Positions 1 through 64,000 of a stretch of DNA of 64,000 nucleotides are shown here, one piece after another (position 1 is the stretch's first letter; every line of letters starts with the position of its first letter). The position numbers and the translations under genes were made by a program. The DNA lies in the IMG/VR virus record IMGVR_UViG_3300034073_003340, positions 124,001-188,000 of that record, one strand, 5' to 3'. The notes under the pieces were generated by a model. The model was not told where the DNA came from and did no database searches. It saw only the letters and a list, made by a program, of their open reading frames with translations.

Positions 1-126
1 CTCGGTGCGTTGATCCGTAATCACCTCCTCAGGTATAAAGTATGGCAGGCTCCAGCAAAGCATTGTGCTTCAAGATGTGTCCGAAGACCTGCTTAGAATA
101 CAGGAGATCTTCGGACACGTCATTAT

Positions 127-1646
127 TCACCAACGCTCTTGGATCAGCATTCCTGAAAAGAATCGCTGCCAGATGCGTTCACTAATAAAGGGCATAATAG
201 GATGTATCATGGGCAGAATCATTCGCAAACCTTCCAAGAGAGTCAAGAGAGCTTCGCGATCCCCCGCAAAGATTCGTTCCTTGATATCTTCCATGTAACC
301 GCTACAGAAGTCTTCGAACAAGATCCTATGACATTCTAAGGCAGCTTTGCTGTATTGGTAGTCCTTGTAGAGCTCTTTGAGATGCGTCTGTCGCGCTCTC
401 AGAAGCTCTATGAGCGCGATGTCGCGTTCATGCTTACTCGGATGCTGCGAAGGTTGCCCAATACGCTCCAAATGAATCTGAGCGAACTTAGCAGCATTCC
501 AAAGCTTGGTAGACATTCTTTTGCCAGCTTGGAACTTTTCATCCCATATTTTCATGTCCAGGCCCGGCTGGGTAGCTTCTGCCAACGCAAATCGCATGGC
601 ATCACAACCATACTGGTCAATGATCGTCAGAGGATCAATCCCGTTGCCAAGACTCTTGGACATCTTGCGACCCTGCTTATCCCGCATGATACCATGGAGG
701 TAGATGGTCTTGAATGGCATCTCACCCGTGAGCAAGAGTCCCATCATCAACATTCTGGCACACCAGAAGAACAAGATATCGTCGGCAGTCTCAATCATTT
801 CAGCGGGGTAGAATTTCCGCAGGTCTGGTGTGTCATTGGGCCAACCAAGAGTTGCGAAGGGCCAAAGAGCAGAGGAAAACCAAGTGTCTAGACAGCCTGC
901 TTCGCGTTGGAACCCTTTGGGTCCCTCTTGGCCAATTTGGATCTCTTCTCCCTGCCTCCAGATCGGCAACTTATGACCCCAGCGGATCTGCCTACTAATA
1001 CACCATGGTTCAATATTATTGAGAAAGTGGCGAAGAGTCTTGGCTTCGCTGGCTGGGCGAATTTCCAACTCGTCCTCATCCATTCTATCCAACAACTGCT
1101 TGGCTAGGTCGCGCATGTCTAGATACCATTGATCACCTTGCCTGTAGAGCATTCCTGCCCTATGGCACTTCTCAAGGGCCGTTGTGACCGCTCTTGAATA
1201 GTCCTCATCTAGAGTAAAGGTATAGCGGGACCAATCACATGAAGCGCCTGTTCTACGGATCTGTTGATTGATCTCTCCGCTAAGATTGGCTTTGTATGTT
1301 TCCGCGAAGTCATCAAAGGCAGGACCCATGGGATCCAATCCCTGATCCAACATAAGCTGGTCGAGTTTGTCCTGCGTTGCTAGTCCTGCGTGATCAGTGC
1401 CGGGAAGCCACAAAGCGGCCTTTCCCTGGGAGCGGGCAAAGCGAATAGAGATGTCTTGGAGCGTTGTGAACAACGCATGACCCATATGAAGTTTGCCCGT
1501 GATATTGGGCGGGGGCATGGGGATGAAATAGGGATCATCGCCCTTGGGTCTAAAGGCCCCGACAGTTTCCCACGCGCTGTAGAGCTCTTGCTCTTCAGTG
1601 TTGTGGTCGAAACGCTTGGTTAGTTGCTGACGTCCAACGTGGTCAT
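127..1646 (-). CDS. valS: Minimal valyl-tRNA synthetase (no CP1 editing domain, no C-terminal coiled coil); 5' end frameshifted
   Basis: PPPNITG-HMGH (HIGH), GTDHAG, WCISRQ, DTWFSS and KMSKS motifs in ORF 127..1518. ValRS-like N-terminus (RFDHNTEEQELYSAWETVGAF) continues in frame upstream, but the SD-linked ATG at 1646 is in another frame. Confidence 0.9.
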
Positions 1647-1673
1647 TTTGTTATCCTCCAAATAATCGTACGA

Positions 1674-1681
1674 TATTTATA
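1674..1681 (-). promoter_or_regulatory. T4-type late promoter TATAAATA upstream of valS
   Basis: Exact TATAAATA about 15 nt upstream of GGAGG SD. Confidence 0.6.
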
Positions 1682-1798
1682 CAACGGAGGGGCTCAGTTC
1701 GCAAGAGCAAACCAAGCCCCCTCCTAGAAAGGCTAAATATTACAAACAAAGGCTCAGCTGGGGCCCTTGGAACAGAAACCCCAGCTTCGCTTCAGAAT

Positions 1799-1927
1799 TT
1801 ACCTAGTCTCAACGACAGTGGTGCGTGGACGCTTTTTGGCTTCCTTTAATGGAATGAATTTACCAGTTCCAGCATCTCTCGCACGTTTTGTCTTATTAGG
1901 ATTAGTAGACTTTATTTTCTTTGCCAT
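1799..1927 (-). CDS. 42-aa basic protein (RDAGTGKF...EAKKRPRTTVVET type)
   Basis: Hand-translated MAKKIKSTNPNKTKRARDAGTGKFIPLKEAKKRPRTTVVETR; AAAGG upstream; below the ORF-track cutoff. Confidence 0.7.
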   Translation of the reverse strand: MAKKIKSTNPNKTKRARDAGTGKFIPLKEAKKRPRTTVVETR

Positions 1928-2032
1928 AATATTGGCCTTTCTCTAACCATACTTTCCGAAATGGGAAGTTTCAATGGTTAGCTCGTTTGGGGAGTGTTCT
2001 ATTTTGGAACACTCCCCAAAACCATAAAAGGC

Positions 2033-2785
2033 TTACTTCTTGCGCGCTGGCAGGATGAACTTGTATTCAGCCGACTTGCTGGCCATTGAAATCTGTAATG
2101 CGCCACGCGAAGAGAACTGAAGCTTGAGGTTCTCATCAGCACCCAGCTTGAGGATTGCGAGCACTGGAGCAATACCCCAATGTAGATCACCGCCGAGAGT
2201 GCCCTCGACGTCATCCGCGATGGTCAGGAATGCGCGGTGCATCGACGAACCTTCGTCACCAATGTAGAATCGCAGTTCGTTCTTGCCCTCGACCTCAACG
2301 GTCTTGACCATGAAGAAGTTCTCGAACTGACCATAGAGGCCGGCTAGTGCCTGAAGTTCCTTGAGTTTGCTTGCCGAGGGATCGATTTCAACGTCCCAAG
2401 TGGTGCCCAGGAACTTTGCCTGTTCAGGGATCAGATCCGAAGCCATCAGACGATAAGCACCGCTGCTCTTGCCGTCAGCTGACTTAAAAGAGATTTCCTC
2501 AGGGGTCATCTTGCCATTGCGCTCACGACGCTTGACTTCAATCTTGGCGTCATCGGTCTTGAACAGGGCATAGTTGACTAGACCTTGAAGAAGACCCAAG
2601 TGGCTCATACCAAATTCACCCTTGAGTTCAGGTTCGGCCTTGAGCAGCTGACCCTTGACGATCACAGTGCGCTCATTGTCCATGGCTTCAATGATGGTCT
2701 TGTCATCGTCGCCCGTGATCTTGATAGTATCGATATTGTTGACACCAATAGCATGACGCACAATATCCTGAATAGTTTCACGCAT
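2033..2785 (-). CDS. Sliding clamp (gp45-like)
   Basis: 250 aa, beta-strand-rich clamp-like pattern, C-terminal YKFILPA, next to polB. Confidence 0.65.
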   Translation of the reverse strand: MRETIQDIVRHAIGVNNIDTIKITGDDDKTIIEAMDNERTVIVKGQLLKAEPELKGEFGMSHLGLLQGLVNYALFKTDDAKIEVKRRERNGKMTPEEISFKSADGKSSGAYRLMASDLIPEQAKFLGTTWDVEIDPSASKLKELQALAGLYGQFENFFMVKTVEVEGKNELRFYIGDEGSSMHRAFLTIADDVEGTLGGDLHWGIAPVLAILKLGADENLKLQFSSRGALQISMASKSAEYKFILPARKK

Positions 2786-2853
2786 ATTAATATGCTCCTT
2801 TTCGTTTCTTGTTACCAGTTTTACATGAATTCTGGTGAAATATCAATAATTGG

Positions 2854-3162
2854 TTAAATCACCCGGATTTCACACTGGCCCTTGCCAATTGGTGAATTAC
2901 CATTGGTAAAAACAGCTACTTCGTAGCCTTCACATTCCACTGAACTGGCAAACTTGTGAAAATCTTCTACCTTGGATTCTGGGATGATCCAGTTGGCTGC
3001 TTTCTTACCGTTATTGACAGCAATCATATAACCAGCATAGGTGAGCTCTGGAAATTGAGCAAACAGGAGTTCTCCCGTTCGACGCTCACTTGTCTTGAGC
3101 TCTTCGCGGGTTGGGCCCTTGGTCTTGTTAATCAGGAGAACTCTGTTCATTTTATTCCTCAA
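2854..3162 (-). CDS. Hypothetical protein
   Basis: ORF overlapping polB stop. Confidence 0.6.
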   Translation of the reverse strand: MRNKMNRVLLINKTKGPTREELKTSERRTGELLFAQFPELTYAGYMIAVNNGKKAANWIIPESKVEDFHKFASSVECEGYEVAVFTNGNSPIGKGQCEIRVI

Positions 3163-6146
3163 AAGCTGAATAGATCATTGAAAGTGGTGTCTTCTCGAGT
3201 GGCACTTAAATCCCACTTCAACACACCTATAAGATTCGAGACCTTTTTATCAATAATTGTTTCTTCCATCAGCTCATTATCAAAAGGCAGTTCCTTATAC
3301 CACTGAGGTAGATGCGGTTCATCAAAGGGATAGGCAACGCTATCCATCTTCAGAGGATTGGGCTTGAGCTTACAAACGATAACCTTCTGTCCGTCAGTAA
3401 TCTCCATGCTGAATCTGTCACCATACATTTCTCGCAAGGTATTCCAGTTCATTGCTGCGCGAACATGACCAGGGACCATGACCTTTTCCTTGGTCCCACT
3501 CTTCATGATATCCTTGCCATCGCCTTCTTGAATACGACTCATATAACCTGTGATACCATTGACCTTCTTTGGTGTTCCCTTGAGCCAGCCGTCTAGTGCC
3601 CTGAATTCCACTCGGAAATCTTTGATCATCTGGATGATTGTTTCCTTGGTACCACCATCCAACAAAGTTGTAATGATCTTTTCCAAGAATTCCTGCATCA
3701 TCTTTGGAGTGTCAGCGCGCTTGAGATCCAAACCAACTGCTTTGACCTTACCTGGCTTACCGTTAACATCTAGGCGGACGTTATCCTTGTCATACATCAA
3801 AAGAGCATAACGTTTCTTGGTGATAAACAAGCCACGACTCGCGATGAGCTCTCGACCTGCTTTGATAATTGCCCCTCTCTCAAGACCAGTATTGAACGCC
3901 ATATCCATGAATGGAGGAAAGCTTTCATTTACCGCTTCACCAATGCCATCATAAAGTTCGACCATTCGGTCTCGGTTTTGGAGCATTGGTGCCAGCTCAG
4001 GATCCGCTTCCAACATATCAACTGCGGTGAAATAAACCGAGTCAGTATCGTTGTAGAGGATCGCATCACCACGGACGTCGTAAACCCCTGTGATGATTTC
4101 ATTGGTCTTGCTGCTCATGTGTTTGGTAATTGAGCGACCCGACAGTGTAACTGACTGACCAATACGCGCATCGTAAAATCTACAACCTTCGTTGAGCAAA
4201 GCACCATAAAGAGAGTTCAGAAGAATTTTACGCGCTTGCTGTCGCTGGTTCCAAAATACTTCATGGCTTTTGGCTTCTTTTACAAAATCCGGTTCAATGA
4301 AGATACGGTCATCTTCAATACGGATAGCCTTGTCAGCAACTAGAAAATCAATCGCATCTTTGTCTCCTGATTTGATGAAATCAGGCAAATTAGCAAGATC
4401 TGCGCTATTTCTACCAGGCATGGCCCCAGTGGAAAACTTTTCCCAGTCGACCTTGAATCCTTTTACTTGAGCCGCAGCTTCAGAGAATACAGTTTCTTTG
4501 AACTGCATCTGCTTTCTCTGGGAATACCACTTGCCCAAGAGACCAGGAATAACTGCTTCTACGTCAGTTCGGAAGATTGTTCCGTTGGCAGTGATACAAT
4601 ATGGATTACCCTGAAGAAAGATGTATTCGTAGAGTTGTTCACCCGTGACTTCAATGCTCTGACCTTCTTCAAAGTCAACAACCATTGATTCCTGACTCTT
4701 GGTAGCAACCATGTCATACTCAAGGGTCGCAAATAGTCCTTCCCAACATTCAGGTCCGGGAATACCCTTGGCAAGTCTGGAGTCAATCAAAGCATTAGTG
4801 CGGTCCAGTCTTATCTGGCCCACCAGGGTCTCAGGACCCATGTTGAGGGCTCTCAGGGCAGATGGATACAGCGAGTTGATATCGCAACACGCGATTTCTC
4901 TATGGATGCCAATTTTCGGCTTAGCAACATACGCACCAACCACTGGTCGCTTTTCACCAGTATTCCTGAAAGGACGCGGACCATCATCTTCCTCATTCCA
5001 ATCATCCTCGTCATCATCCATATTGACGTCAAAGTCTGGACGTTTGCGATTAGGAACACACATACCACGCTGATGTGCTTCGTTGATGATTGCTTGCTCA
5101 ATTAGAGCAACTGATCCCATGGTTGTGGGCAGAAGAACGGTATTAGTATGGGCAATCTGGTTTGCTAGTTCGATAAAACGCTTTTTGGCGTCAATCTTCT
5201 GTAGGAGCGCAGTATCCTGGCGGTTATATTCCAGGAACTTACGAAAGTCTCGTTTGTAGAGGTTATCCAGAGTTCCGCTATATGGTGTCTTGTTTTCACC
5301 TACCTCAATTTCACCCACATAATCAAGTCGATAGCTGTGGAGTTCCTGTGGATTGTGCTTTTTGTAGAGTTCCAGATAGTCTAGATGAATACGTCCAATT
5401 AGCTCGTAAGTTTCCTGTTCCTTCTTGAACTGGATATACTTCTTGCGCTTGGGACGCTGGTTCCACAAACAAAGTTTCTTGGTATAATCCTTACCCATGA
5501 GCCGCTCAATACGGTTCACCACATAGGGAATATCGAAACCTTTGCTGTTCCAACCTGAGAGGACGTCGCAGTCCTCAATCAAGTCCAGGAACATAGTGAG
5601 GAGTTCAACCTCATCGTTACACAGATAAGTGTTGGGAAGACTTCTGCAGATCTCGTCAGCAGCTTCCCAAGTGAGGTGGTCCTTGTCGACCACAGGCAAG
5701 TTAGGCTTCAAACATACCGTGTAAAGTGTATCATCACTGGTACGATGGACTGAGATAGCCGTAATGGCACTGAATGGATCCCATGGACTCGCAAAACCTC
5801 GCTGTGGATCAAAGTCCACCTCAATATCGAAAAATCCAATATTCAGAACGGGAGATTCTACACCGAGGTAATTTTCTTCCAGACAGCGAAAAACAGGATT
5901 GATATCGCTTTCATAGGTGCGACGACCGCTTTGAAGCTTCAACTCACGCTGGAACGCTTTATTAGAGGTAAAGCTACTTTTGGATACAGGGCGACCCCAC
6001 ATATCCTTGAAACGACCACCACGAGCATCTTCATAATAGAACACATAGTTGGCGGGCAGAGATTTGAAAATTCTCTGACCATTAACGCGCTCTACGATAA
6101 GAATCTCATCCTTTTCTTTGTCATGCAGGGCATCAACGTAGGACAT
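3159..6146 (-). CDS. Family B DNA polymerase (gp43-like) with 3'-5' exonuclease
   Basis: FDIEV, WNSKGFD, YNRQD exo motifs; DINSLYPS, KILLNSLYG, YNDTDS, KKRY polymerase motifs; clamp-binding-like C-terminus NDLFSF. Confidence 0.97.
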   Translation of the reverse strand: MSYVDALHDKEKDEILIVERVNGQRIFKSLPANYVFYYEDARGGRFKDMWGRPVSKSSFTSNKAFQRELKLQSGRRTYESDINPVFRCLEENYLGVESPVLNIGFFDIEVDFDPQRGFASPWDPFSAITAISVHRTSDDTLYTVCLKPNLPVVDKDHLTWEAADEICRSLPNTYLCNDEVELLTMFLDLIEDCDVLSGWNSKGFDIPYVVNRIERLMGKDYTKKLCLWNQRPKRKKYIQFKKEQETYELIGRIHLDYLELYKKHNPQELHSYRLDYVGEIEVGENKTPYSGTLDNLYKRDFRKFLEYNRQDTALLQKIDAKKRFIELANQIAHTNTVLLPTTMGSVALIEQAIINEAHQRGMCVPNRKRPDFDVNMDDDEDDWNEEDDGPRPFRNTGEKRPVVGAYVAKPKIGIHREIACCDINSLYPSALRALNMGPETLVGQIRLDRTNALIDSRLAKGIPGPECWEGLFATLEYDMVATKSQESMVVDFEEGQSIEVTGEQLYEYIFLQGNPYCITANGTIFRTDVEAVIPGLLGKWYSQRKQMQFKETVFSEAAAQVKGFKVDWEKFSTGAMPGRNSADLANLPDFIKSGDKDAIDFLVADKAIRIEDDRIFIEPDFVKEAKSHEVFWNQRQQARKILLNSLYGALLNEGCRFYDARIGQSVTLSGRSITKHMSSKTNEIITGVYDVRGDAILYNDTDSVYFTAVDMLEADPELAPMLQNRDRMVELYDGIGEAVNESFPPFMDMAFNTGLERGAIIKAGRELIASRGLFITKKRYALLMYDKDNVRLDVNGKPGKVKAVGLDLKRADTPKMMQEFLEKIITTLLDGGTKETIIQMIKDFRVEFRALDGWLKGTPKKVNGITGYMSRIQEGDGKDIMKSGTKEKVMVPGHVRAAMNWNTLREMYGDRFSMEITDGQKVIVCKLKPNPLKMDSVAYPFDEPHLPQWYKELPFDNELMEETIIDKKVSNLIGVLKWDLSATREDTTFNDLFSF

Positions 6147-6184
6147 GGATTCTCCTTATTATTTTGTTTTATGGATATATTTTA

Positions 6185-6469
6185 TCATAACACCAGAATA
6201 GAGAGACCTACAATATTCAGGACGGTGTTAAAGGCCATGAGCACAAACATCCAAGATGCTTGGCGCATATAAGCCCCGATCATAATCATTGAACTGCCAA
6301 TAAACCAAAGGGTATAGCAGAGCAGCATTGGAGGCATCGCGGCTCCAAAGCTCATTATGGCGGTTGCCATAATGCTAAAAGCAGTACCTAAAAATTCAAA
6401 CCAGAACATCCGACGATTGTTTTCCCAATCGTTTTTCCAGTGATTGATCACGTCTTTTATGATTTTCAT
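6185..6469 (-). CDS. Small membrane protein (3 hydrophobic segments)
   Basis: Hydrophobic stretches, operon position. Confidence 0.65.
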   Translation of the reverse strand: MKIIKDVINHWKNDWENNRRMFWFEFLGTAFSIMATAIMSFGAAMPPMLLCYTLWFIGSSMIMIGAYMRQASWMFVLMAFNTVLNIVGLSILVL

Positions 6470-6483
6470 GGTTTGCTCGTGAT

Positions 6484-6510
6484 TATGGGGAGGGACAAAC
6501 CCTCCCCATA
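6484..6510 (-). terminator. Hairpin downstream of DsbA-like gene
   Basis: TATGGGGAGGG/CCCTCCCCATA 11-bp stem. Confidence 0.55.
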
Positions 6511-6517
6511 TCTTATA

Positions 6518-6775
6518 TTAGGCGCGACCAACAGCGGCAAGAATTTCTTCTACCTCATTGACAGCTTCCTTGTCAGCTTCAAGCGATGCCTTGTAAGCAG
6601 CCTTAATAGCTTTGTTGATGGCAGCTGGCTTCAGATTTAGTTCTTCAGCAACTGCCTTGACTACATCCTTGAAGCCTGCCTTGAGGTCATCAACTTCCTG
6701 TGTGATCTTGAGACCTTCGTCGATAACGCGCTTGAGCTTCTTGGTATCTTCGGTGGTCAGGTTAGTGGTGCTCAT
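6518..6775 (-). CDS. T4 DsbA/GapR-like dsDNA-binding protein
   Basis: LKRVIDE...DLKAGFKDVVKAVAEELNLKPAAINKAIK helical pattern; GGAG SD before ATG 6775. Confidence 0.6.
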   Translation of the reverse strand: MSTTNLTTEDTKKLKRVIDEGLKITQEVDDLKAGFKDVVKAVAEELNLKPAAINKAIKAAYKASLEADKEAVNEVEEILAAVGRA

Positions 6776-6835
6776 ATTGTTCTCCATAATGAACGTTTGT
6801 GAGTTCACTATGAACAACCTGGTGTTATCTTGTCA

Positions 6836-7594
6836 TTATTTCCAACGCTTGACTATATGAACCGAACGAGCCGAAGAATCAGAGAACGGATCTAAGGACT
6901 TGATATCCATTTGCGCATCCTTGTGTAGCGCACGATAGCTCATCTCATGAGCGAGCTTCTCTGGGAGCGGAAGACCCTCTTTTTTAGCAAGTTTAGTCGC
7001 TAGTTTGTGATCGGCTTCTTCTCTAGCTAGCTCAAGATCCAAATCATCATCTAGGATTTCCTTGTCACTATTGGATGGAATAGCTGCCATGTTTTTTGAA
7101 GCAATAAAATCCAATACCTTGCTGTAGTCTTCTATGTTGTCAAAACAGATACATGCCACAGTTCTCGTTTCGCGATTGATAAAATCCCAACGACGTTTCA
7201 GGGCTTCATGAGCTTCTCGAACCTGATCTGGAGTCATAAAGGTCACACTGGTTGTCCCACGATTTACCCAGGGTATACCCTTATACATCAAGACACCCAT
7301 AGCTGTTTCCAGTTCTTCCTCGGAATCAAACTCAATTGTGTTATTGAGTTCGTCACTGGAATCTATGATATGCTCAACATTTGAATCATCTGACTCGTCT
7401 TCAATAACTGGCTTAGCTTTGGGCTTTGGAGCCTTCTTTACTCTAGCGGTCAACTCTGAGGTTTCAACAGAATCCAACTCCATTTCTGCTGAAACTTCAC
7501 TTATGGCCTCGTCAATGTTAACGCCGGTGATTGTCTTCTCTGCGACGCGGAACGAAGCCTCGGCGAGAAGAGTTTCGAAAATCAATTTGTTCAT
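6836..7594 (-). CDS. Acidic hypothetical late protein
   Basis: 252-aa ORF with TAAATA promoter and GGAGG SD. Confidence 0.7.
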   Translation of the reverse strand: MNKLIFETLLAEASFRVAEKTITGVNIDEAISEVSAEMELDSVETSELTARVKKAPKPKAKPVIEDESDDSNVEHIIDSSDELNNTIEFDSEEELETAMGVLMYKGIPWVNRGTTSVTFMTPDQVREAHEALKRRWDFINRETRTVACICFDNIEDYSKVLDFIASKNMAAIPSNSDKEILDDDLDLELAREEADHKLATKLAKKEGLPLPEKLAHEMSYRALHKDAQMDIKSLDPFSDSSARSVHIVKRWK

Positions 7595-7620
7595 GGGGAA
7601 CCTCCTGAGGTTTCCCCTAT

Positions 7621-7869
7621 TTATTGGATATCAGGGGCTTGATCTGAAAAGCGCAATTTAAAGAGCGCAGCGTCGCGTGGGTCAGCAAACCACACGCCTG
7701 TTTCATGAGGATGACAATCATGATTGATTGCGGCCTTCATCCAAGGATCTACTTCGTCATCCCACCAGATGGCCAGCATATTCTTTTGGGGCTCACTTAG
7801 TAATTGTGGTAGTCCGATATCTTCCCAAAAGATAGTAACACTTCTGAGCTGTACAACAATCGGATCCAT
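7621..7869 (-). CDS. FKLxWG-family protein
   Basis: VWFADPRDAALFKLRF; TAATG overlap with previous gene. Confidence 0.75.
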   Translation of the reverse strand: MDPIVVQLRSVTIFWEDIGLPQLLSEPQKNMLAIWWDDEVDPWMKAAINHDCHPHETGVWFADPRDAALFKLRFSDQAPDIQ

Positions 7870-8354
7870 TATCCCCAAGCCAACTTGAAGAATGCGGCAT
7901 CACCTTTGCGGAGAAAACGATAACGATATGGGTTTACTATGACCCAACGGCCTTTGGCACAATTGTCTGCCCAGTGGGCTATTGAATGTCTAATAGCCTC
8001 TGCTGATTCACCCTGTCGTTCCTGGTCCAATATCTTATCACGATTGACCTTGACATCATATCCAGTCATCATGGCCCACCAGTTTGTCATTGAGCCATAT
8101 CTAGCATACATGAATATCAACCATACCTGAAGTGGCGGAGCCAGCTTAGACATCTGCCACCAGATATCATTACCTGTTGATACCACCAGTATCAAGGGAA
8201 TAGCAAGACATCCAGTCAGGACAATGTTGAGACTTACAAGAAATTGTTGGAAATTCAGTCCACGTTGAATCCGCTTACTGTCATAAAACAGCGCCGATGC
8301 TTTTGGCTCGTTCGTATAATTGACGTGACGCAATTTGTTTTCCTTTTGCCTCAA
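7869..8354 (-). CDS. FKLxWG-family protein with N-terminal TM segments (start uncertain)
   Basis: YRFLRKGDAAFFKLAWG C-terminus. Confidence 0.7.
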   Translation of the reverse strand: MRQKENKLRHVNYTNEPKASALFYDSKRIQRGLNFQQFLVSLNIVLTGCLAIPLILVVSTGNDIWWQMSKLAPPLQVWLIFMYARYGSMTNWWAMMTGYDVKVNRDKILDQERQGESAEAIRHSIAHWADNCAKGRWVIVNPYRYRFLRKGDAAFFKLAWG

Positions 8355-9318
8355 CCTCTAGATCGGTCCAGATCAGATGACTGATAGCCCAATCATTGGA
8401 TCCCTGATTCCAGCAACCATAGCTATGAGCTCTAAGCTTACTAGGCTTGTAATTTTCTTCTCTGAGCACTTTATAGTCAGGTCGGGTGACTGAGCAAGCG
8501 TCTTCTAGCAAAGTCTCAGAACTTGTACTGAAATGACCAAGAGGTCGAATACCTCTCCATGACTCTTTTACCTTGTCAATTCGTGGATCAGAGGGCTGGA
8601 TATATTCACCGTTAGATTGAACCCAGTGATGATGGATATCAAGAATGATCGGAACTACTGAATGTAGACCAGCAGATATCATTGAGTCCAAAGAGCAGCC
8701 AAACTCATCATTCTCAATGGTCAGAAGATTGCGTAAAGTTGGGGATAATCTATTTTGAATTGTGCTCTTAAGTTGAACTAGATCTGGATCTAGATTGTTG
8801 TTGGCATGGATATTGATAGCAAAACCCTGCGTATGCCAATCAGCACCATAGCCCATTGATTGTGCCAGATAGCCATGGTATTCCAGATCTATAATGCTGT
8901 TGTCCACCACATCAGACCTTTGACTACAAAGTGTGGTGAATTGGCCCGGATGGGTACAAAGTCGTATCCCATGGATAGAAGCAAAGTTACTGGTATTCTT
9001 TAAGCCATTTTCAATGAGATTTTTCACATCGGAATGCCCATACACCCAAGCAAACTCAGTTACAGTAAAGGCAGGTAGAAAGTCACTAGTAATGCGAAAC
9101 AGACGCATTGCTTCCGGCTGTTTGGAAAGCCATTCCAACTGACGATTAAGAGCTTTGATATTGTGATCAACAAGACCATAGAGCTTGTCATAGACCTGCT
9201 CTTTTGTCATTTTGCGCAAAGCTGTAAGCGTCGTAGACGCTTGGTTCATAGAAGCTTTGAGGGTCTTATCGTCAGTTTCAAACTTACAACAGAAACCAAT
9301 GCGAGGAAATGTGTTCAT
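8281..9318 (-). CDS. uvsE: UV damage endonuclease (UvsE/UVDE)
   Basis: RIGFCC, LFRITS, HPGQF, LTIENDE, LDIHHH, RAHS, EVEAKGK motifs. Confidence 0.92.
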   Translation of the reverse strand: MNTFPRIGFCCKFETDDKTLKASMNQASTTLTALRKMTKEQVYDKLYGLVDHNIKALNRQLEWLSKQPEAMRLFRITSDFLPAFTVTEFAWVYGHSDVKNLIENGLKNTSNFASIHGIRLCTHPGQFTTLCSQRSDVVDNSIIDLEYHGYLAQSMGYGADWHTQGFAINIHANNNLDPDLVQLKSTIQNRLSPTLRNLLTIENDEFGCSLDSMISAGLHSVVPIILDIHHHWVQSNGEYIQPSDPRIDKVKESWRGIRPLGHFSTSSETLLEDACSVTRPDYKVLREENYKPSKLRAHSYGCWNQGSNDWAISHLIWTDLEVEAKGKQIASRQLYERAKSIGAVL

Positions 9319-9360
9319 ACCGCTACTTAGCGGTATGAATCACCTAAATCAACACCTAAT

Positions 9361-9765
9361 TTACCAGCGGGCAACAACCTGGATATCAATAATCTCGCCA
9401 AACTCGGTAGTCACTGTGCCAACCATATGCTTGCGATTGTCCATCCAGAAATCGTTTTCATACTCTCGCACCTCACGATTGGTTCCGCCGAGAGAATTAC
9501 CCTCTGCGTCGTGAGTGGGACGATGAGTTGAAATTCGGGTCCAGTTCGCTGGGTCCAAGAGTGCGGGCCAGTAAACGGTAGTCATCTCATTTGACTGGTC
9601 CTTGTTTACGATGTTGAACTGATTTCGCACAATCTCAGGCTCTGTACGAATCTTTTCGATCAGTGCTTGGAGACAATCCTGGGACGAGAATCGCTTCTCA
9701 CCCGGATCGCGGAATGCTGGCACCAGTCCGATGCCAGCAATGGGATTAAATCCACCGTTACTCAT
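9361..9765 (-). CDS. Hypothetical protein
   Basis: ORF coupled to ligase by TAATG overlap. Confidence 0.6.
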   Translation of the reverse strand: MSNGGFNPIAGIGLVPAFRDPGEKRFSSQDCLQALIEKIRTEPEIVRNQFNIVNKDQSNEMTTVYWPALLDPANWTRISTHRPTHDAEGNSLGGTNREVREYENDFWMDNRKHMVGTVTTEFGEIIDIQVVARW

Positions 9766-11750
9766 TATCCCCACATCTCCTTTGCCTGCGTGATCGAAAT
9801 CACATTGTCCTCACCGATGAGCTGTCGGGCCTTGACCAGCTTGCTCGAATTACCCGAAGGATCCTTGGCCACGAGGTAAGTCGTATCCTTGTTGACCGAG
9901 GAACCGATCCGTCCCGAACGAGCTTCAATCTTGGCTTCCAGGTCCTTGTCACGAATGCCCGTGAACACAACCGTGATGCCGTCGAGATCACCGCCGGTTA
10001 CCTTTTCCTTGGGAGCAACCAGCGTATAATAGCCGTCAATCTCCTTGAGGAAGTCCAGGAACTTGGGCAGATTGTCCACAATAGTCTGGGCGGTCTTGGC
10101 CTCAAAGCCTTCAAGCTTTGCGATTTCCTGAACCGTCACTGTGCCGTTGAGAATGGGATCATTGCCCAGTGCCTCAATGACCTTTGTCATCTTGCGCCGA
10201 CCAATGCCGCGACCCAGCAGTGAGGTGGCACCTGCGAGGATGCCAAGCTCTACATTGCCCAGCTTGAGCTTGAGACCGTTGTAGATCTTGGTGCCTGCGC
10301 TATCACCGGCTGCTGTCTTCAGCGTAGCTTCGTCGGCTTTGATGATCTGAGCGCAGGTTGTCAGCCCTGCATCGTAGAGCTTTTCGATGCTACCCTCGCG
10401 CAAGTGCGGAACATCCAGGCCAGTAACCCCGAAAGTGCCATTGATAATCTCAAGCTGGACTGCCCGATTGTTGGTAGTGTCGGTCATCATCAGATCGACC
10501 TGGCCATCTGTCCATTCCAGTGGTCCGAATTCATTTTCGCTGGGTTCGGCCCACTTTACTGCGGGTTCGACCACCTTCTGGATAAACGGAATAACATCAC
10601 CCGAGCGAGTGATTTGGATCTTAGCGCCAGGCGCGATCTTGTTATCCCGAATGAACTTGGCATTGAAGCCAGTAGCATAGGTGATCGTAACGCCGACCAA
10701 TTCCACCGGGTCAATTTCCACGCGCGGCTTCAAATAACCGGCCTTGCTGGGGTTCCAGTGGACTGCCTTGACCGTTGCGATTGCGACGTTGTCCTCGCTG
10801 CCGACCTTGAACTTCTTGCTGCTGATGGGGTTGATGCTGCTGGACTTGCGAGTCAGCGTTTCAACAATCGCGAGGTTGTCGAGATCGATCACGATACCGT
10901 CAATTGCTGTCGGACTCTTCGACCGTCGCTCATTGAGGTAGGCGATCAGGAACTCATCAGTGAGTTCGCGACCCTTTTTCGTGATATACGGCGTGACCTC
11001 ATACCCGGCTTCTTCGAGAACTCGGAACTGATCCGACTTACTCATCAGAGGCTTCACGACACTAGTAGCGATCAATTTGACATTGTCGTAAAAGCTGTCA
11101 GGCGATTCACTGGCGTTCATTCGACCCGCGACATAGTTGCGCGGATTCTTGTAAGTGCGACCACCTTCAGCTTCTGCCTTGGCCTTCATGTTTGCGAAGA
11201 CGTCATCTGCCATGATGACTTCCAGGCGGATGTCGTGATTTTCGATATTCATCACATCCAGGCTACGGGGAAGGCTCTTGATGCGCTTCATATGACGTGT
11301 AATGTCCGCGCCCTGAAAACCGTTGCCGCGGGAATAGGCAATACGAAGTTCTCCGGCCTTACCATGGCAGTTAAGTGCGGAAGTGCCGTCCTGTTTGTCC
11401 GAGATCACAAAGGTCTCGTCCAGCCAGCCGTTGGCTTCAATCCACTTGAGGGTTTCGCCTTCGTATACCTGATCCAGAGATCCCATGGGATGGGGCAGAT
11501 CGATCTTGCCGCCGCGCACATCACTACCAACAGAGACCAGGAAGAGGTTCTTGGGATCGAGAGCTCGGAGCATCTTCTCGAGCTCATCATACTGAGCGTC
11601 GGTGAGGAAGCTCTCTTCTTCCACTCCATTGTGGAAAAGGTCCGATGCTTCAGACAGGATGTGGACGAGCATTTCGGGGGTCGGTTCGACCTCGCCGTTG
11701 AGAATCTGCTGGGATGCTTCGACCGCATCGAAGAACTGAATTGTGGTCAT
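9765..11750 (-). CDS. ligA: NAD-dependent DNA ligase
   Basis: Domain Ia (TDAQYD), HPMGSL, KQDG adenylation motif, SRGNG, NPRN, IDGIV, RSGDVIP, HhH region, C-terminal BRCT (VVFTG..GSSV..YLV..SSKL). Confidence 0.95.
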   Translation of the reverse strand: MTTIQFFDAVEASQQILNGEVEPTPEMLVHILSEASDLFHNGVEEESFLTDAQYDELEKMLRALDPKNLFLVSVGSDVRGGKIDLPHPMGSLDQVYEGETLKWIEANGWLDETFVISDKQDGTSALNCHGKAGELRIAYSRGNGFQGADITRHMKRIKSLPRSLDVMNIENHDIRLEVIMADDVFANMKAKAEAEGGRTYKNPRNYVAGRMNASESPDSFYDNVKLIATSVVKPLMSKSDQFRVLEEAGYEVTPYITKKGRELTDEFLIAYLNERRSKSPTAIDGIVIDLDNLAIVETLTRKSSSINPISSKKFKVGSEDNVAIATVKAVHWNPSKAGYLKPRVEIDPVELVGVTITYATGFNAKFIRDNKIAPGAKIQITRSGDVIPFIQKVVEPAVKWAEPSENEFGPLEWTDGQVDLMMTDTTNNRAVQLEIINGTFGVTGLDVPHLREGSIEKLYDAGLTTCAQIIKADEATLKTAAGDSAGTKIYNGLKLKLGNVELGILAGATSLLGRGIGRRKMTKVIEALGNDPILNGTVTVQEIAKLEGFEAKTAQTIVDNLPKFLDFLKEIDGYYTLVAPKEKVTGGDLDGITVVFTGIRDKDLEAKIEARSGRIGSSVNKDTTYLVAKDPSGNSSKLVKARQLIGEDNVISITQAKEMWG

Positions 11751-11794
11751 CTGGGCTCCTTGTGTTTCGATCTATATTCGATCTTTAACACAGG

Positions 11795-12196
11795 CTACTC
11801 AGTTGTCAAGCGGATAAGCTCTTCCTGGATTGTTTTCATTGGTAAGTGTTTGGACAAACTCTTCAACAAAATTCTACGATACCATAAGTTCCATTCCTTG
11901 GCATCAGCACTCAAGGCAGCATTTTCTATGGCATCTTGGGCAGATATACCAACCAAATCTCCATGATGTAATTTCAAAGCCAAATCATAAAATTCAGCAA
12001 AAGTTAGAGTTCCAGGTTCTTCGTCATCATCAGGAAGAGCTGGAACCTTAGTGACTTTGAAATCATAATCAGGCGAGGTTCCTAGACTCAAGCCAATCCA
12101 AAACTCTTCAGAATCTTGATCCCACGCTTGTTCCAAAGTGATTCGATGATTGTTTTCAGGGTCAAGAAGTGATTGAACAATTTCGATAGTCTTCAT
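11795..12196 (-). CDS. Orphan N-terminal DNA-binding domain of T4-type ATP-dependent DNA ligase
   Basis: F..GL.L...P...F.V.KVP...EF.DL..KL....L.G..A.DAI...WN.WYRRIL.K pattern; no KxDG. Confidence 0.6.
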   Translation of the reverse strand: MKTIEIVQSLLDPENNHRITLEQAWDQDSEEFWIGLSLGTSPDYDFKVTKVPALPDDDEEPGTLTFAEFYDLALKLHHGDLVGISAQDAIENAALSADAKEWNLWYRRILLKSLSKHLPMKTIQEELIRLTTE

Positions 12197-12203
12197 TGTT
12201 CAA

Positions 12204-12809
12204 TCACTTCTTGGCAAGCCATTTGTTTAGCTCGTCGCGAGAAACTACAACATACCCTTGTTCGACGAGCATATTCATGAATAGATGTGGTAATTCGTAA
12301 TCAACTTTACGGTATTGCTCTGGTAATTGTTCCCAGGGGCGCATAAGTGGGTGTTGTTTACTTTTCTCATTTACCAATAGACCAAATGACCAACCGGATT
12401 TTGCTCTAGCATCATACCAGCGTTGGTGTTGGTGCTTTGCCAGCGTTTCACAAAGATTGTTGTAATCATCTTCTTCCATTACAACGGCGTCTGCTGGACC
12501 TTGACGCGCGGCTTTCACTTCTTCAGAACTCGTTTCAATCTCGCCCTTGGGATATGCTTCTTCAATAACTTCCGTTTCTTTTTGGGTTAAATCACGGGTT
12601 AAAGGAATTTCATAATAATGGGTGCCACTTCGGGTTTCCTTGTGGACCATAAAAACCACATCTGGATTACCTTGGGGATTGGTAGTCTGCACACTGGAGA
12701 GAACTCCATCTGGCAAGTTATTCTTAACACAATGATACCACGCGAGAGCCTCTTCTTTTACAAGAGGCTCACTGGTTTTTAATCTAATGAAGAGGGGAAT
12801 CTCTGTCAT
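12204..12809 (-). CDS. RyR-domain protein
   Basis: LAKHQHQRW....GWSFG......QHPLMRPWEQLPE. Confidence 0.8.
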   Translation of the reverse strand: MTEIPLFIRLKTSEPLVKEEALAWYHCVKNNLPDGVLSSVQTTNPQGNPDVVFMVHKETRSGTHYYEIPLTRDLTQKETEVIEEAYPKGEIETSSEEVKAARQGPADAVVMEEDDYNNLCETLAKHQHQRWYDARAKSGWSFGLLVNEKSKQHPLMRPWEQLPEQYRKVDYELPHLFMNMLVEQGYVVVSRDELNKWLAKK

Positions 12810-12810
12810 A

Positions 12811-13344
12811 TTAATACTTATCTGGTTCCACGTCAGGATTATCTAGATTTGTTGTATCATCACTTACAGGTTCAGCATTACCAGTATTTAAATTGACCTG
12901 GGTTACTGGCATTTGATTCACTGAAGGCTGAGCAACTTGTGATGGCATCACATAAGTAGGAACCATTACTGGTGTATTGGGTGAACGATCGCTTTCTCCA
13001 GTCTGGCGAATCTGCTCAATCTGCGCATTGCCTCTAGTCCAAGCAGCAACGCCTAATATCGCACCAAAAGCCACATGAAATAAGCCGCTACCACTCATTG
13101 TCAATGGTACCCAAGGTGTTCTATTCTGAACCAAGGCAATAGCAACTGAAGGATCGAGATCCTTCAAGCTTGCTGCCATTTGAGTTATGTTGGATGTCTT
13201 AAATCCCATAAATGCCGGGGCAATGATGAAATCAAAAAGACAGATGGCAAGATAAACCACGGCTGCGGCCGGGCGCCAGGTCCTGTTAAGCCAGGACTCA
13301 GTCTGGTCTAAATTGCCTAGACTGGTGACATTTTGATTCGTCAT
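12811..13344 (-). CDS. Holin-like membrane protein (3TM/GTA-holin type)
   Basis: WRP..AVVYLAICLFDF..P and GLFHVAFGAILGVAAW TM segments; late promoter. Confidence 0.6.
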   Translation of the reverse strand: MTNQNVTSLGNLDQTESWLNRTWRPAAAVVYLAICLFDFIIAPAFMGFKTSNITQMAASLKDLDPSVAIALVQNRTPWVPLTMSGSGLFHVAFGAILGVAAWTRGNAQIEQIRQTGESDRSPNTPVMVPTYVMPSQVAQPSVNQMPVTQVNLNTGNAEPVSDDTTNLDNPDVEPDKY

Positions 13345-13363
13345 TGTCGATCTCCCTGATAAG

Positions 13364-13401
13364 AATAGGGCGTGAAAAGCTATTGCCTCTCACGCCCTAT
13401 T
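13364..13401 (-). terminator. Terminator of first fibre operon, overlapping a late promoter
   Basis: AATAGGGCGTGA/TCACGCCCTATT stem; GGTAAATA at 13398-13405. Confidence 0.65.
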
Positions 13402-13420
13402 TACCAAGATTTATACCGAC

Positions 13421-14197
13421 TTATCGAGCAAAGGCATAACGCGCTGAGACGATATCTCCGGTATCTAGATCGTATGGAAGGGCATCAATATCAAGAACCA
13501 GATTACGGCCATCGACCGAATACTGGTTTGTTTGAATGCGCTGTCCATTGACTTCTACTGTAATTGTTCCAGTTTGTGGAGCAAATTCAAAGAAGTTCAA
13601 GAACGAATAGGTTCCAGAGGAAATAGAGTTTCCGGTGTATTCAACAGCGGTATCGCGTAGATTGACTCCGGCGCCTCCTAGACCTGTGGCACCAATATAA
13701 CGATGTCCAACAAGCCATAGGCTGGTAATACCAGCAGGAACGTTGTTAACAAAGCGTAGAACGCCAGCGGTATAGTCAAATACCCATTCTTGGTTGTTGA
13801 CACCACCATTCAGCTTGTTGGCAGGAACAGTAGGATCATTGCGATAGACATCAACTAGGTATCCAGCATCAACCGACGGAGCAATCCAGTTACCTAGCTT
13901 TGTGCCAAGATCATTGAACGTCTCAGTAGCAATCCAAGCAGCGTTTCCAGCAACAGTGATGTCAGCTGTCATTCGAATGGCTTGTGATGGACCATAATAG
14001 CGAACAATAGTATCGGTAGCAAAAGGCGCTGGAACTGGAATAGTTTCCGCAAAAATTGAGTTACTATATACTGGTGCAGGTGAACCAATGGTTTCTTCGA
14101 AACCCTGTTTGCCAGCGCCGCCAGTATTGGTAACGCCAAAAATGGTCTTTTTCCAGAGGAAGTCGACCTTCTGTGTATCAGAAATAGGCATAGTCAA
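13421..14197 (-). CDS. Virion structural protein
   Basis: WVFDY..GVL.F motif; C-terminal VEVNG..D.V.ARY domain shared with neighbours. Confidence 0.6.
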   Translation of the reverse strand: MTMPISDTQKVDFLWKKTIFGVTNTGGAGKQGFEETIGSPAPVYSNSIFAETIPVPAPFATDTIVRYYGPSQAIRMTADITVAGNAAWIATETFNDLGTKLGNWIAPSVDAGYLVDVYRNDPTVPANKLNGGVNNQEWVFDYTAGVLRFVNNVPAGITSLWLVGHRYIGATGLGGAGVNLRDTAVEYTGNSISSGTYSFLNFFEFAPQTGTITVEVNGQRIQTNQYSVDGRNLVLDIDALPYDLDTGDIVSARYAFAR

Positions 14198-14204
14198 TTC
14201 CTCC

Positions 14205-15917
14205 TTATGAGATGCTGATTGCCGAGATCGACTGACCTGCGTTCAGCTTAACACGGACGTAGACGAAGTTTCCGGTAGCACTTGATGACGAAGTAGTACC
14301 AAAAGTAATGACAGTGGATCCGGTAGTTCCCGAAGCAACCGAACCATTAGCACAACCAGCCGCAGTATCACCTGCTTTACCTGGGGCGCCCGAGCCACTG
14401 TAGAGCGCGCCTGCGTTCCACCACACGCCGTTGATCGCCGCAGGACTTACTGCTGGATTATCAGAGACGTTTGGCAAAGCAACCCACATACCGGCATAGG
14501 TGCCAGTGATGTTAACTGTGATCGAGCTCAATGCTGCCAGTGAGAACCTATAGGTAACATACTGGGTTGAGGGCTTCGATGAATAGTCTGGGTTTCCTGC
14601 TGGTAGATAGCCAGTGCTGTAGTTGGTCTGGTCGCAAGAAACAACACCACCTACAGTAGCGGCTTCATAGTTTGAACCACCAGCCAGCGAAGCAGTATTC
14701 GACCAAGCAGTGTTGACCAAGGAGTTTGGCGTGTCCACGTTGTTGGTTGTTAGAACCACGCGAGTCGCCGTAGTGGTTCTTGCTGTGATCGCGGTATCAG
14801 AAACACCCGTGTTACCGGTCCAAACTAGTAGATTACCAGCACTCTGAGCATTACCAGAACCGTTAGGGTTCGTGGCAGTCAACGTTACCTTACCAGTCTT
14901 CGTAGCATGAGTTCCACCAACAGTGAAAGTCTGACTAGTTAGATCAAATGATAGCGTATTTGTGCTCAGAACCGAAGGAAGACCACCAGCGCCAGCAGCA
15001 AAGTTCACCGTAGACCCAAATGGAGCCGATAGCGACAGAATTGTTCCGTTGGTATATGTCTGACCTGCTAGGTTAGTAGCGTTTCCGCTGATCAATAGTG
15101 TAGATGCTGCGTCATAATGCTCAATACCAGAAACAAAACGACCCACCTTGGATCCCTGAACTGCCGTTACGACTGAAACCGCAGGGCTTGCCGTGAGATC
15201 GTCGCGGACAAATGCTAGAACGTTAGTGTTACCACCAGCAGTATGGCGGAATTGTAGCTGGTTTAATCCAACCACGGCCGGAGCAGAGACTACCTGAGAA
15301 TCGAAGGTTTGGAAGAAACCATCAGGAGCAGGACCGCCACCGGTAGCAAAACCGCCCCACTTGTTATCAGTGATACGTAGAAGACCAGTCGTCTTGCTAT
15401 CACCGATATTCTCAGTAAAGCTGAATGTTTCACCTGCCACGCCCTGAGCAAATAACGAAATAGTTCCTTCGTTACCAGGTCCCAGATCCTGTAGGATAGT
15501 AGTGGACGCCGTTGCTAATGTGATACGAGAAACAAGTGATCCAGCAGCAGGAGCATTGGAGAGCGAATTGGTGTTGTAACCTTGGGCTGCTCTTGCTGAA
15601 GTGTTTGCGGTTGAAAGAGCAAGAGTTCCAGTGCTCAGGTTAGCAGGAGCAGTAGGAAGAAGAAGACCGAGAATTTCGTTAATAGAATCGATCGCGGTCG
15701 AAACTTTAGTGGTTGGTTCTAGGAAAGCTGCGGGCGGGCGGCCGCCGTCATAACGGGAAGCAACATAGCTTCCGTCTTCAGCAATACCTAGGAGTGTTTC
15801 TGATCCCGAGGCAATTTCTGGAACGACCCAGGAATTCTCACCAGAACCGTTCGTTGTTAGAACAGCACCTGCTGGTTGACCCTCGGAGTGAATCTGTTTG
15901 ATCTTAATCTTTGACAT
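14205..15917 (-). CDS. Virion fibre/structural protein
   Basis: Thr/Ser/Gly-rich beta protein; N-terminal IKIKQI. Confidence 0.6.
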   Translation of the reverse strand: MSKIKIKQIHSEGQPAGAVLTTNGSGENSWVVPEIASGSETLLGIAEDGSYVASRYDGGRPPAAFLEPTTKVSTAIDSINEILGLLLPTAPANLSTGTLALSTANTSARAAQGYNTNSLSNAPAAGSLVSRITLATASTTILQDLGPGNEGTISLFAQGVAGETFSFTENIGDSKTTGLLRITDNKWGGFATGGGPAPDGFFQTFDSQVVSAPAVVGLNQLQFRHTAGGNTNVLAFVRDDLTASPAVSVVTAVQGSKVGRFVSGIEHYDAASTLLISGNATNLAGQTYTNGTILSLSAPFGSTVNFAAGAGGLPSVLSTNTLSFDLTSQTFTVGGTHATKTGKVTLTATNPNGSGNAQSAGNLLVWTGNTGVSDTAITARTTTATRVVLTTNNVDTPNSLVNTAWSNTASLAGGSNYEAATVGGVVSCDQTNYSTGYLPAGNPDYSSKPSTQYVTYRFSLAALSSITVNITGTYAGMWVALPNVSDNPAVSPAAINGVWWNAGALYSGSGAPGKAGDTAAGCANGSVASGTTGSTVITFGTTSSSSATGNFVYVRVKLNAGQSISAISIS

Positions 15918-15937
15918 CAACTACTCCTTATGGATTA

Positions 15938-15967
15938 AGAGGAGGAGATCCTAGGATCTCCTCCTCT
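15938..15967. repeat. Perfect 30-bp palindrome between fibre genes
   Basis: AGAGGAGGAGATCCT|AGGATCTCCTCCTCT. Confidence 0.85.
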
Positions 15968-15977
15968 CATTAGTAAA

Positions 15978-18218
15978 TTAAGCAGCGCGGCTGTAGCTGA
16001 CCGATAGAGTATCACCAGTTTCGATACCGTAACCGTTGGCCGAGTCGACCAGAGTAACAGTGGAACCGGAGATGCTGAAACCAGCCTTCTTCAGCTTAAC
16101 ACCGTTGATGAACACCTGAATGTCACCAACTGGAGCATTTGCTAGCGTAACTTCTGCGTTAGCTGCGGTAACAGGAGCAAAGTCCTCTTCAACGCGGACA
16201 GTCGCACCAAGCTGAGCAGCAGTAACATACTCAATAGTCTTGGTGGTGTTGTTCCAGCGCAGGAAGCGTCCATCTTGACCAGCGCCTGGGAGACCAGACT
16301 CAGCCAGAGTGGAGAACTTGACCTTCGAAGGGTCTAGGCCAATGGTAACATCAGCAATAACAGCACCAGTGCCGCCAGTGATAACGATGGCATCAGCAGC
16401 ATCGCCAGAGTCAGCGCCTACGATGTCAGCCAGTTCAGCAACACCAGTACCACCATTGGCAACAGGAACAATGCCATCCAGTGCCACAGTGAAACCGGTA
16501 TCAGTGCTACCAGTTACCGCAATGTTAGCACCAGCAAGAACGTTGCTGTTGGTGTTGTCGATAACGTCAAAACCACCGAGGGTGTTGAATACGATACCGT
16601 CATTCTGCTTTACAAATACTGGAGTTCCAGCTTCGCCCATCTTGAAGTAGCCGTCGCCGCCTACCTTGTAATAGTCACCAGCGTCCTTCTGACCAGCAGC
16701 TAGACCCTCAAGGTCAGTTGCGCTAGCAGCATCTGCACCAGCAGCAAACGCAGTGAATGCGCCCGAACCTAGAACACCAACATAATTGAAAGCAGCACCA
16801 AGCGCATCAATACGCTCATTGGCAGCAACAATATCATCAGCGTTGGTCTTTACCTGGGTATCCAGCTTGTTGACCGCAGCAACTACCGTGTCACCGGCCG
16901 CAACATAGTTGGTCGAGGTGAACGCAGGCTTTGAACCATCGGCACCGAAACCAAGACCAGTTTCAATGAGATCAACTTCAGTCTGAAGAGCAGTTAGATC
17001 AGCACCCTGTGCCGTTTCAAGAGCTGCCAAGTCATCAGCAACTACCTTCAGGGCAGCATCCAGTAGGAGGTCCGCACCCTTGAGGGTGGTAGCAGTATTG
17101 AGATAGTTGGAAGTGGTTGGGGCTTCATAAGCACCAGTAGATGCCAGACCAGCACCTGCCTGCGTTGCGTCTAGTTCTGCCTGGATAAAGGTATCAGCAG
17201 CACCGCGAGCAATTTCTTCAGCCTTCAGAGCCGCGTCCAGCTTGCCAATAGCAGCGTGGTGGGTGTCTGGAGTAACAGCAGGAACAGCATCACCAACACC
17301 TTCAGAAGTTTCAGGAACTTCTGCCGCACCCTGGATGATATAGTTACCGTTTGCGTAGAATACTGGAGCACCGGAAGTAGCAGTACCAACAGTTGCCTGG
17401 GTTAGGTCCAGTTCAGCCTGTAGAGCAGAGTCAGCTGCGATGCGGGCCGCAACTTCATCAGCAAGGTCACCTTCCAGAGCAGTTACATCAGCCTGTAGGG
17501 TGTCAATTTCGCCTTCAGCAGTATCAAGTCTAGCATCTAGAGCATCATCAGCCGCAGCGCGGGCAGTTTCTTCAGCAGCAAGAGCAGCATCAACAGCTAG
17601 GATAGCACCCTTTACCGTGGTAGCCGCAGCAACCGCAGTGTGGGTAGAACCAGCATAACCAGTGTTATCAAAAGTACCGTCAGCGTTTAGACCAACTGCT
17701 GTCTGAATAGCATCAACTTCAGTCTGTAGCGAAGCCAGGGAAGTACCAGTGCCACCGCCAGCAAGTTCTGCCAGATCGTCAGCTAGTTCCTTGATCTTAC
17801 CGTCTAGGATGAAGTCTGCGTTCTTAAGCGAAGTAGCAGCATCTAGATATTCAGTTGTAGTATCTGCTACATACGAGCCATCAGCAGCAAGACCAGCGCC
17901 GGTCTGGGTTGCGTCTAGTTCATCCTGAAGATCCGAGATGGTTGCTTCAAGAGCGTCTGTAGCACCGGTGAGGGCGTCAGCCGCATCGGAAGCAACTTCA
18001 GCAATAGCGGCCTGAACTGTGGTTGCTTCAATGTCACCGAGAGGGCTAAAAGCAATGTCAGCAGCGGTGTTGTTAGCATATGCTAGACCGCCAGCAACGA
18101 TCTTAAGAATCTGCCCATCAGTGCCTTTGGTTAGAATGGTACCATTACCATCCTGACCGCCGACTAACAGATCACCAGCCGCTGCCAACTTGATCTGCTT
18201 TGCGCGTAATTGTGCCAT
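15978..18218 (-). CDS. Coiled-coil fibre protein with internal repeats
   Basis: About 5 repeats of ELDATQ.GAGL..DG.Y....Y...T.K.A...LD; Ala-rich; C-terminal VFING domain. Confidence 0.7.
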   Translation of the reverse strand: MAQLRAKQIKLAAAGDLLVGGQDGNGTILTKGTDGQILKIVAGGLAYANNTAADIAFSPLGDIEATTVQAAIAEVASDAADALTGATDALEATISDLQDELDATQTGAGLAADGSYVADTTTEYLDAATSLKNADFILDGKIKELADDLAELAGGGTGTSLASLQTEVDAIQTAVGLNADGTFDNTGYAGSTHTAVAAATTVKGAILAVDAALAAEETARAAADDALDARLDTAEGEIDTLQADVTALEGDLADEVAARIAADSALQAELDLTQATVGTATSGAPVFYANGNYIIQGAAEVPETSEGVGDAVPAVTPDTHHAAIGKLDAALKAEEIARGAADTFIQAELDATQAGAGLASTGAYEAPTTSNYLNTATTLKGADLLLDAALKVVADDLAALETAQGADLTALQTEVDLIETGLGFGADGSKPAFTSTNYVAAGDTVVAAVNKLDTQVKTNADDIVAANERIDALGAAFNYVGVLGSGAFTAFAAGADAASATDLEGLAAGQKDAGDYYKVGGDGYFKMGEAGTPVFVKQNDGIVFNTLGGFDVIDNTNSNVLAGANIAVTGSTDTGFTVALDGIVPVANGGTGVAELADIVGADSGDAADAIVITGGTGAVIADVTIGLDPSKVKFSTLAESGLPGAGQDGRFLRWNNTTKTIEYVTAAQLGATVRVEEDFAPVTAANAEVTLANAPVGDIQVFINGVKLKKAGFSISGSTVTLVDSANGYGIETGDTLSVSYSRAA

Positions 18219-18242
18219 ATATTATTCTCCTAGTTGATCAAC

Positions 18243-19322
18243 TTAGGTTTTGTAGATAAAGAATACTTCATCATCTACATCAACCCCATAACCGGTTTCT
18301 ATAGGGTCGAATACTAGAACTTTCGTAACCTGGTCGAAAGTAAAGTTTTCGTTTTCAATACCGTTGATTGCCATGTAGAGAACTTCGACAGTTTCTAACG
18401 GTAATGTGAATGTAGTTTGTCCGGAGACCACATTCTCGACGTCGTATTTATGCGTCTCGGAGTCTGTAGACTGTGAAGATTCTACACCTCTTGATAAAAG
18501 AATTGCTCTATTTGGCTCTAGCTGTAGATATACAGGGAACGCATTCACTGCTGGCTTAACATTGGTTAAACCCCCAGGTTCACTGGGATCTAGATAAAAG
18601 ATATCTCCGTGCTCTCCCCACAAAGTAGGACGAACGTTGGTGATTAGCTTTCCAAGAGGACGATAGCAGAAGTAATCCAAACCAGGAACATTGATTTCAG
18701 TTACGATACCAATTGCCCTGCTGATATTTGAAGAATCTGTTTTCTTGTATCCAGAGTTTGCTTCAAAGTCAGCATAGATAACATCGCCAGGAAACATCCC
18801 GTGATCTTCCTGTTTGACTAAAACAAACTCAGTTATCATATTGCGCGCAATAAATCGCGCCATCAAATCGTCAACTGTTTGGGAAGATAGATAGAGTTCG
18901 TCAATAGGTCCTAGGATTGGCAGACCACTTTCAGAGATCCTAAAGATGATCCCGTTGGAGAATGGATCACACAACCCATTGCCAGTTTGTGATTGATCAG
19001 TGAAGAGATTATATCTCTCGTAGTCCTCAATTATACAGTTAACTGAAAATGCGTCTTGAGATATAATTTCGGTTATCAGGTTCGCTCTTCCGCCCAAACC
19101 TGAAGCAAACCAGTCTCCAACCCTTACATCATTACCAGTATAGAACATAGACTCCATAGTGGTGTGATTACTATGAGGCTGAGCCTGTATATCAATTCTT
19201 ACCGTCCAGCGATATGGACTACCAATGAACATATCACCGGTGTTGTCGTCCTCAGTCCAATACTCGGTCTCAGCGAATTCAACGATCGTTGCTTTGAGCT
19301 GTAGGTTAGGGGTTATTGGCAT
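18243..19322 (-). CDS. Virion structural protein
   Basis: C-terminal GQTTFTL..MAING..VFFIY domain; late operon. Confidence 0.6.
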   Translation of the reverse strand: MPITPNLQLKATIVEFAETEYWTEDDNTGDMFIGSPYRWTVRIDIQAQPHSNHTTMESMFYTGNDVRVGDWFASGLGGRANLITEIISQDAFSVNCIIEDYERYNLFTDQSQTGNGLCDPFSNGIIFRISESGLPILGPIDELYLSSQTVDDLMARFIARNMITEFVLVKQEDHGMFPGDVIYADFEANSGYKKTDSSNISRAIGIVTEINVPGLDYFCYRPLGKLITNVRPTLWGEHGDIFYLDPSEPGGLTNVKPAVNAFPVYLQLEPNRAILLSRGVESSQSTDSETHKYDVENVVSGQTTFTLPLETVEVLYMAINGIENENFTFDQVTKVLVFDPIETGYGVDVDDEVFFIYKT

Positions 19323-19333
19323 TTATATACTCC

Positions 19334-22021
19334 TTAACCAAACATTACATTGAATAGCGCGGTTCCTGCTGCTCCTGATCCTGTGGCGCTTGCTGAAGCG
19401 CCAACAATTTCGATTGCTCCTGGATTGGTGTATCTTATATTGAAAGCACCGGTTGGAATTCTCATAGTTCTGATACCACCAATTGTTCCATTGTCGCCGT
19501 AGCAACCAAAGGAAATTGGGTGACCATAAGAGGGTGTATAGGTAATATTGATCGAAGTTCCAGAGAACGATACAACGAAGTCAGCGTTTGAAACTCCTGA
19601 AATACTAGAAATCGCACCACCGGTATAATTGGCAATAAATCTTACTGAGGTAACATTGCCGGTACCACCTCCACTACCGCCTGACCCACCAGGAATGTTA
19701 ACTTGAGCAACACCGGTTGGGCTTTCTGTTACTGTTACACCAGCACCAGTAAAGTTGATGGTCGTTGGGTTAGAAACAATAGAAGTTCCATTGTTTGCTA
19801 CTGCGGTGATATTACCATTGGTTCCTGCCGGGCCTTGTGGGCCGGTTTCGCCTCGAACTAGTCCCACATCCTCAGAAGTAGCGTCAGTGTAGGTAAGAAT
19901 CAGTCGACCACTTGGGTTTACTGCGGCACTTGTAATACCTCGGCCATCTTCACCATCAATACCGTTGATACCAGCCGCACCAGCTGGGCCACGAGCATTA
20001 CCAGCATCAATAACGGTGCTGTCGCTCATAGCCAAAGTTAGGACACCGGTTGTTTGATTTATTGAGGCCGAAGTTACACTACGACCTGCAGGGCCGGTTA
20101 GTCCTTGTGGGCCCTGTGGTCCGGTATCACCACGAACACGACCCGCATCAACCACTGAGGAATCAGTGTAGGTGACAATCAGGTTACCTTCGGTATTAAC
20201 AGATAGGCTTGTTACACCACGACCAGCAGGACCGGTTTCACCCTGTGGACCAGTGGCACCAGTAACACCCTGCGGTCCTTGTGGACCAGTAGCACCTGTT
20301 TCACCTTGTGGACCTGTAATATTTCCTGCGTTGATGCTGGTGTTGTCACTCATCTCTAGGATGAGATCTTCATTAACTACGCTTGCGGAGACAACATTTC
20401 GACCGGCAGGTCCAGCAGGACCCTGTGGGCCCGCGGGACCGGTATCACCAGTATCACCCTTTGGACCCAATACTGAACCACCAACCACAATAGAGGTAGA
20501 GTCGTTCATCACCAAGGTAAGAGTGGAACCAGTTACACTAGCAGAAGCAATGCTGGTTCCTTGTGGACCGACTTCACCTTGAGGACCCTGCGGACCTGTA
20601 GCACCCGTAGCACCAGGAATTCCTTGGATACCTTGCGGGCCAGTGTCGCCGGTATCGCCTTTTTCTCCCTGCGGTCCTTGTGGCCCGGCCGGACCCGCTG
20701 GTCCTTGAGGACCAATTTCTCCCTGTGGACCTTGTGGTCCAACGATTCCAGTAGCACCAGTAGAACTAATGACTACCTTGTATTGTTGTGTTTCACCAGG
20801 AATGCCAGATGGTTGGTAATCTAAGGTAATTCCAGATCCGGCCTCTAGACGAATATTAGTCTGACGTCCATAATCGATATAACCGCCCGCACCGCCATTG
20901 GCTGTAGGGCTCCAATTCAATAGTCCAATACCGGTGGTTTCCAGAACAGTTCTGCCACTGTTGGGACCTTGTGTAAGGGTCCTAACATTGAGACCGTCGC
21001 CTACAACTAGGTTTCCAATAGGGAACTGCTGATTGCCGACCTCTGTTGGCTTCAACAAGATTACCTGTTGGCCCCCTCCGGATGATGGAGGAGTGTAATC
21101 AATAAAGGCTTCACCCGACAGCCCTCCATATCCTACAGTAAATCCTTCACCAAACGAAAACTTGAAAATGCCTTCTAGGGTCTCTTGATCTGGTGTTTGC
21201 TGTGGATCAATGGGCGTTTCTCCGGCACCATTGACTGTCATTCCTATTAGAATCTGAGCGTTGCTAGCATCCTCATCGTTCTGTTGAACCAAAACGCCGC
21301 CACCAAATGTCAAAGTAGATGCTGAAAACAGATCGCTAAGGACTGGAACTTCGTTACCGTTACCGTCTACCACAAACTGGAAGCCATTGACCTCTAGTCC
21401 TGGTATATGAGCAATGGCTGTAGAAGGTGCTCCGTTTTCAGTAAGAATTTCTACACCGGCACCAGTAAACGCCAATCGCGCAGTTGGGTTAATAGACGGG
21501 GCATCAACATAGCCACCACCCACTTCATCATAAGTTCGTTCAGTTACGATGATACTACCACCAGAACCGGCTGGACCCTGAGGACCTGCTGGACCTTGTG
21601 GACCGGCTGGTCCCTGTGGACCGGTTTCGCCTTGAGGACCAGTAGGACCTGCAGGACCCGCAGGTCCTTGCGGCCCCTGGGGTCCTTGTGGGCCGATAGG
21701 ACCCTGTGGACCAGTATCACCAGTATCGCCTTTATCGCCCTTTGGACCTTGCGGACCAGTTACCGGTGAAGCACTAGCGCCTTGAACTCGAACTGGGCCT
21801 CCAGTAGCAACCTCTCCAGTGCTCAGATATTTTTTACCATCGGCCGCGCCAGGCTGAACTCTAATTGAATTTGAAGTAGTTCCAGGCTCAGCGGCTGAAG
21901 AATTCTGAGCTGCTATCTGGGCAGCATTAGAAGCATCAGCATTTGATGGATCGTTAGGAGCAGTTACCCCTGGAACGGGCAAGTAAGTTCCTGGATTCTG
22001 CGGGGTTGGGACCTTGGCCAT
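19334..22021 (-). CDS. Collagen-like fibre protein
   Basis: Many GXY runs separated by five GR.VTSASV..G.L.LT.SD...DAG.VRG modules. Confidence 0.85.
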
Positions 22022-22051
22022 GTTCGATCATCCTCTCAAATGGGGTTCCGA

Positions 22052-22059
22052 TATTTAGC
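22052..22059 (-). promoter_or_regulatory. Late promoter GCTAAATA
   Basis: TAAATA core about 30 nt upstream of operon start. Confidence 0.6.
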
Positions 22060-22079
22060 CCATCTGTGGGCATTGCGCA

Positions 22080-22505
22080 TCAACGAGCGAGTGTGATTTT
22101 CACAACATTACCAAGCTTTGCCAGGGCTAACCTGTCTGCCTCGTATAGAATATCAGAAATATACGTTCGATCTAATTTTGCTCTCAACCACAAGGCGTTT
22201 ACCTTAAAGGTAAATCCAATAGTAGTAGAATCACCACCACTATCATAATCACCAGTTGGTTCATAAGGATTAAGTGGAAATTCAACATAATCAGAATTAT
22301 CTAGTTTGACTATGAACCAATCATTTTCTGTTGGATTCAGTTCTAGAGATGCTTCGATAGAGAGTCTGCCTGTGAAGTTTATGACCTGCATTACCACCGT
22401 ATGTAGGCCACCAACATGATTATACCAGCCGTCGGCCTTACAAGGCTCACCAATAAGATTAGCTTCTCGTTGGGAATTACCCATCATCAAAACGGTCTTG
22501 GGCAT
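22080..22505 (-). CDS. Hypothetical late (probably virion) protein
   Basis: TAAATA at 22527-22534, AGGAG SD; IEASL..P...DWF pattern. Confidence 0.6.
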   Translation of the reverse strand: MPKTVLMMGNSQREANLIGEPCKADGWYNHVGGLHTVVMQVINFTGRLSIEASLELNPTENDWFIVKLDNSDYVEFPLNPYEPTGDYDSGGDSTTIGFTFKVNALWLRAKLDRTYISDILYEADRLALAKLGNVVKITLAR

Positions 22506-22574
22506 ATGACTCTCCTGCTATCTGGGTATTTAACGAATAATGACTTATAGGTCACACACCAGTTAATAGGGGAT

Positions 22575-23363
22575 ATGAGCAATCTATTCAACACGCTGAA
22601 CTTATTCGGAGCAATGGCTAAAGGATCTTGCGACGATATGATAGACCCACCAAGCGGAAGCCTTTCTTATGAGGTAATACCTATTCCAGAAGGTCCTGGA
22701 GTCGAGAAATTACAGCAAGTTCTTTCTCATCTTCCTCAAATAGATATCGAAAAAGGACCTTGGATTGCAGGTGGTTCAGCTAGACGGCTGCTTCAGGGTG
22801 AAGGCTTAGCGTCTGGAGATATCGATATCTTCTTTCCAAATTACGCCTCATGGGAGTTTTTCAGCAAGCATCTGTCTTCGTATGAGATCATCGTCAAAAC
22901 CAAAAAAGCCACTACCTTTTTGATAGAAGGTATGAAAGTTCAGATCATACGGAGAGCTTTCTACAAAGACCTCATTTCGGTATTCAAGGATTTTGACTTT
23001 ACCGTTTGTCAGATAGCGACCGATGGCAAGAATATTGCCTGTACCAAGCAGTCTCATTTGGATATTGTAGATCAAATCTTGCGGCTTGCTACACAGGGAA
23101 CAATCTCCAAGCATACCCTAGTTCAGAGAATGTCAAAATATGTAAACTACGGCTTCCTCCCAGAACTGGGGCTGTACGAAATAATTGTGCGGAGTGGTCT
23201 AGATTATACTAGCGCCTACAACATTTTTAGCGAAACAGAGGTAGCGATTTATGACATCTTTACCGGTGAATCTTCAGACGACAATATTCCGTCCGACTCA
23301 TTGAATGACGGTGTCTTAAGAACTATTGCTCGCAAGCTAGGATTGGAAAAAGAAGATGTCTGA
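22575..23363 (+). CDS. Nucleotidyltransferase (CCA/poly(A) polymerase head-like)
   Basis: IAGGSAR...GDIDIFF...FDFTVCQIA. Confidence 0.75.
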   Translation: MSNLFNTLNLFGAMAKGSCDDMIDPPSGSLSYEVIPIPEGPGVEKLQQVLSHLPQIDIEKGPWIAGGSARRLLQGEGLASGDIDIFFPNYASWEFFSKHLSSYEIIVKTKKATTFLIEGMKVQIIRRAFYKDLISVFKDFDFTVCQIATDGKNIACTKQSHLDIVDQILRLATQGTISKHTLVQRMSKYVNYGFLPELGLYEIIVRSGLDYTSAYNIFSETEVAIYDIFTGESSDDNIPSDSLNDGVLRTIARKLGLEKEDV

Positions 23364-23790
23364 CCTACATGATTTTATCAAACAGCGGTGCGTCTACAGT
23401 AAGCTTGCTGAAAAGCCCGTAGTGGGTCAACACGGGTCACTAAAGCTTGTCTTTATACACGGCTACCCTATGACGCTCAGAGGTTTCTACGCCCTTACAA
23501 CTAGAGCCATCTTTGGCGCAACAGTTCCAATTTACAAACAAATTTGGGATGAACTGAATGCAGAAACTATCTTGCTCTGTGCTGGTCTCAATATCCCGTT
23601 GGTAGAAGGGCGCGAATCACAATCAGTAATTGAAGGGATTCGCGCCGCTGCTGGATGGAATGAGGAAACTGCCAAACAGTTTAACAGACATGGATTCGAT
23701 AGAGATTTTCTATTCAAATGGATAGAAATTGTTGAGAAGCAGGTGGCAGAATTGAGAGAGATTACTCTCCCAGATCAACTACCTCAATAA
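23356..23790 (+). CDS. Hypothetical protein
   Basis: Overlaps NTase stop. Confidence 0.6.
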   Translation: MSDLHDFIKQRCVYSKLAEKPVVGQHGSLKLVFIHGYPMTLRGFYALTTRAIFGATVPIYKQIWDELNAETILLCAGLNIPLVEGRESQSVIEGIRAAAGWNEETAKQFNRHGFDRDFLFKWIEIVEKQVAELREITLPDQLPQ

Positions 23791-23941
23791 GAAGCTTGGA
23801 AACATCTTCACCAAGCAACTGCTCAACCATCATGGTTAGAGCTTCTCTCATATCAGGATTCATGATGATTTCCTGGGTTTCACCGTCTTTGAGAAGCTTG
23901 CTGAGCTTCAATACAACGACTTCTTCGTGTAGCTTTGCCAT
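23762..23941 (-). CDS. 59-aa hypothetical protein (MAKLHEEVVVLKLSKLLKD...)
   Basis: Hand-translated; GGAGG SD. Confidence 0.65.
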   Translation of the reverse strand: MAKLHEEVVVLKLSKLLKDGETQEIIMNPDMREALTMMVEQLLGEDVSKLLIEVVDLGE

Positions 23942-23967
23942 GAGTGGCCTCCTAATTAACTGACTAG

Positions 23968-24204
23968 TTATTTAGTTATAGAGGGAAGCTTGCCTAGAAG
24001 TCGATCCAAGTTGTTTTGAATAGCCTCCATTTGGAGAATATTTTTAGCAACCTGTTCTTTGAGATCCAAAATTTGAAGGGTGAGCATTTCGCTCACCCCA
24101 TTAACACTTGCTAGTTGGGAGCGTAGCTGATTACATTCAGCATCTTTGGCCGCAAGCTCATCACGAAGCTGAGCAGGGGTTTTAAAGTCAATAACGTTGG
24201 TCAT
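23968..24204 (-). CDS. Coiled-coil hypothetical protein
   Basis: Heptad pattern, AGGAG SD. Confidence 0.6.
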   Translation of the reverse strand: MTNVIDFKTPAQLRDELAAKDAECNQLRSQLASVNGVSEMLTLQILDLKEQVAKNILQMEAIQNNLDRLLGKLPSITK

Positions 24205-24223
24205 CTTCCGCTCCTATTATAAT

Positions 24224-24574
24224 CTAGTCTTCGATGACTCGATTTTTGGGCTTGCGACCACGGCGCTTACCGAGAACTGCCTTTCCACCATTGGCGGTGA
24301 TATTGAAAACGTTGGCGAATCTGACTGGATCCATACCATCAATTTCTTCAATATCTTCGGCAAAAACTCTCGAGGGAGCACCACTCCTCAGATCAGCCAA
24401 CTTGAAAATAACTCTTCCGTCCTCTCGAACGATAGCGTCAGTTACTGAAAAGTTATCCACTACCAACACATTGTTGACTGATCCCAATCCCATTGCTTTA
24501 TGACGAGCCCGCACTTCAGTGCCTGCCGGTAGAACTCCCTTGATGACAAGAGCCTCTGCTAGTTTATTATCCAT
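24224..24574 (-). CDS. Hypothetical protein with AT-hook-like C-terminus
   Basis: KRRGRKPK; GGAG SD before ATG 24574. Confidence 0.6.
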   Translation of the reverse strand: MDNKLAEALVIKGVLPAGTEVRARHKAMGLGSVNNVLVVDNFSVTDAIVREDGRVIFKLADLRSGAPSRVFAEDIEEIDGMDPVRFANVFNITANGGKAVLGKRRGRKPKNRVIED

Positions 24575-24716
24575 TTCGAAACGACTCCAAACAATGATCC
24601 GATCCAGGAGCACCGCTTCGATCTATAGGATGTCGTTCGATCTATTGAACAGCCTGTTGCTTAACAACGCTGTGAATTTTGTTTAGCATATCTAGAGGAG
24701 TTATCAACACCAAAGG

Positions 24717-24751
24717 GACACCTGGTACAACTTTTTCTTGTACCAGGTGTC
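24717..24751 (-). terminator. Terminator after clpA
   Basis: GACACCTGGTACAA/TTGTACCAGGTGTC 14-bp stem. Confidence 0.7.
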
Positions 24752-24758
24752 TCTTATT

Positions 24759-27128
24759 TTAAGCGAATAGATCCGCTTGCGCTTCTGTCGTCTTGGATTC
24801 AGAGGAGTTGATAACAAGCTTGTCGTTATCAACTGTCACCGTAGCGTGGCCACCGTCCTTGAGGGCACCAAACAACATAATACGGCTCAGTGGCTTACTG
24901 AGTTCGTCCTGGATAAGGCGGCTCAGTGGTCGAGCACCCATCTTGGGATCATATCCCTTCTTCGCCAAGTAGTTACGAGCGACGTCATCAACGTCGATGG
25001 TAACACCCTTTTCCTGCGCTTGCTTGTTCAGTTGAGTCAGGAACTTTTCAACAATCATGAGCATGTTCTCGCTCTTGAGAGCCTTGAACTTCACGATAGC
25101 ATCAAGTCGGTTCCTAAACTCAGGAGCAAACATCTTTTCAATGACCTTGTCGTCATTTCCAACAGTGCTGTTGTCACCAAAGCCCAGAGTGTTTTTCTGG
25201 AGTTCACTAGCACCAGCATTGCTAGTCATAATGAGGATCACGTTGCGGAAGTTGACGGTCTTGCCTGCGCTATTAGTCAGTTGACCGTTATCCATGACCT
25301 GTAGGAAAATATTGAAGATATCCGGGTGAGCCTTCTCAAGTTCGTCAATGAGCAGAACGCAATGAGGACTGTTCTCGACCGCGTTAGTCAGAAGACCTGA
25401 ACCCGAGGCACCGTCACCAAATCCAACGTAACCCGGAGGCGAGCCAATGAACTTGCTGACCGAGTGCTTTTCCATATACTCGCTCATATCAAAACGATGT
25501 AGTGGAATGCTCAAGGTAGCAGCAAGCTGCTTCGCAAGTTCGGTCTTACCCACGCCAGTTGGCCCAGCGAAAAGATAATTGCCCTGCGGCTTGTTGGGAT
25601 CGCGAAGGCCTGCCCGGCTCAGGAATACAGCATCAACAACGTTATCAATTGCGTCATCCTGTCCAAACACTGCCTTATGCAGATCCTGTTCAAGATGCGC
25701 CAGCTTCTGTGTTTCGTCTTCCTTGACCGTGCGAGCTGGGATCTTCGCAATCCGGCTGACTTCTTCCTCAACCAATTCAATAGTGATCTCGGTCTTGCGG
25801 TCAGCCTCTGGCGTAATCTTCTGACGAGCACCGGCCGCGTCGATGACGTCAATAGCCTTGTCAGGCAGCATCCGGTCAGTCACATAGCGGGCAGTCAACT
25901 CAACGGCGGCTTCCAGGGCCTCCTGTGTGTAGGTAATGCCATGATATTCGGCATATACCTGACTAATACCCTGTAGAATACGCTTGGCGTCTTCTACGCT
26001 AGGCTCATTGACATCCAATTTCTGGAAACGTCGCAGGAGAGCACGGTCCTTTTCAAAATGCTTTCGATATTCCTCAAAAGTCGTGCCGCCAATACACCGC
26101 AGCTTGCCCTTGGCCAATGCCGGCTTCAAAAGGTTTGCCACATCAAGCCCGCCGCTACTGCCGGCTCCTGCTCCCATGATGGTGTGGATTTCGTCAATAA
26201 ACAACATGGGCATAATGCCCTTTTCTTCACCGACCTTTTCTACCGCATCAATAATTTGCTTGACCCGTTCCTCCATGTCACCACGGAACTTGGTTCCGGC
26301 CATGAGAGTTCCGATTTCCAACGAATACACGATGCTGCCCTTGATCGCATCTGGGACATTACCTTCGGCAATCATCTTGGCAAGCCCTTCAACTACCGCA
26401 GTCTTACCGACTCCAGGCTCACCAACTACGACCGCATTATTCTTGGTGCGACGAGCAGTAGTCAGAATAAGTGAATCCACCTCGGCCTCGCGACCAATAA
26501 GCGGGTCAATCTTTCCAGCAAGAGCCTGCTCATTGAGATTAACGCAGAACTTCTCCAAAAGGCGCTCACTCTTGCTCTTCTTAGAACCAGAGATGGGTTC
26601 ACCGTCTTCATCAACTTCAACGGCGGGAGAATCACCGGCGTCCTTGGCCTTGAGATCTGCCACCAGATCCGGTTCGTCATCATCTAGCAGATCATCATGA
26701 GCAATTGTGGTCTTGACATCAAAGGCATCAACATTCTGTTTTGCCAAGAAATAGACCGCATGACTATCCTGATCCTGCTCGGAAAGCAAAGAGACTAGAA
26801 TATCAACAGCGCGAATGGTATGACGACCACTGAAAAGCGCCTGTGTTACCGTTCTCTGAACCACTCGACTCAGAGGAAGAGTTTGACGTGGAGGAGTGCC
26901 ATTGGCTTTGCCAAGAGCACCGCTGGCAAAATGCGAAACCAGATCAGCAGAAATACCAGAGACGTTTGCTCCGATTTCGTGCAGAACTTCGATAACTCGC
27001 TGATCCTGGAGGATGCTGGCCAGCAAGTGTTCCAGCGTAACATATTCATGATCGTGGCGTTCAGCAATTTCTGCCGCACGATCAAAAATTTCCTGAGCCT
27101 TTGTTGGGTCAAATTGATCCAAGGACAT
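24759..27128 (-). CDS. clpA: ATP-dependent Clp protease ATPase ClpA
   Basis: HEYVTLEHLL N-domain, two AAA modules (GEPGVGKT, GPTGVGKT), LGF ClpP-docking loop, GARPL. Confidence 0.95.
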   Translation of the reverse strand: MSLDQFDPTKAQEIFDRAAEIAERHDHEYVTLEHLLASILQDQRVIEVLHEIGANVSGISADLVSHFASGALGKANGTPPRQTLPLSRVVQRTVTQALFSGRHTIRAVDILVSLLSEQDQDSHAVYFLAKQNVDAFDVKTTIAHDDLLDDDEPDLVADLKAKDAGDSPAVEVDEDGEPISGSKKSKSERLLEKFCVNLNEQALAGKIDPLIGREAEVDSLILTTARRTKNNAVVVGEPGVGKTAVVEGLAKMIAEGNVPDAIKGSIVYSLEIGTLMAGTKFRGDMEERVKQIIDAVEKVGEEKGIMPMLFIDEIHTIMGAGAGSSGGLDVANLLKPALAKGKLRCIGGTTFEEYRKHFEKDRALLRRFQKLDVNEPSVEDAKRILQGISQVYAEYHGITYTQEALEAAVELTARYVTDRMLPDKAIDVIDAAGARQKITPEADRKTEITIELVEEEVSRIAKIPARTVKEDETQKLAHLEQDLHKAVFGQDDAIDNVVDAVFLSRAGLRDPNKPQGNYLFAGPTGVGKTELAKQLAATLSIPLHRFDMSEYMEKHSVSKFIGSPPGYVGFGDGASGSGLLTNAVENSPHCVLLIDELEKAHPDIFNIFLQVMDNGQLTNSAGKTVNFRNVILIMTSNAGASELQKNTLGFGDNSTVGNDDKVIEKMFAPEFRNRLDAIVKFKALKSENMLMIVEKFLTQLNKQAQEKGVTIDVDDVARNYLAKKGYDPKMGARPLSRLIQDELSKPLSRIMLFGALKDGGHATVTVDNDKLVINSSESKTTEAQADLFA

Positions 27129-27626
27129 TCACTTTTTCCTTTCGCTTTTAGCTTGCTTTTTTCTCGCAAGATCGAGAGTTAGCTTGCTAACACGATCTGT
27201 AAAACAAACACCGTCGAGGTGATCTAATTCGTGCTGAAAGCACCGGGAAGCAATTCCAGAAAGCTCTTCAGTTATGACATTACCGTCCCGATCTTGATAG
27301 CGAACAGTGATTTCGTCCGGTCGCTTTACTTTGAGTTTGAGGTTTGGAAAACTCAAACAACCCTCAACAAAGGTAACAATTCTATCACCCTTGCTAATGA
27401 TCTCTGGATTATAATAGAAATTTGTCTGCCCACCTATATTCATGGCGAATATTCGGTAGAGAAACCCCATTTGATTGGCGGAGAACCCTATCCCGCCTTC
27501 TTCAATCATCAAACGTTCGAGTTCCGCTTCGATATTCTTTGAATCTGCGGGTGTTTTCTTGAAGTCCCAAACGGAACTCTTGGAGGAGAGACTCTCTGCC
27601 CCTTCGGTCTTTAGGGTGAACATCAC
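27129..27626 (-). CDS. def: Peptide deformylase
   Basis: GIGFSANQ, EGCLS, QHELDH motifs. Confidence 0.95.
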   Translation of the reverse strand: MMFTLKTEGAESLSSKSSVWDFKKTPADSKNIEAELERLMIEEGGIGFSANQMGFLYRIFAMNIGGQTNFYYNPEIISKGDRIVTFVEGCLSFPNLKLKVKRPDEITVRYQDRDGNVITEELSGIASRCFQHELDHLDGVCFTDRVSKLTLDLARKKQAKSERKK

Positions 27627-27984
27627 GTAATAGGTGCCTCGCGTAAGTTTCGATCTGGTCGCGGGCAGTGAGCGTTATATCCATACAGTCCTGGGTTGAG
27701 GGCTGTTCGTCCCGAAACCTGGCTGTTTGAACATACTTGATATTCGTATGTACGTATTCACCTGCACTTACAAGAGCAAAATTCAAATCTCTGATAAGAG
27801 ATTCATCCACCCGACCACCATAGTCACTGGAATCTCGCTCAAACATGCGACGAAAGTTTAGGGCCCAGATATTATACCCCTGGGCTTCTAATGTACATTC
27901 ACGAATCGCCGGATCAGGTCCAGAAGGAGGCGTGGCTTCTGCGATACTACCAAACATCAATAATGTAAGAACAAAATATCGCAT
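27502..27984 (-). CDS. Secreted hypothetical protein
   Basis: Signal-peptide-like N-terminus, AGGAGG SD, sigma70 promoter; overlaps def. Confidence 0.55.
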   Translation of the reverse strand: MRYFVLTLLMFGSIAEATPPSGPDPAIRECTLEAQGYNIWALNFRRMFERDSSDYGGRVDESLIRDLNFALVSAGEYVHTNIKYVQTARFRDEQPSTQDCMDITLTARDQIETYARHLLRDVHPKDRRGRESLLQEFRLGLQENTRRFKEYRSGTRTFDD

Positions 27985-28026
27985 TGTGCCTCCTTGACCA
28001 CCTAGATAGCAAAGAGAGGTTATATG

Positions 28027-28884
28027 TCAACCGTTATTCAAATTACGAGCCTTCTCGATAAGTTCGCGCTGTTCATCGGAAAGTTTTGATGGCGAGAAAA
28101 CGACCTCAACCATCATGTCCCCTCTTTGACCATTTCCCATTGGCATACCCTTACCAGCAGCTCTCAAACTTTGACCAGGTTGAATTCCTGCTGGGATTCG
28201 CATCTTGATCTTACTACCTTCTATTGTGGTAATCTCGCGATCGGCGCCCAACATTGCGTCCATATAATCAATAGTGGTACTGGTAACCAAATGGTATCCC
28301 ATTCTCACAAATACATTATGGGGAATGATGTTTATACGGATGTATAGATCACCCGGCGGGGCTTCGGCTATCGAATTATCCCCTTTTCCATGGAACCTGA
28401 GGCGGATTCCGTCTTGTATACCTGAAGGTATCTTAAACTGAATAGATTGCGCTTCCTTACCAGGTAGATTATATTTGACGTCAGCATCCTTACCCCAGAA
28501 CGCTTCCTCCAAAGTTATGGCATAAGAAATAACGATATCACGATTTACTACGGTATCATACTGATAATGTCTCGCTCGACGATTCTGAATATCACGCAAT
28601 ATATCGTCTAGATTGACAGATCCTCCAAATCCTCCCGGCTGATTACTCCAGTATGACTGTGATCCAGTGCGAAACCCACCAGATCTTTCTAAATCATATT
28701 GGGCCCGTTTGGTTGGGTCCTTGAGAGTATCATATGCTTCGTTGATTTCTTTGAACTTGGCCTCAGCATTTGAAGATTTGTTGGTATCAGGATGAAACTC
28801 TTTTGCCAGCTTGCGATAAGCAGATTTCAAGGTAGCATCATCTGCTGTCGAGGTGACCCCAAGGATCTGGTAAAAATCTTTCAT
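28027..28884 (-). CDS. dnaJ: DnaJ/CbpA-type co-chaperone (no Zn finger)
   Basis: J domain with HPD; GDLY and GKGMP C-terminal motifs. Confidence 0.9.
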   Translation of the reverse strand: MKDFYQILGVTSTADDATLKSAYRKLAKEFHPDTNKSSNAEAKFKEINEAYDTLKDPTKRAQYDLERSGGFRTGSQSYWSNQPGGFGGSVNLDDILRDIQNRRARHYQYDTVVNRDIVISYAITLEEAFWGKDADVKYNLPGKEAQSIQFKIPSGIQDGIRLRFHGKGDNSIAEAPPGDLYIRINIIPHNVFVRMGYHLVTSTTIDYMDAMLGADREITTIEGSKIKMRIPAGIQPGQSLRAAGKGMPMGNGQRGDMMVEVVFSPSKLSDEQRELIEKARNLNNG

Positions 28885-28970
28885 ATATCTGTTCTACACC
28901 TTATTGGCACCAAAGTCAAAATTGACACAATAGCAACTAGCTAATTAGTCGTATGACACAAGGAGCCAAA

Positions 28971-29309
28971 ATGAAAGATATCATCAGTAAAGTTCATGCC
29001 GCTAATCGAGACCGTAGAATGGAAATCTTCGCTCGCAGAATGCTGAAGCTTGGAGAGGAATACGGCGAAGCCAGCCAAGCATATCTAAGCGTTTCTAGCG
29101 AGAAGAACGGAAAAAACAAGACATGGGAAGATGTGCGAGAAGAACTTGTCGATGTTTTGGTGGTCACCGTTGATCTTCTCTGTCATGAGTTTCCAGATGA
29201 AAAAGACACCTCTTTAGAATCCAAACTTGCTAGCATTCATCACGAGCTTGATAGGAAACTTAAGAAGTGGGCCAAGAAGCAAGTTGGTGGCACGGATCAA
29301 AGCGTATGA
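28971..29309 (+). CDS. MazG-like NTP pyrophosphohydrolase
   Basis: KLGEEYGE...EELVDV; AGGAG SD. Confidence 0.75.
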   Translation: MKDIISKVHAANRDRRMEIFARRMLKLGEEYGEASQAYLSVSSEKNGKNKTWEDVREELVDVLVVTVDLLCHEFPDEKDTSLESKLASIHHELDRKLKKWAKKQVGGTDQSV

Positions 29310-29513
29310 TTATAGTCTATGCCTATCGTAACGGTTGGTGGGACGGCGATGGCGGATATGGAATTGCTGGTGGTTCTGAAGCTATCATGAGACAACAAAG
29401 TGGGAACGCCTACCCTGATTCATATATGATAGGTTAGTGCGATGGTAAAAATAATCACCCACAACGCTTCTAAGATATTGATCTATTGACCCGTGTAGTG
29501 CTTTACACCCTAC

Positions 29514-30182
29514 ATGGACTACACCTATACTCCTCCTCCGCCCAAAGCCAACGACGGTTGGATGTCTCATCGCATATCTATTTTTGTAAATGTGGAAAAC
29601 CGAGACTCTTTTTGGAAGTTCTTGGAGAACTACTGTGGACCCAAGGGACAGGATTGGCGATTAGCAAAGAAGCAATCCAGATGGATCTGGGGTGATGAAG
29701 CAATTGACCTGCGCTTTCGTTTTAAAAAGCATGCCATGGTTGTCAAGCTTCAATGGCAAGAGGATGAAGATCCAAAGAAAAAGATCTTTGAACAGATGAA
29801 ATCTCTGCTTTCATCTGTTCAACCCCAAAGCGTTGGTAGAGTATCACGCTTCCCAAATCTGTATTCTTCAAATAGCACCGGCAAGACCTTGTTTCCGTGG
29901 TATTCCAAGTCAATTACCAGTCCAAGTAATAAAGTGCTTTTTGATTATGAATCATACCTTAAGGATTATACAGGGATCTTAAAAATCCTTACCGATGATC
30001 AGGCCAAAGAGCAGAAACCGGTTTCCTTTATAGAAAAATGTCGCGAGCGTGGAGATGCGATTATGACGCCAGCGATGTTAGGGGCTCGTCTCGCCGGCTC
30101 TACCTCTCTTCCAGCTCTGTACAAAGTCCGTCCTGGAGAACGAAGTGAAACAGGCTCGGACCGCACCTCTGGTGGAATTTAA
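29514..30182 (+). CDS. FKLxWG-family domain fused to C-terminal extension
   Basis: WKFLENYCG..DW...LRFRFKKHAMVVKLQW in N-terminal 85 aa. Confidence 0.6.
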   Translation: MDYTYTPPPPKANDGWMSHRISIFVNVENRDSFWKFLENYCGPKGQDWRLAKKQSRWIWGDEAIDLRFRFKKHAMVVKLQWQEDEDPKKKIFEQMKSLLSSVQPQSVGRVSRFPNLYSSNSTGKTLFPWYSKSITSPSNKVLFDYESYLKDYTGILKILTDDQAKEQKPVSFIEKCRERGDAIMTPAMLGARLAGSTSLPALYKVRPGERSETGSDRTSGGI

Positions 30183-30297
30183 ATTGAGTTATTGTGATAT
30201 TCATGTTATTCAGGGTCTACCCGCTGGCGGGTAGCATCTAAATCACACGCATAACACTATAATTCAGTTCAAAGTCTACCGGAGTGGCGATAATATT

Positions 30298-30789
30298 ATG
30301 AATGAAATCATCTACAATGAATCAAAGCCTAACATATTTTGTGACTTTGACGGTGTCCTAGTAGACTTTGAAAGAGGATTCGAAATCCAATACGGGAAGA
30401 AGCATAACGAAGTTCCAGAGTTCGTTATGTGGAAGATCATTAAGAATAACATGGCCCATTGGGAACAATTACCCGCCATGCCAGGAGCCCTTCAGCTTTG
30501 GGCCTACATTGCTCCTTACGACCCAACGATTCTAACAGGCTGTCCCACAAATGGAAAACAGCAGGCGGAAGAAGGCAAGACGATCTGGAAAAATCGTGAA
30601 CTAGGTGAGCATGTCCCTATTATCACATGCCTGAGCCGCTACAAGCCCAAGTATATGAAGGCCCCGGGTGATATTCTCATTGACGACATGGAAAAGAACC
30701 TTATACGTTGGACTGAAGCCGGAGGAATTGGAATCCTACACACCTCTGCTTTTGATACAATTCAACAACTCAAGGCGTTAGGGTTTTAA
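30298..30789 (+). CDS. HAD 5'(3')-deoxyribonucleotidase
   Basis: DFDGVLVDF, ILT, ILIDD..KN..W..AGG.GILH. Confidence 0.85.
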   Translation: MNEIIYNESKPNIFCDFDGVLVDFERGFEIQYGKKHNEVPEFVMWKIIKNNMAHWEQLPAMPGALQLWAYIAPYDPTILTGCPTNGKQQAEEGKTIWKNRELGEHVPIITCLSRYKPKYMKAPGDILIDDMEKNLIRWTEAGGIGILHTSAFDTIQQLKALGF

Positions 30790-31268
30790 TGTTAGAGATA
30801 GTCGCTCTAATAGCTGGCATAGTCTTCTACATAGTGGTGGGAACCATTCTTGCGAAGATGTGGATAAGAAAATCCCTACAAAATGTTGATTTATGTCAAT
30901 CATCGGATGACATGATAGGTCGAAATCATTATAAGGGCGGCATGGCACAATTCAATATCAGCGGCCGCAGCTTTCGTGGCCAGAATATCACGATCACAAA
31001 CGATCGCATCATCATCGATGGCAAGGATGTCACCGACGAGTATGAAATCAAACCGGCAGGAATCCTTGAGATCAAGATCACAGAGGGAGTGGTAGAGAAT
31101 CTTACCACAGACGCCAACGTGAGCGCAGGCAGTATTTCCGGTAACGTTGATGCTGGTGGCAATGTCAGCTGTGGCAGCGTTGGCGGGAATGTCGACGCTG
31201 GTGGTAATGTCAGTTGCGGCACCGTTGGTGGTGATGTTGATGCAGGAGGTAATGTTCGTCATGGCTAA
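30789..31268 (+). CDS. Beta-helix repeat protein (likely internal start at 30942)
   Basis: Three GNVDAGGNVSCG repeats; N-terminal TM segment in frame. Confidence 0.6.
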   Translation: MLEIVALIAGIVFYIVVGTILAKMWIRKSLQNVDLCQSSDDMIGRNHYKGGMAQFNISGRSFRGQNITITNDRIIIDGKDVTDEYEIKPAGILEIKITEGVVENLTTDANVSAGSISGNVDAGGNVSCGSVGGNVDAGGNVSCGTVGGDVDAGGNVRHG

Positions 31269-31491
31269 AAATATTGGATACACTCTGAGAGCTATTCGCC
31301 CTTCTGATGGCGAAGGTTTTATGACGGCGGCTCTTATGACCTGTATGGTAACTGATAAGATCATTTCTTCATCCGGCGGCGGCCAGAACGCCATCTGTCC
31401 GGAGGTTTTTGATCTTTTGGAAAACGACGAGGAAGTCAGGGACCTCATCAGAAGAAGAGTTGCCGCTATGACAGCTAATGATTCTGATTGA
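31261..31491 (+). CDS. Hypothetical protein
   Basis: ATG 31261 after GGAGG, overlaps previous stop. Confidence 0.55.
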   Translation: MAKNIGYTLRAIRPSDGEGFMTAALMTCMVTDKIISSSGGGQNAICPEVFDLLENDEEVRDLIRRRVAAMTANDSD

Positions 31492-31610
31492 CAGCTGACA
31501 ACGCATCTATTATAGATGTGACTCCAACAAAGGAAGTAGTCATGATTATATGGTGTCAAGTTTGAGATCGGCAGGGTCCTGAATACGCACCATCTTTGAT
31601 GTGACGATAT

Positions 31611-31653
31611 AAAGCCACCCTGCGAGTTGAACCTCGTTTAAGGGTGGTTTTTT
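31611..31653 (+). terminator. Rho-independent terminator directly before NTase gene
   Basis: AAAGCCACCCT...AGGGTGG followed by T-run. Confidence 0.65.
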
Positions 31654-31654
31654 C

Positions 31655-32545
31655 ATGGGCGGAAATGCGTTTCCGAACCTGCAAATGGTGCGGGTTCGAA
31701 GAGAGGATGTTGCCTCTACAGTTGATCACGTTGTCATGGTTATGAACATGCCAGGCTTCACTAGCGAATACGCGATGGATAACCTTATGGGCAGCGCAGG
31801 CAAACAAGCCGATAGTGGTGACCTTGACTTCGCTCTGAATGACCGAAGGGCCAGATTTTATAGCGAACCTGATCTTCCTGTTTTCAGTCTCAAAGCTTTT
31901 GCGGCTAGGGCTCGAGAAGTCCTGCCGCCGGGGCATGTTCAGACTAAGACATTAAAGGGCGGTCAGTTCCAGACCGCTTTCCCTGTTGCGGGTGATCCCA
32001 GCAAGGGTTACGTTCAGGTCGACTTTGTGGCTGGAAATCCTGAATGGTTGAAGTTTAGTCATTTCTCTCCTGGTAAGGATTTTTCTCCCTACAAGGGAGT
32101 TATGGTTTCAACCATGTTGGGAGTTCTGGCCAAGATGAGAAAAGACTTTGAACTATACGAGGGAGAGGAACGGGTCGCTCGTGTTGGTCTTCGCTTTGAC
32201 TTGGAGAAAGGACTATATCGTCAGTGGAAGCTGCGAAAGCTTGAAAACCAGGGTATGAGTGTTGTTTCTGCCGACGAATTTGAGACGGCTGTCGCAACTT
32301 GTCCTCGCTTTGCGCGTTTGAGTCATGTCACAGCACCATGCGAGGTGCTGAGGCTGCTGTTCGGGGAGCCCGTCAGCTTGGAGGAGGTTAATACCTTTGA
32401 GAAACTGGTTGCCTCGGTTCGCAGGTATCTTCCTGAACGTTTTGAGGAAGCCCGAGAACGATTCCTCGAAGCATTCATGCGAAGTGCCGGAAAGAACGAC
32501 TACACGCTGGAAGAAGTTGCCTCCGACAGCGTTTGGTCACAGTAA
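31655..32545 (+). CDS. Pol-beta-superfamily nucleotidyltransferase
   Basis: MGGNAF, GSAGK..SGDLD, VQVDF. Confidence 0.7.
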   Translation: MGGNAFPNLQMVRVRREDVASTVDHVVMVMNMPGFTSEYAMDNLMGSAGKQADSGDLDFALNDRRARFYSEPDLPVFSLKAFAARAREVLPPGHVQTKTLKGGQFQTAFPVAGDPSKGYVQVDFVAGNPEWLKFSHFSPGKDFSPYKGVMVSTMLGVLAKMRKDFELYEGEERVARVGLRFDLEKGLYRQWKLRKLENQGMSVVSADEFETAVATCPRFARLSHVTAPCEVLRLLFGEPVSLEEVNTFEKLVASVRRYLPERFEEARERFLEAFMRSAGKNDYTLEEVASDSVWSQ

Positions 32546-32558
32546 GGTAACCGCGCCG

Positions 32559-32819
32559 TTGAGACATCGACACACCCCCCTCCCTGTCTCCGGCGCGGTT
32601 ATCATAGCAATCGCGGGTGATATCGAACCACAGAACTGGTGCGATGAATGTTGTGTAGGGATCTGGTCTTGTGAACTAGCAGACTTGGGGTCTCTGTGTC
32701 TTGGTTCTTTGACTCTTCCCCTCTACTGCTTTTACTTTTCCAATGCTGCTGATCTGAAGATGTTTAGTTTTGTTTTTTCCACAAATATGAGACTTGCTCT
32801 TGAAGTTACCACAGACTAA
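32559..32819 (+). CDS. Divergent FKLxWG-family protein
   Basis: NWCDECC.GIW...FYFSNAADLKMF; TTG start inferred. Confidence 0.5.
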   Translation: MRHRHTPLPVSGAVIIAIAGDIEPQNWCDECCVGIWSCELADLGSLCLGSLTLPLYCFYFSNAADLKMFSFVFSTNMRLALEVTTD

Positions 32820-32828
32820 AAGAGCGAG

Positions 32829-33212
32829 ATGGAAGAAAAAGAGTTTCAGCAGCATACAGCTAAGATAGCTAGAACCATACAGCGCGACCTACGGTTGATC
32901 GTGGCTGCTTCCATTTCTTTTCCACTCTTTGCTGCGGCTGGATTCGTTTTTGGTATCACCAGCATAATAGTTTTGCTAGCTTCCTTGATATCAGTCATTG
33001 CGGTATATTTTCTACACTTTAATTCACACGGGCATCTCCATCAGTGGTGGTGGATGAGAAGTGGTCCAATTGTCGCATTGAATCTAGAAGATTATACTCC
33101 TGCTCGAAAGTGGTGTATAGAGAGTAACTATTCTTTCTTCGAGATTATGCCTGGCGTATTCAAATTCTTTCGCACCAAAGACGCAGTTCACTTCAAACTA
33201 ATTTGGTGTTGA
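32829..33212 (+). CDS. FKLxWG-family protein with 2 TM segments
   Basis: KWCIE...FKFFRTKDAVHFKLIWC. Confidence 0.75.
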   Translation: MEEKEFQQHTAKIARTIQRDLRLIVAASISFPLFAAAGFVFGITSIIVLLASLISVIAVYFLHFNSHGHLHQWWWMRSGPIVALNLEDYTPARKWCIESNYSFFEIMPGVFKFFRTKDAVHFKLIWC

Positions 33213-33280
33213 TTACAAATTGCTTCCTAGAATTCTAGGTGCTAGGCTTTAAAAACTCGCAAGTTTAGATCGAACCGATC

Positions 33281-33691
33281 TTGCGAGGCATTGTGACTAC
33301 CGTCTACCAATACTTAAAAACAGCCGTCATGTCATATCAGACAGTGAGGATTGAAGAAATAATGAGCGACTGGGGGACATTCATTCCAGAATATCGTAAA
33401 GCCTGGCAGAGTAGTTACGATCCCAAGTTTCAGACCCCTATGAAGCCCAGAGAGCATCAATCACAGCTTGCCGGTATTGATTCTTTACCTAGCAACCGAT
33501 GGGTCAAACCTCGCATTCCTGAGGGCTCTAAGACGCAAAAATTAGAAGTTGAAAAAGCCATTCAGAGTTGGCTTCGAGAGAATAAGATAAAATATCGTTC
33601 ATGCCTGATTGAGCACGACAGTTCCATATTCTGGGTATATATCTTTAAGAGAATATCAGACGCGGTGTTGTTTAAGTTATCCTGGGGCTAG
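33281..33691 (+). CDS. FKLxWG-family protein (start uncertain)
   Basis: SWLREN...YIFKRISDAVLFKLSWG. Confidence 0.75.
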   Translation: MRGIVTTVYQYLKTAVMSYQTVRIEEIMSDWGTFIPEYRKAWQSSYDPKFQTPMKPREHQSQLAGIDSLPSNRWVKPRIPEGSKTQKLEVEKAIQSWLRENKIKYRSCLIEHDSSIFWVYIFKRISDAVLFKLSWG

Positions 33692-33692
33692 A

Positions 33693-34043
33693 ATGAATCA
33701 TAGAAAGAAACCAAGATATCGTATTTCTAGAAGATCTCGACGTAGTCGAGTTCATAGGGCAAATCTCAAACTTAGAAGTTACAGACAAATAAAAACTGGC
33801 GGCTGGTATGTGATTTCTGAACTTGAATTCAGCAAACAAACTCTACGAGATATAGAGTTACTTTGGCTCAACCTTCATGCGCCTGATGTTGAGATAACCT
33901 ACAAGTTTGTTGAAAATTACCAACGTATGCCTCTTTATCGAAAAGGTCTCTGGAGTGGAAAGGCTTATTTTGTTAAGTTCGATCCAAAAGATTCATTAGT
34001 TGCCATGAATTTTAGAGTGTTTTGGTGGGATCTGGATGATTAG
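33693..34043 (+). CDS. Divergent FKLxWG-family protein, Arg-rich N-terminus
   Basis: LWLN...VKFDPKDSLVAMNFRVFWW. Confidence 0.6.
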   Translation: MNHRKKPRYRISRRSRRSRVHRANLKLRSYRQIKTGGWYVISELEFSKQTLRDIELLWLNLHAPDVEITYKFVENYQRMPLYRKGLWSGKAYFVKFDPKDSLVAMNFRVFWWDLDD

Positions 34044-34344
34044 AAAACCATATACTATCGAATGTCATCAGTCTGAGCTATCATCGGACGCTATACATTG
34101 GATTGAAAATAGCACCTATGATCTAGCCTGGATAACACGTTGTTGGAGAACGTGGACGGAGCCGGCTCGGACGGATGAGTTCTCATTGGAAGAGTATTCT
34201 AAGATACTGCTTTCCAACACTTCCGATCCGGAGATACCTTTGAGAAGAAGAAAGATTGACGCTGTTCAATTTGTAAGCAAAAGAGATGCTTTGTATTTCA
34301 AATTGGTATTTTTAGATGACGCACAAGGAAATGGTCCGCACTGA
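34036..34344 (+). CDS. FKLxWG-family protein
   Basis: HWIEN...VQFVSKRDALYFKLVF. Confidence 0.7.
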   Translation: MIRKPYTIECHQSELSSDAIHWIENSTYDLAWITRCWRTWTEPARTDEFSLEEYSKILLSNTSDPEIPLRRRKIDAVQFVSKRDALYFKLVFLDDAQGNGPH

Positions 34345-34558
34345 TCTTATCATTCCAAAGCTACGGAATGGTAAACCAATTACATGGGCACGAAATCCCA
34401 TGGGCACTCGCTATACTGTGAAACCTGAAGTACGAGAATGGCTTCACCAAAACACAACCGGTCATTGGTATTTCTTCACTGATTCTAAGACTTCACAGCT
34501 TTCCATTGCTTTCCATAAAAAGCAAGATGCGGTCTTTTGGAAGCTAACGTGGCATTGA
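34316..34558 (+). CDS. FKLxWG-family protein
   Basis: EVREWLHQN..GHW...IAFHKKQDAVFWKLTWH. Confidence 0.75.
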   Translation: MTHKEMVRTDLIIPKLRNGKPITWARNPMGTRYTVKPEVREWLHQNTTGHWYFFTDSKTSQLSIAFHKKQDAVFWKLTWH

Positions 34559-34860
34559 AACCATTATTCTACATGCTGGCAAAACACGGCCCATGGAATC
34601 ACCATGTTCGTGTTAGTAGCGTGTCGATTATGCTAGATGTTGAGAACTGGCTCAACAGCACTGGGAAGGTGTTGAATGTTGACTATGAAAGTCTGATTGA
34701 GAGAATCGAGCACAAAACTACCAAGAAGACTTTTGTTCCAAACTTGAGCCCGAGTCGTTATTCCCCTCGGGCCCAAGTTACTCAATCAGTTGAACCGATC
34801 ATATTTTTCAATGATCCAAACATAGCGACCTATGTAAAGCTCACATGGGGCGGTCGGTGA
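34555..34860 (+). CDS. FKLxWG-family protein
   Basis: VENWLN...IFFNDPNIATYVKLTWGG; TTGA overlap. Confidence 0.7.
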   Translation: MKPLFYMLAKHGPWNHHVRVSSVSIMLDVENWLNSTGKVLNVDYESLIERIEHKTTKKTFVPNLSPSRYSPRAQVTQSVEPIIFFNDPNIATYVKLTWGGR

Positions 34861-35079
34861 TCATTTATATCGGAATGTGATTCGACCCTTGGATAGGTCA
34901 TAGGGTGTCATTTCTAATTCCACTGCGTCGCCTACAAGCACTTTGATGTTGTTCTTGCGCATCTTGCCTGAGATGTGACCAATAATCATGGCGTCATTCT
35001 CTAGCTTTACACGGAATAGCGCGTTAGGAAGGATCTCAGTGACTTGACCCTTCATCTTCAATGTATCTTCTTTGCTCAT
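34861..35079 (-). CDS. infA: Translation initiation factor IF-1
   Basis: [36 protein letters not shown]. Confidence 0.97.
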
Positions 35080-35113
35080 ATATCTCTTCGTTAAGGAATC
35101 CCAGGGTATTTAG

Positions 35114-35518
35114 TTACCCTGAGACTTTGATAGTTTGACCTTCTACGCTATCGTCGTCTAGCATAGGTATGATCCACCTCAAATTGGGAATGATGTTATC
35201 GGGTAGATCATAGGTGTCAAATACTCCAATGACTTCGTCAGTGCAAGTTCTAATTTCCTCTAACGCCTCACTGTCATGGTATGAGAAGAAGTGAACCTTG
35301 AAGCCTGGTCCCACAAGGGTAATCCTCAGGTCCCAATCAAGATCCACTCCTGCCTCTTCGATGAACTCCCGGTTCATAGCGCCAAAGGAAAGTTCACCAG
35401 GCTCTATTTTTCCACCAATGGCGTTATAAAGACCAGCTTGCCAGGCTGGTCGATTCTTGAGAATCAATGCTACTTTTGATCCGTCGTCATTATACAGGAG
35501 TCCAGCGACATATTCCAT
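35114..35518 (-). CDS. Nudix hydrolase
   Basis: GGKIEPGE....MNREFIEEAG Nudix box. Confidence 0.9.
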   Translation of the reverse strand: MEYVAGLLYNDDGSKVALILKNRPAWQAGLYNAIGGKIEPGELSFGAMNREFIEEAGVDLDWDLRITLVGPGFKVHFFSYHDSEALEEIRTCTDEVIGVFDTYDLPDNIIPNLRWIIPMLDDDSVEGQTIKVSG

Positions 35519-36150
35519 TATCGTTTATTCCCTGCGCCCATGATCTTGATTTGATCACAAACACCGAGATCAAGGGCTTCTTCAGCAGATAACCAGACAT
35601 CATGAGCTGGTAGCAGCTTTTCTTCAATCTGTGACTTAGTCATACCGGTATGCTTGATATAATGATTCATCATTCGCTGCTGTGTGAGTTCGTATTCTCT
35701 AACAGTGGCAAAGAGTTCATGAGCCTTACCACGATCACCCCATGACCACTGGTGGCTTAAAATTGAAGTATTTGGTGTCAGAATTCTATGACCTTTGGCT
35801 CCCGCAATGAATGTTAAGAACCCACAGCTACCAATCATACCTAAGCCAATTGTATGAACTGGAATAGCCGAGCCTTCCATCGCATCAATAATAGCAAAAG
35901 CACTATTGACTTCACCACCTGGACTGTTGATTATCAGGGTGAGATGGTCAAAGTCATTCTGCGGTGTAAGGTTAGCTTCTAGAATCCAAGTTACGATTTT
36001 GGAAGCATTCTCACTATTGAAACCACCACTCAAAAAGTAGATACCTTTGTCTCGCAGGGTGGGTTGTGGATTGACCGGGGGCGACGTCAGCAAAGTTGTA
36101 GCGTCAGGTCCAACCGCGACCGCCTGATCCACTACGGCTTTCTTTTTCAT
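35518..36150 (-). CDS. clpP: ClpP peptidase
   Basis: INSPGG, catalytic Ser (IGSCG), His (SHQ), Asp (HDVWLSAEEA). Confidence 0.9.
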   Translation of the reverse strand: MKKKAVVDQAVAVGPDATTLLTSPPVNPQPTLRDKGIYFLSGGFNSENASKIVTWILEANLTPQNDFDHLTLIINSPGGEVNSAFAIIDAMEGSAIPVHTIGLGMIGSCGFLTFIAGAKGHRILTPNTSILSHQWSWGDRGKAHELFATVREYELTQQRMMNHYIKHTGMTKSQIEEKLLPAHDVWLSAEEALDLGVCDQIKIMGAGNKR

Positions 36151-36261
36151 GTTATCTCCTTAAACCCATAATCGGGCAACATCACCAATATATTAGAAAA
36201 ATGTCTGATTTGTCAGTAATCAAATTTTGCGTGATCTACCCAGCGACGCTAGAGCAACCGT

Positions 36262-36633
36262 ATGATTAAGAAAACTATTATGTTGTTACAGAGTTCATCG
36301 ACTGGTAAAATCTTGTTAAAAAAGAGAGGCAACGTCTGGGGTTTCACCGCTGATATCCAATGGGGTAAGGACCAATCAGATGTCTTTAATGGTATAAGTG
36401 AGATTAAGGAATTGATTGGCTTAGACGATGAAGATAATATGGTTCTGGATTATCTAGGAAATATAGCCAAGATAGGAGTATGGCACTGCGTCTACGATGG
36501 AGAACCTCAACCAAAGTCATCCAACGCCAGTTGGTTCCCCCTATTCAACTTCCCTGAAAATTTTGATCCAACCACTGACCGACTTTTTGAAAATGATCTC
36601 TTTGTGAGTAAATTAATATCACCAAGTAGTTGA
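36262..36633 (+). CDS. Degenerate Nudix-like protein
   Basis: GKILLKKR..WG...EIKE.IG; box degenerate. Confidence 0.45.
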   Translation: MIKKTIMLLQSSSTGKILLKKRGNVWGFTADIQWGKDQSDVFNGISEIKELIGLDDEDNMVLDYLGNIAKIGVWHCVYDGEPQPKSSNASWFPLFNFPENFDPTTDRLFENDLFVSKLISPSS

Positions 36634-36669
36634 CAACGAGGTATCTTGAATACATAAGTAAAGAGTAAC

Positions 36670-36754
36670 GCGCCTATGGTGGAATTGGTAGACACATCAG
36701 ATTTAGGTTCTGACGTCGAAAGGTGTGGGGGTTCGAGTCCCTCTAGGCGCACCA
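36670..36754 (+). tRNA. tRNA-Leu(TAG)
   Basis: GCGCCTA/TAGGCGC acceptor, TCAGA-TTTAGGT-TCTGA anticodon arm, long variable arm, TTCGA, CCA. Confidence 0.95.
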
Positions 36755-36794
36755 AAACAAATAGATGGACACCAAGCCTAGAACTATTTGTTTT

Positions 36795-36920
36795 GATTGC
36801 TGTAGGCGGGTTAAGACCCAAGCAAAAAGCCTAGCTGTTCATGGTAGCGGGTGGAGGATTCAGTGAACGTGACTGAGTCTATAGTGTTATGAACTCTCTT
36901 CTAGAGACCTACAGTAGATC
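36795..36920 (+). ncRNA. Candidate structured RNA in tRNA cluster
   Basis: Nested complementary segments (see findings). Confidence 0.35.
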
Positions 36921-36938
36921 GAACAATGGAGAGTTGTT

Positions 36939-37073
36939 ATGATCACCGAAATTCTTATAAAATCGTTCTTTGGGCTGTTAATGCTCGGTATGATCTATAG
37001 CGGGTGGAAACAGATTCCACCGGAAAGCCCTGAAATGCTAGCAGCTCGCAAGCGTTACGGAAAGTCCAAGTAA
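36939..37073 (+). CDS. 44-aa membrane peptide
   Basis: MITEILIKSFFGLLMLGMIYSGWK...; GGAG SD. Confidence 0.55.
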   Translation: MITEILIKSFFGLLMLGMIYSGWKQIPPESPEMLAARKRYGKSK

Positions 37074-37078
37074 ACACT

Positions 37079-37154
37079 GGCTCCTTAGGCTAACTGGAAA
37101 AACCGGAGACCTCCTAAGTCTCATTTACAGGTTCGAGTCCTGTAGGGGTCACCA
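37079..37154 (+). tRNA. tRNA-Arg(CCT)
   Basis: GAGAC-CTCCTAA-GTCTC anticodon arm, ACAGG-TTCGAGT-CCTGT, CCA. Confidence 0.9.
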
Positions 37155-37159
37155 TTACC

Positions 37160-37909
37160 ATGTTCAAATTCCAAACCAACAAATTCCCTCATCAACGATC
37201 TTTCATAGAAAAGATCCTGAGGAGATTCTATCTACCTTCTCCCAAGTATTACAAATTCAGATTGCTTTCGAGCAACAATCGCTATGAAATCAAGATAAAG
37301 AAAAAGTTCCCTATCAGGTGGTTTTTTTGGGAAACCATTCCTGATATCTGGCATAGGATGGTAGTGGAATCTTACAGATCAGTTGAAGATTTTATTCGTT
37401 ATAGAACCAAACATCGATATCATTTGGTCGATACCGGTTTGAAACCCGGTTACTACGACACTGATACCCGTATGCTCCATTCTTGTTTTAATCTATTTGT
37501 TGATTATGTGGAAATAGAACTTGCCGCGATGAACCTATCGCACGAGGCTGATGACGGAACCAGTAAGACCTTCTATGAAACCTGGTTTCAATTTAAAAGA
37601 AAAAGAATTCGAGATGCCAGTCAAGGTATTGCCTTACTGGATCGGGAAATACAGCAAAATAACTATCCGGGTTCGAGAAACCAGTTATTTGTGGAGAAAA
37701 AGTTCTTATATACTTGGTGGAAGGTTTATCGACCATTGCGGTCTGATCCCTATACAGATCAGTTGATCTGGGACGTAAATCCTAAAACTGGTGAGGCTAT
37801 CTTTAAAGATAGATATGCGATAGTTGATAACCTGGCCGATTTCTATGAGGCAGAAGATACTGAAATGCTGGTACGTCTCATGAACGTGAGATCAAGTCTT
37901 TGGACATAA
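37160..37909 (+). CDS. Hypothetical protein
   Basis: 249-aa ORF between tRNAs. Confidence 0.65.
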   Translation: MFKFQTNKFPHQRSFIEKILRRFYLPSPKYYKFRLLSSNNRYEIKIKKKFPIRWFFWETIPDIWHRMVVESYRSVEDFIRYRTKHRYHLVDTGLKPGYYDTDTRMLHSCFNLFVDYVEIELAAMNLSHEADDGTSKTFYETWFQFKRKRIRDASQGIALLDREIQQNNYPGSRNQLFVEKKFLYTWWKVYRPLRSDPYTDQLIWDVNPKTGEAIFKDRYAIVDNLADFYEAEDTEMLVRLMNVRSSLWT

Positions 37910-37956
37910 AGTTCTTGCTCTTTATATAAAATGCTTGTATAAATAGAGCATAACAA

Positions 37957-38033
37957 CGGGGTTTAGCGCAGCCTGGTAGCGCACCTGCTTTGGGAGCAGG
38001 GGGCCGTAGGTTCGAATCCTACAATCCCGACCA
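37957..38033 (+). tRNA. tRNA-Pro(TGG)
   Basis: CCTGC-TTTGGGA-GCAGG anticodon arm, canonical D/T arms, CCA; TATAAATA at 37938-37945. Confidence 0.97.
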
Positions 38034-38062
38034 AAGGCCGAACAGAAATGTTCGGCCTTTTC
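38034..38062 (+). terminator. Terminator after tRNA-Pro
   Basis: AAGGCCGAACA/TGTTCGGCCTT plus T-run. Confidence 0.8.
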
Positions 38063-38097
38063 CTTGACTTCTGTTCCTGTTCTGCTAACATCTTGGC

Positions 38098-38379
38098 ATG
38101 TATTATATAGAAAATACAGATTGGCACATCATTGTTCTTAATTCCAAAGAGACTGATGTCTTCTTTGAAGTATTCAATCTTGCAGATGAAGAAATACCTA
38201 GTCATCTGATTAACGCAGGCTGGCGATTTATCAGGGATGATGCTTACCAGTGGCTGCTAGACAATGTTGGTGTTGCTAATGTGGATTGGCGACACCAAGG
38301 AACACGCACCTCACGTGAATTTTTGTTTCGCGACAAGGAAAAAGCCATGCTATTCAAGCTGACATTCCACGGGACATAA
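38098..38379 (+). CDS. FKLxWG-family protein (likely leaderless)
   Basis: QWLLDNVG..DW...FLFRDKEKAMLFKLTF. Confidence 0.75.
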   Translation: MYYIENTDWHIIVLNSKETDVFFEVFNLADEEIPSHLINAGWRFIRDDAYQWLLDNVGVANVDWRHQGTRTSREFLFRDKEKAMLFKLTFHGT

Positions 38380-38428
38380 TCATATCCTTTTCGCTTGACT
38401 AGCACCCTAATCGTGTTATTCATAGGAC

Positions 38429-38626
38429 ATGGACATATTATCATTCATGGCAGAGCATCCCATCCTCACGGTGATCCTCGCCTTTATCGCAGGAAGCGTA
38501 GTCACCTCACCCTTTCGGTATGGTTTTCGCGCCTACAATAGACATCTTCGTTCCAAGAACATAGCGGCCCAGGGTTGGCCGCCTGAGCATTTGGACGCCG
38601 ATGGTGATTTCAAGAAGACGGAGTAA
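38429..38626 (+). CDS. Small membrane protein
   Basis: N-terminal TM; GWPPEHLDADGDF. Confidence 0.6.
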   Translation: MDILSFMAEHPILTVILAFIAGSVVTSPFRYGFRAYNRHLRSKNIAAQGWPPEHLDADGDFKKTE

Positions 38627-38631
38627 AAATA

Positions 38632-39045
38632 ATGGGTCTCCAGGTTATTCTCAATTTCCAGTCAATGGACAATGTCGTATTTGACCTGCCTGCCATGAAC
38701 GCCCACTTCATGAAGCCGGGCTTTGGAAGTTTCAATGAGCTCTACTCGGAGTTCACGATCGGCGAAACGGCCTATCACACGGGCGAAACCTATCAGGGTC
38801 CGTTTATTCTCGACGGAAATGGCGATCTCAAGATCGCCTGTCGGGAAGAAGATTACTTTGCGCAGTATGCGGACTATACCGAGGTGTGGGGCTGCTTCAG
38901 CGAAGAAACAGCCGAGGATATGTCCAAGTTTATGAAGAGCGGGCGAATGGTCTTGCGTCTCGATATCGAGGGCAATGAAACCAAATACTTTATCATCGAA
39001 CCCAATCAGGTGACGATGAAGCTTCAAAGTCAGCTGACTATCTGA
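38632..39045 (+). CDS. Hypothetical protein
   Basis: GGAG SD, 137 aa. Confidence 0.6.
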   Translation: MGLQVILNFQSMDNVVFDLPAMNAHFMKPGFGSFNELYSEFTIGETAYHTGETYQGPFILDGNGDLKIACREEDYFAQYADYTEVWGCFSEETAEDMSKFMKSGRMVLRLDIEGNETKYFIIEPNQVTMKLQSQLTI

Positions 39046-39777
39046 TCACAGTCTAAACAACACTACATCTTCTTGGAGAGTATGTCTGACTAAGATATGC
39101 TCTCCACGTTGCTCTGCGATCCAAAAGTCACCCAACATTCGTTCAAGCCTTCTGGAATTGGCAATTGCTGTTTCGTCCAAACGGGTAGCAGAGCTCATCA
39201 CAGCGTTGCTCTCATAGACGGCTTCATGGCTACCATGGTCTACTAAGACAAGCTCTACGGACACCCCTCGGGCTTCTAAGACAACTTTTTTGCCCTCGAT
39301 TGTCATATTGTCTAGGTCGCTTGGCCTGAAGAACTCAACGAGGTCTGATGACTCAGACTCTTGATCTTCTTCCAATGATACCATTCTAACATTTGCCTTG
39401 AGGTTATCATCAGTAACCGGAAGGATATCCTCTACTCCATAAATCTGACTTTTCCACGACGAGATTCCAGTTAGACCTTTGAGACTACCTAGGGTATCCA
39501 GTAGCTTTTTGGGAAACTCCTCGTCTCTTAGAAATTCAATAAAGACCACATAATATCCATCCTCATTTGGCGCAGGACTAACATCAGTATCTAATATGGA
39601 AGAAGCACCCTTTTGGATAAAACGGTTCAAGTCCTGGCTGGGTTCACGATCTAGAACATAGAAGGCAACCACGATACTGTCGTCGTCTAGTTTGCTTTCA
39701 TATTCATCAACGGAAATCATTGGAAGAACTAGTTCTTCCAAATCATTTTCCTTAAGACCTTCAAACAGATTGGACAT
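39046..39777 (-). CDS. Acidic hypothetical protein
   Basis: 243-aa ORF coupled to upstream gene. Confidence 0.7.
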   Translation of the reverse strand: MSNLFEGLKENDLEELVLPMISVDEYESKLDDDSIVVAFYVLDREPSQDLNRFIQKGASSILDTDVSPAPNEDGYYVVFIEFLRDEEFPKKLLDTLGSLKGLTGISSWKSQIYGVEDILPVTDDNLKANVRMVSLEEDQESESSDLVEFFRPSDLDNMTIEGKKVVLEARGVSVELVLVDHGSHEAVYESNAVMSSATRLDETAIANSRRLERMLGDFWIAEQRGEHILVRHTLQEDVVLFRL

Positions 39778-40313
39778 TAAGGTTCTCCAGTTTCATCATC
39801 TGTGCTGTTATCGCTATCCTTGACAAAGGCATCAGCGTCATCAATATTTTCGTCACGTGCGTCGCTTACATCTTCAACATCGACGATTTCATCGTCAACA
39901 TGAATTTCTAGATCGGAATCGTCCAGCTCTTCAATAAATCGGCGTGGTATCTGGACCTCTAGTAACCAAATGTCTTTTTGTTCCATTTTGGGTTTGCGAG
40001 TCGCTGGTTCATAGTCGTCTGGTGACTCTATTTCTACAGCGGTTTCTTCCTTGGCGCGACGATATGTAACCTTTACCCCATGGCGGATCAAACGCTCGGC
40101 CCCTGCGGGATCAGGCATCTGCTCATAATCATATTTGAGAGTCATAGACACCCAATATCTTCTGATTTCTGGACCGTCTACGACCTCGCCTTCAAACCAG
40201 TTTTTGAATACATAGATGTCAAGAGAATCTATAAAATCCTCCATCTGTATCAATACATCAGTCAAACTTGTTGAATCAGATAGACGCTTGAATAGTTGGG
40301 GATTTTCAGGCAT
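39777..40313 (-). CDS. Acidic hypothetical protein
   Basis: GAGGAG SD before MPENPQ; DIYVFKNW.EGE...GP...RYWV..MPDP. Confidence 0.7.
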   Translation of the reverse strand: MPENPQLFKRLSDSTSLTDVLIQMEDFIDSLDIYVFKNWFEGEVVDGPEIRRYWVSMTLKYDYEQMPDPAGAERLIRHGVKVTYRRAKEETAVEIESPDDYEPATRKPKMEQKDIWLLEVQIPRRFIEELDDSDLEIHVDDEIVDVEDVSDARDENIDDADAFVKDSDNSTDDETGEP

Positions 40314-40392
40314 AGGTGTCTCCTCGTATCCATTACTTATCACTCGCCACAAATCGCTAAATAGGAGTTAGGACATAAGACTGGAGGCTGTC

Positions 40393-40845
40393 ATGCGTCT
40401 ATGGGAACTATTCAGTGAACTTGGTGAAAAAAGCCTAGGCGCTATTGAAAAGGAACTAGATTCCAAGGATTATCAGCCACGAGCTAAGGTTCTTGCCAAT
40501 AAGCCAGTGGTTGACTTAGATCTGTCCAGTCCTCATCTACAGCAAAGAGTCCAGCAGAGAGGAAAAACCGCCGGTATAACTCCGGATGAGATCGAAGATC
40601 TGCTACATCGCGGCAGAGAAAAATACAAAATAGAAATAGGTTCAGCTTCCCGCCAAGATCAATTTGGTGGGCACATCAATTTCTTTGATCCTGAAACCAA
40701 ATTATTGATTCCAACAATAATCAAACCAAACCCAAAGTGTAAGCCTAACTCGCGCGGAAAGATCACATGCGACACAGTAGATGGCCCAGCACCGAAGAAC
40801 TCTCTGATTGCTAAGACCGTTCTTCGTAAAGGGGTTCCTGACTGA
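40393..40845 (+). CDS. Late hypothetical protein (possible internal head protein)
   Basis: GCTAAATA at 40356-40363, GGAGG SD, MRLWELFSE N-terminus. Confidence 0.6.
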   Translation: MRLWELFSELGEKSLGAIEKELDSKDYQPRAKVLANKPVVDLDLSSPHLQQRVQQRGKTAGITPDEIEDLLHRGREKYKIEIGSASRQDQFGGHINFFDPETKLLIPTIIKPNPKCKPNSRGKITCDTVDGPAPKNSLIAKTVLRKGVPD

Positions 40846-41587
40846 CCTGCTCCAAAGGCGCCACTACTGGCTTTGGAGTGAAACCACCGGCTGATGAACG
40901 ATCAAGTTCCAACATCACTTCATTGATATCTTCAATAGCCAGATCGTGGAATGCGGTCCAATTGGCTTCCAGCACCTTTGCGTACGGCGTATCGGGATCT
41001 TCTATCTTAAAAATACCTCGATCTGCCAAGAGTATAATCAGTTGCTGATCTCTGGCATCCATACTTTCAAGACGAGCATCTTGCTCCATTAGAGCAGCCA
41101 GACTCTTGCCTATTCTGTTCCAACGAGTCCGTATGGTAGACCGCACATCAGTCCATGACTTAGCCAGCTGGTTAGTGCGATTTTGCCATTCTTTTAGCTT
41201 AATCTGATATGAACGATCCTGCGCGTTCTTTTCTTCACTAACCTGACGTTCATGTTTGCGAGCCTTTTCAAGCTCGTCGTCGAGAACCAGCTTTGCCACC
41301 ATCAGGAATTTTTTGTAAAAGTGATGAAGAATCGGATAATTCTCCATCTCACGATATGCCGCCTCCTGGAGAACTTTGAACTCAAAGCCTCGTAGGCCAA
41401 ATTCTGCCGCCGTGCTATCCAGAGGATGGGTGGGGTAAGACCAGGGCTTGGGCTCTGGCTTTTCGATCTTATTGAGACGTTCCTCGATATCAGAGGCACC
41501 GAACTTGAGTCGCCCGGATATCTCTCTTAATAGGTTTTCATCTAGATAGGATTTACGCGGCATCAACCCGTCCGTAAATGACATCAC
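40811..41587 (-). CDS. Hypothetical coiled-coil protein
   Basis: 258-aa ORF. Confidence 0.6.
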   Translation of the reverse strand: MMSFTDGLMPRKSYLDENLLREISGRLKFGASDIEERLNKIEKPEPKPWSYPTHPLDSTAAEFGLRGFEFKVLQEAAYREMENYPILHHFYKKFLMVAKLVLDDELEKARKHERQVSEEKNAQDRSYQIKLKEWQNRTNQLAKSWTDVRSTIRTRWNRIGKSLAALMEQDARLESMDARDQQLIILLADRGIFKIEDPDTPYAKVLEANWTAFHDLAIEDINEVMLELDRSSAGGFTPKPVVAPLEQVSQEPLYEERS

Positions 41588-42062
41588 CCTTACGTTGACC
41601 GCCGAGTTTGAAATAAACTAGCTCTGCTCGGAAATCCTTGAGAGCATCGGTCTTGGTTTCCAGCAGCAGATCGATATAACGCATCTCAATGCTGCCCTTA
41701 TTCAGCATGGCTCGATAATACTCGATAGTGGCGCGGTAATCAGGCTTTTGAGACTTGTTGTCCCAAAGGATACCAGCTTGAAGCGTCTGGAACGCATAAG
41801 TGCCAGTTTCGTTGAGGATCTTTTTAACAATCCAAAGACCATTCTCCATGACCGGCTTCTGGACGCTAACAAACGGTTTGAATGAACCCTGTGATGAGAT
41901 TTCAGCCTCGTAAATCTCGTAGGCAATTTCCTCGGGGGAATCGTCCTCTACGAGATCCTTGATCTTTTCCATATCGATCAAGATGTTCTTCTTGCCAGAA
42001 GCAATAGTCTCGAACATCTGGTGTTCGCGGGCGAAGGGCATATAGTGTGATTCGTTGCTCAT
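41553..42062 (-). CDS. Hypothetical protein (ends YFKLGG; possible distant family member)
   Basis: ATG 42062 lies 35 nt after TTGACA. Confidence 0.6.
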   Translation of the reverse strand: MSNESHYMPFAREHQMFETIASGKKNILIDMEKIKDLVEDDSPEEIAYEIYEAEISSQGSFKPFVSVQKPVMENGLWIVKKILNETGTYAFQTLQAGILWDNKSQKPDYRATIEYYRAMLNKGSIEMRYIDLLLETKTDALKDFRAELVYFKLGGQRKGDVIYGRVDAA

Positions 42063-42099
42063 GTGGGTATTTGTAACAGGTGTGATTGTTCTGTCAACC

Positions 42100-42138
42100 A
42101 AAAAAAAAAAGTGGGCCCGACACCTCTGCCGAACCCAC
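42100..42138 (-). terminator. Strong terminator after phoH
   Basis: GTGGGTTCGGCA-GAGG-TGTCGGGCCCAC then T11. Confidence 0.85.
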
Positions 42139-42162
42139 CCTCAGAATTACAGGATATGCTCT

Positions 42163-42969
42163 TTAGATGTTTGCCTTGTCTCCGTAGATGCCAAGAAGTT
42201 CCTTGACGACTGGATGACGTTCAACATCGCCGCGTTCGAATTGAATAACATCAATATGCTTTGATCCCTGGAAACGCTTTAGAAAATCAGCGAGACCATT
42301 ATCTACTCCACGGTCACTCTGAGCAAGGTCACCAGTGACCACCATCTGCGAGCCTTCGCCAATACGGGTTAGGATCGAGAGTAGCGAGTTAGGGGTCGTG
42401 CCCTGGGCTTCATCTACTAGAATATAGGCATTCTTAAAAGTTCGACCACGAATGAACGCGATCGGAACCATTTCAATGATATTTTCTTCCAACATGACCT
42501 GAATTTCAGCCGCGTTGTAGAACTCTGCGAATACGTCCAGGACTGGCATCATCCAAGGAGTCATCTTCTTCAAGATGTCACCTGGGAGGTAACCAATATC
42601 CTTGTCGTCAACTGCGACGTTTGGACGTGTGATAACAATCTTCTCAACTAAGCCTGCCTTAAAACATTTGATGGCATGAAGGGTTGCGAGGAGAGTTTTA
42701 CCGGTACCTGCTGGGCCAACCGCAAACGTAACATACTTGGAAGGATCCTCTAAACTTGCCACCAGATTTTCCTGGTTCAAGTTGCGAGGGATAATGTCAA
42801 CGCGCTGCTTCTTTGGCTTTTGAGGGAAGTTTAGCTCAATAACATTCGAGGTGCGATCCTGTTGATTATATCGACCTGAACCTCGGGCACCTGGGGTAGC
42901 ACCAAAGCTGTTACGGTCATTTCTAGGATTGGCGCGATTTGCGCCTTTAGCACGGGGTTGTCTAGCCAC
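42163..42969 (-). CDS. phoH: PhoH-family ATPase
   Basis: GPAGTGKT, ITRP, GYLPG, RGRTF, DEAQ, TGD..QSD, RHP. Confidence 0.95.
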   Translation of the reverse strand: MARQPRAKGANRANPRNDRNSFGATPGARGSGRYNQQDRTSNVIELNFPQKPKKQRVDIIPRNLNQENLVASLEDPSKYVTFAVGPAGTGKTLLATLHAIKCFKAGLVEKIVITRPNVAVDDKDIGYLPGDILKKMTPWMMPVLDVFAEFYNAAEIQVMLEENIIEMVPIAFIRGRTFKNAYILVDEAQGTTPNSLLSILTRIGEGSQMVVTGDLAQSDRGVDNGLADFLKRFQGSKHIDVIQFERGDVERHPVVKELLGIYGDKANI

Positions 42970-43112
42970 TTTCGACCTCCATGTTGGAGTTGGTGTTTAC
43001 GGGCTGCTCGAAAGTATTTAAGCCAGATGGAAAGTGGAAACCTGGTAGTTAATCATAACTGGAGCGGATACTAAATAGTGAACCGCTCCAGTGCTTTTTG
43101 TAATAAAGTTAC

Positions 43113-43715
43113 TCAGACCAGAACTGGTCCCTTGACGTGGGCGTAGATATCATGCCAATCATCAACTCTCGTGACACCCGGTATGTTATGACCATCCCTT
43201 ATATTGTGCTGATAGTTGATGAGAAAACTTTGATGGCCAACCTCCGCACCATCTATTGCGTGACGGGCCTTGTCTTCAACCCAGATAGTAGGATGATATC
43301 GGGCTAGGTAGGGACGTTTACTCTCTGAGAGTCCCACACAATGGAGGGTATCAAATACACCATAGCCAAAGACTTCCTCTAAGTTCTTCCAACGACCCAA
43401 ATAGGTTTCCCGGTCAGTTGCGCAAGCTGTAATAGCCACAAAGCTATAGCCGTCCTGGTAAAACTTGTGAACATTTTCTACCACTCCTGGAAGTGGCTTA
43501 AAGGAAGTCCAAAACTCAGGATTGCCGTTGAAGATTCTAACCATGTCCCGTGATTCTTCGAGACTACATCCTAGCCAAGCTTCAATATGCCAATGGTCTT
43601 GTAGTTCACCCGGTGTGTCACGATATTCAGGGTAGGTTTCACGAATCCATTCTGCGAACGGGGTAGCCCAATCAAAAAGGACTTCGTCACAGTCAGTTAA
43701 TATTACTTTCGACAT
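43113..43715 (-). CDS. HAD-family phosphatase (T4 30.2-like)
   Basis: LTDCDEVLFDW, AIT, WVEDK. Confidence 0.75.
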   Translation of the reverse strand: MSKVILTDCDEVLFDWATPFAEWIRETYPEYRDTPGELQDHWHIEAWLGCSLEESRDMVRIFNGNPEFWTSFKPLPGVVENVHKFYQDGYSFVAITACATDRETYLGRWKNLEEVFGYGVFDTLHCVGLSESKRPYLARYHPTIWVEDKARHAIDGAEVGHQSFLINYQHNIRDGHNIPGVTRVDDWHDIYAHVKGPVLV

Positions 43716-44121
43716 CTACAGCCTCCTGAGGAGTTTTGAAACGTTCAACAAACGTTCTAACACGATCCATGTTTGAAGGATCCTTTTGAATCCATGTTGC
43801 GAGAGCAGATTTGATTTCATTGTAATGACGAGAAACAAAAGTCTGAATCAGATCAGCATCATTGATACTGGCGTCACGTGACTTGACTACCTTGTTTTCA
43901 AAGATATCAATCACAAGTTCTGCGTGCTGTAGTTGACGATCAGAAACTCGATCACAGATGATCATGTTTTCAATAGGTTCCCACTGGGCAGATTCCATAA
44001 ATCCCGGAGTGTTACTCTTTTGGCCGGCCGCCAAGACATAGGTATAGGTAATGACCATAAAGGGCCGATTGCGTAGGTATTTAGACATTTGGTTCCTCAA
44101 AATTCTCGTAGGGGATTTCAA
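43693..44121 (-). CDS. Hypothetical protein
   Basis: ORF in replication operon; start possibly MSKYL. Confidence 0.6.
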   Translation of the reverse strand: MKSPTRILRNQMSKYLRNRPFMVITYTYVLAAGQKSNTPGFMESAQWEPIENMIICDRVSDRQLQHAELVIDIFENKVVKSRDASINDADLIQTFVSRHYNEIKSALATWIQKDPSNMDRVRTFVERFKTPQEAVDVESNIN

Positions 44122-44545
44122 CCCATTCTACATTTGCTTCTTCAAATCGTTTGCGACTCTCGGTGAGAATTGGCTCCCATCGATCAGCTTTATCGGGAGG
44201 GCAGGTTGGAGCCACAACCCTCTTGATACCGGCCTGGATCATATGCGGGGCGCATCTGTCACAACATAAAAGAGGCCAGAGAAATAAGGTATTCCCCCTT
44301 ACACTATCATGAGCGTTCAGAACCGCATTCATCTCAGCATGAATCATATGGCTATATTTGATATCTCGATTATTGAGACGCTCATCAGTATCTTCAATAC
44401 CTCGGGGAAAGCCGTTATATCCAATGCTGGCTACACTATTATCAGGTCTTACTAAAACCGCACCTACTTGCGTGCTAGGATCTTTGCTCCAAGTAGAAAC
44501 GAGACGAGCTAATTCAATATATCTGATATCCCACTTATCACTCAT
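44081..44545 (-). CDS. dCMP deaminase
   Basis: SKDPSTQVGA, GYNG, HAEMNA, CCDRC. Confidence 0.93.
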   Translation of the reverse strand: MSDKWDIRYIELARLVSTWSKDPSTQVGAVLVRPDNSVASIGYNGFPRGIEDTDERLNNRDIKYSHMIHAEMNAVLNAHDSVRGNTLFLWPLLCCDRCAPHMIQAGIKRVVAPTCPPDKADRWEPILTESRKRFEEANVEWVEIPYENFEEPNV

Positions 44546-45480
44546 AGTTGACTGAGCTCAACAATGGTGGCCGCCAGATTAATCTCCGCATCAGCACAGA
44601 TAGCATGATTACGAAGGCCACGAGCAATGATAACAACCGCTGCGCTTTGAGTTCCTTCGTCATCACTGAATAGTCCAAGGTTCTTATAAAGGAACTTGTA
44701 GATCTCCTCGTAGTCGTTGATATCGGCATTGCTGACGATCATTTTACGAGCTTCAGTAAATCGTTTGGCTTTGAATAATTCAACTACGCCTTCCATATAA
44801 TTCAGGCTAGTAGCACTCGCTTCCTTTAGGGGAGACAGCTTGCCACCAAACGTATGCTGGTCAAGAAGATTGATACATTTTCGGAGATCAGGATAGGTAT
44901 TTGTCACATACGCTTCGAGATCGTTTATGTCATATGTGACATTTTCAGCAGCCAAGATTTCTAATGCTCTACCAAAAAAGCTTTCCATGTCGAGCGTATC
45001 AAAATGGATGCCCTGCATACGAGAATGAAGTGCGCTAATGATTTTGTGAGGCAGATTACAGGTGATAATGAAACGAACGCTTTCAGCGAATCTTTCCATT
45101 TCATTACGTAAGATCGCCTGGGCGTTCTGAGATAGGTAATCACCTTCATCAAGGAGAACTACCTTATAATCACCATTTGGATAAGTGGAACAAAAATTGA
45201 TAATGGTATCCCTCACGTCGTCAACACTGTTATTGCGCGATCCGTTGAGCTCCAAGATGTCATACTTGCTCACATTCAGTTCATTGAGCAAAAGCTTTGC
45301 CAGTGTAGTCTTACCAACTCCCGGTGATCCACTCAGCAATAGATGAGGAAAGGGAATAGCTTTACCTTCAGGGTTTTTGACCCAGTTTTCAATCTGAGCC
45401 CGAATAGAATCGTTTTTGAACACGTATCCTTCAAGAGTCTTTGGCCGATACTTTTCAACCCACAAATCGGGTGAACTCAT
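44542..45480 (-). CDS. Clamp loader AAA+ subunit (gp44/RFC-like)
   Basis: WVEKYRP, GSPGVGKTT, LDEGD, SR, PDLRK. Confidence 0.93.
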   Translation of the reverse strand: MSSPDLWVEKYRPKTLEGYVFKNDSIRAQIENWVKNPEGKAIPFPHLLLSGSPGVGKTTLAKLLLNELNVSKYDILELNGSRNNSVDDVRDTIINFCSTYPNGDYKVVLLDEGDYLSQNAQAILRNEMERFAESVRFIITCNLPHKIISALHSRMQGIHFDTLDMESFFGRALEILAAENVTYDINDLEAYVTNTYPDLRKCINLLDQHTFGGKLSPLKEASATSLNYMEGVVELFKAKRFTEARKMIVSNADINDYEEIYKFLYKNLGLFSDDEGTQSAAVVIIARGLRNHAICADAEINLAATIVELSQL

Positions 45481-45692
45481 ATTTCTACTTCCTTGTGATC
45501 TAGGATTTTGCTTTTGCTGAAGTTCATAATAGGTTAAAAGGAGGTAATACGTCAATTTAGACGTGACACCTATTTTCTTTCCTATGATGCGTTGTCTGGG
45601 TCAACGTATAGTTGACTAGTCATGAAGCGCCGAGATCGATCTTGATGCTCTATGACGCTCTCTGGGCTTTGTAGGGTTTAGATTACAGTAGC

Positions 45693-45971
45693 TCAAGTCC
45701 ACCGTAGAATGAACATTCGAGCTTGTTTCTTTGTATGGAAGAAAAACGCATGGGAAGTATTGAGTTGCCAAGGACGATGGTCCCAAGGGAAGTCTTCAGA
45801 AACATCCTCGGCGATACGACGGACTTTATCACCAATGGTTTCTTGTATCCATTGTAAGACGTCTGATTCTAATCTATATGTTGGAACACCTGAATGGGTG
45901 ACTTGGAATATAGGAGAGTTGTGAGGGATACAGACTACCCATTTATCACGAACTCTGACAATTTCAATCAA
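45693..45971 (-). CDS. FKLxWG-family protein
   Basis: DVLQWIQE...FFFHTKKQARMFILRW. Confidence 0.7.
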   Translation of the reverse strand: MIEIVRVRDKWVVCIPHNSPIFQVTHSGVPTYRLESDVLQWIQETIGDKVRRIAEDVSEDFPWDHRPWQLNTSHAFFFHTKKQARMFILRWT

Positions 45972-46242
45972 TGCTATATGCCAATTTGAATGTCATAGCA
46001 TCACGCTTGCTCTTAAAATAGAACGACCCTGCCAGAATGTTTTTGTAGGAAAATCGGCCATGAATCATGGCTCCCTTACACCATTCAACTGCTTCTTCCC
46101 GGCGATTGATATAACCAGACCATGAATGGTATGTTCCACCCCATGCGTTGGTTTCTATTGCCCTGTCAGATGGCCGATTGGGAAAAGCTATCTGGTGCCA
46201 TTCACTTTCCATTTTAGGGTTATATTCTCGAAATTGTCCCAT
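45964..46242 (-). CDS. FKLxWG-family protein
   Basis: AVEWC...FYFKSKRDAMTFKLAY. Confidence 0.75.
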   Translation of the reverse strand: MGQFREYNPKMESEWHQIAFPNRPSDRAIETNAWGGTYHSWSGYINRREEAVEWCKGAMIHGRFSYKNILAGSFYFKSKRDAMTFKLAYSID

Positions 46243-46559
46243 TACACCCAGCGTAGTTTGTATTCAATGGCATCTGAAGAATTTGTAAATGTTGTGAATA
46301 TCCTATAGACTCTGGATTCGAATCCATCAACTTCATTTTGAAGAGTGTCATATTTTATATCATGAACTATGTGGCTCTGAGCCAGCCACAATACTCTTTC
46401 TTTGAATATCCCATGGCGGAAATAATCATCTTCTTCGATAATAGAGACAAAGTCAGTGGTGTTGATAGGCTCAAAAGTCTGAACCAAGGATATAGGGAAG
46501 CGAAGCTTAGATAGCCAATTGCGTGGTGATTGGTCAGGTAGAATAGGTCCGGATCGCAT
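46242..46559 (-). CDS. FKLxWG-family protein
   Basis: VLWL...TTFTNSSDAIEYKLRW. Confidence 0.7.
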   Translation of the reverse strand: MRSGPILPDQSPRNWLSKLRFPISLVQTFEPINTTDFVSIIEEDDYFRHGIFKERVLWLAQSHIVHDIKYDTLQNEVDGFESRVYRIFTTFTNSSDAIEYKLRWV

Positions 46560-46562
46560 GAT

Positions 46563-46775
46563 TTAACCAAAAGTGAGTTTGAATATCAAAGCATCTACTT
46601 TATGATAGAATTCAACGGTCAGAACACTACAATCAGTCTCACAGTGTCCTCTATGAAACCATTCGTAAGTTTTAATCTTGGATCTTTGATAACAAATGTA
46701 GTCATTCATAGACTCAAAATGGTCGTGGTCCCTAACAACCACGACCATTTTAAATGGATCAGAGGGGGTATTCAT
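46563..46775 (-). CDS. FKLxWG-family protein
   Basis: VEFYHKVDALIFKLTFG; start inferred at MNTP. Confidence 0.7.
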   Translation of the reverse strand: MNTPSDPFKMVVVVRDHDHFESMNDYICYQRSKIKTYEWFHRGHCETDCSVLTVEFYHKVDALIFKLTFG

Positions 46776-47103
46776 CCGAAACGCCAAGAATACCTTCAAT
46801 GTCCACTCTCTGAACATAAAAGATTTCTTCATCTGAACCCTCTGGAATAGCAGTTTCTACCCCATAGGTCCATCGACCATGCTCTACCAGAATCCACTGA
46901 CCTGGTTTGAGTTCATCCTGTTCAGGACCAACTTTCCAAACTTGACACCAACGTGGACGAATTCCTCTATCCTTACCATTGTCGTCAAGAATGATTAGGC
47001 CACCTTTGGTGATTTTGTCACCCTTTTCCATATTAACCACTAGCACGTGATTTTTAATAGGACGAATGTCGCCTCTGATTTTTGTGAAAATTGTTGCTGG
47101 CAT
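46759..47103 (-). CDS. groES: GroES-like co-chaperonin
   Basis: IRPIKNHVLV...TKGGLII...V..VGP....KPG..ILV...ILGV. Confidence 0.8.
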   Translation of the reverse strand: MPATIFTKIRGDIRPIKNHVLVVNMEKGDKITKGGLIILDDNGKDRGIRPRWCQVWKVGPEQDELKPGQWILVEHGRWTYGVETAIPEGSDEEIFYVQRVDIEGILGVSDEYPL

Positions 47104-47129
47104 GTTTGTCTCCGGTTACACCGAAGTCC

Positions 47130-47501
47130 TTAATCTTTGCTATCATTTACCAAGCGACGACCTTTTTTGGGAAGGACTCCCTGAGGCGCGTCTGTTTCTG
47201 CTTTGGGTTCTTCAACCTTTCCAGTTAAACGGCTGACTGCCTGTTCTGGTGTTTCAAAGCGATCAGGAACGGCTGGCTTGAGCGAAACTGGCATAGCAGC
47301 CATTGGGTTTCTATTATGATAGTCACGAGCAATCTGTTCTCTGCGGACTTCGATCTGTCCGTTAGGACCAATGATATCGCCTCTAGCATTCATTCTGCCA
47401 TTCCCAATTGCGCGAGAATCTTCATTCTGGGCTCGTAGAGCATCCATATCGATTACACGCCCGCGCATAGACGTGGTTGGTTTTTTGAAGTTGCGAGCCA
47501 T
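47130..47501 (-). CDS. Late hypothetical protein upstream of groES
   Basis: TATAAATA 47534-47541, AGGAGG SD; GN..MNARGD.IGP.G motif. Confidence 0.65.
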   Translation of the reverse strand: MARNFKKPTTSMRGRVIDMDALRAQNEDSRAIGNGRMNARGDIIGPNGQIEVRREQIARDYHNRNPMAAMPVSLKPAVPDRFETPEQAVSRLTGKVEEPKAETDAPQGVLPKKGRRLVNDSKD

Positions 47502-47558
47502 ATTATGCTCCTCCTGGTTACGACCTGTTGTTTTATTTATACGTATTTAAATCGGTGT

Positions 47559-48092
47559 CTATTTGAGGAATTCTCTTACATCCAAGTCATATTTCATAGA
47601 ATCCACTTTATGTATTCCAATGAGATAAAGTATATAACTGGCTACGCTAGATCCTCTACCTACCCCCCAGACTACTTTTCTTTCTCTAAAAGTAGAAACC
47701 AAATAAACAAGACAACGCAATAAGGGGATCATATCTCTTTCTTCAAAGAGAAGCCACTCCTCTTCAACCCTATTAATTTGCTCCTGATTCTGACACTTTT
47801 CTAGAAGCCACTTATGAACATCTAGACTAGCATACGGTTCAGGAGTAAACCATTCTTTTTGAAATTGTTGATCCCAAGTTGGGACATCAATAGATGGTTT
47901 AGAATAGATTGAAACTATGTCTTCGGGATGGTCAAGTTCTTTACACAAGGCATTAAACTTGGCCACCCCGTCGCAGTCCAGGGCACTGAGCTCGCTCGAA
48001 AGCTCATTACCCCGCATTAGAAGATCTATTAAACCATCTGTTTCAAAGAGAACGTTTCCCCAGTCATCAATGGTTCGACCTTTTATCTTCAT
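47559..48092 (-). CDS. Fragment of DNA polymerase III alpha (DnaE) palm region
   Basis: WGVGRGSSVASYILYLIGIHKVD..KYDL....FL. Confidence 0.8.
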   Translation of the reverse strand: MKIKGRTIDDWGNVLFETDGLIDLLMRGNELSSELSALDCDGVAKFNALCKELDHPEDIVSIYSKPSIDVPTWDQQFQKEWFTPEPYASLDVHKWLLEKCQNQEQINRVEEEWLLFEERDMIPLLRCLVYLVSTFRERKVVWGVGRGSSVASYILYLIGIHKVDSMKYDLDVREFLK

Positions 48093-48796
48093 TTTCCTGT
48101 TTTACCACCCTCGATGACTTGCGGACGAAACTCCGGGCGAACCACCACATTACTTGGAATGTTATCGTCGGCCAATCTATCGGCAATAAAACCAAGACTA
48201 TAAGCCCATGCTGGCGGCTCATTCAGATCAGCATCCTCATCTGGGATAACATCCAAAGTGCTGGCATCTCCACGATGCCACCAGGGCTTACTAAAATAGT
48301 TTCGTTCGCTCAACCAAACTTCATTGTCAGGAAACGTTTCACCTGGATTGCTTCCCACAAACATAAAGCTCATATCCCTTGAATCACTTGATTCAATTTC
48401 AATGCTATGAAACTCAAATACGCCTTGTGACAAGGCCCTAAATTTACACAGAAGAATTTCACAGAGCAAAGCATCGGTGGGATCCTCTGGACAAATCATT
48501 AGAGTATTGTGGGTAGCCAACTCACCATCTTCGAAGAAGCAATTCAATGCCCATTCGTTGTCGCCCCCAAAAATAACAGTCTCAGAAAGAACTCTTTCAA
48601 CAAAGAACTTCATTTTGGCAAGAGCCACTTCCATCCGGTTAGTATATTCATCAGTATCCTCATCCAAAGGACTGATGTCCACCTTTACCTTGATAGTAGT
48701 GGGAGATAGTTTGTGCCCCATAATTCGAGTAGCCTTGAACTCATGGCGCAGGCTAATGAAGAGGTGGTTGGGCAGATTGATTTCGTCTTCGTCCAT
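48089..48796 (-). CDS. Degenerate QueD/PTPS-like (T-fold) protein
   Basis: F.A...GH....VKV ... PEDPTDALL..IL ... IEIES resembles the PTPS layout; metal-binding His missing. Confidence 0.4.
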   Translation of the reverse strand: MDEDEINLPNHLFISLRHEFKATRIMGHKLSPTTIKVKVDISPLDEDTDEYTNRMEVALAKMKFFVERVLSETVIFGGDNEWALNCFFEDGELATHNTLMICPEDPTDALLCEILLCKFRALSQGVFEFHSIEIESSDSRDMSFMFVGSNPGETFPDNEVWLSERNYFSKPWWHRGDASTLDVIPDEDADLNEPPAWAYSLGFIADRLADDNIPSNVVVRPEFRPQVIEGGKTGK

Positions 48797-48813
48797 TACA
48801 GTCCCCAAAGTGG

Positions 48814-48982
48814 GACATAGGACACTAACGCGAAAAACGCGTCAAAAGAATTGCTGGCCAGCAACACAACTACAAGATTTGAGCAGCCCTTTGTTGAGCA
48901 TCCTGTTGTCGTTCGTTGTATTTAGCTTGAGAGGTTTTAACTCTCATTCAAAACCACCAAATCTAGACTAGTGTCCTATGTC
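48814..48982. repeat. 14-bp perfect inverted repeat enclosing 141 nt
   Basis: GACATAGGACACTA (48814-48827) / TAGTGTCCTATGTC (48969-48982). Confidence 0.85.
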
Positions 48983-49022
48983 TGATTTTCACCAATATAG
49001 CGAAGACCTTGGAGTAAAGTCA

Positions 49023-49400
49023 CTATTTGCCAGACTTGCTATCTTTGTTGACATATTCTTTGTCAAAAAGGGGCATAGGCATCTGGGGGGTCTTTTTGGT
49101 TTGAGCAGGCTTGACCACCTTAGAATTTGTGTCATCCATACTACTCTTGGTCTGAGAATACTCTGGATCAGATTCAACGGTCTCTGGAAACATAGCTTTG
49201 ATGGTGTCAAAGTTCTGCTTCTTTAACCTTTCCATCTTTTCTTCCTCAATCATCTCCAACATCCACTCAAGTTGAGAGATGATATCACGACTGGATCCCC
49301 ACATATGGGCCTTACTAAGCTTTTTGTGGATATCAGCGGTTTTATCTTGGAGTTCATCCTCAGATAAATCCTTGAAGGAAAGAAAAGGATGATCAATCAA
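49023..49400 (-). CDS. Hypothetical protein
   Basis: HPFL..DLSEDEL helical ORF. Confidence 0.6.
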   Translation of the reverse strand: MIDHPFLSFKDLSEDELQDKTADIHKKLSKAHMWGSSRDIISQLEWMLEMIEEEKMERLKKQNFDTIKAMFPETVESDPEYSQTKSSMDDTNSKVVKPAQTKKTPQMPMPLFDKEYVNKDSKSGK

Positions 49401-49819
49401 AGGTCACCGGCCTTTCGATTTTCACTCTTAGCAATCTCAAACTTGCCACCCGGAAAGCGACTTTCAAGCTTGCGAATGTTCTCCTCGAGAACATCATATG
49501 GGTTGAGATTCAGAGCCATACATGCGTTGGCCCAATACCAAGTTACGTCACCCAGTTCGCGCTTCATATGAAACTGATTTGCTTCATCATATGGCTTGCC
49601 CTGGAACAGGATTTTCTTGACGATTTCCATGAACTCCCCGCCTTCAGCCGAGAGCCCACAGGCTGCGGTCAGCAAGCGCTCTACATTACAACCCTGATCG
49701 TATAGTTCACTCATACGCGCCAGAAAAGCATCCTTGTCTTTGCTAGGACCGCTCGTGACCCCATCAACAAACCGAGAGTATTCGTGAAGGAATGATTCGT
49801 TATTCATATATTTCTCCAA
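49397..49819 (-). CDS. MazG-like NTP pyrophosphohydrolase
   Basis: GLSAEGGEF.EIVKK..FQG...RELGDV.WY...N..KL..R. Confidence 0.88.
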   Translation of the reverse strand: MEKYMNNESFLHEYSRFVDGVTSGPSKDKDAFLARMSELYDQGCNVERLLTAACGLSAEGGEFMEIVKKILFQGKPYDEANQFHMKRELGDVTWYWANACMALNLNPYDVLEENIRKLESRFPGGKFEIAKSENRKAGDL

Positions 49820-49879
49820 CTATGATTTGAACTACCATAACAAAAAGGTGGCAGAGAAATCATTAATTGGATAGTCTAG

Positions 49880-50536
49880 TCAGACAGGCCAGAAAAGCGC
49901 ACGACCAATTGTGACGTTCCTTAATCGTCCAGTCCATCTACGATTCAAAATCCCTGGAGTTGTGATACTGGGATCTGAATATGACCAGTCGGCCCCAAAG
50001 GAAAGGCCATTGGCTGAATTAAAGGGCTCTAAACATAGAACGTCGTTTGACTGAACTCCATTGGTGAAGGTTCTACATCTGAAGTCAGATCCACTCGTAT
50101 AAAACATCCAACCAAGGCGATACCAGCGATCAACCTGTAACGAGGGGACCATATCGAGTGTAAACTGGTTACCATTGTTACTGGCAGAGCTAACGAGGAC
50201 AATCTTGCCACCGCTTTGATAAAGTGACCATTCTCCCCAGCCGCCACCAAAGGCTTCTCCGTTTGTGGCAATATATTTTCCGTCCAGGGTATTACTACAC
50301 ATACATTCAAGCTCAACACTATATGGAGCGGTAACTTTCCAGTTATTGCTATTCTCGGAAAATCTGATAGCTTGTGTCCCGTTGAAGTTCATATAGTCAG
50401 ATACAGTGGTTGGCCCAAAGGCATTGTTTAAAGATGCCTGTCCTCCAGAAACCAAATTGGTCCTAGAGTTAGTCATGCGCAGGATTTGGTTTGTCCGCGT
50501 AGTCGTGGTATCGTATGGATGATAACTTAAAAGCAT
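49880..50536 (-). CDS. Concanavalin/LamG-like virion protein
   Basis: FNG..I...YSVE...WY.L...NG...G..RNV pattern; TAATG overlap. Confidence 0.55.
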   Translation of the reverse strand: MLLSYHPYDTTTTRTNQILRMTNSRTNLVSGGQASLNNAFGPTTVSDYMNFNGTQAIRFSENSNNWKVTAPYSVELECMCSNTLDGKYIATNGEAFGGGWGEWSLYQSGGKIVLVSSASNNGNQFTLDMVPSLQVDRWYRLGWMFYTSGSDFRCRTFTNGVQSNDVLCLEPFNSANGLSFGADWSYSDPSITTPGILNRRWTGRLRNVTIGRALFWPV

Positions 50537-51159
50537 TATGGTGTCTCTACAGTTGGATTGCCTACCTTTATGTAAGCACACTTGGGTTCAGCAATTTGTC
50601 CCCTTTCAGAAATGACTGTATAGGAAAATGCGTCAAACCCTTGAAAATCAGGATCAGGGCAATAGGCTAAGTTTAGGCCGTCGTCGGTAACTCTTACAAA
50701 GCCGTTGAGTGGCTCAGACAAAACGATAGGGGTACAGAAATATGAAACAAACAAATCACCTGGTCGGGTGGCTCTTGTTCTAGCCCCTTGCTCGTTCCTT
50801 ATTGGTATAATATTTTCCGGTGGGAGAAATGGACCAGTGGCTTCTCTTTCGATCACAATCTTGATATTTCCAGACTGTGGCCTCGCAAATACAATTCTAT
50901 CACCGATAATTTCGTAGTCTTCGTGGGTTTCACCAAAGTCATAGGAAGCATTTACTAAACGTAACCCATTTACATATATTTCCACCCACTCCTTTATGAT
51001 GTAAGGAGTCAAAAAGAAGATCTCAGTTACTGGTGTAGGGAAATCATCTTCCTGTATGACAGCACCGCGTCTGATATTCTCTAGATTTAGATTAACATTC
51101 AGATTTACGGTTTCAACGAAAGGCTGAACGAATCTAGCATTTAACAATTCATAATCCAT
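50536..51159 (-). CDS. Virion protein with Ig-like C-terminal domain
   Basis: IYVNG domain plus P.NG.V...Y.P..DF.G.D.FSYTV. Confidence 0.6.
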   Translation of the reverse strand: MDYELLNARFVQPFVETVNLNVNLNLENIRRGAVIQEDDFPTPVTEIFFLTPYIIKEWVEIYVNGLRLVNASYDFGETHEDYEIIGDRIVFARPQSGNIKIVIEREATGPFLPPENIIPIRNEQGARTRATRPGDLFVSYFCTPIVLSEPLNGFVRVTDDGLNLAYCPDPDFQGFDAFSYTVISERGQIAEPKCAYIKVGNPTVETP

Positions 51160-54100
51160 TATCCGCCTCCAAGTAGCCATTTAGTGCTGAAAATAGAACT
51201 CGGAATAATTGGACACACTAGCCCAGTCTCTCTTCTAATTATGTAACTAAACTTACCTTCCGGCTGTTGATATGGCTCAATCACCAATCCTGGGCGAGAT
51301 CCAGCCTGCAAGGCATCTTCTAGAGTATCAAATGCGCCAAGTGGTTGTAAATTTCTAACCAAGCGAGCTGGAACAAAATTTCCAACTGGCGCCATAGTGG
51401 AATAATCCATGGCAGATTGTCTTATGGCTGAGGTGCTATAGAGAATGGTTCTAAAGCTGGGGACAAAACCCACGTTCAAGGTCACCATCAAAAGCTTAGA
51501 ATCACTGTTAGCAAATACTGTTGTTCGACTTACTCCTCGATGAGGAGTCTCCAGATATTTTGTTCCCAACAGTGTTATCGGATTTGAATTCTCTAGAGCA
51601 TTGCGACTCCAGGTCATATCAACCAAATCCATACTAGACGCAAATTGCTTTTCCCAAAAAGGTTGACCGGTGATCATTACATCGGGCGAACCATATGAGA
51701 AGAAAGGAACAAAATTTCTCAGATCGTTTTCAATCAGATGGAAGAATTCCTTATCAACAACTCTTATTTCAACTGAGTAACCATATGCTGGTTCAAAAGA
51801 TTCAGAATTATCAAATATTCTAAAGGTGTCTGAACGATGTGAAATCCAAGGAACCACTTCAGATGTAGGGAAAGAGTTATTATCATACATCTCTGGCAGA
51901 GAGGAATCAGTCACCTGATTTACAAAGGACTCCTGCCACAGACCTTCCGAAGAAGGTGTTGGTAATTGAAGATAGCTTCGTTGCCAATCTCCAAATAAAC
52001 GAGGAGCCTCCAGTTCAGAGCTATCGGCATATCTAGAACCAATCAATAAATCAGATTCTTGTCCTTGGCCTCTGGTAAAGAAAGTAGCCGGGGCTACATC
52101 AGTTCCCACATAGTCATATTGGTAACTGTCTGGCCCAACAGATTCAAGTTCCTGGAAAGATAGGGTTTCATGTTCCATCCACATGGTGTTAAGAAGATAC
52201 GTTTCTTGTGCCGCATCAAAATTGATACCAAGTGGTGGATCAACATTAACCAACCCAAATTCGTATTCTTCGCCATCATCTAAGAGAACTTTGGCAAAAC
52301 GATTTTCCCATAGATTTCTAACGGTATAGGTAGCTGTAACGACGTCGCCGTTCTTCACCAAAGGCCTAGCAGTCAGTGGACCACCATTTACGGTGAATTC
52401 TAACCCATCGCCAAAGATCTCAACAGAGTATCCATCACTCAGACCCGAAATAGTGGCTTGACCGTCGGCTTGGAACGGGAAGTCAGGAATACCAAGACGC
52501 ACAAATCCAAAACTCACATTGTCAGGAGCACCGTCAACCTGAGTTATACCTACCACTCGATAATTTACGCTAGGCCCCAGAAGGATAGTAGATCTTTCGT
52601 CAAACCACCAAGAACTCATTCTGTTGTGAGTTATTTCAACCGTATCTCCTGCGGTCAAAGTCGTGGGGAAGTTAAGCTGACTACCGTTCTTGGATACCGA
52701 GGCATAGGTATAGTTGGGAAAGTCGTAAATTCCAGTTTCTTCAACCACGATTGTACTCTTGGTATCAGTGGCTAGATAGTTCTGGAAACGTTGGATATCA
52801 GAATTTCTTGTGGCGGCGGTGTTGATAGTGAGAGCAAATTGTGAATCAGCAATACTCAACATACTATAATAGGAGGTTGCTCCAGGAGGGACATTGATGG
52901 TAACTCTGATGATGTCACCAGCGTTCACTGGCGTTGTTCCATTGTAGGTAGCACCATTTAGACGAACCGTTCCATGACTTACTGCGAATGGTGCGCTGAC
53001 TACTCTAGGAGGAACCGTTACATCAAACACTACCTGGCTGTTAAGAAGCTGGTTTACTATATTTGCCTGAGTGCTAAAAGACGCATTCACATCAGCATTG
53101 ACTCTGAAGTCGTAGGCATAATTTCCCAGGACCAATGCTACTCGCTTTCGTCCTTCTTGGCTCCTAGTAAACAGAGATATTCTGTTTGAGTTATTGAACG
53201 TTGATACGTTTTTGACACCATTAACCAAAAGTGTAGTTCCTGGTGATGCCACACATCGTAAATCACTACCTTGTGTAGTGGCCACAAACTCACCAGTACC
53301 AACATCAACGTTTACTGGTGCTCTCCAAGTTGGAAAGTCCACACCAGAAATCGGTGGGTTAGCAGGGACAGTCATAGTGAACTCTCGCAGGTGGTGATTT
53401 GTGTAGAGAACGTTTTGATTTGTCTGTGCGAATGTGGCTTTTTGTGAAAAGGTTCTAGTTAAGGTTGGTGTAGGAGTACCAACGAGATTCGTGAATACTT
53501 CAACGGATGGACTATCAGCATAGGTGACAGCCACTGAAAGGTCTCGATATTCCGTTATAGCCCAAGGAAGCTTTGATCCAACACTAACGTCTCGAAGAAA
53601 AGTACCATTACTGGAGAACACTTTGAGAATGTATTCTTCAGTTACAGGAAATACGAACTCATTCTTAAAGGTCGTAGGAGCGCCAATGGTGGTTCCTTGA
53701 TAGGCGGTCTCAAGTGTCGTCCCATTAAGTCTGTAAATTCTTCCAGATGATCCACAGAACATAGCAGTGGTCCCAAGGGCTACTCCGTATAGAATAGTAT
53801 CGTTGGGAACCGTGATAGTGCTAGCGATAGTGAACATATCACTCAGAACGCTAACAAAGTTCACTCCGCCTACATAGAGATTGATGCCGTCACTGAAAAT
53901 ACTCTTAGCATTTGGGATAGGTGTGACTGTTTTAGAGATGGCACCTGTGTGTAGAATTCTATGAATATGACCATCTACTAGTAGAACGTACATCTCCCAA
54001 TTCAATGTGGCACTGTTGTATAGTTTGGTGATACCTTGCGGAACGTTGTCTAGCTGGACAATTCGTCTAGGTAGATTTTCACCTGGCTCATAGTAAACTG

Positions 54101-54551
54101 CCGTATTATTAGTTGGATTCAACAATACCGCGGTATCCACTACCCTAGTGGTATTTTGAATAAAAGCGGTTAGCAGTCCTCTTTCAAAGTTTTCTGTTGG
54201 TTCCCATCTTCTGACCAAGAAACCATTTGAAGTGGTAAAGTCAAACCAAGCTTTACCTCTGAACTCTCTTACTAATTTAGGGGTGTTGGTGGCTTCTCTA
54301 GTAACCACAGCAAAATAGCTCTGGACACCGTCAAAGGTCCAGGGAACAAATATATAGTTGTCAGGTCCAGGCGACAACACGTCTACCGCAATCACATCTC
54401 CTATTATAAGATTGATAGGACGAGTCGTTACGATTTGACCGTTTCTTCGAACGGTGTATTCTGAACCAATTCCAATTGAGCAAACTCTATCCGCGGTAAA
54501 CGAGGAAGTCACAATTGTATTGGGAGTCGCTGTAGAGATTGATCCAAACAT
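51159..54551 (-). CDS. Large virion structural protein
   Basis: 1130 aa; propeller-like region and repeated V..GD.V modules; late operon. Confidence 0.6.
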   Translation of the reverse strand: MFGSISTATPNTIVTSSFTADRVCSIGIGSEYTVRRNGQIVTTRPINLIIGDVIAVDVLSPGPDNYIFVPWTFDGVQSYFAVVTREATNTPKLVREFRGKAWFDFTTSNGFLVRRWEPTENFERGLLTAFIQNTTRVVDTAVLLNPTNNTAVYYEPGENLPRRIVQLDNVPQGITKLYNSATLNWEMYVLLVDGHIHRILHTGAISKTVTPIPNAKSIFSDGINLYVGGVNFVSVLSDMFTIASTITVPNDTILYGVALGTTAMFCGSSGRIYRLNGTTLETAYQGTTIGAPTTFKNEFVFPVTEEYILKVFSSNGTFLRDVSVGSKLPWAITEYRDLSVAVTYADSPSVEVFTNLVGTPTPTLTRTFSQKATFAQTNQNVLYTNHHLREFTMTVPANPPISGVDFPTWRAPVNVDVGTGEFVATTQGSDLRCVASPGTTLLVNGVKNVSTFNNSNRISLFTRSQEGRKRVALVLGNYAYDFRVNADVNASFSTQANIVNQLLNSQVVFDVTVPPRVVSAPFAVSHGTVRLNGATYNGTTPVNAGDIIRVTINVPPGATSYYSMLSIADSQFALTINTAATRNSDIQRFQNYLATDTKSTIVVEETGIYDFPNYTYASVSKNGSQLNFPTTLTAGDTVEITHNRMSSWWFDERSTILLGPSVNYRVVGITQVDGAPDNVSFGFVRLGIPDFPFQADGQATISGLSDGYSVEIFGDGLEFTVNGGPLTARPLVKNGDVVTATYTVRNLWENRFAKVLLDDGEEYEFGLVNVDPPLGINFDAAQETYLLNTMWMEHETLSFQELESVGPDSYQYDYVGTDVAPATFFTRGQGQESDLLIGSRYADSSELEAPRLFGDWQRSYLQLPTPSSEGLWQESFVNQVTDSSLPEMYDNNSFPTSEVVPWISHRSDTFRIFDNSESFEPAYGYSVEIRVVDKEFFHLIENDLRNFVPFFSYGSPDVMITGQPFWEKQFASSMDLVDMTWSRNALENSNPITLLGTKYLETPHRGVSRTTVFANSDSKLLMVTLNVGFVPSFRTILYSTSAIRQSAMDYSTMAPVGNFVPARLVRNLQPLGAFDTLEDALQAGSRPGLVIEPYQQPEGKFSYIIRRETGLVCPIIPSSIFSTKWLLGGG

Positions 54552-54571
54552 TTACGAATCCCACAAGAGGG

Positions 54572-54597
54572 GATTGGGGGAGATATCTCCCCCAATC
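54572..54597. repeat. Perfect 26-bp palindrome
   Basis: GATTGGGGGAGAT|ATCTCCCCCAATC. Confidence 0.85.
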
Positions 54598-54600
54598 TCT

Positions 54601-55698
54601 TTAGCTAATACCACCGCCCTGCTGTAGAACAAGGATACGCATACCGGTGTTGTTGACACCGTTAGCCTGCATTGCCTTGTAAGAGCGAGGAGTGCTTTCA
54701 CCGTAAACAGTCAGTGGAACATCCGAGAACTGAGAAACAACGTCAGCCGATGTGATACCAATCATATCCAGTTCATGTGGATAGCGATAACGAGAAGTGT
54801 TCAAGCGGGATGGGAAAGTAACGATATACTTTCCATCTTCCGACAGGGCTACCTGATTTTTGGAGTTCAGGATACTTTCAGAGTCCGAAGTTGAGCTATC
54901 ACCTTCACGGATCGCACCAGGACGCAGAATATCCTTTTCGCGAACCACAAACTGCCAGTAGAGACCTCCGATGCCATTGACACAGAATACAGGGGCCTTA
55001 CCATCAACTAGAACATCACCAGTGGTTCTATCAACTGGACGCTGAACTAGAACCCAGTTGAATGCGGCCGACGTTTCAGTCGTGATAGCGTCTTCCCAGA
55101 TACCTAGCCACATACCACGATCACAAATTACTAGGCGATACGACATAGGATAAGCGGCAGCACCATTTGCCCCTGGATTAGTTGAAGTTCCGTTAGGATT
55201 TCCAGTAATACGGATAGGACGATTGATGAGACCTTTGTCAGTTTCATCAGTCTGGCCCTGCTGGCTATAAACACCGGATGCGTTTAGATTTTGAGTGCTA
55301 TATGTGCCTTGTGGTGTCCTATCAGCAACAGTGGCTCCTACGTTACCTGAGAAGTTGAAATAAACAACTTCACTTCCCTGGATCGCACGATCTAACGTAA
55401 TAGTTCCGTCGTCCATTAGCTGAAGAGGAGTGGCAACACTCATCCAAGCAAGCTGTGGATTTACAACGTTGAACGCAACTCTCCAAGGCTGCTTTTCAGC
55501 AACTGCCGCGGCATTGAGAGGATCAACTGATTCACCGGCTTCTAAGATGACCTTGTAGCTATTGGTGATCGACGCTGCGCTGAACGGCTCAGCTGGAAAT
55601 TTTTGAACAAAACCATTGGCGATCATGTCAGTGATGACTGCCGCAATAAGATCAGGAGCCGTCAAATATCCGTGACGCTCTACAACAAAACCTGGCAT
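54601..55698 (-). CDS. Virion structural protein
   Basis: Own late promoter 55730-55737; 365 aa. Confidence 0.6.
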   Translation of the reverse strand: MPGFVVERHGYLTAPDLIAAVITDMIANGFVQKFPAEPFSAASITNSYKVILEAGESVDPLNAAAVAEKQPWRVAFNVVNPQLAWMSVATPLQLMDDGTITLDRAIQGSEVVYFNFSGNVGATVADRTPQGTYSTQNLNASGVYSQQGQTDETDKGLINRPIRITGNPNGTSTNPGANGAAAYPMSYRLVICDRGMWLGIWEDAITTETSAAFNWVLVQRPVDRTTGDVLVDGKAPVFCVNGIGGLYWQFVVREKDILRPGAIREGDSSTSDSESILNSKNQVALSEDGKYIVTFPSRLNTSRYRYPHELDMIGITSADVVSQFSDVPLTVYGESTPRSYKAMQANGVNNTGMRILVLQQGGGIS

Positions 55699-55762
55699 AA
55701 TTTTCTCCCTATAAGAATGGGCTTTTTGTTATTTAGTGGCGAGCGGATATCATTTTAACAGC

Positions 55763-56515
55763 TTATGGAACAACTGGATCCTCGGCAGAAGGGACCACTT
55801 CCAATGGAAGATAGGTTATTGTCAACGTAACCGGTCCTTCTGCGTCATCCACTGATTCAACGGTAAAGTAGATATCATCAGTTGGCGTTGGATCAAAGTT
55901 AGAGAAGATTGAAAAGTTCCTTGATCGGAATCTAGTTCCGTCCGACAATACCATTGAACCATCGTCTACTAGATGATCTTCAGTGGCTAGGAAGTCGTAA
56001 GGATTAGGTTCGTCTTTGGTTAAACTACCAAAAGCTGAAACTTTTACAGGCCTACTCACTTCCAGCCTCAGAACAATACAGCTTACCGCGAGTTGTAGAA
56101 CAAATTCAACGGATTCACTTACAGGAAGATTTTCAATATTGTGGATCACAACCTGGCGAGTGTTCAGTTGACCTCCGCCAGATACTTCTTCCCAAATGCC
56201 GTTTTTTCTACCATAGGTCTTACCATCAGAAGGAGCATCCTCCCTGATAGCACCAAGACTCAACTCCTCCCAAGTAACTGATTCAACAGCGTCTGGGTTT
56301 TCTCTGGAAGGTACAACAATTTCCGTAACTCGCCAAAGTTTGCTATCCTCGGTGGTAAGAACTAGCTGTCCCAACTTCAAATTGGATACAGCTATTTGAT
56401 CTCGAGTTTCAGTATTAGGGAGAGCCTGAAGCCCTCCCTTGATATATGTGTCTTCCAAAAGATAAAAGGTGCCACCACCAGCTGGGACCAGCTCAGAAGC
56501 AATCTGAAGTGCCAT
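55763..56515 (-). CDS. Virion fibre-associated protein
   Basis: IKGG...RD.I...G.LV and DAPSDGK.YGRKNG.W fibre motifs. Confidence 0.6.
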   Translation of the reverse strand: MALQIASELVPAGGGTFYLLEDTYIKGGLQALPNTETRDQIAVSNLKLGQLVLTTEDSKLWRVTEIVVPSRENPDAVESVTWEELSLGAIREDAPSDGKTYGRKNGIWEEVSGGGQLNTRQVVIHNIENLPVSESVEFVLQLAVSCIVLRLEVSRPVKVSAFGSLTKDEPNPYDFLATEDHLVDDGSMVLSDGTRFRSRNFSIFSNFDPTPTDDIYFTVESVDDAEGPVTLTITYLPLEVVPSAEDPVVP

Positions 56516-56525
56516 AAAAGTCTCC

Positions 56526-57920
56526 TTAAGGTGTTACTACCCATGTTTCAGTAAACGTCGTGGAAGCTGGTTTGTTGTCAGTTCGGTATATATAGAATGG
56601 CACTGCTGTCCCATTTATCGTCACATCTACTTGAAGAGGTCCACTAACCCCCCAGAAGCTACCAGTTCTACCGTTTGGGGCCAAGGCAGAGTCCCATCCT
56701 CCTGGTCCGGGTTGTCCATTACCTTTAATGTTAACTTGATTCATTAAACCATAGCTTACTGGATATGCGTACCAACCGTATTGATCTACTCCTTGGCTAA
56801 GGGTAAAGGTATTATTTCTACTTGCGCTGGTTCCTCGACCACTTAGTGATAATACGAATGCGCTCCAATCAGTTGATGTTGGAGATGGGTTGACATTGTT
56901 GGCTGTAGTTGGATGAGATGCTACCCCAAAGAATGGGAAAATCTGAGGAGCCACGACCGTGACGTTCCTGGTGGCATTTAGAGTAATTCCACGTTCAGTG
57001 AAGGTAGCCCTCACGACTCCACTAGTATTGGTTGATACAACTGGTGCGGTCAGCACGTTGTTATTCAGAGTTCCAATGCTACCGCTAGCAATAGACCAAG
57101 TAGCCTCATTGGTTACCACACGGGTAGATCCATCAGTATAGGTAACCGTGGCCGCATAAGTGCCAGTTCCCGCGCTATTAATGCTGGTAGGACCACTTAC
57201 CGACAAGCTCTGAATCTGTAGAGTTCTGATCAGAAGATTCGTCTGAGCCGTATAGTTTCGGTTTCCGCTATCAACATAATTGGCGGTAACCGTAATAGGA
57301 GTATCTACCAAAACATCGGCGGCCGTAAAAACACCCTGGAGTGTAATAGTTCCTGCGCCTGGGACTGATAAAATATATTCAGTTGGGATGACAACTGCTG
57401 CCGTGCTGGTCAACTGATCGATCAACTCAACTGGAAGATTAACTGTTTTGGTACCAAATACTTGTGTGGGAGTTGGTTCAACAAACTGGAAAGTCTTGAA
57501 ATTCAACATGTCATCAAGAATTTCCTGAATCATTTCACGAATCAGATCATAATCAACAACCCCAGCGGGTCCTTCAGGACCTTGTGGTCCTTGAGGGCCA
57601 ATGGGGCCGCGTGGTCCAGGCTCGCCGGGATCACCTTTGTCGCCTTTAGGACCTTTGGCAATTGTCGCACTATCGGTGAATTCTTGGATTCTCTGAATCG
57701 TAGCATCCACAATAGGAGTAGTTACTCCGGTAAAGATCTTACCATCACCATTGCGAATAACAATTTCGTTTATAGTTGCCGCGCCTTGTTGCGAACTAAC
57801 ATTTTGAGCTCTGATTCGCTCAGCGTTTTCAGCATCGCGATTTGAAGGATCAAGATTAGGAGACTGGCCTAGTGTTGGAAGATAGGTTCCAGGATTTCCT
57901 GGCGTCGGGGTATCAGACAT
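56526..57920 (-). CDS. Collagen plus Ig-like fibre protein
   Basis: [14 protein letters not shown]; ATVTYTDGS..VT..ATWS Ig-like domain; late promoter 57948-57955. Confidence 0.75.
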   Translation of the reverse strand: MSDTPTPGNPGTYLPTLGQSPNLDPSNRDAENAERIRAQNVSSQQGAATINEIVIRNGDGKIFTGVTTPIVDATIQRIQEFTDSATIAKGPKGDKGDPGEPGPRGPIGPQGPQGPEGPAGVVDYDLIREMIQEILDDMLNFKTFQFVEPTPTQVFGTKTVNLPVELIDQLTSTAAVVIPTEYILSVPGAGTITLQGVFTAADVLVDTPITVTANYVDSGNRNYTAQTNLLIRTLQIQSLSVSGPTSINSAGTGTYAATVTYTDGSTRVVTNEATWSIASGSIGTLNNNVLTAPVVSTNTSGVVRATFTERGITLNATRNVTVVAPQIFPFFGVASHPTTANNVNPSPTSTDWSAFVLSLSGRGTSASRNNTFTLSQGVDQYGWYAYPVSYGLMNQVNIKGNGQPGPGGWDSALAPNGRTGSFWGVSGPLQVDVTINGTAVPFYIYRTDNKPASTTFTETWVVTP

Positions 57921-57961
57921 CTCGATCTCCTTAGAGAGGATTTCTGATATTTAGCTAGACT

Positions 57962-58225
57962 TTACTTCTTGGTGGTTGGTGCCACGAACGCTGGGTTAGT
58001 AACTCTATGAAGGGCGCCGCAGCTAGCACAGTAAAAGTCTACTGATCTGAATATCATGTTTTTGGATTCAAAAACAGTCTTGGTATTACATTTGTGACAA
58101 GTGAAATTCCAAGGCCCAAGATGCATCTGCTGATTGACATCTGTTACCATTGCTACCGCGGGACGTAATGCTAAATCTCCGCGTGATGATTGAACAGCGT
58201 TTGGAAAATGGATAATCTCACCCAT
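57962..58225 (-). CDS. Zinc-ribbon protein
   Basis: CHKC...CASC; late promoter 58264-58271. Confidence 0.65.
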   Translation of the reverse strand: MGEIIHFPNAVQSSRGDLALRPAVAMVTDVNQQMHLGPWNFTCHKCNTKTVFESKNMIFRSVDFYCASCGALHRVTNPAFVAPTTKK

Positions 58226-58359
58226 AGCTTACTCACTTATTACTCCAGTAGGCTGCTCGCAAATATTTAGTGGCTATTTCCGGATTGTGAACCACGTACT
58301 TTGCTCCTTTCTTTCTGTGATAACTTGACATCAAAAGAATTCACTCGTATTAGAAACGG

Positions 58360-58633
58360 ATCTTGTTGGTGGTCTGACCTATTATCGGATTGCCTAATCT
58401 AGCTCTGTGGACGAATATGAGGTTCTGGCTCTTTTGCCTCCAAGAAGATTCCTACTTGCCGGAAATGACAGGATTTAATAGCGTTGCCGGGGTAGAGGAC
58501 ATTAAACGCGTCTACAGAAAAGCAAGGTTGCTGACTAGAGCCAGGACTTATTCCGCTAGTCATAAGCCAACCCCATAGGTCTTAGTCATTGGGGGACCGG
58601 TCAAATAGGGCCCTGTCCCCTTTACTCTACCCC
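58360..58633 (+). ncRNA. Candidate structured ncRNA with own sigma70 promoter
   Basis: TTGACA-17-TATTAG at 58325-58353; nested helices; 3' hairpin plus T-run. Confidence 0.45.
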
Positions 58634-58753
58634 ACTTTGGTCATCCTAGGGTAAATATGCCTGGTGCAGAGCAAGAATTCTGTCCTACAACCATTAAAGA
58701 TATTGTATCTGAGCTCGAATTTTTAGTAGAGTTGGGTAAGAGAGGATATACCC

Positions 58754-58993
58754 ATGCTCACCTTTTTGGCGAAACTGATACTAATAATCACTGGATTGTT
58801 GTCAGGTCTGAGTTTTCTGATTTTTCTATTGTTTACCCTATTAGCAGTTTTCATGCTAGTCCATGCTTGGCTAGACCGTGATTTTGATTTCAAGGATCGC
58901 TTTCTGATGACAGGTATCCTTGGCTTTTCTGTTATGTGGGGTAGCTTGTTGACGTATCTAGCCGGATCTTTTACCGTCTACTGCTTGACATGA
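58754..58993 (+). CDS. Small 2-TM membrane protein
   Basis: GAGGA SD; two hydrophobic segments. Confidence 0.55.
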   Translation: MLTFLAKLILIITGLLSGLSFLIFLLFTLLAVFMLVHAWLDRDFDFKDRFLMTGILGFSVMWGSLLTYLAGSFTVYCLT

Positions 58994-59211
58994 AAAATAT
59001 TGCTTTCTTGTGCTGCACCGCAATATGGGTGGTACAAGGAGTTCAAAATGTTTCTACTAGAAGTCACTGTAACGTTCAATCTCGCTCTTGTTATCGCATA
59101 CACCGCATACGCTGCCTATAACGCCAGTGTAATGAGACAGGATCAATCCAAAGGCTGATCTGATAATCTTAGTGACATAAATTCCTTTCAGTGTAAAATA
59201 TACTGAAAGGA

Positions 59212-59520
59212 ATGGATGTGGATACGTTAGATCAAGACGAGCATAATCCCAGTATGCTCCAATCAGAAAAAATTTCAAATAGTCGCAGCATCACCAGAGA
59301 GCCTCATATATTCAGGCTCACTCAAAGCTTTCTACCTGGCGGTGGAGTCAACATCGTCATAGTTAGCTTTGACGGTTCTATCGTTCATATCCTACAAAAC
59401 GATGACTATTGGAATAGCGAATTCAAGTGTGGCGAGAACCGCATATACGTCAAGGGTTATTGGGATCTCTTGGACAACAATATCTATCTTGGTGAAAGAG
59501 TAAACGACCAGTCATGGTAG
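59212..59520 (+). CDS. Hypothetical protein
   Basis: First ORF of the right-hand array. Confidence 0.55.
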   Translation: MDVDTLDQDEHNPSMLQSEKISNSRSITREPHIFRLTQSFLPGGGVNIVIVSFDGSIVHILQNDDYWNSEFKCGENRIYVKGYWDLLDNNIYLGERVNDQSW

Positions 59521-59720
59521 TTGAAAAATTTAGCCAAGTCTGGCCTTACGTTGTAAGGATTCAGGAAGGTATCTCTTACGACGAGATACTCGCTTGGGCG
59601 TTTACTCGCGCTGAGTCCATGGGTCTCGAGTCACGTGATATCTATACTAGCTTTTCACGTCTTCATTTTGGTTTCAAAGACAAACAAATAGCCATGGAGT
59701 TTAAACTCCGATTTGGTTGA
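59514..59720 (+). CDS. FKLxWG-family protein
   Basis: WPY.V...ILAW...FGFKDKQIAMEFKLRFG. Confidence 0.75.
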   Translation: MVVEKFSQVWPYVVRIQEGISYDEILAWAFTRAESMGLESRDIYTSFSRLHFGFKDKQIAMEFKLRFG

Positions 59721-59750
59721 CAGTTTATCTGAATGCGCTATTATGGTATG

Positions 59751-59984
59751 ATGCGCCAGATCGTAAGCAAATATCGTGAATTTCCGATCGCGTTGGAATG
59801 GAATTCCAACTCAAAAGATAGCGACTTTTCACAATGGAAAAACGATCTTGGACTCAGATATAACCGTGACTACATTCTATTCGAATATGAAGAGCAACGT
59901 CATCCTGCCAAATATTCAACAGCAGTAGCCTTCAAGAACAAAGACAACGCTTTGCTTTACAAAATCAGGTTTGCTGGACTATGA
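59751..59984 (+). CDS. FKLxWG-family protein (likely leaderless)
   Basis: VAFKNKDNALLYKIRF; ATG 34 nt after TTGACA. Confidence 0.65.
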   Translation: MRQIVSKYREFPIALEWNSNSKDSDFSQWKNDLGLRYNRDYILFEYEEQRHPAKYSTAVAFKNKDNALLYKIRFAGL

Positions 59985-60505
59985 TCGGTTGGTCATATAG
60001 AAACATCTTCATTCCATTGAAGACTATCACCCACACATACCAAGATGGTTTTACTATGCGGCCGGAAGTTTACGATTGGCTAGATAGAAATCATGGCTGG
60101 GATGGACCGGATCGCTACTTTGTTAGTGATCCCAACGAAGCACGTCCGTTTGAAACATGGCAAAACGTTGATAACGAATGGGCTAAGATGATATTCAATC
60201 ATCCCGAAATGGCCTATCAGTTTTTATTAGCGTTCACCGACCTAACACCCGAACACAAATATCAGGTAAAGATCTCCATTCCAACTCATTATTGGACTAA
60301 GAGGAATGACATCGTTTGCGCAATGGCATCGCAATTGATCTTTCTGGCTCAACGTGGCTTGGTAGAAGATAAAGACTTTGTCTGGTCTATGATCAAAATG
60401 AGTTATGAAGATCTTGATCTCAATGAGGAAAATAGCGAGATCGTTTTTTCTTTCTTAGATCGTAGTGCCGCTCTCATGTTCAAATTGTCTTGGGGTGGAT
60501 CATGA
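59981..60505 (+). CDS. Two-domain FKLxWG-family protein
   Basis: MIFNHPEMAYQFLLAF and FSFLDRSAALMFKLSWGG. Confidence 0.75.
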   Translation: MIGWSYRNIFIPLKTITHTYQDGFTMRPEVYDWLDRNHGWDGPDRYFVSDPNEARPFETWQNVDNEWAKMIFNHPEMAYQFLLAFTDLTPEHKYQVKISIPTHYWTKRNDIVCAMASQLIFLAQRGLVEDKDFVWSMIKMSYEDLDLNEENSEIVFSFLDRSAALMFKLSWGGS

Positions 60506-60729
60506 TCTCTTCGGATATCATAGCATCAGGAAGGTATCATCAAGTCAACATACCATTTTGTGATGATAGTCTATATGGCAACGAGGTGATCAGCTGGCTA
60601 ACCGAACACGGTATCAAGTGGCATCTGGATTTTGATTTTGATATGAATGGCGGTCAGATTGGGTATTGTTCCTTTTTCTTTAGATCAAGAAAACATGCCA
60701 TCTGGACCGCACTGGTCTGGCTATCATGA
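60502..60729 (+). CDS. FKLxWG-family protein
   Basis: VISWLTEH...FFFRSRKHAIWTALVW; ATGA overlap. Confidence 0.7.
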   Translation: MISSDIIASGRYHQVNIPFCDDSLYGNEVISWLTEHGIKWHLDFDFDMNGGQIGYCSFFFRSRKHAIWTALVWLS

Positions 60730-60971
60730 AAAGAATGAACAAAGACGAATGGTTGCGAGAATGCCCTTACCATTTTCTAATAGTAAACAGTCTAGACATT
60801 GACGCAGCCATTGAGTGGTGCTTGGACTCTCTTGAGCCAAGAGAGTGGTTTGTTGTAGAAAACTCTTCCATTTTTGATCCTTCAACTATGGAAAGAACTT
60901 CCGAAATGCTTTTTGCTTTTAGACACAAAAAGCACGCTATGATTTTCAAACTTAGATGGTGGAAAATCTAA
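60726..60971 (+). CDS. FKLxWG-family protein
   Basis: AIEWC...FAFRHKKHAMIFKLRW. Confidence 0.75.
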   Translation: MKRMNKDEWLRECPYHFLIVNSLDIDAAIEWCLDSLEPREWFVVENSSIFDPSTMERTSEMLFAFRHKKHAMIFKLRWWKI

Positions 60972-61010
60972 ATATTGATTTGTTGAATACCATCGCTCTA
61001 GATATTCCAT

Positions 61011-61283
61011 ATGAACGCCGCATTAGAGCTAAATCTGAATCCAGAATTCAAGCATATCGTATGGGTCAAAATGGATGGCCACATCATGAGCGAATCAGCG
61101 CAGGAACAGCGAGACCAGCTAGCTGTGTGGTTTCTTCGTAGCAACATCGAGGAATCCGACATTGAAAGTGTCTACGCCACTATCGATGAAAATAAGCCAT
61201 CATGGAAGATTCCTGCCACTCATATGATCTTCGCTTTCAAAGACCCTCAGAAAGCCGCGCTGTTTAAGCTTGCCTGGGGATAA
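61011..61283 (+). CDS. FKLxWG-family protein
   Basis: FAFKDPQKAALFKLAWG. Confidence 0.75.
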   Translation: MNAALELNLNPEFKHIVWVKMDGHIMSESAQEQRDQLAVWFLRSNIEESDIESVYATIDENKPSWKIPATHMIFAFKDPQKAALFKLAWG

Positions 61284-61291
61284 AATAGAAC

Positions 61292-61522
61292 ATGGAAGAA
61301 ATCTATGTAAAAACCCGCAAGCTCACCATGGCTAATCTTGAGAATGTCAGCAAATGGCTTGATGACAATGTCACTGGTCCCGTAACGATAAGAGGCACTC
61401 ATTACCGAACTTATATCCAGCAATATTGCGGAGAAAACGATGGTAACAAAAAAATCCACGTCTTAAAAGTCAGTTTTTTCAACGAAACAGATGCTCGTCA
61501 CTTTTTGATGGCTTGGGGTTGA
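61292..61522 (+). CDS. FKLxWG-family protein
   Basis: VSKWLDDN...VSFFNETDARHFLMAWG. Confidence 0.75.
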   Translation: MEEIYVKTRKLTMANLENVSKWLDDNVTGPVTIRGTHYRTYIQQYCGENDGNKKIHVLKVSFFNETDARHFLMAWG

Positions 61523-61564
61523 CAAATCACCTCTTTTTGCTAAAACGTGGCGAAAGGAGGACAT

Positions 61565-61810
61565 ATGGCTGACTTGCGTGATATACCTGAGATCTACCCC
61601 AATGAGGTTACACTCAAGCATCAAGGCCGCCGCTATGACGTCAGCCTCGCAGTCGTCAAATGGCTTGAGTCCCACAAGATCATGAATATCGAGGATTTTC
61701 ACCTCGAGATGAATTTCTCTGAAGACAAGATCGCAGTTCTATTCAAGAAGAAAAAGAACGCCAAGATCTTCAAGAAAAACAAAAAGACTATTCGTGAGTC
61801 GGTCAATTGA
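61565..61810 (+). CDS. FKLxWG-family variant with Lys-rich tail
   Basis: VVKWLESH...VLFKKKKNAKIFKK; own promoter and AGGAGG SD. Confidence 0.65.
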   Translation: MADLRDIPEIYPNEVTLKHQGRRYDVSLAVVKWLESHKIMNIEDFHLEMNFSEDKIAVLFKKKKNAKIFKKNKKTIRESVN

Positions 61811-62103
61811 CAACCCACGTCGGTGTCTGGCTTGGTCCAACCCAGGAGGGTATGGACAAACTAGGCAAAATTACCAAATGGCTGAGTGAAGGAAACTTCG
61901 TACCAGCCTATAGTATGACAGATCTAGTTTGGGGCAAGAACAAATATTTCTCTCGTCTCACTCAAAATAAAACAAATCCATTTTCCTACACAGTGTCAGA
62001 ATCTTGTCCGCCAGACGAGATTAATGCTGATTTTTACCTTCACGTTTATTTTAAGTCAGCAGAAGATGCCCTACTTTTCAAGCTTACATGGGGTGGACAA
62101 TGA
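61807..62103 (+). CDS. FKLxWG-family protein
   Basis: VYFKSAEDALLFKLTWGG. Confidence 0.75.
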   Translation: MTTHVGVWLGPTQEGMDKLGKITKWLSEGNFVPAYSMTDLVWGKNKYFSRLTQNKTNPFSYTVSESCPPDEINADFYLHVYFKSAEDALLFKLTWGGQ

Positions 62104-62456
62104 AAGTTTGGCCAGGCTCTACAGTTGATACTCGACTAACAAAGGTCGAAGTGCCGTTACCGCATAGTCAGCTGGTTCTGAATAAACATATTCGCGAAAC
62201 CGCCCCGGAGATTCAACATCTCCTATTCATGCCTGAAATGGACTTGTGGTTTCAAGACCATAATCTCAATAGGGCGCCTGATCCTGTTGATGTTTATAAG
62301 AACTCTGGCTATGATTTCGCAACTGACCGACGGATCATAAACGTTCGGGGTCTTGGATCAGTAGGCGGTTGGGTCAAGGAAACCAATCAGATCAATTTTT
62401 ACTTTCTGGACCCCAAGATGGCTGTTTTGTTCAAACTAGTGTGGTGCGGCCAATGA
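62100..62456 (+). CDS. FKLxWG-family protein
   Basis: FYFLDPKMAVLFKLVWCG; ATGA overlap. Confidence 0.75.
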   Translation: MKVWPGSTVDTRLTKVEVPLPHSQLVLNKHIRETAPEIQHLLFMPEMDLWFQDHNLNRAPDPVDVYKNSGYDFATDRRIINVRGLGSVGGWVKETNQINFYFLDPKMAVLFKLVWCGQ

Positions 62457-62677
62457 CAAAGAAGGAATGGCCATATAGGGTAACCGCAGTGGTTCATGAG
62501 CTCAAATTCAGAGAGCTGTTGACATGGCTTCATGATGCCGGCCATACTCTTCACGCTACGGTGAAATTTGGAAAACAACATCGTCTAACCATAGATAGTC
62601 CTATGGTAAAACAGGAAGTTGCTTTCAAGGACGGAAATCAAGCAATGATATTCAAACTAGCGTGGGGTGGAAAATGA
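62453..62677 (+). CDS. FKLxWG-family protein
   Basis: WPY.V...LLTWL...VAFKDGNQAMIFKLAWGG. Confidence 0.75.
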   Translation: MTKKEWPYRVTAVVHELKFRELLTWLHDAGHTLHATVKFGKQHRLTIDSPMVKQEVAFKDGNQAMIFKLAWGGK

Positions 62678-62934
62678 CACCTCAACAAAAGGCAATGGCG
62701 CAAATTCTTCAAGTCACCTTGTTTAAGTTGGCAGAAGAAACCCATCAAATATTAGATCGACTCCGTCAAAGATATCCTGATTCACGAGAAAGATTTGACC
62801 TTTTGAGTCGGCAAGTAGAAACTGCCGTTGATAGGACTCTTGAAGATTATCATACCAACGGTAGAAATTTTTCAGTTCAAGAAATGGACAAGATCCATTC
62901 TGATATTATTGAGATAAGACGTCTCCTTGGGTAA
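62674..62934 (+). CDS. Helical hypothetical protein within the array
   Basis: ATGA overlap; lacks the C-terminal motif. Confidence 0.6.
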   Translation: MTPQQKAMAQILQVTLFKLAEETHQILDRLRQRYPDSRERFDLLSRQVETAVDRTLEDYHTNGRNFSVQEMDKIHSDIIEIRRLLG

Positions 62935-63220
62935 AGAAACATATCTTGGTGTACAATGGACAACTGTTTTGATCCCTATTACCTCCATGGTTTGCGTAAC
63001 AAAATTGGCCTACGATGGATATGGCAAATATGATGTATTGAATTTGCCCGAAGACATGGAGAATTGGCTTTACAGCGAAACTGATGGCATACAGCACTCC
63101 AGAGTAGATAAGAGACACTGGTGGTGGGATATTGATGATATAGACCATGTTAAATTTTACTTTAGAGACGTCTCTACTGCTATCAAGTTCAAATTAACAT
63201 GGGGTGGCGTATGTCGCTGA
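62927..63220 (+). CDS. FKLxWG-family protein
   Basis: MENWL...FYFRDVSTAIKFKLTWGG. Confidence 0.75.
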   Translation: MGKETYLGVQWTTVLIPITSMVCVTKLAYDGYGKYDVLNLPEDMENWLYSETDGIQHSRVDKRHWWWDIDDIDHVKFYFRDVSTAIKFKLTWGGVCR

Positions 63221-63540
63221 TACTCTGGGATAGTGATAATCCCCTTAAAGTTATCATCACACAGGCCATTGATTACAATCAATTAGTTTTGCGAGAACCT
63301 CGGTCGGACGCTGAAAAAGAAGAGAGGCGCAACAGAAGAAATAAACAAACGTCTTCAGAAAAGCTACGTGATCTATTTTGGGAGACTTTTCAGGCACATT
63401 GGCGGGCTTCTCCTTTTTATTCGTGGTTTGAAGAGTTCTGCCCGGGTTATAAAGTATTCAAGATGTCTGGAACCGATAGTGTGTCCATTGAGTTCGCAGA
63501 TCACAGACAGGCGGTCCTATTCAAATTGACATGGGGGTAG
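63211..63540 (+). CDS. FKLxWG-family protein
   Basis: IEFADHRQAVLFKLTWG. Confidence 0.75.
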   Translation: MSLILWDSDNPLKVIITQAIDYNQLVLREPRSDAEKEERRNRRNKQTSSEKLRDLFWETFQAHWRASPFYSWFEEFCPGYKVFKMSGTDSVSIEFADHRQAVLFKLTWG

Positions 63541-63542
63541 GC

Positions 63543-63761
63543 GTGAGCGGCTGTATTCTACCTTTTGATAAAGTGGCCAGCTATGACTGGAATAGAGAAA
63601 TCAAAGTCCTTATAAACGAGGATATACGGATTTGGCTATCTGAACACCAGGGTTCATATGTTTGGTTGATCAACTCAGTATCACATATCGAAAGCTGGCA
63701 GGTATCCTTTGAATTCGTTAATCACTCTGACTTGGTGTTGTTCAAATTGACTTTTGGTTAA
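63543..63761 (+). CDS. FKLxWG-family protein
   Basis: IRIWLSEH...FEFVNHSDLVLFKLTFG. Confidence 0.75.
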   Translation: MSGCILPFDKVASYDWNREIKVLINEDIRIWLSEHQGSYVWLINSVSHIESWQVSFEFVNHSDLVLFKLTFG

Positions 63762-64000
63762 ATGTGGCTTCATAATAGTCACATGCGTATATGTAGAATC
63801 TACCAGGTAAAATTCAAGGGTAAAATGGCCAGTCTCAACTCGCCAGCGTCAGTTGAGTATTGGGTAGTTGATGATGATGGTAAACGATCTCAAGTTCGTA
63901 TACCCAATCATCCAAAGATCATAGAAGCTTTTGAATGGATGAATGAAAACGATTGTCTAAGACATCTCCAGAACGCCACACCTAGCTACCAGAACAACCA
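63762..64000 (+). CDS. Partial ORF, probably another family member
   Basis: Open to window end; AFEWMNEN helix motif. Confidence 0.5.
   Translation, partial: MWLHNSHMRICRIYQVKFKGKMASLNSPASVEYWVVDDDGKRSQVRIPNHPKIIEAFEWMNENDCLRHLQNATPSYQNN

Follow-up and report, generated by a model that had tools for sequence, protein, structure and literature searches.

The minus-strand gene at one end of the analysed DNA encodes a conserved, half-size valyl-tRNA synthetase (ValRS) of a 436-kb phage, which lacks the CP1 proofreading domain and the C-terminal tRNA-holding domains, and which follows a tiny leader ORF carrying a Val codon that is invariant in all 25 loci compared. The analysed DNA, hereafter the window, is a stretch of 64,000 nucleotides from a 435,856-bp virus record that has direct terminal repeats and is rated complete. 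The genes next to the synthetase are phage replication genes, for example that of a 995-aa family B polymerase. A sequence-only reading had described the ORF of 463 aa that begins at the first canonical start as a minimal ValRS without CP1 and coiled coil, in which only QGD takes the place of the editing domain, the region after WCISRQ is contracted, HIGH and KMSKS are intact, and the protein ends after the anticodon-binding helices at about 500 aa instead of about 900. This anatomical observation is confirmed by our alignments, whereas the start that it assumed is not the biological N-terminus. Its reading of function, an error-prone ValRS, a bypass of host defence directed at tRNA or synthetases, or a repurposed adenylate enzyme, is partly supported, the first being the most economical reading, inferred from sequence and fold, and the others having no direct support. 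It also did not recognize that the gene belongs to a widespread phage family, or that the conserved N-terminus has no canonical start and sits behind a conserved leader ORF. The positions of all features are collected in Table 1, in which L numbers designate individual loci, L002 being that of a relative at 94% protein identity, and G000:C1 designates the phage genome.

Table 1. Positions of the synthetase gene, its leader and other features discussed in the text
Sequence	Positions	Strand	Feature
Window	127-1650	-	Open ValRS-like reading frame; homology to ValRS starts at the Leu codon at 1621-1623
Window	1651-1653	-	TAA, nearest upstream in-frame stop
Window	127-1518	-	ORF as delimited by the first canonical start (ATG, MPPPN...), 463 aa
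Window	127-129	-	TGA stop of the ValRS gene
Window	1519-1623	-	35 N-terminal codons (LTKRFDH...YFIP) homologous to ValRS residues 1-40, without ATG, GTG or TTG
Window	1620-1646	-	Leader ORF, MTTLDVSN, +1 frame relative to ValRS; ATG at 1644-1646, TAA at 1620-1622
Window	1629-1635	-	Conserved heptamer G|GAC GTC (X|XAN GUN), proposed -1 slip site with a Val codon in the A site
Window	1654-1659	-	Shine-Dalgarno (SD) sequence GGAGGA, 7 nt upstream of the leader ATG
Window	1504-1518	-	MPPPN
Window	1477-1488	-	HIGH motif (HMGH)
Window	1123-1149	-	LYRQGDQWY
Window	1132-1140	-	QGD turn in place of the CP1 insertion, between strands MLYR and QWYL
Window	988-1005	-	WCISRQ
Window	652-666	-	KMSKS motif
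Window	130-600	-	Anticodon-binding helix bundle
Window	484-507	-	KLWNAAKF, in the helix bundle
Window	169-204	-	HPIMPFISERIW, in the helix bundle
Window	60-126	-	Inverted repeat GTGTCCGAAGA...TCTTCGGACAC, just after the TGA stop
Window	1674-1681		TATAAATA
Window	3159-6146		Family B polymerase, 995 aa
Window	36670-38033		Three tRNA genes, Leu-UAG, Arg-CCU and Pro-UGG
G000:C1	100291-101640 (L013:1114-2463)	-	Cysteinyl-tRNA synthetase (CysRS), 449 aa
G000:C1	99130-99204		tRNA with anticodon CUA, outside the window
G000:C1	293258-293333		tRNA with anticodon CUA, outside the window
G000:C1	about 292,000-326,000	-	Cluster with most of the 59 tRNA genes
L002	5800-5880		GCTATAAGTA and hairpin upstream of the leader
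L003	2790-2870		GCTATAAGTA and hairpin upstream of the leader
L004	2925-2975		GCTATAAGTA and hairpin upstream of the leader
L006, L008			GCTATAAGTA and hairpin upstream of the leader
L002	7542-8363		GIY-YIG/NUMOD3 homing-endonuclease-like gene immediately downstream of the ValRS gene
L024 (NZ_JASNVZ010000001.1)	530367-537794		Locus with minimal ValRS and leader, Sphingomonas sp. 3-13AW

Profile searches place the protein with bacterial ValRS, as the NCBIfam profile PRK05729 scores 509.2 bits and TIGR00422 scores 456.9 bits, against 277 bits for archaeal valS, 218 for ileS and 103 for metG. All of these scores remain below the curated cut-offs (the equivalog cut-offs being 704 for PRK05729 and 612.1 for TIGR00422), and each match comes in two stretches that skip profile positions of about 170-350 and stop at about position 693 of 860. 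A phmmer search against the PDB aligns residues 3-162 with residues 5-169 of Thermus thermophilus ValRS (PDB identifier 1GAX), and residues of about 163-488 with about 350-694 of 862, with 37-45% identity over the shared parts, so that about 175-210 residues of CP1 are replaced by the three-residue turn and everything after the helix bundle is absent. A multiple alignment with the Salmonella ValRS of 951 aa shows a gap of about 209 columns between LIYR and DQWY, a smaller gap after IPAW (the insertion after WCISRQ..PIW is shortened), the lack of the enterobacterial insert after KMSKS, and about 165 missing C-terminal residues, the protein ending at the equivalent of T. thermophilus residue ~700 of 862 and Salmonella residue ~785 of 951. 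The anticodon-stem-contact domain and the coiled coil (about 160 aa) are thus lost. In contrast, HIGH, KMSKS, GTDHAG, WCISRQ and DTWFSS are intact, and the valine-pocket and amino-group-binding residues equivalent to T. thermophilus P41, P42, N44, D81, W456, I491 and W495, as reportedly listed by Fukai et al. 2000, are identical in the alignment to 1GAX and invariant or nearly so across 59 family members.

An AlphaFold2 model built on these 59 family members has a mean pLDDT of 94.9 and a pTM of 0.93, and in this predicted structure the strands MLYR and QWYL form a clean β-hairpin joined by QGD exactly where CP1 would leave and re-enter the Rossmann fold, while helices H361-488 align to residues 579-694 of 1GAX. 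A Foldseek search with the model puts 1GAX first, with a TM-score of 0.94 normalized to the phage protein and 0.55 normalized to the target, followed by IleRS, the leucyl-tRNA synthetase of Mycoplasma mobile (PDB identifier 3ZIU) and MetRS. The M. mobile LeuRS, a class Ia enzyme that has lost the CP1 editing domain in nature, is the nearest precedent for natural CP1 loss (query-normalized TM-score of 0.79), and a review links Mycoplasma editing defects to mistranslation (PMC7373986). However, it differs in amino-acid specificity, is a cellular housekeeping enzyme of a reduced parasite rather than a phage accessory gene, retains its C-terminal tRNA-binding domain, and is not known to have a leader ORF. 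The MetRS core (for example, PDB identifiers 7WPT and 1A8H) has the same overall size and domain order, that is, Rossmann fold, small CP, SC fold and helix bundle (TM-scores of 0.78 and 0.81 in the two normalizations), but the sequence, pocket and profile scores of the phage protein are ValRS-like (509 bits against 103), and MetRS keeps a CP of roughly 100 residues with zinc knuckles, whereas the link here is three residues.

Decay into a pseudogene, or an alignment showing CP1 to be present, had been named beforehand as outcomes that would overturn the observation, and neither was obtained. The absence of a canonical start for the N-terminus, the apparent offset of one nucleotide after the SD and ATG, and the loss of half of the normal length could suggest a truncated and frameshifted valS fragment or an assembly artefact. 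However, dN/dS for the whole gene against five close relatives is 0.07-0.11, the same architecture and frame offset occur in 25 loci from unrelated samples, contigs of four sequencing runs show no indel, the relatives do not show random stops or indels, and the fold is predicted with high confidence. We therefore consider this possibility effectively refuted.

The gene is a member of a large and mostly viral family. A word-indexed search gave more than 100 proteins of 430-520 aa at 42-94% identity with the same Pfam content, of which many sit on contigs of 240-580 kb and nine are in IMG/VR huge-phage records, and all members share the same CP1 junction. The cultured Stenotrophomonas phages RAS14 and CM1 (319 kb) carry a 449-aa version annotated as valyl-tRNA synthetase, and the nearest ESM Atlas cluster (444 aa, 82 members) is 97% viral. 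Other Atlas clusters of 'putative valine-tRNA ligase' of about 732-738 aa, mostly from Minisyncoccota (CPR bacteria), score close to the phage protein and may represent a second, partial reduction of ValRS. Some family members (P0152, 933 aa; P0127, 742 aa; P0117, 554 aa) carry the CP1-less core together with long C-terminal extensions. In a maximum-likelihood tree of 38 minimal and 37 full-length sequences, 36 of the 37 full-length ValRS lie on one side of a branch with SH-aLRT support of 100 and all minimal forms on the other; the single exception, P0152, is a minimal core with a C-terminal extension, judging from its match coordinates. Together with the much higher score to bacterial than to archaeal valS, this points to one ancestral reduction of a bacterial-type ValRS, although the tree is unrooted and this remains an inference. 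Among 185,579 species genomes, family-specific peptides found a single hit, on a 581-kb contig of an isolate assembly of Sphingomonas sp. 3-13AW (L024), which encodes a minimal ValRS behind the same leader (MTTLDVA, stop TAG), the protein being called only 'class I tRNA ligase family protein' by PGAP. A metagenome scan with the family alignment returned almost only ordinary full-length ValRS, because the chosen peptides were generic, and yielded one extra minimal locus (L025). In the 94%-identical relative a GIY-YIG/NUMOD3 homing-endonuclease-like gene immediately follows the ValRS gene, whereas other relatives have an Ogg-HhH gene in that position. Literature searches found no description of a CP1-less phage ValRS or of the leader described below.

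The genomic context is consistent with a role in tRNA charging. The genome encodes 59 tRNAs, covering nearly all amino acids, of which three are tRNA-Val (two UAC, one GAC) with A35, C36, A73 and an encoded CCA. ARAGORN also calls two tRNAs with anticodon CUA, which look like amber suppressors, but TAG ends only 7 of 118 ORFs of 300 aa or more, and crude ORF statistics gave no sign of a non-standard code, so no alternative code is claimed. The phage also encodes a full-length CysRS, which scores 460 bits against a TIGR00435 cut-off of 340 and has an ordinary ATG start with no leader of the ValRS type. Huge phages carry synthetases that may charge their own tRNAs (PMC7162821). ValRS clears Thr-tRNA-Val in CP1 and relies mainly on post-transfer editing (PMC7373986), but no CP1-like segment was found elsewhere in the genome with the valS profile, for which the controls hit in 14 of 14 genomes, or with Salmonella CP1 as a query, a search that had no positive control. 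Similarly, no YbaK/ProX-type deacylase was found in a search whose control hit in 10 of 14 genomes.

Based on these observations, we hypothesize with moderate confidence that the gene encodes a working but stripped-down ValRS that keeps the Rossmann catalytic core, the SC fold and the anticodon-binding helix bundle, in a layout resembling MetRS that derives from a bacterial-type ValRS by one ancestral excision of CP1 and loss of the C-terminal tRNA-elbow domains. The analysis itself establishes the ValRS-specific similarity, the conservation of the motifs and pocket residues, the confidently predicted fold, the purifying selection, the viral family with its common junction and its separation in the tree, the three tRNA-Val genes, and the recurrence of the leader described below. 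In contrast, valine activation, aminoacylation of tRNA-Val, the lack of editing activity and the control of expression by the leader are inferred from sequence and fold, and no sequencing run that contains the sequence is on record as RNA. The enzyme most likely activates valine and charges tRNA-Val, both the phage's own three and probably the host's, during infection, using anticodon and acceptor contacts only. As the valine pocket is unchanged, misactivation of threonine should persist at the usual low rate, and with no editor found in cis or encoded in trans by the phage, an editing-free ValRS is the most economical reading; errors would be tolerated during a short infection or cleared by the host's full-length enzyme, or accuracy would simply be lower. 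It should be noted that loss of the coiled coil and stem-contact domain may weaken tRNA binding, and that loss of the whole CP1 may disturb placement of the 3' end.

An alternative is that the protein is a repurposed valine-adenylate enzyme that passes valine to something other than tRNA, or that it has a regulatory, non-catalytic role, for example as a tRNA-Val binding decoy or a shield against host tRNA-directed defence. The loss of the editing domain and of the domains that hold the tRNA elbow would be compatible with this, and class I synthetase paralogues with non-translational roles exist (PMC9437257), of which MshC appears among the weaker hits to the neighbouring CysRS. However, the anticodon-binding domain is retained (PF08264 is recorded for nearly all homologues, and the NKLWN-type Lys and Trp are invariant or nearly so), KMSKS is intact, the phage carries tRNA-Val genes, and the CP1-less M. 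mobile LeuRS, a fold match, charges tRNA. We consider this alternative unlikely, and neither the defence bypass nor the repurposed enzyme proposed by the sequence-only reading has direct support.

The 5' end of the gene is unexpected. The ValRS frame is open for 35 codons upstream of the first canonical ATG, and these codons align with residues 5-40 of the T. thermophilus enzyme and 1-40 of the Salmonella enzyme and include the first Rossmann strand (E31-35 of the model), which a start at that ATG would cut off just before HIGH. Their dN/dS is 0.08-0.30 in five of six comparisons and 0.86 in the comparison with L008, which rests on few changes. Instead of a start in this frame, an SD and ATG open the 8-codon leader, relative to which ValRS is in the -1 frame, and the leader stop overlaps the Leu codon that occupies the position of Escherichia coli Met1. 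A relative at 94% protein identity and another at 80% carry the same 45 nt of the leader unchanged, while their coding dS to the window is 0.56 and 1.5, respectively. An assembly error is ruled out, since the frame layout is identical in 24 other loci and the contigs of four runs show no indel.

Comparison of the 25 loci (49-94% identity, plus the distant RAS14 group) shows that every locus has an SD and a short ORF in the +1 frame, and that every leader contains X|XAN followed by a Val codon, with G|GAC in 16, G|GAA in 3, A|AAC in 4, A|AAA in 1 and C|CAA in 1. The third base of the invariant Val codon takes all four values (GTA 15, GTC 7, GTG 2, GTT 1), which shows that the leader frame is the frame under selection at that codon. 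The residue before Val is D, E, N, K or Q, and the first base of its codon always equals the preceding base, whereas the rest of the peptide is not conserved (MLDVSN, MWDVRS, MSPLNV, MKSLDV, MERCQVI and others). The ValRS frame is open from that point in all loci, including 30 extra codons in L107 and 12 in L136. A usable early start in the ValRS frame is present in only 9 of the 25 loci (GTG at -3 in six, ATG overlapping the leader stop in RAS14 and L106, and TTG in L004), and 13 loci, including the window, have no canonical start at all.

Two mechanisms of entry into the ValRS frame are candidates. In ordinary translational coupling, ribosomes finishing the leader would reinitiate at the overlapping codon or initiate at the GTG just upstream, and the window's version would then simply be a very weakly expressed or silenced copy. 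The leader stop overlaps the codon at the E. coli Met1 position in most loci, and the ATGA overlap in RAS14 and L106 is the signature of termination-reinitiation; the codon is TTG in L004 and CTG in L014, L019 and L105. However, it is CTA in 15 loci and TTA in two (L107 and L137), neither of which is a start, and in L135 and L136 the leader stop lies elsewhere, so that termination-reinitiation cannot serve the majority of loci. Coupling also does not explain the invariant Val codon or the X|X match, nor does it fit the 13 loci without a canonical start, in view of the purifying selection on the N-terminal codons and the whole gene, and we regard it as the less likely mechanism, though possible.

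Alternatively, ribosomes would load at the SD and ATG of the leader, and the P-site tRNA would slip by -1 from XAN to XXA while the A site waits at the Val codon; in the window's version such a -1 shift, of tRNA-Asp at G|GAC-GUC, would be the only route into the ValRS frame. This fits every locus and explains exactly the bases that are conserved, and it would make synthetase output rise when charged tRNA-Val is scarce, but it remains a tentative hypothesis. The motif allows 2 of 3 or 3 of 3 re-pairing of the P-site tRNA but is not a classical X_XXY_YYZ heptamer, re-pairing of Asp and Asn tRNAs (for example, tRNA-Asp on GGA) is imperfect, and the X|X covariation rests on only two or three independent changes. 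Single-sequence folds show no downstream hairpin conserved in position among the loci, and the initiating SD lies 12-19 nt upstream of the site. A +1 shift, a hop between matched codons (AAC..AAC, ACG..ACG) and a slip at the leader's stop codon all land in the wrong frame or lack re-pairing, stop-codon recoding as a way to reach an upstream start does not apply because the problem is one of frame offset, and mimicry of an anticodon arm by GAC in the leader was dropped because GAA, AAC, AAA and CAA variants exist. In carrying a short upstream coding element with the codon class that reports on the product's own activity, the leader resembles autoregulatory recoding and leader-peptide control of translation genes, such as the prfB +1 frameshift and the pheST leader peptide, but here the direction would be -1 at a sense ('hungry') codon, and Atkins et al. 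2016 state that no natural example is known of hungry-codon frameshifting producing a functional trans-frame protein (PMC5009743).

A T4-type late promoter is not supported, as TATAAATA is not enriched in the window (3 matches against 2.0 expected) and TATAAGTA, seen in relatives, is absent, and a sigma-70 and terminator scan was at background. Relatives carry a conserved GCTATAAGTA followed by a perfect hairpin of 8-11 bp just before the SD, the stem of which differs in sequence between genomes but stays complementary. The window lacks this element and has TATAAATA instead, whereas one sequencing run (X3) contains a co-occurring strain that switches to the hairpin type at 1664. The inverted repeat that follows the ValRS stop may be a terminator or an RNA-stability hairpin, although the consensus scan did not call it.

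ValRS is a textbook 'double-sieve' enzyme, the CP1 editing site of which is regarded as a universal part of the enzyme. A large, conserved phage lineage that removed CP1 cleanly, along with the tRNA-elbow domains, is a natural minimal ValRS, and can show how little of a class Ia synthetase is needed for specific charging, how much Val-to-Thr error a virus tolerates or off-loads onto the host enzyme, and whether such compact enzymes could serve in synthetic translation systems. While the enzyme itself is of a known type, its CP1-less architecture in phages appears not to have been described, and the leader, with an invariant Val codon in an overlapping mini-ORF in all copies compared and no canonical start for the conserved N-terminus in 13 of 25, is a directly testable candidate for recoding-based feedback between tRNA charging and synthetase synthesis, both questions being approachable at the bench in the cultured relatives RAS14 and CM1. 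If the leader is a sensor of Val-tRNA-Val supply, which we regard as possible but doubtful on present evidence, the phage would make its editing-free ValRS only when charged tRNA-Val runs short, and this would be the first natural case of hungry-codon frameshifting used to produce a functional protein, and a new kind of synthetase autoregulation.

What the first reader, a model, noticed from the sequence alone, without database searches (positions are those of the whole stretch)
24759..24800. Phage ClpA ends in QADLFA, a beta-clamp-binding-like motif
Seen: flexible tail SSESKTTEA-QADLF-A. Established: bacterial clamp binders use QL[S/D]LF, and the E. coli DnaE internal motif is QADMF. The protein retains the LGF loop and the phage also encodes ClpP. 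Inference: a phage ClpAP tethered to the host beta clamp (or the phage clamp) to dismantle or remodel replisomes.
Basis: partly seen in the sequence, partly recalled or inferred. Interest (0 to 1): 0.6.

Follow-up and report, generated by a model that had tools for sequence, protein, structure and literature searches.

The report
Phage ClpA tail, clamp-like motif
A giant phage's own ClpA unfoldase ends in a short QADLFA tip on a floppy, fast-evolving tail; selection protects the tip and it looks like a sliding-clamp docking motif, but only one shallow phage lineage has it and clamp binding is untested.

Summary
ORF 24759..27128 (-) is a 789-aa ClpA with both AAA+ modules and the LGF ClpP loop intact. 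It lies in a 436-kb jumbo phage that also encodes two ClpP, ClpS, ClpX and a PCNA-fold clamp (2033..2785). Residues 774-789 are a low-confidence tail ending QADLFA.

QADLF is the only strict beta-clamp-motif match in 584 phage ORFs. The phage family-B polymerase ends ...FNDLFSF, and that tail is invariant in relatives.

About 280 ClpA relatives were read. Only one other lineage (92% identical) keeps the tip, as QPDLFA. In that pair Q, D, L and F all carry synonymous changes, while the linker is scrambled. So the tip is under purifying selection.

Sister lineages have the same polymerase tail, yet have no ClpA tail or unrelated acidic tails. Across the clade the tails are Glu/Ala-rich, 48% end in Ala, and an acidic-aliphatic-x-Ala tip recurs in separate lineages. 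E. coli ClpA's last nine residues are a known autodegradation tag.

My best reading (0.4) is a lineage-specific version of a ClpA C-terminal recognition tag. A clamp tether, to host beta or to the phage clamp, is not excluded (about 0.3). The one complex prediction gave no verdict.

The parts
24759..27128 (-). clpA gene, 789 aa: N-domain, D1 and D2 AAA+ modules, D2-small domain, C-terminal tail
   Evidence: TIGR02639 946 bits; phrog_4871 871 bits; AF2 model mean pLDDT 82.8
24762..24779 (-). codons of the tip Q784-A-D-L-F-A789 (CAA GCG GAT CTA TTC GCT)
   Evidence: The 92%-identical relative has CAG CCC GAC CTG TTT GCT. The changes in Q, D, L and F are all synonymous.
24780..24809 (-). linker of the tail (N774-A783, NSSESKTTEA), fast-evolving
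   Evidence: Only 2 of 10 residues are kept, plus a 2-codon indel, against the 92% relative. It is absent in relatives at 86-88% identity.
25176..25190 (-). ClpP-docking loop T-L-G-F-G (residues 647-651)
   Evidence: read from the translation; G649 and F650 are invariant in 66 relatives
24717..24751 (-). terminator-like hairpin (14-bp stem) 8 nt after the clpA stop
   Evidence: a compensated equivalent stem is present in all seven relatives aligned
35518..36150 (-). phage ClpP paralogue (210 aa)
   Evidence: PF00574, E 6e-33; a second ClpP lies at G000:105213-105788, outside the window
2033..2785 (-). phage sliding clamp, PCNA/gp45 fold (250 aa)
   Evidence: No Pfam hit. AF2 pLDDT 94. Foldseek PDB: the listed top hits are all PCNA, probability 1.0, TM about 0.67.
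3159..6146 (-). family-B DNA polymerase (995 aa) ending ...TTFNDLFSF (tail codons 3162-3188)
   Evidence: The tail is identical in 9 relatives and reads TTFNTLFDF or NTFATLFDF at 46-49% identity. The T4 gp43 tail reads ...ASLDFLFG.
27129..27626 (-). peptide deformylase, directly upstream of clpA on the same strand
   Evidence: PF01327, E 2e-38; same neighbour in phage Phosso
28027..28884 (-). DnaJ-type co-chaperone, same strand and gene block
   Evidence: DnaJ and DnaJ_C domains; ClpA is next to DnaJ in Atu_ph07 too

Best explanation
The gene is a functional phage ClpA unfoldase. It works with the phage's own ClpP paralogues and ClpS. Its last 16 residues are a disordered, evolutionarily labile extension of the kind that many ClpA proteins carry.

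The tip, Q-x-D-L-F-A-COOH, is a short linear motif kept by selection in this shallow lineage. I take it to be a local version of the clade's recurrent 'acidic - aliphatic - x - Ala-COOH' ending. By analogy with the last nine residues of E. coli ClpA, which mark ClpA for degradation, it would be a C-terminal recognition tag. A Clp unfoldase would grip this tag: ClpA itself in trans, or the phage or host ClpX. That would set ClpA levels, and ClpS binding could modulate it. On this reading the match to the beta-clamp motif is incidental.

Shown: gene identity, the disordered tail, selection on the tip, the recurrent tip pattern, and the presence of ClpS, ClpX and ClpP. Inferred: that the tip is a degron.
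For: (1) The tails are hypervariable. In the clade with at least 65% identity there are more than a dozen unrelated tails and several tail-less forms ending ...LVIA, on a well-resolved tree. So the tail is not needed for core ClpA function.
(2) The tails share properties rather than sequence: Glu 20%, Ala 14.5%, Phe 1.1%. 30 of 63 tails of 6 aa or more end in Ala, against 44 of 584 ORFs in the genome.
(3) A[DE][ILVMF]xA-COOH occurs in 4 tails from separate lineages (AEITA twice, AEILA, ADLFA). Shuffles give 0.11, and 0 of 2000 reach it. [DE][ILVMF]xA-COOH occurs in 7 tails against 0.68 expected.
(4) Phosso ends ...AEEAAEA and Atu_ph07 ends ...ETETA. E. coli-type ClpA ends ...KAEAAH (L059-L062). 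Deleting its last 9 residues prevents autodegradation (PMC7568338).
(5) The phage has ClpS, an adaptor that prevents autodegradation of the unfoldase in E. coli (PMC8138137), and ClpX.
(6) The tip is constrained. 54% of four-fold sites differ between the two lineages. The linker keeps 2 of 10 residues and the tip keeps 5 of 6, with synonymous changes in Q, D, L and F. The probability is 0.0016 at the linker's rate, and Fisher gives 0.012-0.024.
Against: No degradation data exist for any phage ClpA tail. The recurrent pattern rests on related sequences, so the shuffle statistics overstate independence.

A degron would not obviously need the Gln at -6 or a Phe, which is rare in these tails. Yet both are kept. 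They are exactly the residues a beta-clamp motif needs: Q, [LM] and [FL] are critical, while positions 2 and 3 are tolerant. The one tip residue that changed (A to P) is the tolerant position 2.

The closest sister tails (..VELLQG..VDLSQG..EADLTETSLVV) do not end in Ala.
Confidence: 0.4

Rival explanations
1. Host beta-clamp tether. QADLF-COOH docks in the hydrophobic cleft of the host DnaN ring. This places phage ClpAP on clamp-loaded host DNA, where it can unfold or degrade clamp-bound host proteins or the clamp itself.
For: QADLF fits the canonical Q-phi-x-[LM]-[FL] motif and differs from the E. coli Pol III alpha internal motif QADMF (Kd about 2.7 uM) only by Leu for Met at position 4. Many clamp-binding motifs sit at a disordered C-terminus, where a free carboxylate or acidic flank helps (PMC11139829).

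It is the only strict match in the proteome. Selection acts on Q, D, L and F, while the tolerant position 2 changed.

A separate 91-aa phage protein starts MKDPHQLELPL. That is an Hda-like N-terminal hexameric motif. It is kept as QLEFNF or QLELNF in homologues of only 26-29% identity. So this phage group may already target the host clamp.
Against: Only one other lineage has the motif, and sister phages lack it or have no tail. Ala, and still more Pro, at position 2 lowers affinity. The host and its DnaN are unknown. No binding test was possible. The phage replicates with its own polymerase and clamp.
Confidence: 0.17
2. Phage-clamp tether. [quoted passage not shown] T4 gp43 binds gp45 in this way; from recalled knowledge, gp33 and gp55 do too.
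For: Polymerase and ClpA are the only 2 of 584 ORFs with DLF within the last 5 residues. The polymerase tail ...FNDLFSF is invariant in 9 relatives and conserved as F-x-x-L-F-x-F down to 46% identity. It resembles the T4 gp43 tail ASLDFLFG. The 250-aa ORF has a clamp fold.
Against: ClpA has only 2 (L, F) of the 4 invariant hydrophobic anchors of the polymerase tail. Relatives with an identical polymerase tail and a 75-94% identical clamp have other ClpA tails or none. The Gln kept in ClpA has no counterpart in the polymerase tail.
Confidence: 0.12
3. No specific function. The tail is neutral read-out of a labile 3' end, and the QADLF match and its retention in one relative are chance.
For: Tails are gained, lost and replaced freely in the clade. 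Only two independent lineages carry the tip.
Against: Four of five conserved tip codons differ synonymously while the adjacent linker is scrambled. The probability is about 0.002 at the linker's rate. The expected number of strict motifs at C-termini is 0.0066 per genome.
Confidence: 0.15
4. The tip docks on another partner. Candidates are ClpA's own N-domain or ClpS, the neighbouring DnaJ, or an unknown phage or host protein. It would act as an autoinhibitory or localising peptide.
For: The tip is selected but lineage-specific. Acidic-hydrophobic C-terminal tips are a common kind of docking peptide (general knowledge). Cellular ClpA tails also carry recurrent tips of unknown role, such as ..VPKVPLVKV..KPPLLTAE and ..EPALAE.
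Against: No candidate partner is singled out by any result here.
Confidence: 0.16

Closest known systems
E. coli ClpA C-terminal autodegradation tag (last 9 residues; the deltaC9 variant is used to stop autodegradation)
   Same: It is a flexible extension after the D2-small domain of ClpA. Its tip is Ala/Glu-rich (..KAEAAH against ..AEITA..AEEAAEA..ADLFA). A ClpS gene is present in the same genome.
   Different: There is no sequence homology of the tails. The phage tip has Leu-Phe and a conserved Gln. Degradation was not tested.
Bacterial beta-clamp-binding motifs (QL[SD]LF; Q-phi-x-[LM]-[FL]): Pol II and Pol IV C-termini, Pol III alpha QADMF, Hda N-terminus
   Same: It is a pentapeptide match (QADLF) at the end of a disordered acidic tail. 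The critical Q, L and F are conserved, and the tolerant position 2 is variable.
   Different: The carrier is a protease unfoldase, and no CC-licensed paper in the library mentions 'clamp-binding motif' together with ClpA. The motif is not conserved among orthologues. Position 2 is Ala or Pro rather than Leu. Binding is untested.
T4/RB69-type polymerase C-terminal tail that binds the gp45 clamp (T4 gp43 ...ASLDFLFG)
   Same: It is at the C-terminus, and its acidic + Leu/Phe + small-residue ending shares D-L-F with this phage's polymerase tail.
   Different: It lacks two of the four invariant aromatic anchors of the polymerase tail. It does not co-occur with the (invariant) polymerase tail across relatives.
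Clp gene sets of Rak2-like/Atu_ph07-like jumbo phages (ClpA next to DnaJ, plus ClpX, ClpS, ClpP)
   Same: The gene block is the same (deformylase - ClpA, DnaJ nearby). ClpA is 49-54% identical to Atu_ph07 and Phosso. ClpS, ClpX and ClpP are present.
   Different: Those ClpA proteins end ..ETETA or ..AEEAAEA, with no QxDLF.
ssrA-type C-terminal degrons (non-polar end, ..LAA-COOH) read by ClpX and ClpA
   Same: It is a non-polar C-terminal tripeptide ending in Ala on an unstructured tail. This comparison rests on established knowledge of ssrA tags, not on a test here.
   Different: The tail is part of the gene, not added by tmRNA, and the phage has no tmRNA. The sequence LFA is not a documented degron.

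Membership tests
ClpA (TIGR02639 / PRK11034) | Two AAA+ modules with Walker A and B, plus the Clp N-domain | tested here: met
   GEPGVGKT 236-243, LFIDEIH 309-315, GPTGVGKT 522-529, LLIDELEKA 592-600; Clp_N, AAA, AAA_2, AAA_lid_9 and ClpB_D2-small all hit
ClpA (TIGR02639 / PRK11034) | ClpP-docking [LIV]-G-[FL] loop in D2 | tested here: met
   T-LGF-G at 647-651; G649 and F650 invariant in 66 relatives
ClpA (TIGR02639 / PRK11034) | Score above the curated equivalog cut-off | tested here: not met
   946.4 bits against a cut-off of 993.15, and PRK11034 792 against 1350. It is a divergent phage branch of ClpA. ClpA is still the best family by far (ClpB 700, ClpV 606).
Beta-clamp-binding motif carriers | Sequence fits Q-phi-x-[LM]-[FL] in a disordered terminus or loop | tested here: met
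   QADLF at 784-788, one residue from the C-terminus; pLDDT about 50; motif definition from PMC11139829
Beta-clamp-binding motif carriers | Motif conserved among orthologues | tested here: not met
   Only the 92% lineage has QPDLFA. 0 of 77 cellular and about 200 phage ClpA tails carry a strict motif.
Beta-clamp-binding motif carriers | Physical binding to DnaN through the motif | not testable with these tools
T4-type clamp-interacting C-terminal tails | Shares the clamp-binding residues of the cognate polymerase tail | tested here: inconclusive
   Polymerase tail invariants are F-x-x-L-F-x-F. ClpA has D-L-F only, so 2 of 4 anchors.
T4-type clamp-interacting C-terminal tails | Cognate PCNA/gp45-type clamp encoded by the phage | tested here: met
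   2033..2785: AF2 pLDDT 94, PCNA fold
ClpA C-terminal autodegradation tag | Unstructured extension after D2-small, dispensable for the core enzyme | tested here: met
   Profiles end at 765-780; tail-less close relatives exist; pLDDT 50
ClpA C-terminal autodegradation tag | Tail-dependent degradation of ClpA by ClpAP, blocked by ClpS | not testable with these tools
   Only the precedent in E. coli and the presence of ClpS and ClpP

The most novel reading that the evidence does not exclude
A phage-encoded ClpAP protease is physically recruited to a DNA sliding clamp through a C-terminal Q-x-D-L-F motif. The host beta clamp is the best motif match; the phage's own PCNA-like clamp is the alternative, since its polymerase tail ends DLFSF. 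The unfoldase would then act on clamp-bound proteins at replication forks. A separate small phage protein with a conserved Hda-like N-terminal QLELPL motif suggests that the phage group also targets the host clamp by a second route.
Probability: 0.28. Interest if true: 0.8.

Novelty: new variant of a known kind. Interest (0 to 1): 0.42.

Why it matters
Phage-borne Clp machines are catalogued in jumbo phages, but the two papers consulted here offer only conjecture about their function. The hypervariable C-terminal tail may be where these enzymes are regulated or aimed.

If the tip is a degron, it gives a simple handle on how a phage times its own protease. If it is a clamp tether, it would be, to my knowledge, the first protease docked on a sliding clamp by a canonical clamp-binding motif. 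No CC-licensed paper in the library mentions 'clamp-binding motif' together with ClpA. It would also be a new way for a phage to interfere with replication.

Either way the test is small: one peptide, two clamps and one degradation assay.

Tried and rejected
(1) Complex prediction of the phage clamp trimer with ClpA residues 750-789 returned 'no answer' (score 0.25, mark 0.32). It is evidence neither for nor against binding.

(2) The metagenome-contig scan with ClpA returned only relatives of about 50% identity, which I took to be cellular ClpA. It added no close relatives and served only as a control set of tails.

(3) A DNA-pattern scan of IMG/VR for 'DLFA-stop + terminator stem' found only the already known 92% relative. 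The 90%-identity cluster holds just 3 sequences, which make 2 lineages.

(4) The other ORFs ending in ..LF(x) include a tail tube protein, a tail sheath and a head-tail adaptor. The rest have no assigned function. I take them as chance.

(5) The genome-wide excess of C-terminal DLF or LF is not significant on its own.

(6) No Pfam gp45 (PF02916) or DnaN N-terminal domain (PF00712) hit was found in the genome, and there is no tmRNA whose tag could be compared.

(7) The N-terminal M[SA]NLF found on three proteins turned out to sit on the major head protein, a virion protein and a nucleotidyltransferase-like protein. It is probably unrelated to clamps.

(8) The apparent DNA homology of QADLFA with QAEILA and QVEPSA of 78-79% relatives is not backed by the tree. 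Those lineages are separated from the query by lineages with other tails or none. Shared ancestry of the tips is therefore uncertain.

(9) The word search for the 91-aa QLELPL protein found only one 90% relative.
Full report
WHAT IS THERE. The window is bases 124001-188000 of a single 435,856-bp phage contig with direct terminal repeats and 46% G+C. ORF 24759..27128 on the minus strand encodes 789 residues ending ...DNDKLVINSSESKTTEAQADLFA.

It is a ClpA. TIGR02639 scores 946 bits over residues 10-765, a little under the curated equivalog cut-off of 993. ClpB scores 700 and ClpV 606. Pfam finds Clp_N, two AAA modules, AAA_lid_9 and ClpB_D2-small. Both Walker A/B pairs and the ClpP-docking loop T-LGF-G (647-651) are intact.

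An AF2 model built on 66 relatives has mean pLDDT 82.8. It drops to 50 over the last nine residues. All family profiles stop at residue 765-780.

CONTEXT. A peptide deformylase (27129..27626) lies directly upstream on the same strand, and a DnaJ (28027..28884) is close by. This arrangement is also seen in Sinorhizobium phage Phosso and Agrobacterium phage Atu_ph07. Their ClpA proteins are the best cultured matches, at 54% and 49% identity. The Atu_ph07 paper already lists ClpA, ClpX, ClpS, ClpP and DnaJ (PMC6102473).

This phage has two ClpP genes, at window 35518..36150 and at G000:105213-105788. It also has a ClpS (G000:355216-355446) and a ClpX (G000:362574-363791). A 14-bp terminator-like hairpin follows the clpA stop by 8 nt. 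A compensated equivalent is present in all seven relatives aligned.

THE CLAMP AND THE POLYMERASE TAIL. ORF 2033..2785 has no Pfam hit. It folds at pLDDT 94 into a two-domain PCNA/gp45-type clamp. The listed top Foldseek PDB hits are all PCNA, at probability 1.0 and TM about 0.67. No hit to the Pfam gp45 (PF02916) or DnaN N-terminal (PF00712) models was found in the genome.

The adjacent family-B polymerase (3159..6146) ends ...TTFNDLFSF. This tail is identical in nine related IMG/VR phages with 79-92% identical polymerases. It reads TTFNTLFDF or NTFATLFDF in relatives at 46-49% identity. It resembles the clamp-binding tail of T4 gp43...ASLDFLFG. That the T4 tail binds gp45 is established knowledge, not tested here. 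So the phage's own clamp-binding tail probably contains D-L-F. Polymerase and ClpA are the only two of 584 ORFs with DLF in the last five residues.

IS THE MOTIF MORE THAN CHANCE? The strict pattern Q[LA][SD][LM]F occurs once in the proteome, and that one is this tail. The expectation is 0.4 anywhere and 0.0066 at C-termini. The motif fits the current definition of canonical beta-clamp motifs, Q-phi-x-[LM]-[FL]. It differs from the Pol III alpha internal motif QADMF only by Leu for Met at position 4. Several known motifs sit at disordered C-termini (PMC11139829).

A post-hoc motif match is weak evidence, so I looked at evolution.

CONSERVATION. I read the C-termini of 120 relatives from the word search (92-53% identity). 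I also read 80 IMG/VR loci, 77 ClpA sequences of about 50% identity from metagenomes that I took to be cellular, and four cultured jumbo phages.

Only one other lineage keeps the tip. It is represented by two sequences 99% identical to each other and 92% identical to the query, and it ends ...ISHAEETVNQPDLFA. A DNA-pattern scan found no further member.

On a tree of the clade with at least 65% identity, the QxDLFA pair is sister to lineages ending ..EADLTETSLVV..EEPSTDSAF..VELLQG and ..VDLSQG. It sits next to a tail-less group ending ..LVIA. The same phages keep the polymerase tail unchanged, and their clamps are 75-94% identical.

SELECTION ON THE TIP. Between the query and the 92% relative, 54% of four-fold degenerate sites differ, so silent sites are near saturation. 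The ten linker residues keep only two identities and carry a two-codon indel. That is about what neutrality predicts.

The six tip codons read CAA GCG GAT CTA TTC GCT in the query and CAG CCC GAC CTG TTT GCT in the relative. Q, D, L and F each changed synonymously, the terminal A is unchanged, and only position 2 changed (A to P). At the linker's retention rate, the chance of keeping at least 5 of 6 residues is 0.0016. Fisher's test gives 0.012-0.024.

The synonymous changes also rule out a recent transfer of the 3' end. So the tip is a functional short motif in this lineage. This does not say what it binds.

WHAT THE TAILS HAVE IN COMMON. Tails of 6 aa or more occur in 63 of 115 clade members. 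They are Glu-rich (20%), Ala-rich (14.5%) and Val-rich, and poor in Phe (1.1%). 30 of 63 end in Ala, against 44 of 584 ORFs genome-wide.

The ending A-[DE]-[ILVMF]-x-A-COOH appears in four tails from separate branches: AEITA twice, AEILA and ADLFA. Shuffles give 0.11, and 0 of 2000 reach it. [DE]-[ILVMF]-x-A-COOH appears in seven tails against 0.68 expected. Phosso ends ..AEEAAEA, Atu_ph07 ends ..ETETA and E. coli-type ClpA ends ..KAEAAH.

In E. coli the last nine residues of ClpA make it a substrate of its own protease; the deltaC9 variant is used to prevent this (PMC7568338). Adaptors such as ClpS prevent autodegradation of the unfoldase (PMC8138137). The phage encodes ClpS, ClpX and ClpP.

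The QADLFA tip thus belongs to a recurrent class whose known precedent is a degradation tag. This is my best explanation, at confidence 0.4. It is an inference by analogy; nothing here measures degradation.

WHY THE CLAMP READING STAYS ALIVE. The residues kept by selection (Q, L, F) are the ones that matter for beta-clamp binding. The residue that changed is at the tolerant position 2. Phe is rare in these tails. A degron has no obvious need for Gln at -6.

The phage also encodes a 91-aa protein (G000:196302-196577, outside the window) that begins MKDPHQLELPL. Homologues at 26-29% identity in two related phages begin MRDPRQLEFNF and MRDTNQLELNF, and a 90% relative keeps QLELPL. This looks like the Hda-type N-terminal hexameric clamp motif. 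It hints that the group does address the host clamp.

Against the phage-clamp version, ClpA carries only two of the four invariant hydrophobic anchors of the polymerase tail (F-x-x-L-F-x-F). Against both versions, sister phages do without the motif. I put the host clamp at 0.17, the phage clamp at 0.12, another partner at 0.16 and no function at 0.15.

VERDICT. The gene and its Clp neighbours are a known kind of jumbo-phage equipment. The tail tip is a real, selected, lineage-specific short motif on a hypervariable tail. Whether it is a clamp tether cannot be decided with the data at hand. The wider tail pattern and the E. coli precedent make a C-terminal recognition or degradation tag somewhat more likely. 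Peptide binding to the two clamps and a tail-dependent degradation assay would settle it.

No reads tool was used.

Noticed in passing
G000:C1:196302-196577 (-), outside the window (it would be window 72302-72577); relatives L194 and L196: A 91-aa protein starts MKDPHQLELPLEHN. That is an Hda-like N-terminal beta-clamp hexapeptide (Q-L-x-L-x-L) at residues 6-11. It is kept as QLEFNF or QLELNF in homologues of only 26-29% identity and as QLELPL in a 90% relative. Two other homologues seem to lack it. It is a candidate host-clamp binder or inhibitor.
   Followed up: partly
G000:C1:362574-363791 (ClpX), 355216-355446 (ClpS), 105213-105788 (second ClpP); window 35518-36150 (ClpP): The phage carries a full Clp set: ClpA, ClpX, ClpS and two ClpP paralogues, plus DnaJ and peptide deformylase next to clpA.
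   Followed up: partly
L105-L184 (ClpA of about 50% identity from metagenomes, taken to be cellular): These ClpA tails are long and basic or Pro-rich, but they end in a few recurrent tips (..VPKVPLVKV..KPPLLTAE/D..EPALAE..EPEAVE). I know of no assigned role for these conserved C-terminal tips.
   Followed up: no
window 22575-23363 (+), 39046-39777 (-); G000:C1:40136-41359 (-): Three proteins begin M-[SA]-N-L-F. I estimate about 0.01 expected by composition; this is my own estimate, not a tool result. They are a nucleotidyltransferase-like protein, a virion structural protein and the gp23-type major head protein. It may be a shared N-terminal targeting or propeptide signal.
   Followed up: partly
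window 19334-22021 (-): An 895-aa protein has long collagen-like G-P-Q/G-x-y repeats interspersed with repeated beta-rich modules. It is probably a fibre.
   Followed up: no
window 127-1518 (-): A 463-aa class-I aminoacyl-tRNA-synthetase-like protein (tRNA-synt_1 plus Anticodon_1 domains). It is much shorter than cellular Ile/Val/Leu enzymes.
   Followed up: no
window 36670-36754, 37079-37154, 37957-38033; G000:C1:99130-99204 and 293258-293333: ARAGORN tRNAs in the genome. Three lie in the window: Leu-tag, Arg-cct and Pro-tgg. Two calls have anticodon CUA, which is amber-suppressor-like. There is no tmRNA.
   Followed up: no
L016 (IMGVR_UViG_3300012942_000031), match 3001-6981: The polymerase gene of this relative spans about 1 kb more than the others (3981 nt against 2988 nt matched). 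This suggests an intein or other insertion.
   Followed up: no
G000:C1:13338-15140 (-), outside the window: A Ro60/TROVE plus vWA protein (600 aa), an RNA-binding protein family that I recall as uncommon in phages.
   Followed up: no
window 8281-9318 (-) and 9765-11750 (-): A UvdE UV-damage endonuclease and an NAD-dependent DNA ligase with a BRCT domain sit near the polymerase and clamp genes.
   Followed up: no
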